Below are positions 1 to 20,000 of a stretch of DNA of 20,000 nt, piece after piece. Position 1 is the first letter of the stretch, and each line of letters opens with the position of its first letter. The notes beneath the pieces were generated by a model that saw nothing but the letters and a program-made list of their open reading frames with translations, ran no database searches and was not told where the DNA came from. The stretch comes from an uncultured virus (IMG/VR IMGVR_UViG_3300008954_000038). Lineage: Duplodnaviria; Heunggongvirae; Uroviricota; Caudoviricetes. The stretch lies in IMG/VR virus record IMGVR_UViG_3300008954_000038, one strand, 5' to 3'. Both the position numbers and the translations under genes were made by a program.

Positions 1-3000
1 GTTAGTAGGGGCGCTATAAAGGTGGGATATTTGGATAAGTGTGATAATGAACTTGAATGGAAAATATTTTCTTCTGAGAGAGCCGATTTTAGAACTGATG
101 ATCCTTGGGAACCTAATCAGTACGATAGCTCAGAAGGGCCAATAAACCCAAATAACGAAAAAAGGCCATTACTTAAAATGGCAACCCAAATAGAAGACAA
201 CCATTTACCTCCTACGGAGGCAGATGAGCCAACTAAGCCTACTGTGCCAAATAGACAGGACCCTTTACCTGAGGATGCTTGTGCGGAAGAACAGGTCTAT
301 GTTAAATACTCGGAAGTTCGTAAGCAGGATAAAAGAGATTGGTTTATTCGTTTAACAGACCTTGACGTTCCTCATTTCATAAGAGATAATTCTTACTTTG
401 ACGAGAAGGAACACGAAATGGAGCTCAAAACTAAAAAATTTGGGAGAATAAACGTTGACTACAGCGGAACCAGATTTAAGTTTTCTAATATATTTGGTAC
501 CAACAAAATGGATTTCAAAGAACATCAAACAGGTTTCCAGACTATAGAAGATTATGATGATCCATATAAATTTGGTATTACGTTGCTTAGTAACAGAAGA
601 GGAATTCAGAAAAAAATATTTTGGGAAAAAGATGTATCAGATAAGTTTTTCCCTGTCTATCTTAAGTTGCCTTGGGACATGCCGAAGGATATAATTGCTT
701 ACATGCTAAGCACTGGTCACGAGAGGCTTAGTAAGTGTTTGCATTTTAACGAAAGAAATGGAGAGATAACCCTAGGGGGCATTCAGCCTGATAAATGTTA
801 CTCTTTAGCATCCGAATCTTTATCTTCTTATGATTTCGTTCATGATGCGACCCAAGTTGACGCGCCTCTTTCGACAAGTGGGTCGGCTCGTCATTACCAC
901 GATAAGGATTATATGCGAAGCCTTAAGAGCATGATATTTAGGCCAAAGCTAATATATAACAAAAAAGCTTATTTTTCTGGCGAAAAAATTACAGGGGGAG
1001 ACCTTTCTGAATACAAGGTTACTTATCCTTACTTTTCTACTCTTTCTGTTTCTCAGTTTTCTGCGAAAGGTCTCGAGGAGACAAGTATGGAAGAAACTAG
1101 AGTGCAAGAAAAGAAGCAAATGCAGGAAGATATATCAGACGAAGCGCGAGCAGAAGGAAGAGATATTGATATCCATACCATAACGGAGTCCTCAGGGGTA
1201 GCTACAGCGACTACCTTAGATAACCATAGCATACAGAACGGTAGCACTATAACTATTACAGGAGCTACGCCGGAAGTTTACAATAGTAGTTTTGAGGTAA
1301 CTATTACTGGAGATAAAACCTTTACTTTTTCTATAGCGGAAGGTACTGGAGACGCGAGCGGAGACCTACTTGCTGCGAATATAAAAGATCTTGATCCTAT
1401 AATATTTTCTTGGGATAAAGTCACAAAAGATTCTCACGAGAATGATTTTCTTAGTGGAAGAGTTGAGTCTATAGTTGATCATCACGTTTCTGAAAAACAA
1501 GAGCTTATACAGGGTAGAAAAATAAAAGATATAAAAGGTTTTTACGAGCAAGAAATATGGAAGGGTGATAATGTTGGGTCTGTGGACGAGGAAGGTTATG
1601 TTGTTCAAGAGTTGAATGAAAATTACTGGAAGACTAGCCGTTTCTTTAAATTTGTTATTCCTTTAAAAGCAGGTTTTACTTACAGCAAACAAGATTCCCC
1701 TGAGGAAAAAATTATAATTAGAGATAAAGATGAGAATGAAAAAAATATAGGCTTAGCGGAGGAGGGTGACATTGCTGAAGTAACTATACAGTTTACAGAA
1801 GAAGATGTTAATAAATATGTGGAGCTACCGGGATTAGAGTACGAAGTTTCAGCTTCCCTTACTTATAACAGAAGTGATCTACAAACAGAAGGGGGTACTA
1901 ACGTTAAGGTTGCGCAGATAAGTCTTGAACCTAAAGATTCTATGCCTTTTGTTGCAGATGGGTATATATCTAGTTTAAATGAAGACTTTGCTTCTCCAGA
2001 TGGAGATGAATATACTACTAAATCTTTAGATAATCTTGCAAAAAAATATAAAAATAATGAGCAAGACGAGGAATACAAAAAGATATCAGGTAGTTTGATG
2101 CAGTTAAAAGATAACCAAGTATATCAATCTTTAAAAAATAATTTAGGATACTCTTTTGTTCCTCTTTTCGGCGTTACTTCTGGAAATAACCCTATGGTGG
2201 GCTTTAGTTTCAACTTAAAAAGAAATTTAAATTCTTACAGGGCAATAAGATTTAGGTTGAAAAAATTAACAGACAGGAGAATTGTATTTGATGACTTAAC
2301 TAAAGATGATAAAATAGGACCTTATTTAATCAATAACCCTGACGAAGCTAATTTGCAGTATCGGTTGAATACTAGCGTAAATAGTATAGCTTACCATGAC
2401 ATAGCTCATCCCGGTGGAGTTGCAACGACACCTGTTCAGGGTTGGAGTGATGTGGTTTTATCTGGTTCTGATTTAGAGCTTCCGCAATGTGCAGATGGTG
2501 ACGGTATAGTTTTCAAAGAAGATAACGGAGAGATAAAAGCAGGAAAGGTTTACTACGTTAGGCTTAATAATATTGATACTGCTAACGATAAATACAAAGT
2601 AGATGTTTTAAAAATATATTGCGACTCAGCGACTTCTTCAGCACAAGGTTTCGATAATTCAATTAAAGTTAATAGCGATTTAACAGAGAGTGGCCCTGCT
2701 CAAAAATACAAAATTGTTAATTATTTTAATTTAGATAAAAAAGCCGGAGATGAGGGGCACAGGGGTTATACCCCAGTTATAGATAAGCTTTACCCAGAGG
2801 GTGTTGGTTCCGCTGATGATCAGGGTTTAGCAAGGGGTTCTACTTTTAATTTCCCAATTATAATAGGCTCTAAAAAGTTTTATTTGGAACGAGCGTTATA
2901 TAAAAATCCCGGAGATACTACAGAATTTAGCACTTGGGCTGACACGGTTTGGGAGAGGGAAAGTTCGGGTTTTAGAGTTCGGGCTAATTTAGAAATGTCT

Positions 3001-6000
3001 GAAATAGCGCAGACTTTTATATCTGACTTAGGCGCTACTGAAGATATGACAACCTTTTTGAATCCCGGTTCAGATTGGAGGGACGAAGATATCTTTAATG
3101 GGGTCAAAAACCTTCTGTACAGAAGTAATAGTCAGGTCCAGTTGGTTAACTGGTATAAATCTGGCGAATCTATTATTGTTAAGCTTAATGTTGAGCTTAC
3201 AAAAGGAAAAGAGTATAGATGTCTTTTTAATAATGAAAAGTGGACTGACGATGAATCTTATATATCTTCAGTAAGTTTTGATGGAACCAAAAAGACCGCT
3301 TCTTTTTGTGATGTATTTACTTCCTCGTCAGGAGATTTGGATATAGAATTAAATGCCACAAAGCTTGGTATCAAAAACGAAGAGCAGTTAGATATATTTT
3401 CTGAAACAATTGGGGAAACACAAGGAAACAAAAACTTAATATTAGATCACCTCAAAAGCAGGGTATGCGTTGTCGAATCGGCTGGTTTTGTTGACCAAAC
3501 AATTAAGATAGATGGGGATAATTTAGGAGTTGCTGATTATATTGATTACCAAATACCAATACTAAACAACACAAATGATCGTGGGTTTGGTTTTCTTAAT
3601 CCAGATAGCTTTTACTATACAGAAGAGCATAACGATATATTTACGAGAGGACAAAGGTGGGATAATTTAACAAGAGAAGCAGCCGGTCTGGAGGGGGATA
3701 GCTTCAATGGGTTAATGTACGATGGGCCTTTGCCTGCTGACATAAAGTATATATATCCTAGAACTCAGGTAACAGAAGGTAAGAATCAGCTTGACTTTCT
3801 TATAAGTAATGATTTTTGGGATGGTTTTATAGACAGATTTGAGGTTGAAGACGAGTATGGTTCTCAGTCGAATAGAACTAAACCAAAAAATATTGAGTTT
3901 ACTTTACAACAGCTTGTTGATGAAGAGTGGGAGGATGTTAAGAATAGCAAAAATGAAATCGTCTCTTTGACCGCAAGCCAAGAATCTAGATCTGGAAAAA
4001 CTGCATATGCTAAAGTCTCTGTGCCCAGTGATCCGGGGGTAATAAGTGGCGCAACTTATAGGCTTGTTATCATTAATGAAGAAGTAGAATATTATAAAGA
4101 AGGAAAAAGGCATACCTTTTCTAATTCTAGCATGAGGGTTCCTTTTAGCTGGAAGAGCGTTGTATTTGCTTCAGAAATAACTAGCGTTAAAAACGTTTCT
4201 AGAGGAGATATTTATGAAAATAATATTAGTTTGGTTGAAAACCCAACACTTCAAAAGTCAATAGCTTTCCCTAAAGAAGGAGTATCTAAATTAGGCTCTT
4301 ACTCTTATAGAAAAGATCACCCCTATCTTGGGCTTAGGGTTCCTTATACTAGGCGTTACATGTACAGATTAGATCATAGCTTAAACGCTATCTATAGAGA
4401 TAAGATAAGTCAAGGTGGTATATCTAGAGTAGAGATAACTAACTCTGGTTCTGATTATAGGCTTGCTCCAGACATAACCATTGCTTCTCCTGAAGAGGGC
4501 ACGACAGCTACAGCTAAGGCTTACATAGAATCTGGAAAGTTAAAGTTTATTAAAGTCACTAATAGTGGGTCTGGTTACTCTGATTTATCAAAGCTAAATG
4601 TTAATAAATTTATAAGCAGCAACTGGGGAAGAGGAGCTGTTGTTAGGAAGGAGTGGATGATTCAGGCGGCTAAATTTACTCATAACTTTACCTTAAATGG
4701 AACAAAAGTAGTGACTCATGACGGGATAAAGAATATAGTATTTGGTTCTCTTGTGTCTGGAACAGGCATACCTTTGGGGACAAGAGTCACAAAGGTAAAT
4801 AGCTCAACTGAATTTGAAATTAGTGATAGCGCTACTGCAAGTGGAACCCAGACTCTAGCTATAGATCGAGCGGAAAGACCTATGCCCTATATATCTCTTG
4901 AAGATCAATTTGGTGTTGAGACGGCTGATGTTACGCTTAAAACTATTGATCCGGCTAAGCTGCCCAAGAGCGACCCTCGTTACGATAATCCTTGCCAAGA
5001 AAGCTTTGGTATAGATTTTGATGAGTCTGAAATTATAGCTGATTATACGGACTCTTACGAAGGTCAGGATTTAGCTGAAGATGCTATTAGTGCCGTAACT
5101 AATTATGTAGCTTTGATAGAGGGAGCCACAGAGGACCCAAATTGGCTTGAGAAAAGTGTTGATGATAAAGCTTCCCTTATTGGGGACTTAAATGCAGGGG
5201 AAAATTCTTCTGATGTGGAATCAAAAGAGATTTCTGCTTACGGACAAACAACTGAAGACGAATATGTTGATGACATAAAAGGGACTGAGCATCCTAGCGT
5301 GCAGGGCTTATATATAGCAAAAGAAGCAGACGAAATAGAACAAACGGGCACAACTGTAAATGATGATGGAACATGCCTGAGAGAAGTCTTTCCGTCTGTT
5401 AGTTCTGGGGCAGCTAAGGCTATAGTGAATAATCAATCTTTAGCAGAATACAGAGTTGTGGAAAATGCAGTAGCTAATACCGCTACCCCTTGGCTTTCTT
5501 CTTTTTCTAGAGAAGAGAACCCTTCTTTACCTAAGGGTTTTGGTATTAATCCGGGATCTCCTTTAACTTCAGAGGTTTTTAATAATTATGCTAGAGCTGT
5601 TAATAATATGTCTCTAGTTGGTGCTTATGTTCCGGTTTTCGCTAGAGTCAGAAAGTTTAGACAGTATGAGTATAGGTATATAGACGACATGGGAGGTATT
5701 ACTTTTAATGTAGAGAACCCGAAAGAAGCAGGAGAGGAAGAATCTGGGGGAGGGGTGTTAGGTTATGGTACTTGGGAAGCTGAGTCTAAAATTAATTACA
5801 TAGACTTTATTGATCCAAATGATAGACAATATAAAACCGCTTGGTTTTCTGCTGACTTTGGTAATACAATTAAATATTCAGATGATGTTACAAAAAATAT
5901 AACAGGTCAAGTTTACGATACAGGGATTGAATTATACAGAGATATTGATGAGACTGACGTAGCATATAATAGAAGATTAAAGAAGAGAAATCTTAAAATA

Positions 6001-6975
6001 GAAGACAGCTCTTATAAGCCTGACGATATAGGCTTACCAACCATCGTTAATATACCTAAAGAATTAGGGGTATTTTGTAATCCAAAAATGAAGCTCAAGA
6101 GGAATGAAAATGTTGGAAAAGACGTAGGGATTGAACTGCCTTCTTTAAATAATATAAGAGCTTCTGTTTTTGGTGGTGAGTTAGTGCATACTAGTGAAAC
6201 TTACGATATAACAGACGAAGACGGTAGAATAGTTTCTTCTATTATAAACATAGCGGGCTCTGATATAATAGATACTTCTTACGAAAACGAAATAATATTT
6301 GGCTGTCAGACTAGAGGCAAGCCTTTTTGGTCTACGTTTTTAAAGACTACGAAAGAGTGGACTGAGTTTGAGATTGTTCCTTCTCCTTCGTTTGTTGATT
6401 CTCTTTCTTCAGATGAGGGCATGGGTACTTTGAACCAAATAAAGGGCTCTGTATCTAGGGTTACGACTTTATGCGAAAATAAGGAATTTTCTAAAGTAGA
6501 TACTAGTTTAGGAGAGACCCATAGTCTTTGTGTTGATGGTGGGAACGGCATGGGGGTCAGTGCGGAATTTTCTTACGAAAATTTATTTAATTTGCGTGAC
6601 GGTGATGCTGTTATAGGTCCTGTGGCAGATAGTCATGAGATTGTTTTTGATCAAACTTTTGGAGGGCAAGGAACTCAGATATTTAAGATGGAGCCGGAAT
6701 TTACTCAAGCTCTAGCTGTTTATGGTTCTCATGGTGTTGCAAGCTTCTCGAGGCTAGGGGGAAGTGCTGGTGATACACTGCATGGTTACGTTGGTCCTTG
6801 CATTCATAAGTGTTCTCCTAGGGCAGAGGCTGTTTTTAACGCTAGTGATGAACAGTTGGTTTTTGATTTGATGGCGGGGTCTAAAAAAAGAGCTCTTAGC
6901 TCTACTAGTCGTATGCCAAAATTAGTTGTTTTTACTGACCCGCAGACGGGAGAAAAAAGTTATAGGTATGAATAA
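1..6975 (+). CDS. Giant acidic putative virion structural protein (tail/baseplate/fibre-associated), probably 5'-truncated
   Basis: The frame is open from base 1 (gtt agt agg ggc gct ata aag gtg), so GTG at 22 is probably not the true start. It contains beta-rich modules typical of large-phage virion proteins: TITESSGVATATT..HSIQNGSTITITGATPEVYN..F.VT.TGDKTFTF (~1162-1344), ISRVEITNSGSDYRLAPDITI..TTATAKAYI..IKVTNSGSGY (~4414-4581), GSLVSGTGIPLGTRVTKVNSSTEFEISDSATASG (~4680-4860). Confidence 0.65.
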   Translation, partial: VSRGAIKVGYLDKCDNELEWKIFSSERADFRTDDPWEPNQYDSSEGPINPNNEKRPLLKMATQIEDNHLPPTEADEPTKPTVPNRQDPLPEDACAEEQVYVKYSEVRKQDKRDWFIRLTDLDVPHFIRDNSYFDEKEHEMELKTKKFGRINVDYSGTRFKFSNIFGTNKMDFKEHQTGFQTIEDYDDPYKFGITLLSNRRGIQKKIFWEKDVSDKFFPVYLKLPWDMPKDIIAYMLSTGHERLSKCLHFNERNGEITLGGIQPDKCYSLASESLSSYDFVHDATQVDAPLSTSGSARHYHDKDYMRSLKSMIFRPKLIYNKKAYFSGEKITGGDLSEYKVTYPYFSTLSVSQFSAKGLEETSMEETRVQEKKQMQEDISDEARAEGRDIDIHTITESSGVATATTLDNHSIQNGSTITITGATPEVYNSSFEVTITGDKTFTFSIAEGTGDASGDLLAANIKDLDPIIFSWDKVTKDSHENDFLSGRVESIVDHHVSEKQELIQGRKIKDIKGFYEQEIWKGDNVGSVDEEGYVVQELNENYWKTSRFFKFVIPLKAGFTYSKQDSPEEKIIIRDKDENEKNIGLAEEGDIAEVTIQFTEEDVNKYVELPGLEYEVSASLTYNRSDLQTEGGTNVKVAQISLEPKDSMPFVADGYISSLNEDFASPDGDEYTTKSLDNLAKKYKNNEQDEEYKKISGSLMQLKDNQVYQSLKNNLGYSFVPLFGVTSGNNPMVGFSFNLKRNLNSYRAIRFRLKKLTDRRIVFDDLTKDDKIGPYLINNPDEANLQYRLNTSVNSIAYHDIAHPGGVATTPVQGWSDVVLSGSDLELPQCADGDGIVFKEDNGEIKAGKVYYVRLNNIDTANDKYKVDVLKIYCDSATSSAQGFDNSIKVNSDLTESGPAQKYKIVNYFNLDKKAGDEGHRGYTPVIDKLYPEGVGSADDQGLARGSTFNFPIIIGSKKFYLERALYKNPGDTTEFSTWADTVWERESSGFRVRANLEMSEIAQTFISDLGATEDMTTFLNPGSDWRDEDIFNGVKNLLYRSNSQVQLVNWYKSGESIIVKLNVELTKGKEYRCLFNNEKWTDDESYISSVSFDGTKKTASFCDVFTSSSGDLDIELNATKLGIKNEEQLDIFSETIGETQGNKNLILDHLKSRVCVVESAGFVDQTIKIDGDNLGVADYIDYQIPILNNTNDRGFGFLNPDSFYYTEEHNDIFTRGQRWDNLTREAAGLEGDSFNGLMYDGPLPADIKYIYPRTQVTEGKNQLDFLISNDFWDGFIDRFEVEDEYGSQSNRTKPKNIEFTLQQLVDEEWEDVKNSKNEIVSLTASQESRSGKTAYAKVSVPSDPGVISGATYRLVIINEEVEYYKEGKRHTFSNSSMRVPFSWKSVVFASEITSVKNVSRGDIYENNISLVENPTLQKSIAFPKEGVSKLGSYSYRKDHPYLGLRVPYTRRYMYRLDHSLNAIYRDKISQGGISRVEITNSGSDYRLAPDITIASPEEGTTATAKAYIESGKLKFIKVTNSGSGYSDLSKLNVNKFISSNWGRGAVVRKEWMIQAAKFTHNFTLNGTKVVTHDGIKNIVFGSLVSGTGIPLGTRVTKVNSSTEFEISDSATASGTQTLAIDRAERPMPYISLEDQFGVETADVTLKTIDPAKLPKSDPRYDNPCQESFGIDFDESEIIADYTDSYEGQDLAEDAISAVTNYVALIEGATEDPNWLEKSVDDKASLIGDLNAGENSSDVESKEISAYGQTTEDEYVDDIKGTEHPSVQGLYIAKEADEIEQTGTTVNDDGTCLREVFPSVSSGAAKAIVNNQSLAEYRVVENAVANTATPWLSSFSREENPSLPKGFGINPGSPLTSEVFNNYARAVNNMSLVGAYVPVFARVRKFRQYEYRYIDDMGGITFNVENPKEAGEEESGGGVLGYGTWEAESKINYIDFIDPNDRQYKTAWFSADFGNTIKYSDDVTKNITGQVYDTGIELYRDIDETDVAYNRRLKKRNLKIEDSSYKPDDIGLPTIVNIPKELGVFCNPKMKLKRNENVGKDVGIELPSLNNIRASVFGGELVHTSETYDITDEDGRIVSSIINIAGSDIIDTSYENEIIFGCQTRGKPFWSTFLKTTKEWTEFEIVPSPSFVDSLSSDEGMGTLNQIKGSVSRVTTLCENKEFSKVDTSLGETHSLCVDGGNGMGVSAEFSYENLFNLRDGDAVIGPVADSHEIVFDQTFGGQGTQIFKMEPEFTQALAVYGSHGVASFSRLGGSAGDTLHGYVGPCIHKCSPRAEAVFNASDEQLVFDLMAGSKKRALSSTSRMPKLVVFTDPQTGEKSYRYE

Positions 6976-7330
6976 AAAAGTAGAGTCAAGAGATCTTTAC
7001 TCCTCTTCTGTGTACAGAGAGTCTGTAGATCATGTTTATGCTTCTAGGGAACCTATGGCTTTTAAAAAAATAAATAAACCTAAAGATCTAAAGATGCCGA
7101 AAGCAAGAGAGATGGCAAAGAATTTAGGGAAGAGTCTTGTTAAGACTGCTAAAGCAGCAATAAAGGGAGATAAGATTATTGCTTCTTCTGATTTAGCTCT
7201 CCAAAGAACCGCTATATGCAAGACTTGCCCTTGGTTTGATCCGAAGAGTCAAAGATGCGCTAAGTGTGGGTGCGTGGTGCCTATGAAGGTTTATTTTGAG
7301 GAAGAGGAATGCCCTATCAAAAAGTGGTAA
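6968..7330 (+). CDS. Small Cys-rich putative Zn-binding protein (DUF6171-like)
   Basis: ATG at 6968 overlaps the end of the giant ORF and is preferred over TTG 6926. The C-terminus reads R..IC..CPWF......C.KCGC....K......ECPIKKW. Confidence 0.65.
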   Translation: MNKKVESRDLYSSSVYRESVDHVYASREPMAFKKINKPKDLKMPKAREMAKNLGKSLVKTAKAAIKGDKIIASSDLALQRTAICKTCPWFDPKSQRCAKCGCVVPMKVYFEEEECPIKKW

Positions 7331-8068
7331 TTATATTTTCTTCAGTCTCCCTATTAGTTCAAAAGTTTTACTTTTTGGTATGTCGTCTATAGATTCAATA
7401 TCTGTTGCTCCAGCAAAATCTTCTTGTATAAGTTTTGACTTGATATTATTAAACGAAATATTCTTTGACTCCATTATTTTTTCAAGTAATTGAGAAGGGT
7501 TTGATCCGGCTTTGCTTGGAGCGGCCTTTTTATATGAGGCGGCAGAGTTTTTAGCTGATCCTCCTCCCATCTCCTCTTGTCCGACTACATTGATCTTTAG
7601 AAAATTTCTAACGCATCTTACAAAGGCTCTGTTTTCTGCTGTGGCTGCTAAGAAGTTAGAAGCAAAGCTGTAGGTGTTATCTACGTGTGCATCTGCTAAA
7701 GCAGAAAAAATTACAGACTTATTATCTGTTTCGTAGTTTGGCGTCCAGCTTATGATACAGCTAGTGGCAAAATACTCTTGATTAGCCGCTACTACTTCGT
7801 AAGAAACAGAATTGAAACCTCTGATTTGAGCAAGCTCTTTAATTCCCCCAAGGAGAATTAACAAATCTCTATCTTCTAGAAGAGATACATCTGTTTCGTT
7901 TGTTTTTTGTTTATTTGGGACTAGGTACTCTTTCCTGACCATTTTTCTCCAGTTTACTGAACCGTCTTCATTGAAGACATAGTCGATAGGGGGGTTCTCT
8001 AGGAGGCCTCTTGAGTTTCTGGAGAGTTTCTCTGCATTGAGCTCAACTTCTTTGGCTTTGTCCGTCAT
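7331..8068 (-). CDS. Putative single-strand annealing protein (Rad52/Sak-like superfamily)
   Basis: GGIKELAQIRG, a beta-strand core, then FSALADA...FLAATAENRAFVRCVRNFLKI..VGQEEM, which resembles the A-E-x-R-A-x-x-R helix of phage SSAPs. A low-complexity linker and a small C-terminal helical domain follow. It has its own promoter. Confidence 0.5.
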   Translation of the reverse strand: MTDKAKEVELNAEKLSRNSRGLLENPPIDYVFNEDGSVNWRKMVRKEYLVPNKQKTNETDVSLLEDRDLLILLGGIKELAQIRGFNSVSYEVVAANQEYFATSCIISWTPNYETDNKSVIFSALADAHVDNTYSFASNFLAATAENRAFVRCVRNFLKINVVGQEEMGGGSAKNSAASYKKAAPSKAGSNPSQLLEKIMESKNISFNNIKSKLIQEDFAGATDIESIDDIPKSKTFELIGRLKKI

Positions 8069-8076
8069 ATATCTAC

Positions 8077-8105
8077 AGTATAACTTAAACTTGGGTTTTT
8101 GTCAA
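8077..8105 (-). promoter_or_regulatory. sigma70-type promoter with CAAGT spacer motif
   Basis: The minus strand reads TTGACA-AAAACC-CAAGT-TTAAGT-TATACT with a 17-bp spacer; ATG 8068 lies 8 nt after the -10. Confidence 0.85.
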
Positions 8106-9286
8106 ACTCTTTCTGTTATCCAGAAAAAATCCATTTCTTCCCAGAACTCTTTTTGGTCCAAGATTGGTATTGGGTCCGGAGTGAAATTGTTGATAGTTAT
8201 GTCGTTCAGGAATGCAGCTCTTCCCGGGTATATTTTATCCTCTTTTATTAAAAATTTTCTACTTCTGAATGTTAGTTTGTCTAGTTGTAAATTTTCGTAA
8301 TTTGGTAGAGACTTTTTATCTTTTTTCTCTATGATCATTATGGGTTTATTTAAATTTAGAATACTATATTTAAGTTTTTTTAAATCTTCTCCTTCTAAGT
8401 CTGAGTATATAGAATTAGGAATATTGTTTCTTTCTAATTCTCTAGAGAAGTCAGCGTCGTATTCTTCGTTTCTTATTAAATATATAACTTGAGAAATTTT
8501 TTCTTGATTCCTAGTAAGGTAATCAATGGGTATAGTTTTGTTCGTAACTATTAGTCCGGGGTTAACGTTTAACTGTTCTTCCATTACTTTTAAATCGTAA
8601 TGATAGTCCATTCTTATAACGTGTCTGTCTTTTGGTACTGGTTTACTGAAATTTGTTATAGCAGAAGGTATGATTTCTAAAAATTCATTATTCCATTTCG
8701 GCCCTATTTGAACTGTTTTATTTTTTATTTTAGCCTCAATCCCTAATAAGCTAAACACAGACTGCGCTATTTTTTCTGGCGCTATCGTATCAATAGTCTT
8801 AGGCTTTTCTTCTGTTGAGAAAGAGTGCTTGAGTCCTTTTTTGTCGCTTTCGAGTAAGATGACATCTTCTTTTTTTGACCAAAAAGGCCCACAGTTTTGG
8901 ACGGGGCTGTGAGAATATAGAGATACTATTTTCTTTTGGGATGCTGATGCTATATGTGTAGAGAAGGTGTCTGTACCTAGGTGAAGTAAGCCTCTCTTTA
9001 TTAAGTAGGCTGCTTGATTAATACTCGTTTTTCCGCATAGGTCATAGCATCCTTCGAATACCTGTTCTTTTTCTGTTCCAAGCTGGACCATGTGTATGTT
9101 TAGCTTTCTGAGGACAGGGATTAGCATGGACAGTGTGTCTTTCCAGTAGCTATAATTTTTAGAAGGTTTAGAAAAGGGGCTAAAGGTTATATATTTATCG
9201 AAAGGTAGGGGAGAAAACTTTTCATAGATATAAGGTTTATCTATTTTTGCTCCAGAAGCTAAAGAGTATTGTTCTACTAAGTGCAT
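8102..9286 (-). CDS. GT9 (heptosyltransferase-like) C-terminal half plus an unknown C-terminal domain
   Basis: H.VEQY...G...P, KNYSYW, VQLG, DLCGKTSINQAAYLIK...LHLGTDTFSTHIASA..KKIVSLY...P....PFW match the donor-binding C-terminal domain of WaaF/WaaC-type GT9. The GT9 N-terminal domain is absent. Confidence 0.75.
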   Translation of the reverse strand: MHLVEQYSLASGAKIDKPYIYEKFSPLPFDKYITFSPFSKPSKNYSYWKDTLSMLIPVLRKLNIHMVQLGTEKEQVFEGCYDLCGKTSINQAAYLIKRGLLHLGTDTFSTHIASASQKKIVSLYSHSPVQNCGPFWSKKEDVILLESDKKGLKHSFSTEEKPKTIDTIAPEKIAQSVFSLLGIEAKIKNKTVQIGPKWNNEFLEIIPSAITNFSKPVPKDRHVIRMDYHYDLKVMEEQLNVNPGLIVTNKTIPIDYLTRNQEKISQVIYLIRNEEYDADFSRELERNNIPNSIYSDLEGEDLKKLKYSILNLNKPIMIIEKKDKKSLPNYENLQLDKLTFRSRKFLIKEDKIYPGRAAFLNDITINNFTPDPIPILDQKEFWEEMDFFWITERV

Positions 9287-9291
9287 GGTTT

Positions 9292-11223
9292 TTAATCGGT
9301 TAAATTTAAGGCTATGACATCTTTGCCATTATGTTGATAGTTAAAGAGTCTTTGTGTTCCTAGGTGAAGAAGGTAGGCTATCTCAAAGAACCCTTTATGT
9401 TTTCCTCTTCCTTCTAGCCATAGTAAGTCGTCCATTTTTGGGTCATAAGGTATAGTTTTATGGATAAAAGGGTTACCGTCTAATACTTCAAAATATTCGG
9501 GAGCGGTTGCGAAATAAATATTATAATCTTTGTATGTTTTTGCTAGACTTTCGAGAACAGACGTAGACATAAAAACGTCCCCTATGCTGCCGGGCATTAC
9601 AGCTAAAAGCCTTTTACCTTCGTCGTCTTTATCTAGTAGTTCTTCTATTTTAAAAGGGATGTTTTCTTTGTTTTCTTCTTCTGCTTTGTTCCTGAAGAAG
9701 TTTTCTATGTTTTTTCTTGGTGTCTTGTTAGCTATCTGTTTCATCCAGTATTTATGTCCGTCGTTTGTTGGGTCAACGTTCATATTGAGTATATTCTTAT
9801 ACAAGTAGATAAGCCACTCGGAATCATCTTCAATACTGTTGGGGATCGTAGCCTTCGGGTTTCTAGCTTTCCATTCTAGGCTATTGAAATCGAAATCAGC
9901 GAAAGGAGCAGAGTCAATAAATTCTTCTATAATTTTACCTGTCACTTCTGTTGAGAAGTTTTTTATAGCCCATTCCCTTGCTTGCTTTCCAAGCTTGTCC
10001 CTTTCTTCTGGGAGCATCTTAAAAACCTTATCTAGGTTTTTAGCTATTGACTTAGGGCAGGTTGAGGCTTTTCTAAATTGTGTTCCTACTTCTCTGTACT
10101 CTGACCATTCTAAAGGTATGGACCCTGAGCCTTTTTCACAACTCTCTTCTCCGCAGCTATAGTTTGTAACTAGTGTTATTAGTTCTGCTAGTTTGGCTTC
10201 TTGTATTGGTATCTCTTGGCCTCCGCTTGTAAATGGGTGACAATACACATCCATTAAGTTATAAATTTCATTGAGCTCTTGCTCTTCTATTCCTAGGCTT
10301 ACGGAGCAGGTAAGTTGAGATTTATTAGAGTTGCAAATTTCGCATTTAGTCTCTTGTCCTTTGAAGGGCTTAACAAAATAATTTTTACATTCTTTGCATA
10401 TATGCGTTGTTATTATTTCCTCTTTGGGTACTTTGTATTCGTCACAAAGCTTATGAATATTCCAACCTTCGGCCCAGTGGGTATGAAACAATAAATAGGT
10501 TTTTTTAGGTGGAACCTTATGTTTTACTGCTGATATTTCTTTCCATTTAGCGTAGCCTTCTATAAGGTTGGGTACAGATTTTCTTAACTGATTTCTAAAC
10601 ACGAAACCAATAATAAAAGCGTCTTTTTCTATGTTGAATTTTTTTCTTAACTCTAGTCTTTTTTCTTGGGGCAGTTTTTTAAAGCTTGTTTTATTTATAA
10701 CGCCGTGAACGGTCTTGGTGTTTTTTATACCTAATCTTTCGAACTCTTTTTGAGCGAAGGAACTCCATACCCAAAAGTTTTTAATTTCCTTTGCTATCTC
10801 TAGGGCGTTTGGGTACAATGGCAAAGAATCTAAGGTTGTCCATATCGAGGAAGTTATTTTATCAAACCATTCTTTTTTTGTACAGGATTCTACTCCCCAT
10901 ATGTCTTGGGTTCCTATATAAACATCTGGTTTTACTTCTTTTACTATTTCGTTTATAAAGTAGCCCCCGTAGCTTGCTTCTTTGCCTTGTTGTGGGTCTT
11001 GGTTGAGCTTCATTAGTAGGTTCTTGTCATTAGGAAGTGTTCCTAAGCTCTTCCAAGGAGTTCTGTTGAGTTCTGCGGAGTCTTTGCTTGCTCCACAGCA
11101 ATAATGATATATCTCGTACTTGCCTGTATCATACAAGTACGAGAGGAGCTCTTTAGAGTTTCTACCGAAGCCTGTTTTGGCTAGGGCTGAATCGCTATGA
11201 AATAATACTTTTTTCTTCTTCAA
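9292..11223 (-). CDS. Multidomain glycosyltransferase: GT4 with a CxxC..CxxC insert, a DUF4214-like domain and a GT9 N-terminal domain
   Basis: TGFGRN at the N-terminus; IGFVFRNQLRK; LNEIYNLMDVYCHPFTSGGQEIPIQEAK (GT4 E-x7-E region, degenerate); CKEC..CEIC insert; WLIYLYKNILN...DGHKYW...PRKNIENFF (DUF4214-like); GSIGDVFMSTSVLESL...EVLDGNPFIH (GT9 N-domain). TTG start 1 nt after the upstream stop. Confidence 0.8.
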   Translation of the reverse strand: MKKKKVLFHSDSALAKTGFGRNSKELLSYLYDTGKYEIYHYCCGASKDSAELNRTPWKSLGTLPNDKNLLMKLNQDPQQGKEASYGGYFINEIVKEVKPDVYIGTQDIWGVESCTKKEWFDKITSSIWTTLDSLPLYPNALEIAKEIKNFWVWSSFAQKEFERLGIKNTKTVHGVINKTSFKKLPQEKRLELRKKFNIEKDAFIIGFVFRNQLRKSVPNLIEGYAKWKEISAVKHKVPPKKTYLLFHTHWAEGWNIHKLCDEYKVPKEEIITTHICKECKNYFVKPFKGQETKCEICNSNKSQLTCSVSLGIEEQELNEIYNLMDVYCHPFTSGGQEIPIQEAKLAELITLVTNYSCGEESCEKGSGSIPLEWSEYREVGTQFRKASTCPKSIAKNLDKVFKMLPEERDKLGKQAREWAIKNFSTEVTGKIIEEFIDSAPFADFDFNSLEWKARNPKATIPNSIEDDSEWLIYLYKNILNMNVDPTNDGHKYWMKQIANKTPRKNIENFFRNKAEEENKENIPFKIEELLDKDDEGKRLLAVMPGSIGDVFMSTSVLESLAKTYKDYNIYFATAPEYFEVLDGNPFIHKTIPYDPKMDDLLWLEGRGKHKGFFEIAYLLHLGTQRLFNYQHNGKDVIALNLTD

Positions 11224-11224
11224 T

Positions 11225-11773
11225 TTACCAAACTACGTCTTCGTCTTCTGTGTCTTGAGGGGGAGCGCTAGAGGTGTTTTGGCTCTTACTTGGCCCGCTT
11301 TTTTTATTGTCCCTAAAAGAAGCCTGAGCTTCTTCAAGAGAAGTTTGGTATATAGAGTGCATAGAGAAAACAAAGTATTGCTTAAGAGCTTCCGCTTCTC
11401 CATACCTAAATCCCATAGAGTAGGTAGCTTTCTTTTCTGAGTCTTCTTTTGAATCTGCCGTGACTCTAAAGTTGAAACCATGATTGTCTCCTTGGGAATA
11501 TGGAGAAAAGTTCATCTTGGTTGCCCTTGTTTGAGTTCCGTGATAAGCAGACCAGTCACTTTTGGTATCAATGGCGTTAATAATCGCTCCAAGTTCCATT
11601 ACATTTAACTTGGTGATGCATTTACTATCGGCATCGAATCTACCTGTTTTCGATCTGTCGTCCCAGCTTTTTTGTTTGATCAAGCTAGCATATACAGACT
11701 TGTCTTTTGGATTAACAGAGAAAGAGCAAGCTGTCCCTGTTACCTTTGGATTTGCTTTATAAAACTGAATCAT
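11225..11773 (-). CDS. Putative ssDNA-binding protein (Whirly/PC4-like) with acidic C-terminal tail
   Basis: Start revised to ATG 11773 (MIQFYK), because the longer ORF crosses a terminator and a promoter. The sequence shows two apparent beta-meander+helix repeats (FD...K...KL...ELG.I; Y.MGF..GEAEAL) and an SSB-like tail, DTEDEDVVW. Confidence 0.5.
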   Translation of the reverse strand: MIQFYKANPKVTGTACSFSVNPKDKSVYASLIKQKSWDDRSKTGRFDADSKCITKLNVMELGAIINAIDTKSDWSAYHGTQTRATKMNFSPYSQGDNHGFNFRVTADSKEDSEKKATYSMGFRYGEAEALKQYFVFSMHSIYQTSLEEAQASFRDNKKSGPSKSQNTSSAPPQDTEDEDVVW

Positions 11774-11782
11774 TCTTAAATA

Positions 11783-11811
11783 ATTATAAGAGATACTTGG
11801 AGGTTTGTCAA
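11783..11811 (-). promoter_or_regulatory. Consensus sigma70 promoter with CAAGT spacer motif
   Basis: The minus strand reads TTGACA-AACCTC-CAAGT-ATCTCT-TATAAT with a 17-bp spacer; ATG 11773 lies 9 nt after the -10. Confidence 0.9.
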
Positions 11812-11812
11812 C

Positions 11813-11842
11813 AAAAAAAGCCACCTTAAAAAAAGATGGCTT
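11813..11842 (-). terminator. Intrinsic terminator after hsp20
   Basis: The minus strand forms a GCCATCTT-loop-AAGGTGGC hairpin (one G-U pair) followed by T7. Confidence 0.8.
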
Positions 11843-11870
11843 GGAATGTGGAAAACTGGTTACTATTTGT

Positions 11871-12272
11871 CTATTGAACGTCAATCGTCCTGTTCTTATC
11901 CTTTTCCCTTTTGCTAATAGTGATACTCAGCAAGCCGTTTTCCATCTTAGCTTCCAAAGTTGTTATGTCGGCCTTATTAGGGACAGAGTAGCTTCTGTCG
12001 TATTCTACTTTTTGGCCTGCGACTTCGCCTTTAACCTCTAATTTAATTCTGTTATCAGCTACTTTAACTTTTACGTTATCTTTACTTAGCCCCGCAAAGG
12101 GGACATGAAAGTTGTATCCGTCCTCCGTTTCGTCGAAATGGGTATTGTTGTCTGAGGACCAGCCTTTCCAAGCTTTGGTCCACTCGTCTTCTCCGCCAAG
12201 GCTTTCGTTAACGAATCCAAAAAGATCTCTTACGTTGCCTAGGCCCATGTTTGCTAGTGTATATGTACTCAT
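11871..12272 (-). CDS. hsp20: Small heat shock protein (Hsp20/alpha-crystallin)
   Basis: ETEDGYNFHVPFAGLSKDNVKV...YDRSYSVP..AD...LEAKMENGLLSITISK, the alpha-crystallin signature. Confidence 0.93.
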   Translation of the reverse strand: MSTYTLANMGLGNVRDLFGFVNESLGGEDEWTKAWKGWSSDNNTHFDETEDGYNFHVPFAGLSKDNVKVKVADNRIKLEVKGEVAGQKVEYDRSYSVPNKADITTLEAKMENGLLSITISKREKDKNRTIDVQ

Positions 12273-12285
12273 AATGTATAAATCT

Positions 12286-12307
12286 ATTATAGCAGTAAGT
12301 ATGCCAA
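12286..12307 (-). promoter_or_regulatory. Candidate sigma54 (-24/-12) promoter overlapping an extended -10, upstream of hsp20
   Basis: The minus strand reads TTGGCATACTTACTGCTATAAT: GG-N10-GC with TGGCA at -24. The same bases also give TG-C-TATAAT. Confidence 0.55.
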
Positions 12308-12334
12308 CTTTAAAAACGCTTATTTACTAAGGTT

Positions 12335-12592
12335 TTAGCTATTTAGAGTGTGCGTTTCTAGGCCTGTCCCACTTTTTGTCTCACTTACTAAGAGGGATAG
12401 TGTGTCTTTATGTCCCTGTAGTGTCGCTAGATTGTCTTCTGCTGCTGCTAGTTTTGAGACATATTTATCCAATTCTGTTAACAGGTCGGAATGTTCTCCT
12501 ATCCCTACACTTTTGTTCATATAGACCTTAAGTGTAGCTAGGCATTCTTCAACCTCCGCTTCATATTTTTTTACTAATGCGTCGTAAAACAT
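12335..12592 (-). CDS. Hypothetical small coiled-coil phage protein
   Basis: Helical hairpin KYEAEVEECLATL..Y....VGIGEHSDL..ELDK; packed 2 nt behind the kinase gene. Confidence 0.7.
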   Translation of the reverse strand: MFYDALVKKYEAEVEECLATLKVYMNKSVGIGEHSDLLTELDKYVSKLAAAEDNLATLQGHKDTLSLLVSETKSGTGLETHTLNS

Positions 12593-12594
12593 AA

Positions 12595-13191
12595 TTATTT
12601 TTTTTCTTTATACCATTTCGCAAATTCTTTTGCGTAAGGCCTTAAAGCTTCTTTGATCTGTTCTTCTTTAGCGTTTCCTACATGGGGCCATTCTATAGAG
12701 TAGTCTGCTTTTTCCATCAATTTAGGGTCATTTCTTTTTTCGTCTTCGTTTGGTGGGTCAAAATAAACTCTCCTAACTTGAGTACTGTCCATTGTTTCTA
12801 TTTCACAATATTTTCTCAAGTGTACTAATGTTCCTTTATTTTTTCCTTTCAACCAGAACACTTCGTCGTTCTCATATTCCGCGTAGCGTATATCTGTAAC
12901 TACGGGAGTACTTTTACAGGCATCTACTTTTTTTTGAGCTTTGTCTGTCCAATATTGCCCTTTTGTTTCATACCTTTTTATACCTCCATAAAACACAAGG
13001 AGGTTTCTAACCTTGTTTTTTTCTTCAAGGGTGCAATTTAAAATATCTATTGCGTACTTTTGTAAAATGAAACCTCTGGTTTCGTCCTTTAAGGGATCAG
13101 CTAGAGCTATCCTTGTTCCTTGTATTTCTTTTAAGAGGAGTTTACAAAAAAGATCTTTGCCTGCTCCAGCTATTCCGCTTATTCCTATCAT
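12595..13191 (-). CDS. Deoxynucleoside monophosphate kinase (phage dNMP kinase-like)
   Basis: N-terminal P-loop IGISGIAGAGKD, ALADPLK and VVTDIRY..E, motifs typical of T4 gp1/T5 dNK-like kinases. Confidence 0.8.
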   Translation of the reverse strand: MIGISGIAGAGKDLFCKLLLKEIQGTRIALADPLKDETRGFILQKYAIDILNCTLEEKNKVRNLLVFYGGIKRYETKGQYWTDKAQKKVDACKSTPVVTDIRYAEYENDEVFWLKGKNKGTLVHLRKYCEIETMDSTQVRRVYFDPPNEDEKRNDPKLMEKADYSIEWPHVGNAKEEQIKEALRPYAKEFAKWYKEKK

Positions 13192-13197
13192 AGTGTT

Positions 13198-13854
13198 TTA
13201 ATGGGGTTTAATTGTAAAATATTTTTGCTTGCTTTCCCAGCCTTCACAAGTTTCTGGGTCAAACTGAGCTTTTGTTAATTGTATATCAATTTTTTCAAAG
13301 AAACTATCAATTGCTTTTGATGCACCGGGAAAAGACTTAAGCTGTTGAGGCGACTTATATTCGTCAAATAAAATAAGTCCACCGGGTACGACTTTTTCGT
13401 AAAGGCCTTCAAGGCAAACTTTGTACGAGTTATAGAGGTCGCAGTCTAGGTGTAGTATAGCTATTTCTTTGTCGGTATATGAATCGGGGATAGTATCTTC
13501 AAAAAAACCTTTGATAACGTGTACGTTGGTATCAATTTTGTTCTTCATTTCCAGAGCAGGCTCGATAGGACGTCTCCATTCTCCTTTTCTAGGATTTCTT
13601 GGGGATTTATCTTCGGGTGAAGGTTCTGGAAAGCCTTCAAAGGAATCGTATAGCCATATATCCCTCTTAGTAATAAGATTTTGGTTCATTAGTTCCACAA
13701 ATATATTTGCGGAGACTCCTTCTCCAAACCCTGTTTCAACGAAAGAGCCTTCCACTTCATTTACAAGTTTAGATACATGTAAAAAATACTGACGGATCGG
13801 GGCGTCTGTTAGCAGGGATCTTTTTATTAAAACTTCTTTATACTCTTCTTTCAT
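13198..13854 (-). CDS. TylF/MycF/NovP-family SAM-dependent O-methyltransferase
   Basis: VETGFGEGVS, WLYDSFEGFP, KGFFEDTIP, ILHLDCDLYNS, VPGGLILFDEY, PGASKAIDSFF. Confidence 0.9.
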   Translation of the reverse strand: MKEEYKEVLIKRSLLTDAPIRQYFLHVSKLVNEVEGSFVETGFGEGVSANIFVELMNQNLITKRDIWLYDSFEGFPEPSPEDKSPRNPRKGEWRRPIEPALEMKNKIDTNVHVIKGFFEDTIPDSYTDKEIAILHLDCDLYNSYKVCLEGLYEKVVPGGLILFDEYKSPQQLKSFPGASKAIDSFFEKIDIQLTKAQFDPETCEGWESKQKYFTIKPH

Positions 13855-14411
13855 AGCTTCGAATGTAGGTTGCTTAAATTTCTACCTACAAAATGTAAAG
13901 AAACTAGAAAAAGACCTAGAGCAAACTTAACGGGCTTCAAAAAAAGATTTGATTTACTATGTTTTTTTACTTGTTTCATAGTTTTTTCCGCTATCTCTTT
14001 TGCGTGCTCTTGTGCTTTTTTGCGTTCTTCCGCTGGTACTTCTTCTACGTGGTTTAGGTCGACGCTGACTAGTTCTCCTTTTCTAAATAAGGCATCAAAG
14101 GCTACCCAGTAGTCTGTTTGGTCATCTCCTTCAAAGACTCTATAAAAGTGTATCGATCTTGTCTCTTCCATAAGCTTAAGGCCTTTGGGGCTTTCTTTTA
14201 TGTATCCGCCCATGGGGTGAGCTTCGTCCTTAATAAAACTGGAATCACATTCATGAATGAAAAGGCTTCCTGCATTAGAAACTGACCAAGTATCCATAGT
14301 CTTATTCAGGTCTGTTGTTTGAAACTCTAACTCGGAGAAGTCTAAGTCTTTTATTTTATTAGGTAGTCCTTCCTTAGGAAGAGGTGCCTCAAATAGTAAT
14401 ACATCAAACAT
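13851..14411 (-). CDS. Hypothetical phage protein
   Basis: 186-aa ORF with an ATGA overlap to the next gene; MFD....PLP...FQT.DL pattern and a hydrophobic/amphipathic C-terminus. Confidence 0.7.
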   Translation of the reverse strand: MFDVLLFEAPLPKEGLPNKIKDLDFSELEFQTTDLNKTMDTWSVSNAGSLFIHECDSSFIKDEAHPMGGYIKESPKGLKLMEETRSIHFYRVFEGDDQTDYWVAFDALFRKGELVSVDLNHVEEVPAEERKKAQEHAKEIAEKTMKQVKKHSKSNLFLKPVKFALGLFLVSLHFVGRNLSNLHSKL

Positions 14412-14412
14412 T

Positions 14413-14616
14413 TTAAAAAGATCTTATGTCAAACATGCTTACTGTTTGGGGGTCGCTATCTTTGTGTTTCCGAACAGAAAAATTCTCGTGGTCTATGACT
14501 TCGACAACTTTACCTATCCAGTTGTTAGCTTTAGCCTCAATTACTCGAACGGTTTTATCTACCATCCTTTCGTTGATTTCCTTCATTTTCTTTTGTTCTT
14601 CTGGTGTTCTAATCAT
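14413..14616 (-). CDS. Small hypothetical protein (possible SH3/Sm-like beta barrel)
   Basis: 67 aa, coupled to both neighbours; alternating beta-strand pattern KTVRVI..WIGKVVEV..FSVR..QTVSMFDIR. Confidence 0.6.
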   Translation of the reverse strand: MIRTPEEQKKMKEINERMVDKTVRVIEAKANNWIGKVVEVIDHENFSVRKHKDSDPQTVSMFDIRSF

Positions 14617-14918
14617 AGAATTAATTCTTTACCTGTTTTTGGAAAACTAATCTTTAGGGCTACGTATTTTTCAGTGTCTAAAAATTCTTTTTTTAATTCT
14701 TCTTTTTCTTCTTGCTTTAGAGAGGAGAGTATTGAATAGCCTATTTTTTCTGCAGCCATTTTTTGCGCTACTCCCTTAGAGCAACAGCCTGCGTAAGATG
14801 CCCTACATGTATCTATCAGCTTCTTTAGCTGGCCTATATCTAATAGTATCAAAGGCTTAGACAAAAGTAAAGAACAAAATTCATCACAAACACGATTTAC
14901 TAAAAATTTCTTTGGCAT
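14613..14918 (-). CDS. Hypothetical protein
   Basis: 101-aa ORF overlapping both neighbours in a tightly packed operon; contains four Cys. Confidence 0.55.
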   Translation of the reverse strand: MPKKFLVNRVCDEFCSLLLSKPLILLDIGQLKKLIDTCRASYAGCCSKGVAQKMAAEKIGYSILSSLKQEEKEELKKEFLDTEKYVALKISFPKTGKELIL

Positions 14919-15271
14919 CTTTTAAAAATAAAATAAAAAAACATCGTCAACATATAGCAAGCAAATATTAGAAACACATTTCCTGTAGCAATAATACAAC
15001 AAAGAGTAGATGCCCAAAAGCCGAAACAATAAGGGCAAGCTAGCAACTTGTTTATAAAACTTGGCTCTTTAATAGAAGCAAAATCTAAAAAACTTAATTC
15101 TGGATTATCAAAAAGTTCTTTTTCGTATTCTTCTATATAAGTAAATTTTGTTAATCTAAATAGCTTTAGGTAATCAACTAAAAAATTAGTTTCAAACCAT
15201 ACAACCATTATACCACAGGCTGATGACGCTGCCGCTAAAAAATTAAGCACCTGTACTACCGAAGCCTCCAT
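14900..15271 (-). CDS. Small membrane protein (DUF1360-like)
   Basis: Hydrophobic segments flank a KLLACPYCFGFW motif. Confidence 0.6.
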   Translation of the reverse strand: MEASVVQVLNFLAAASSACGIMVVWFETNFLVDYLKLFRLTKFTYIEEYEKELFDNPELSFLDFASIKEPSFINKLLACPYCFGFWASTLCCIIATGNVFLIFACYMLTMFFYFIFKRCQRNF

Positions 15272-15668
15272 CGGATCTTACTGAGTCTTCTAGTTCGTCT
15301 AACTCAACCCATCCTACCGAGAAGCACTGTTCTATTATAATTTGAGCTACCCTGTCTCCTTTCTCATAGGAAAAATCTTCTTTAGACAAGTTTTGCAAAA
15401 CTACACCCACTTCCCCCCTGTATCCAGAGTCTACAACTCCTGCTAGCACGTCGATGCCTTTTTTCACAGCGAGTCCTGATCTGGGGGCCACTCTGCCGTA
15501 GTAGCCGGGTGGAATTGCTACGGCTACGCTTGTTCCTACAACGCTTCTTTCTCCTGCTCGGATTATACCTTGCTGGTCGGCATACAAATCGTAGCCTGCG
15601 TCTGTATCTGTTGCTCTAGTCGGTATGGTTGCCGACTCCTTTAATTTTTTGATATATACGGAGATCAT
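15243..15668 (-). CDS. dut: Trimeric dUTPase
   Basis: All five motifs are present: AGYDL, PRSGLA, GVVDSGYRGE, GDRVAQ, RSDGGFGSTG. Confidence 0.97.
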   Translation of the reverse strand: MISVYIKKLKESATIPTRATDTDAGYDLYADQQGIIRAGERSVVGTSVAVAIPPGYYGRVAPRSGLAVKKGIDVLAGVVDSGYRGEVGVVLQNLSKEDFSYEKGDRVAQIIIEQCFSVGWVELDELEDSVRSDGGFGSTGA

Positions 15669-16068
15669 TATTGTGTTGTGTTAAATTTATTCCAAATTCT
15701 GAAGCTAGGTCTATAGCTGTTTTATCAAAATCGTACGCTTTGATATAGAATACTCGCTTTATTCCGTACGAAGCTATATTCTTAATGCAGTCTCCACATG
15801 GCATTAAAGTTACAAACATTCTATCTGCTTCTTTAGGTTTTATATTCTTTAAAGCGTTTGTTTCGGCATGGATAACCCTTTTCCTTCTTTCGTCTCTATC
15901 TGACCAGTCTATGTTTATTCCCGGAGGTGCTCCGTTATAACCTAAAGAGGCTACGCTATTATCCGATCTGAGCAAACAACACCCCACTTTAACAAAAGGG
16001 TCTTCGCTTCTGAGTGCTGCTGTTTTTGCTAGCTCTATACCGTAATCTGCCCAGCTGAGTCGCTCCAT
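15616..16068 (-). CDS. dCMP deaminase
   Basis: RSEDP..KVGC, GYNG, HAETNAL and VTLMPCGDC zinc-deaminase motifs. Confidence 0.93.
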   Translation of the reverse strand: MERLSWADYGIELAKTAALRSEDPFVKVGCCLLRSDNSVASLGYNGAPPGINIDWSDRDERRKRVIHAETNALKNIKPKEADRMFVTLMPCGDCIKNIASYGIKRVFYIKAYDFDKTAIDLASEFGINLTQHNNDLRIYQKIKGVGNHTD

Positions 16069-16074
16069 TTTTTA

Positions 16075-16103
16075 ATTCTAGAAAAAACTTGACAAAAAGT
16101 CAA
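16075..16103 (-). promoter_or_regulatory. Leftward sigma70 promoter (likely leaderless dCMP deaminase operon)
   Basis: TTGACT-TTTTGT-CAAGT-TTTTTC-TAGAAT with a 17-bp spacer; ATG 16068 is 6 nt after the -10, at the expected +1. Confidence 0.8.
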
Positions 16104-16117
16104 GTTATTTTTATAAT
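16089..16117 (+). promoter_or_regulatory. Rightward perfect-consensus sigma70 promoter
   Basis: TTGACA-AAAAGT-CAAGT-TATTTT-TATAAT with a 17-bp spacer; overlaps the perfect inverted repeat AACTTGAC-N5-GTCAAGTT (16086-16106). Confidence 0.9.
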
Positions 16118-16123
16118 ACTTAA

Positions 16124-16478
16124 TAGCGTGAATTCTAAGCAGTTAAAAAGCGAAAGCGAGTCTGACAACTCTTAAGAGACCAACAACCCCGTAGGGGCTT
16201 CTCGAACATTAGTACGCTACAAGCGGGTGCAGGCGGCGTTTGAGGGAAGTGGCCATTTAAAAAAGTTCTACTGCTTTTAACAGGATTCACCAACATAGAT
16301 TGCTGAAGTCATCAGCTAGGCTCCTGAGATATGGGGTCGAAAAGGCGAAATGCCCTGCGAGATAGAACTAAAGTGGAAGCGAAAGCGTTCTTCGGTAATT
16401 GCGTTAAAAGCTTAAGTTGGGTGAACTGTATCCAGTTCAGGAAAAATTTTCGATTCCGCGCTAAGCGGAATCTTTATT
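16124..16478 (+). ncRNA. Candidate ~350-nt structured non-coding RNA or long regulatory leader, family unknown
   Basis: This is the only long intergenic region, bounded by a consensus promoter and a terminator-like hairpin, and appears richer in GC than its flanks. Helices: 16128-36/16282-90, 16137-43/16270-76, 16201-07/16238-44, 16264-70/16363-69, 16302-16, 16422-39, plus two GC-GAAA-GC tetraloop motifs. Confidence 0.65.
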
Positions 16479-16480
16479 AT
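16452..16480 (+). terminator. Terminator-like hairpin
   Basis: GATTCCGC-GCTAA-GCGGAATC forms a perfect 8-bp stem, followed by TTTATTAT (imperfect U tract). Confidence 0.6.
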
Positions 16481-16491
16481 AATAAAAAAAT

Positions 16492-17067
16492 ATGAATAAT
16501 TTTTACTCAGAGATTAAAAAAATTCAAACAGACAACTGTTCTAGTTCTTTAGATTCTGTTATAGAAAGGTATACTCCCGTTTTCTTATCCATGTACTCCA
16601 AGTTTTTCTTTGCCATGAGAGAAAGCGGTGCAGACCCTTCGGATATCTTAGAAGACAAAGACTTGATTATTTATGAAGCGGCTAAAAGTTTTAATTTAGA
16701 TAAAGGGTCTAGTTTTTGTACTTGGCTCAGTAATAATACTAAATATAAATGCCTGCACTTGATAAATAAAACAAAGAAGAGCTCTTTGTTACAAGAGAGA
16801 GTAAGAAATAACAACGAAACTTCTTTAAATAATTTAAATAAAAATGTTTTTAAACTGAAGGAGCTTAATTCTCATATATTTTCTATTCTAGATTCCTTGA
16901 GAGATAAAAGAATAATGTCTGTTTATAAGTTGAGGTATTTTTCTGGGAATAAAATGACTTGGTCTAAAATAGGCAAGAGCCTAGGGTTCAGCTCTCAAAC
17001 TGCTATAAATTTACACGCAAGGGGGGCTGATATTTTAAAGAAGAAAATAAATAAAATAAATCCTTGA
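16492..17067 (+). CDS. Phage sigma70-family RNA polymerase sigma factor
   Basis: Region 2-like IYEAAKSFNLDKGSSFCTWL (compare A..FD..KG..FSTY) and region 4 HTH VYKLRY....MTWSKIGKSLGFSSQTAINLHARG. Confidence 0.8.
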   Translation: MNNFYSEIKKIQTDNCSSSLDSVIERYTPVFLSMYSKFFFAMRESGADPSDILEDKDLIIYEAAKSFNLDKGSSFCTWLSNNTKYKCLHLINKTKKSSLLQERVRNNNETSLNNLNKNVFKLKELNSHIFSILDSLRDKRIMSVYKLRYFSGNKMTWSKIGKSLGFSSQTAINLHARGADILKKKINKINP

Positions 17068-17092
17068 CACAAAAGCAAGTTTATAGGATACT
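17064..17092 (+). promoter_or_regulatory. sigma70-type promoter with CAAGT spacer motif
   Basis: TTGACA-CAAAAG-CAAGT-TTATAG-GATACT; the -35 contains the TGA stop of the sigma gene; ATG 17103 lies 10 nt downstream. Confidence 0.7.
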
Positions 17093-17102
17093 TAATAAAG
17101 TT

Positions 17103-17414
17103 ATGTCTGACACGAACAAAACAAATAATGAGTGGGACAAACGAGAGCTGGGAGCTCTCTGGACAAAGCAGTCCCAAGGTAGCGGCAAGAAATATTTCTC
17201 TGGCCACATCAAGATACAAACTGATTTTGGTGAGGAGAAGAAGATTAATGTTGTCGCTTTTCACAACAGAGACAAAAAGTCTGAGAACTCTCCCGACTTT
17301 CGGATTTACTTGTCTAGGCCAGCAGGAGAAAGGCAAGGAGGTACAGATAGCTCCCCTGTTACGACAGAAACATCAGCGCCTGTCGCAGGAGAGACTAGTG
17401 ATGCTCTATTGTAA
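17103..17414 (+). CDS. DUF736-like small beta protein (putative nucleic-acid binding)
   Basis: Start revised to ATG 17103, because TTG 17064 is the -35 box. GALW.K.S..GKKYFSG and N..K....PDFRIY motifs, with a disordered tail. Confidence 0.6.
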   Translation: MSDTNKTNNEWDKRELGALWTKQSQGSGKKYFSGHIKIQTDFGEEKKINVVAFHNRDKKSENSPDFRIYLSRPAGERQGGTDSSPVTTETSAPVAGETSDALL

Positions 17415-18496
17415 TGGAGTTTTCAGCCCACCTTCCCGTTAACGGACTAAGTTTTGGCCAAGTTTCCCTTTGTGTTCTCAAGGAGTTTCACAAAAGGGGG
17501 CTTGAGCCTTGCTTATTTCCGATAAACGAAGACATATCAGCTTACTCTTTTGATAAAGAGTTCGTTGATTGGCTGAAAGCCTGCATAAAGAAGTCTCCAG
17601 AAAAACACAAAAGAGACAACCCCTCTATAATGTTATGGCACCTTAATGCCACTGCCTTACAGACAGTATCCTCTAGGTCTTTGCTTCTTTCATTTTATGA
17701 ATTAGACTCCCCGACTCCAGCAGAAATAAACATTGCATCCAACTTTAGTAAGCTGGCTTTTACAAGTAAACACTCTGCATCTATATTTTCCGAATACGGA
17801 CTAAAGCCTGAGTATATACCTCTTGGCTTCGATAATAATCATTTCAAAAAGTTAGATAAGAAATATTATGACGACGGAAGAATAGTATTTAATCTGTGTG
17901 GTAAACTTGAGAAAAGAAAAAGACACAACAAGATCATCAGAGCTTGGGCTAAGAAGTTTGGGAACAATAAAAAATATCACTTGCAATGCGCAATACACAA
18001 CCCTTTTATAGCGAAAGAAATGCCTAGCTTAATAAGCAGGATCTTAGAGGGTAAAAATTATTTTAACATTCAGTTCTTAAATCATATGAGTAAAAATATT
18101 ACTTATAATGATTTTTTGAACTCTGGAGATATCATCTTAGGTCTGTCTGGAGGCGAAGGTTGGGGATTACCCGAATTTCACTCTGTTGCTATGGGCAAAC
18201 ACTCTGTAATCATGAACGCGACAGGGTATACGGAGTGGGCTTCAGAAAAAAATTCGGTATTAGTTACCCCATCCTCGAAGATAAGCTCTGTAGACGGAGT
18301 CTTTTTTAATGAAGGAGCGGAGTATAATCAAGGGAAAATATATGACTTCGACGACGACTCCTTTATACATGCCTGCGAAGAAGCCGTTAAAAGAGTTGAG
18401 TCAAATAAAACCAACGAGGAAGGCCTCAAGCTTCAGAAAGAGTTTACTTACTCTAAAACAGCAGACAAGATTTTAGAACTTATTAAAGATGCCTGA
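17414..18496 (+). CDS. GT4-family (GT-B) glycosyltransferase
   Basis: IPLGFD, FNLCGKLEKRK and DIILGLSGGEGWGLPEFHSVAMGK (EGxGLP signature); TAATG coupling to the upstream gene. Confidence 0.88.
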   Translation: MEFSAHLPVNGLSFGQVSLCVLKEFHKRGLEPCLFPINEDISAYSFDKEFVDWLKACIKKSPEKHKRDNPSIMLWHLNATALQTVSSRSLLLSFYELDSPTPAEINIASNFSKLAFTSKHSASIFSEYGLKPEYIPLGFDNNHFKKLDKKYYDDGRIVFNLCGKLEKRKRHNKIIRAWAKKFGNNKKYHLQCAIHNPFIAKEMPSLISRILEGKNYFNIQFLNHMSKNITYNDFLNSGDIILGLSGGEGWGLPEFHSVAMGKHSVIMNATGYTEWASEKNSVLVTPSSKISSVDGVFFNEGAEYNQGKIYDFDDDSFIHACEEAVKRVESNKTNEEGLKLQKEFTYSKTADKILELIKDA

Positions 18497-18839
18497 ATAT
18501 TTATTTGAAAATCCAGAGACAGGAGAAGTTATATCTGTAATACAAGGTATAGATGAAGAACACACATATTCAGAAGAAGGAAAAGAGTTTTCTAGGGTCT
18601 TTACGATCCCTAACGCTTCTATTGATAGCAGTATTGATCCATTTTCTTCTCAGCATTTTAATGAGAAAACTAAAAATATGAAAGGCTCCATGGGAGATAT
18701 GTGGGATTATTCTAAAGAGCTAAGCGAAAAAAGGAAAAGCATAATAGGTACAGAAGACCCAATCAGAAAGAAAGCAGAAAAAAAATACTCAGAAAAAAGA
18801 AGAGGGATGAAGTATAAGGAGAAGCGTTTTGAAGAGTGA
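18489..18839 (+). CDS. FmdB-like protein lacking the zinc-ribbon cysteines
   Basis: MPEYLFENPETGE...FSRVFTIP parallels the FmdB pattern MPxYxYxCxxCG...xRxxSxP. Confidence 0.55.
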   Translation: MPEYLFENPETGEVISVIQGIDEEHTYSEEGKEFSRVFTIPNASIDSSIDPFSSQHFNEKTKNMKGSMGDMWDYSKELSEKRKSIIGTEDPIRKKAEKKYSEKRRGMKYKEKRFEE

Positions 18840-19375
18840 TAGATAAAACTGCCATTTCCTATCTCTCGAGATTGCTAAAGGCCAGCGAGGAGGCCGTAGA
18901 AAGCTTAACGGACAGCAAGGATGACCGCCTGTTAATAATACGGCAAGCTTCAAAGAAAAGACTAAACAAAAAAATACTCAAAAGACTTCACCCAGAAATA
19001 TCCTCCCTACTAATGGTCTTTAAGGAAGGAGGCATAGCAGGTTTAACAGACAAAGAGATTCTTTTTTTATCAAACGCTTTACATAAGTATTTTTTCGAAC
19101 TCAGAAACGAGGATATGAAAAACTGCCTAAAAAAGAAGAAGGCAGATTCCATTGAAGAGCAGGTAAAATCCTACACTATCTGCCTTGTCGTGACTACCCT
19201 CCACGAAGAGTGTTTGGAAAGCTACTGGAAGTCTTACATGAACGAATCCGACTTACCAAAAGCAATGAAGTTTTACGAAGAATACGCGAAAGATGGACTT
19301 AAAGATTGCGAAATAGATATAAACTTTAATAACTGTAAAGAAGTATTAAAAACAATAAGGGATAAATATTTATGA
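18836..19375 (+). CDS. Hypothetical helical protein
   Basis: 179 aa, with GTGA and ATGA overlaps to its two neighbours. Confidence 0.65.
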   Translation: MIDKTAISYLSRLLKASEEAVESLTDSKDDRLLIIRQASKKRLNKKILKRLHPEISSLLMVFKEGGIAGLTDKEILFLSNALHKYFFELRNEDMKNCLKKKKADSIEEQVKSYTICLVVTTLHEECLESYWKSYMNESDLPKAMKFYEEYAKDGLKDCEIDINFNNCKEVLKTIRDKYL

Positions 19376-20000
19376 GCTCAGAGAAAAGAACATATACAAA
19401 AGACATATTTTATATCATGGCTTTATGCTTAGTAGTAGTAGGTGGTTGTGCCACCCCACTAGGTAAGTTTAACAAGCAAGAAAAGGTTGTAGAAACTATA
19501 CAGCAAGAGAAAACGAACAATGACAACAAGCAGGTGGAGAGTGGAAGGACGTTCGTATACGCTGCAGATCAAGCCCTCCAGAAAGACCCCTCCCCTTCCG
19601 TTGAGTCTCAGGTCGCCAAACAGATGACGACAAGGGGCGTAACAGCCCTAGGCCCACCTTCTATGGAAAATGCCATGAAGTCAGACCAAATGGTTACAGG
19701 CCTTCTTTCTACAGACCCAAAACAAGTGGAAAGCGGGCAGAAAATCTTAGCCACAATGGATAAAGAATTAATAGCTATTCAAAATCAGAATAGAATTTTA
19801 TCTAATCAGCTACAAGACGCCCAAGTAAGACTTAAAGCTATCAACCAAGAGAACGCGCTACAAGCCACAAAGTATTCAAGTTTAATGGGTAAAGTTTACT
19901 GGATCGTAGGGATTGTTATATTTTTAGTTGTTTTAGCGATAGGAATTAAGGTAGTGACAATAGTAGCCCCATTTGCAATACCAGCCAGAGGAGCCAGCTC
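19372..20000 (+). CDS. Lipoprotein with coiled-coil region and downstream TM helix (spanin-like), 3'-truncated; missing from the ORF track
   Basis: Translated by hand: MSSEKRTYTKDIFYIMALCLVVVGG-C26-ATP (signal peptide plus lipobox-like), Q/N-rich heptads (LATMDKELIAIQNQNRILSNQLQDAQVRL), then VYWIVGIVIFLVVLAIGIKVVTIVAPF. The frame is open to the window end. Confidence 0.75.
   Translation, partial: MSSEKRTYTKDIFYIMALCLVVVGGCATPLGKFNKQEKVVETIQQEKTNNDNKQVESGRTFVYAADQALQKDPSPSVESQVAKQMTTRGVTALGPPSMENAMKSDQMVTGLLSTDPKQVESGQKILATMDKELIAIQNQNRILSNQLQDAQVRLKAINQENALQATKYSSLMGKVYWIVGIVIFLVVLAIGIKVVTIVAPFAIPARGAS

Follow-up and report, generated by a model that had tools for sequence, protein, structure and literature searches.

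The closest described counterparts of the RNA analyzed here are riboswitch and T-box leaders, the processive antitermination RNAs, and several large structured RNAs. Riboswitch and T-box leaders share with it a conserved, covarying fold 5' of a gene and an output that varies by lineage; it differs from them in matching no Rfam model, in a core above the size of most aptamers, in having no switching helix that we could find, and in that the gene it would regulate encodes a phage sigma factor. HK022 put, a small two-stem fold, and EAR are processive antitermination RNAs that act in cis via the transcribing polymerase. They resemble the sigma-associated RNA as folded, cis-acting RNAs that open a phage or operon transcript and precede a terminator, whereas the latter is far larger and unrelated in sequence, and most of its relatives lack a terminator. 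GOLLD and ROOL are the Rfam families RF01998 and RF03087, respectively. Like GOLLD, ROOL, OLE, raiA, and HEARO (PMC12286853, PMC5737381), the RNA is large, conserved, multi-helical, and phage-borne, with GNRA loops and pseudoknots; unlike them, it is smaller (320-500 nt) and locked to one neighbor gene and one strand, and cmscan matched it to none of them.

In the IMG/VR catalogue of another report (PMC10690425), DNAVirus_1961 is a 103-nt candidate csRNA located ≤25 bp upstream of sigma70-ECF genes on aquatic and soil viral contigs; the word "sigma" is absent from the main text of that report. Compared by description only, DNAVirus_1961 could be a fragment of the RNA superfamily defined below or an unrelated RNA. 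No description of the RNA was found in the open-access literature searched.

Promoters, coding potential, and the downstream gene

The window, by which we mean the whole 20,000-nt stretch of DNA from an uncultured ocean phage that was analyzed, contains no open reading frame (ORF) of ≥60 aa between 16069 and 16491, as the initial annotation had pointed out. A promoter scan found TTGACA, a 17-nt spacer, and TATAAT at 16089-16117 on the plus strand, with 12/12 consensus matches, so the perfect promoter claimed for this site is present. Transcription from it would run toward the sigma gene, with a predicted RNA 5' end at ~16124, and the stretch CTTGACAnAAAGTCAAG ... TATAAT/TATACT is retained in the relatives examined. 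The promoter is followed by ~370 nt without a conserved ORF, closing in an 8-bp hairpin and a U tract. On the minus strand, a divergent promoter-like site (TTGACT-17-TAGAAT, 16075-16103, 10/12 matches) precedes the dCMP deaminase gene, with its -10 box ending 6 nt ahead of the deaminase ATG at 16068, and a palindrome at 16086-16106 is common to the deaminase-side -35 box and the RNA promoter. The G+C content was 0.40-0.47 in the RNA region versus 0.27-0.34 in the sigma gene.

The longest ORFs in the gap encode 53 aa (16135-16296, minus strand) and 54 aa (16331-16495, plus strand), the latter overlapping the sigma ATG by ATGA. Among 31 related sequences no ORF was conserved, the longest (22-62 aa) differing in strand and place, and a protein-coding reading of the gap was rejected because the ATG and frame of the 54-aa ORF are lost in relatives.

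The gene that follows (16492-17067, plus strand, 191 aa) encodes an ECF-like sigma-70-family factor with regions 2 and 4. Its scores against Pfam Sigma70_r2 (18.5 bits) and TIGR02937 (32.4 bits) lie under the respective cut-offs of 24 and 42.9. A PDB profile search matched SigA region 2 (E 3.9e-5) and full-length SigW (E 6.9e-4), the AlphaFold model had a pLDDT of 85.3, and 48 of the 48 PDB entries among the Foldseek matches listed are sigma-70-family factors or contain one. Profile search and predicted fold therefore confirm the family membership that had been assigned to this gene. Phage sigma factors govern the shift from early to middle and late gene expression.

Searching the 20-kb window with Infernal against Rfam 15, a check proposed in the initial annotation, gave 0 matches at the gathering score. 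Permissive cmscan of 16000-16600 returned four chance-level hits (best E 0.9, 22.7 bits versus a gathering score of 60), the same search of a type B relative (L086:1380-1910) returned only noise, and a gathering-mode scan of 20 related loci yielded just one tRNA, elsewhere. ARAGORN found 0 tRNA or tmRNA genes in the window, in agreement with the lack of their hallmarks noted before. By these searches, the RNA is a member of no catalogued Rfam family.

Conservation and structure of the RNA

The predicted minimum free energy of the window RNA was -97.4 kcal/mol (z -1.19), with 15 of 100 shuffles equally stable, and the minus strand of the region gave z -1.83. Because the single sequence folds no better than its shuffles, the case for structure rests on relatives. 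We collected the type A family through patterns inside the RNA, which gave 65 hits in metagenomes; 25 of these were dropped as mutually unrelated chance matches in G+C-rich coding DNA. The type A set comprised 49 related loci with the RNA, of which the 31 that were distinct and full-length were trimmed at the sigma start and aligned (alignment A7, fitted to the model). Invariance of the pattern stretches is partly by construction, since the set was gathered with those patterns.

The conserved type A core occupies 16124-16440 (~317 nt) and contains 67 pairs in 13 helices, all on the plus strand, as are the RNA features described below. Over the 31 sequences, 98.1% of the positions at these pairs were paired, compared with 36.6-49.1% when the pairs were slid, and compensatory changes occurred at 22 of the 67 pairs; the observed score was matched by 0 of 500 shuffles. 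The conservation and covariation that the initial annotation had suggested looking for are thus present in related phages and, together with the lack of an Rfam match, bear out its proposal of a new phage structured RNA. These comparisons of sequences indicate that the region encodes a real structured RNA of ~320 nt with several pseudoknots.

Domain 1 is closed by helix P1, in which the 5' strand (16127-16143) forms a duplex with the 3' strand (16271-16291). P1 was found in 31/31 sequences with differing letters (median z -4.18), and in 27 of the 31 its energy was reached by ≤5 of 200 shuffles. Two of the complementarities recognized from the start, GTGAATTCT/AGGATTCAC and AAGCAGT/ACTGCTT, are real and make up P1. 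Next to it lies the P2 hairpin (GC-GAAA-GC, 16150-16157), which keeps its stem and its GNRA tetraloop while the loop varies among GAAA, GUAA, GGAA, and GCAA in relatives. The domain-1 core (16165-16252), which is matched by model R1 (see below) and is common to the whole superfamily, contains P3 (16169-16171/16176-16178), P5 (16197-16203/16244-16250), the variable hairpin P5a, P6 (16214-16218/16235-16239), and a candidate pseudoknot between CCCG (16188-16191) and CGGG (16224-16227). For P5, relatives support pairing of GCUUCUC (16197-16203) with GGGGAAU (16244-16250), so the CTCGAAC/GTTTGAG helix listed in the initial annotation was in the wrong register. The proposed CCCC-GTA-GGGG hairpin is invariant in relatives and competes with the candidate CCCG/CGGG pseudoknot. 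After an A-rich run, AGUUCUA (16264-16270) pairs with UAGAACU (16363-16369) to form pseudoknot PK2, which was 100% paired in the 31 sequences, with one-sided changes only. Equivalents of PK2 are AGUCCU/AGGACU in locus L058 and, in distant types, AGUCC/GGACU and AGUCA/UGACU, both of the distant ones identified by eye.

Domain 2 (16298-16400) is bounded by the long-range helix P8 (16298-16308 with 16390-16400), which has compensatory changes at 6 of 11 pairs and encloses P7 (16319-16324/16333-16338; compensatory changes at 6 of 6 pairs), P7b (16343-16345/16354-16356), the 3' strand of PK2, and the P9 hairpin (GC-GAAA-GC, 16379-16386). Both of the GC-GAAA-GC loops reported earlier are therefore real hairpins, the first keeping a GNRA loop and the second also having non-GNRA loops. 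GCTGA-N5-TCAGC, another proposed stem, is not conserved, and its 5' half sits in P8. Farther 3', the block AGUUGGGUG (16416-16434) is invariant. Within it, UGGGU (16418-16422) pairs with AUCCA (16430-16434), a hairpin that was 97.4% paired in the 31 type A sequences and in which only the 3' strand has changed. An alternative candidate pairing, GUUGG (16416-16420) with CCAAC (16180-16184), overlaps this hairpin; it is invariant, CCAAC being part of the search pattern. The TGAACTG-TATC-CAGTTCA hairpin proposed for the window is confined to the clade of the window; across the family, the pairing takes the form UGGGU/AUCCA. Overall, three of the pairings listed at the outset were not the conserved ones.

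Linkage to sigma genes and variation at the 3' end

We built a covariance model of the domain-1 core (R1) from 15 non-type-A sequences upstream of distant sigma homologues. R1 matched the window at 16165-16252 over its full length (27.9 bits, E 1.2e-4, the E-values of the models being rough) and detected every type A locus that was searched (31/31). In an alignment of 53 matches, 96.5% of cells were paired versus 31.5-47.1% when slid, and 16 of 22 pairs had compensatory changes. Among 80 loci of distant sigma homologues, whose sigma is 30-39% identical to that of the window, 40 were matched by R1, and all 40 matches lie upstream of sigma on the same strand. A second model (R2), covering domain 2 and built from distant relatives, matched the window weakly at 16255-16390, directly after the R1 match (18 bits, E 0.17). 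It matched 25 of the 31 type A loci at the expected place (E 0.004-0.83), only 9 of which stand alone because off-target hits start at E 0.046. A sequence-only nhmmer profile of type A reached at best E 0.03 against the distant loci, so this homology is visible only through a structure-aware model. By these comparisons, type A forms a branch within a wider RNA superfamily located just upstream of phage sigma genes.

The linkage was also seen from either partner. The sigma protein of the window alone found no relative in the locus search, and an alignment of sigma was needed as the query. Each of the nine IMG/VR contigs that the sigma query returned carries the RNA immediately 5' of sigma, and two RNA patterns recovered the identical nine contigs. 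With an RNA motif alone as the query, sigma follows on the same strand in 48 of 50 viral contigs, and one of the remaining two contains just 84 nt of downstream sequence. In type B loci a kinase-like gene lies between the RNA and sigma, and in the window this gene is located 3 kb away on the other strand, so the RNA-sigma link survives gene rearrangement. The RNA thus holds a constant position in the sigma 5' leader, on the same strand, as is expected of a riboswitch-like leader.

Cultured relatives were sought in 50,697 phage records, where blastn found no match to the RNA, tblastn found none to the sigma of the window, and the distant sigma P0075 and a type C/other RNA likewise had none. Three metatranscriptome runs contained next to none of the sequence words of the region and gave no alignment to 16000-17100 at 80% identity, a result that does not bear on expression. 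Against 185,579 species genomes, the sigma alignment detected one locus, L173, on a 44-kb contig of a metagenome-assembled genome labelled uncultured Pseudomonadales; neither the motif regexes nor R1 matched an RNA there. The GUUCUUUG stretch at the 5' end of type B and C RNAs, which we take to resemble boxA, was also considered as a boxA-like element, and this was rejected after a literature search gave nothing usable.

At the 3' end of the window RNA, a terminator-like hairpin with a U-rich tail occupies 16452-16480. The 8-bp stem (16452-16472), which the initial annotation had placed 19 nt ahead of the sigma ATG (16492), is present and is followed by the tail TTTATTATAA; the G+C-rich stem-loop and immediate U tract are those of an intrinsic (Rho-independent) terminator, and transcription is predicted to terminate here. 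Compensatory changes occurred at 4 of the 8 pairs of the stem. Among the 31 type A sequences, 29 contain the hairpin, 23 satisfy the terminator rule, and 2 are without the hairpin; 6 of the 29 have a U tract that is poor or out of place. In type A, an unconserved spacer of 0 to ~90 nt separates core and hairpin. The scan rule detected no promoter-like site between the hairpin and the ATG; a TATAAT at 16478-16483, 8 nt upstream of the ATG, is a conceivable source of a leaderless sigma mRNA.

Of the 50 loci found through the motif, one has a convincing terminator before the next ORF. In direct-type loci, where sigma immediately follows the RNA, the start region (-10 to +3) was predicted to be paired with a probability of 0.72-0.92 in 7 of 10 distinct loci, compared with 0.42-0.54 in shuffles; in the other 3 the start codon was not buried. 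In the window and in L202, both of which have a terminator-like hairpin, the start region was open (0.27 and 0.24, respectively). An element resembling an expression platform is therefore found in either form, as a terminator-like hairpin in type A or as a paired start region in direct-type loci. With its conserved core and a 3' output that differs between lineages, the RNA resembles a riboswitch-type leader.

By eye, no conserved alternative pairing between core and hairpin that could act as an antiterminator was found on the type A alignment. A switching helix between GCGGG and the 5' strand of the hairpin was tried and fails in the clade bearing the CACUGCGC stem (by eye). The only overlapping pairings in type A were UGGGU/AUCCA versus CCAAC/GUUGG, and the X1/X2 repeats in relatives are suggestive of mutually exclusive pairings.

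Possible functions of the RNA

Three options had been put forward for the RNA, a leader controlling sigma expression, a standalone RNA, and a primer or R-loop RNA. The first fits best, since the association of the RNA with sigma in cis holds across very distant lineages and the 3' end of the RNA changes in the manner of an expression platform. We give about an even chance that it is a cis-acting leader gating sigma expression. The RNA would be transcribed from a strong host-type early promoter as the 5' leader of the sigma transcript, and a sensor-like domain in cis would set the amount of sigma made. In type A, polymerase stopping at the hairpin would yield the RNA only, and read-through would yield a sigma mRNA with an open start region; in related phages, the output joined to the same core would instead be a hairpin masking the start codon of sigma. 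The signal could be a small molecule, an early phage protein, or a host factor. Counting against a sensor leader, the conserved core (~250-320 nt) exceeds most ligand-binding domains, and so variable a spacer ahead of the hairpin is not typical of a terminator/antiterminator switch. A leader between an early promoter and sigma, in many uncultured aquatic phage lineages, would gate the switch from early to later expression. If the RNA senses a metabolite or factor, it would represent a new sensor class by which a phage gauges the condition of its host before it commits. Some 100 loci, two covariance models, a map of the helices, and a set of outputs now define the family.

A stable trans-acting RNA (a ribonucleoprotein partner, decoy, or ribozyme) directed at sigma, polymerase, or another host target is a serious, if unlikely, alternative. 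Co-transcription would then merely synchronize RNA and sigma early in infection, and the hairpin would define and protect the 3' end. Three loops of the GNRA type, two or more long-range pairings, and conserved blocks that are largely unpaired suggest a ribozyme or ribonucleoprotein scaffold more than a simple leader; in 29 of 31 type A sequences the RNA closes ahead of sigma with a stable hairpin, at a freely variable distance; and tight linkage to sigma is also compatible with a functional partnership. However, a convincing terminator ahead of the next ORF is lacking in 49 of the 50 motif-found relatives, so that the RNA is physically an mRNA leader there; in 7 of 10 direct-type loci, the sigma start is paired with the 3' end of the RNA; and genes for trans-acting RNAs seldom keep one strand and one neighbor over such divergence.

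Processive antitermination, in which the nascent fold would, as in put and EAR, bind polymerase and promote read-through of the hairpin and later terminators, appears doubtful. The RNA stands at the very start of its transcription unit and would necessarily act in cis, and in type A the terminator-like hairpin follows at a variable distance, which suits a mechanism that needs no alternative pairing. However, the RNA is several times larger than known elements and has no Rfam match of the put/EAR type, and in most relatives polymerase would meet no terminator on its way to sigma. In the window, a second promoter-like site (17064-17092) lies directly 3' of sigma, so the RNA-sigma unit may be short.

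A little less probable still is a working partnership, in which the RNA would assemble from the shared transcript with the phage sigma or the host RNA polymerase. Strict RNA-sigma linkage and ribozyme-like conservation of the unpaired blocks would follow from it. If true, phage transcription would involve a ribonucleoprotein of a new kind, in which the RNA either forms part of a ribonucleoprotein sigma or helps to redirect polymerase from promoters of the host to those of the phage.

It is very improbable that the RNA is a highly diverged RNase P RNA, tmRNA, group I intron, 6S, T-box, or GOLLD/ROOL RNA or that the region is a small protein gene. What speaks for it are the 54-aa ORF overlapping the sigma ATG and loose single-motif resemblances, namely, a long-range helix preceded by an A-rich run and the word UGGGUG. 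Against it stand the Rfam and ARAGORN searches described above, in which permissive cmscan found no such family in the window or the type B relative, as well as the lack of exons for splicing, a helix order unlike that of RNase P, and the loss of the ORF in relatives.

Least probable of all is that the RNA serves as a primer or forms an R-loop at an origin of replication located on a strand-switch point: a strong promoter is directed into the region, and the genes of the window diverge where the cumulative GC skew reaches its minimum (~16000-16200), but gene orientation alone predicts such a minimum, the conserved features are pairing and strand-specific motifs tied to sigma, and the RNA is not at a strand switch in many relatives, the upstream gene lying on the same strand in L086-L090, L093-L096, L137, L139, and others.

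The locus and the downstream gene

The RNA region (16124-16440, plus strand) lies in a gap (16069-16491) bounded by two divergent genes, a dCMP deaminase gene on the minus strand (15616-16068; Pfam dCMP_cyt_deam_1, E 2.3e-18) and a gene for a 191-aa protein on the plus strand (16492-17067). The initial annotation had described a perfect TTGACA-17-TATAAT promoter, an ORF-free stretch and a closing 8-bp hairpin. The promoter was found at 16089-16117 with 12 of 12 matches, an ORF check of 16069-16491 detected no ORF of at least 60 aa, and the hairpin (16452-16472, tail TTTATTATAA) was scored as terminator-like and ended 19 nt before the sigma ATG. These three features, together with the contrast in G+C between the gap (0.40-0.47) and the sigma gene (0.27-0.34), therefore confirmed the observation.

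A second promoter-like site, TTGACT-17-TAGAAT, was present on the minus strand (16103-16075). It shares its -35 box with the RNA promoter through the palindrome AACTTGACAAAAAGTCAAGTT (16086-16106), which creates overlapping -35 boxes of two divergent promoters (16075-16117). On the minus strand, the deaminase ATG follows the end of the -10 box (TAGAAT) after 6 nt, suggesting that the deaminase mRNA is nearly leaderless, and the ATGs of genes here are not preceded by Shine-Dalgarno-like words. The extended promoter word TTGACAnAAAnnnAAGTT, which may mark the early promoters of this phage, occurs three times in the window (8088-8105, minus; 16089-16106, plus; 17064-17081, plus) against 0.55 expected, with three copies reached in 4 of 200 shuffles; the third copy begins within the final codons of the sigma gene.

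The 191-aa protein scored below the family cut-offs of Pfam Sigma70_r2 (18.5 bits, cut-off 24) and TIGR02937 (32.4 bits, cut-off 42.9). A profile of 17 homologues searched against solved structures matched the whole of SigW (E 6.9e-4) and, in SigA, region 2 (E 3.9e-5). Among the Foldseek matches listed for the AlphaFold model (pLDDT 85.3) against PDB, 48 of 48 were sigma-70-family factors or entries containing one. These results bear out the earlier assignment of the gene as a sigma factor. Homologues numbered 76 in metagenome protein sets, and the family occurred once in 185,579 species genomes, in a 44-kb contig (L173) of a MAG labelled uncultured Pseudomonadales. The contig either hints weakly at the host or is phage DNA that was binned with the MAG. 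The RNA-sigma system is essentially viral.

Elsewhere in the window, an open frame (1-6975, plus; >2,324 aa) runs off the window start; three pieces of it had no Pfam match, and its PHROG matches were weak (head closure Hc2, E 9.7e-9). An auxiliary-looking gene run (7331-15668, minus) contains two glycosyltransferases, a TylF-like methyltransferase, Hsp20 and dUTPase. PHROG matches were rare among the other genes, indicating that the phage group is poorly charted.

Conservation and fold of the type A RNA

Close relatives of the window RNA (type A) were collected from an alignment of 18 of the 76 sigma homologues, which led to nine IMG/VR contigs (29-134 kb; sigma 60-64% identical). All nine share the layout of deaminase, palindromic promoter, ~400-nt conserved non-coding block, hairpin and sigma, and two DNA patterns from separate parts of the block returned exactly these nine contigs again. 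Scanning metagenome contigs with one pattern gave 65 loci. True relatives, with 34-43% G+C and matched to the RNA by blastn, made up 40 of them; the remaining 25 were unrelated chance matches in G+C-rich coding DNA and were dropped. Fifty sequences, 37 of them unique, yielded 31 full-length sequences aligned as A3. Left out were L003 and L022, which nearly duplicate rows that were retained, L038, L058 and L072, truncated by contig ends, and L023, in which the RNA breaks off after ~176 nt. In L023 (27-445) this first part is 92.6% identical to L001 and unrelated sequence follows; the locus either recombined or was assembled as a chimera. The patterns used to collect the loci lie within the RNA, so the pattern words are invariant partly by construction.

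The window RNA alone did not fold significantly better than its shuffles (plus strand z -1.19, 15 of 100 shuffles as good; minus strand z -1.83). RNAalifold on A3 predicted 60 pairs with compensatory changes in 21, and hand extension gave a model of 67 pairs in 13 helices, two pseudoknots among them. In this model 98.1% of cells were paired, compared with 36.6-49.1% when the 3' partners were slid by 1-3 columns, and the observed score was reached by none of 500 shuffles. The closing helix P1 (16127-16143 with 16271-16291, plus), tested sequence by sequence because MAFFT misaligns it, formed in 31 of 31 sequences with differing letters (median z -4.18), and in 27 of them at most 5 of 200 shuffles had an energy as good. 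The long-range pairing AGUUCUA (16264-16270)/UAGAACU (16363-16369) showed one-sided changes only within A3, and its counterpart in L058 is AGUCCU/AGGACU.

The initial annotation had called for conservation and covariation in related phages, and both were found: across the 31 full-length relatives, two-sided changes occurred at 22 pairs of the model. Some of its individual pairings fared less well. CTCGAAC/GTTTGAG was in the wrong register against the 67-pair model, GCTGA-N5-TCAGC was not conserved, and TGAACTG..CAGTTCA was limited to the window's clade.

Rfam 15 at gathering score gave no match in the whole window, in line with the initial annotation, which saw no hallmark motifs of tRNA, tmRNA, RNase P or group I introns, and a permissive search of 16000-16600 gave chance-level matches only (best E 0.9). 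ARAGORN found no tRNA or tmRNA, neither the RNA nor the sigma matched any of 50,697 phage records, and no ORF was conserved across the RNA family. With the pairing and compensatory changes across relatives, these results uphold the proposal of a new phage structured RNA; it almost certainly represents a real and new family of large structured RNAs, and a missed known family or coding region is very improbable. No description of the RNA was found among the open-access papers searched. The main text of a catalogue of 10,006 candidate RNAs from IMG/VR (PMC10690425) nowhere mentions "sigma"; its supplement contains DNAVirus_1961, a 103-nt candidate at most 25 bp upstream of sigma70-ECF genes (PMC10690425), which from its described position may overlap the present family or be unrelated to it.

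Linkage to sigma and a wider superfamily

A 19-base RNA motif alone retrieved 50 IMG/VR contigs, and in 48 of them a same-strand sigma homologue follows downstream, at a distance of 305-421 nt where the RNA abuts sigma, of about 980-1,054 nt with one ORF between, and of 1,433 nt in one case. Of the exceptions, L212 has just 84 nt of downstream sequence, and L190 had no sigma match within 2,024 nt.

Sigma homologues 30-39% identical to that of the window led to 111 IMG/VR loci, and 80 of these were retained. In many, 350-850 nt free of ORFs precede either sigma itself or a P-loop kinase-like ORF of ~200 aa with sigma behind it, and 34 of these stretches formed one blastn cluster. Rfam found nothing in the stretches but one tRNA, and a sequence-only type A profile failed to detect them (best E 0.03). 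Visual comparison showed words and an order of helices in common with type A. Domain 1 of 15 distant sequences was aligned, with no type A rows, as A6, in which 22 pairs were 92.5% paired (33.7-40.9% slid) and 11 were compensatory. The covariance model built from it, R1, matched the window at 16165-16252 over the full length of the model (27.9 bits, E 1.2e-4), all 31 type A loci searched (E <=0.052) and 40 of the 80 distant loci, in the latter always upstream of sigma and on its strand. The 53 matches, aligned by fitting to R1 and including one likely false match, had 96.5% of cells paired (31.5-47.1% slid), with 16 of 22 pairs compensatory. R2, a weaker model of domain 2, matched the window at 16255-16390 (E 0.17). 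Of the 31 type A loci, 25 had a match where one was expected, but only nine of these beat the best off-target match (E 0.046). By eye, covariation between types is seen in the domain-2 pseudoknot (AGUUCU/AGAACU, AGUCC/GGACU, AGUCA/UGACU).

Among the distant relatives (types B-D), type B has the kinase-like ORF between RNA and sigma. This ORF (L086:1903-2497) is 39% identical to the window gene at 12595-13191 (minus), which is P-loop kinase-like with a weak Pfam P-mevalo_kinase match. The RNA has therefore kept its link to sigma through a rearrangement of the genes.

Type B and C RNAs start at the 5' end with AGUUCUUUGUUAGC (e.g., L086:1445-1460), which may be likened to the boxA elements in antitermination leaders of rRNA and phages; a literature search on this reading found nothing usable. 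In a separate cluster of eight loci (L129, L130, L131, L133, L145, L148, L151 and L154), another ORF-free stretch of ~450 nt upstream of sigma (about 1000-1480 in each) looks structured. Because R1 did not match it, it may be another RNA family at the equivalent position.

Outputs at the 3' end and possible roles

In type A, the hairpin was present in 29 of 31 sequences, passed the terminator-like rule in 23 and had compensatory changes at four of its eight stem pairs; the window sigma start region (-10 to +3) was open (pairing probability 0.27). Only one of the 50 motif-found relatives, L202, has a convincing terminator-like hairpin ahead of the ORF, and its sigma start region was also open (0.24). 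The start region was strongly paired in seven of ten distinct loci with the RNA abutting sigma (0.72-0.92 vs 0.42-0.54 in shuffles), and in five of these seven the observed value was reached by at most 3 of 100 shuffles. The other three of the ten were L202, open as described, and L198 and L223, in which start pairing was indistinguishable from shuffles.

We give even chances to a role as a cis-acting leader gating sigma expression. Some features of type A speak against a simple switch: no conserved alternative helix joining core to hairpin was found, the spacer between them varies from 0 to about 90 nt and is unconserved, and the only overlapping pairings were UGGGU/AUCCA and CCAAC/GUUGG (16416-16434). 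That the RNA is instead a stable partner RNA is considerably less probable, and a put-like antiterminator is unlikely. An origin or primer RNA is the least credible reading, since in many relatives the gene upstream lies on the strand of the RNA.

Riboswitch classes join a conserved sensor core to interchangeable outputs, and the superfamily may be likened to them in its conserved, sensor-like core and interchangeable outputs. In types B-D, a GGGAAAAG-like word is followed by a 12-30-nt direct repeat, one copy mid-RNA and one at the 3' end (L086:1620-1850, L139:2200-2450, L114:1680-1880, L105:1600-1830), which may be a switching element. Its letters differ by lineage, yet both copies change together, and the sigma start codon of type C is paired with the second copy or with the bases that immediately follow that copy.
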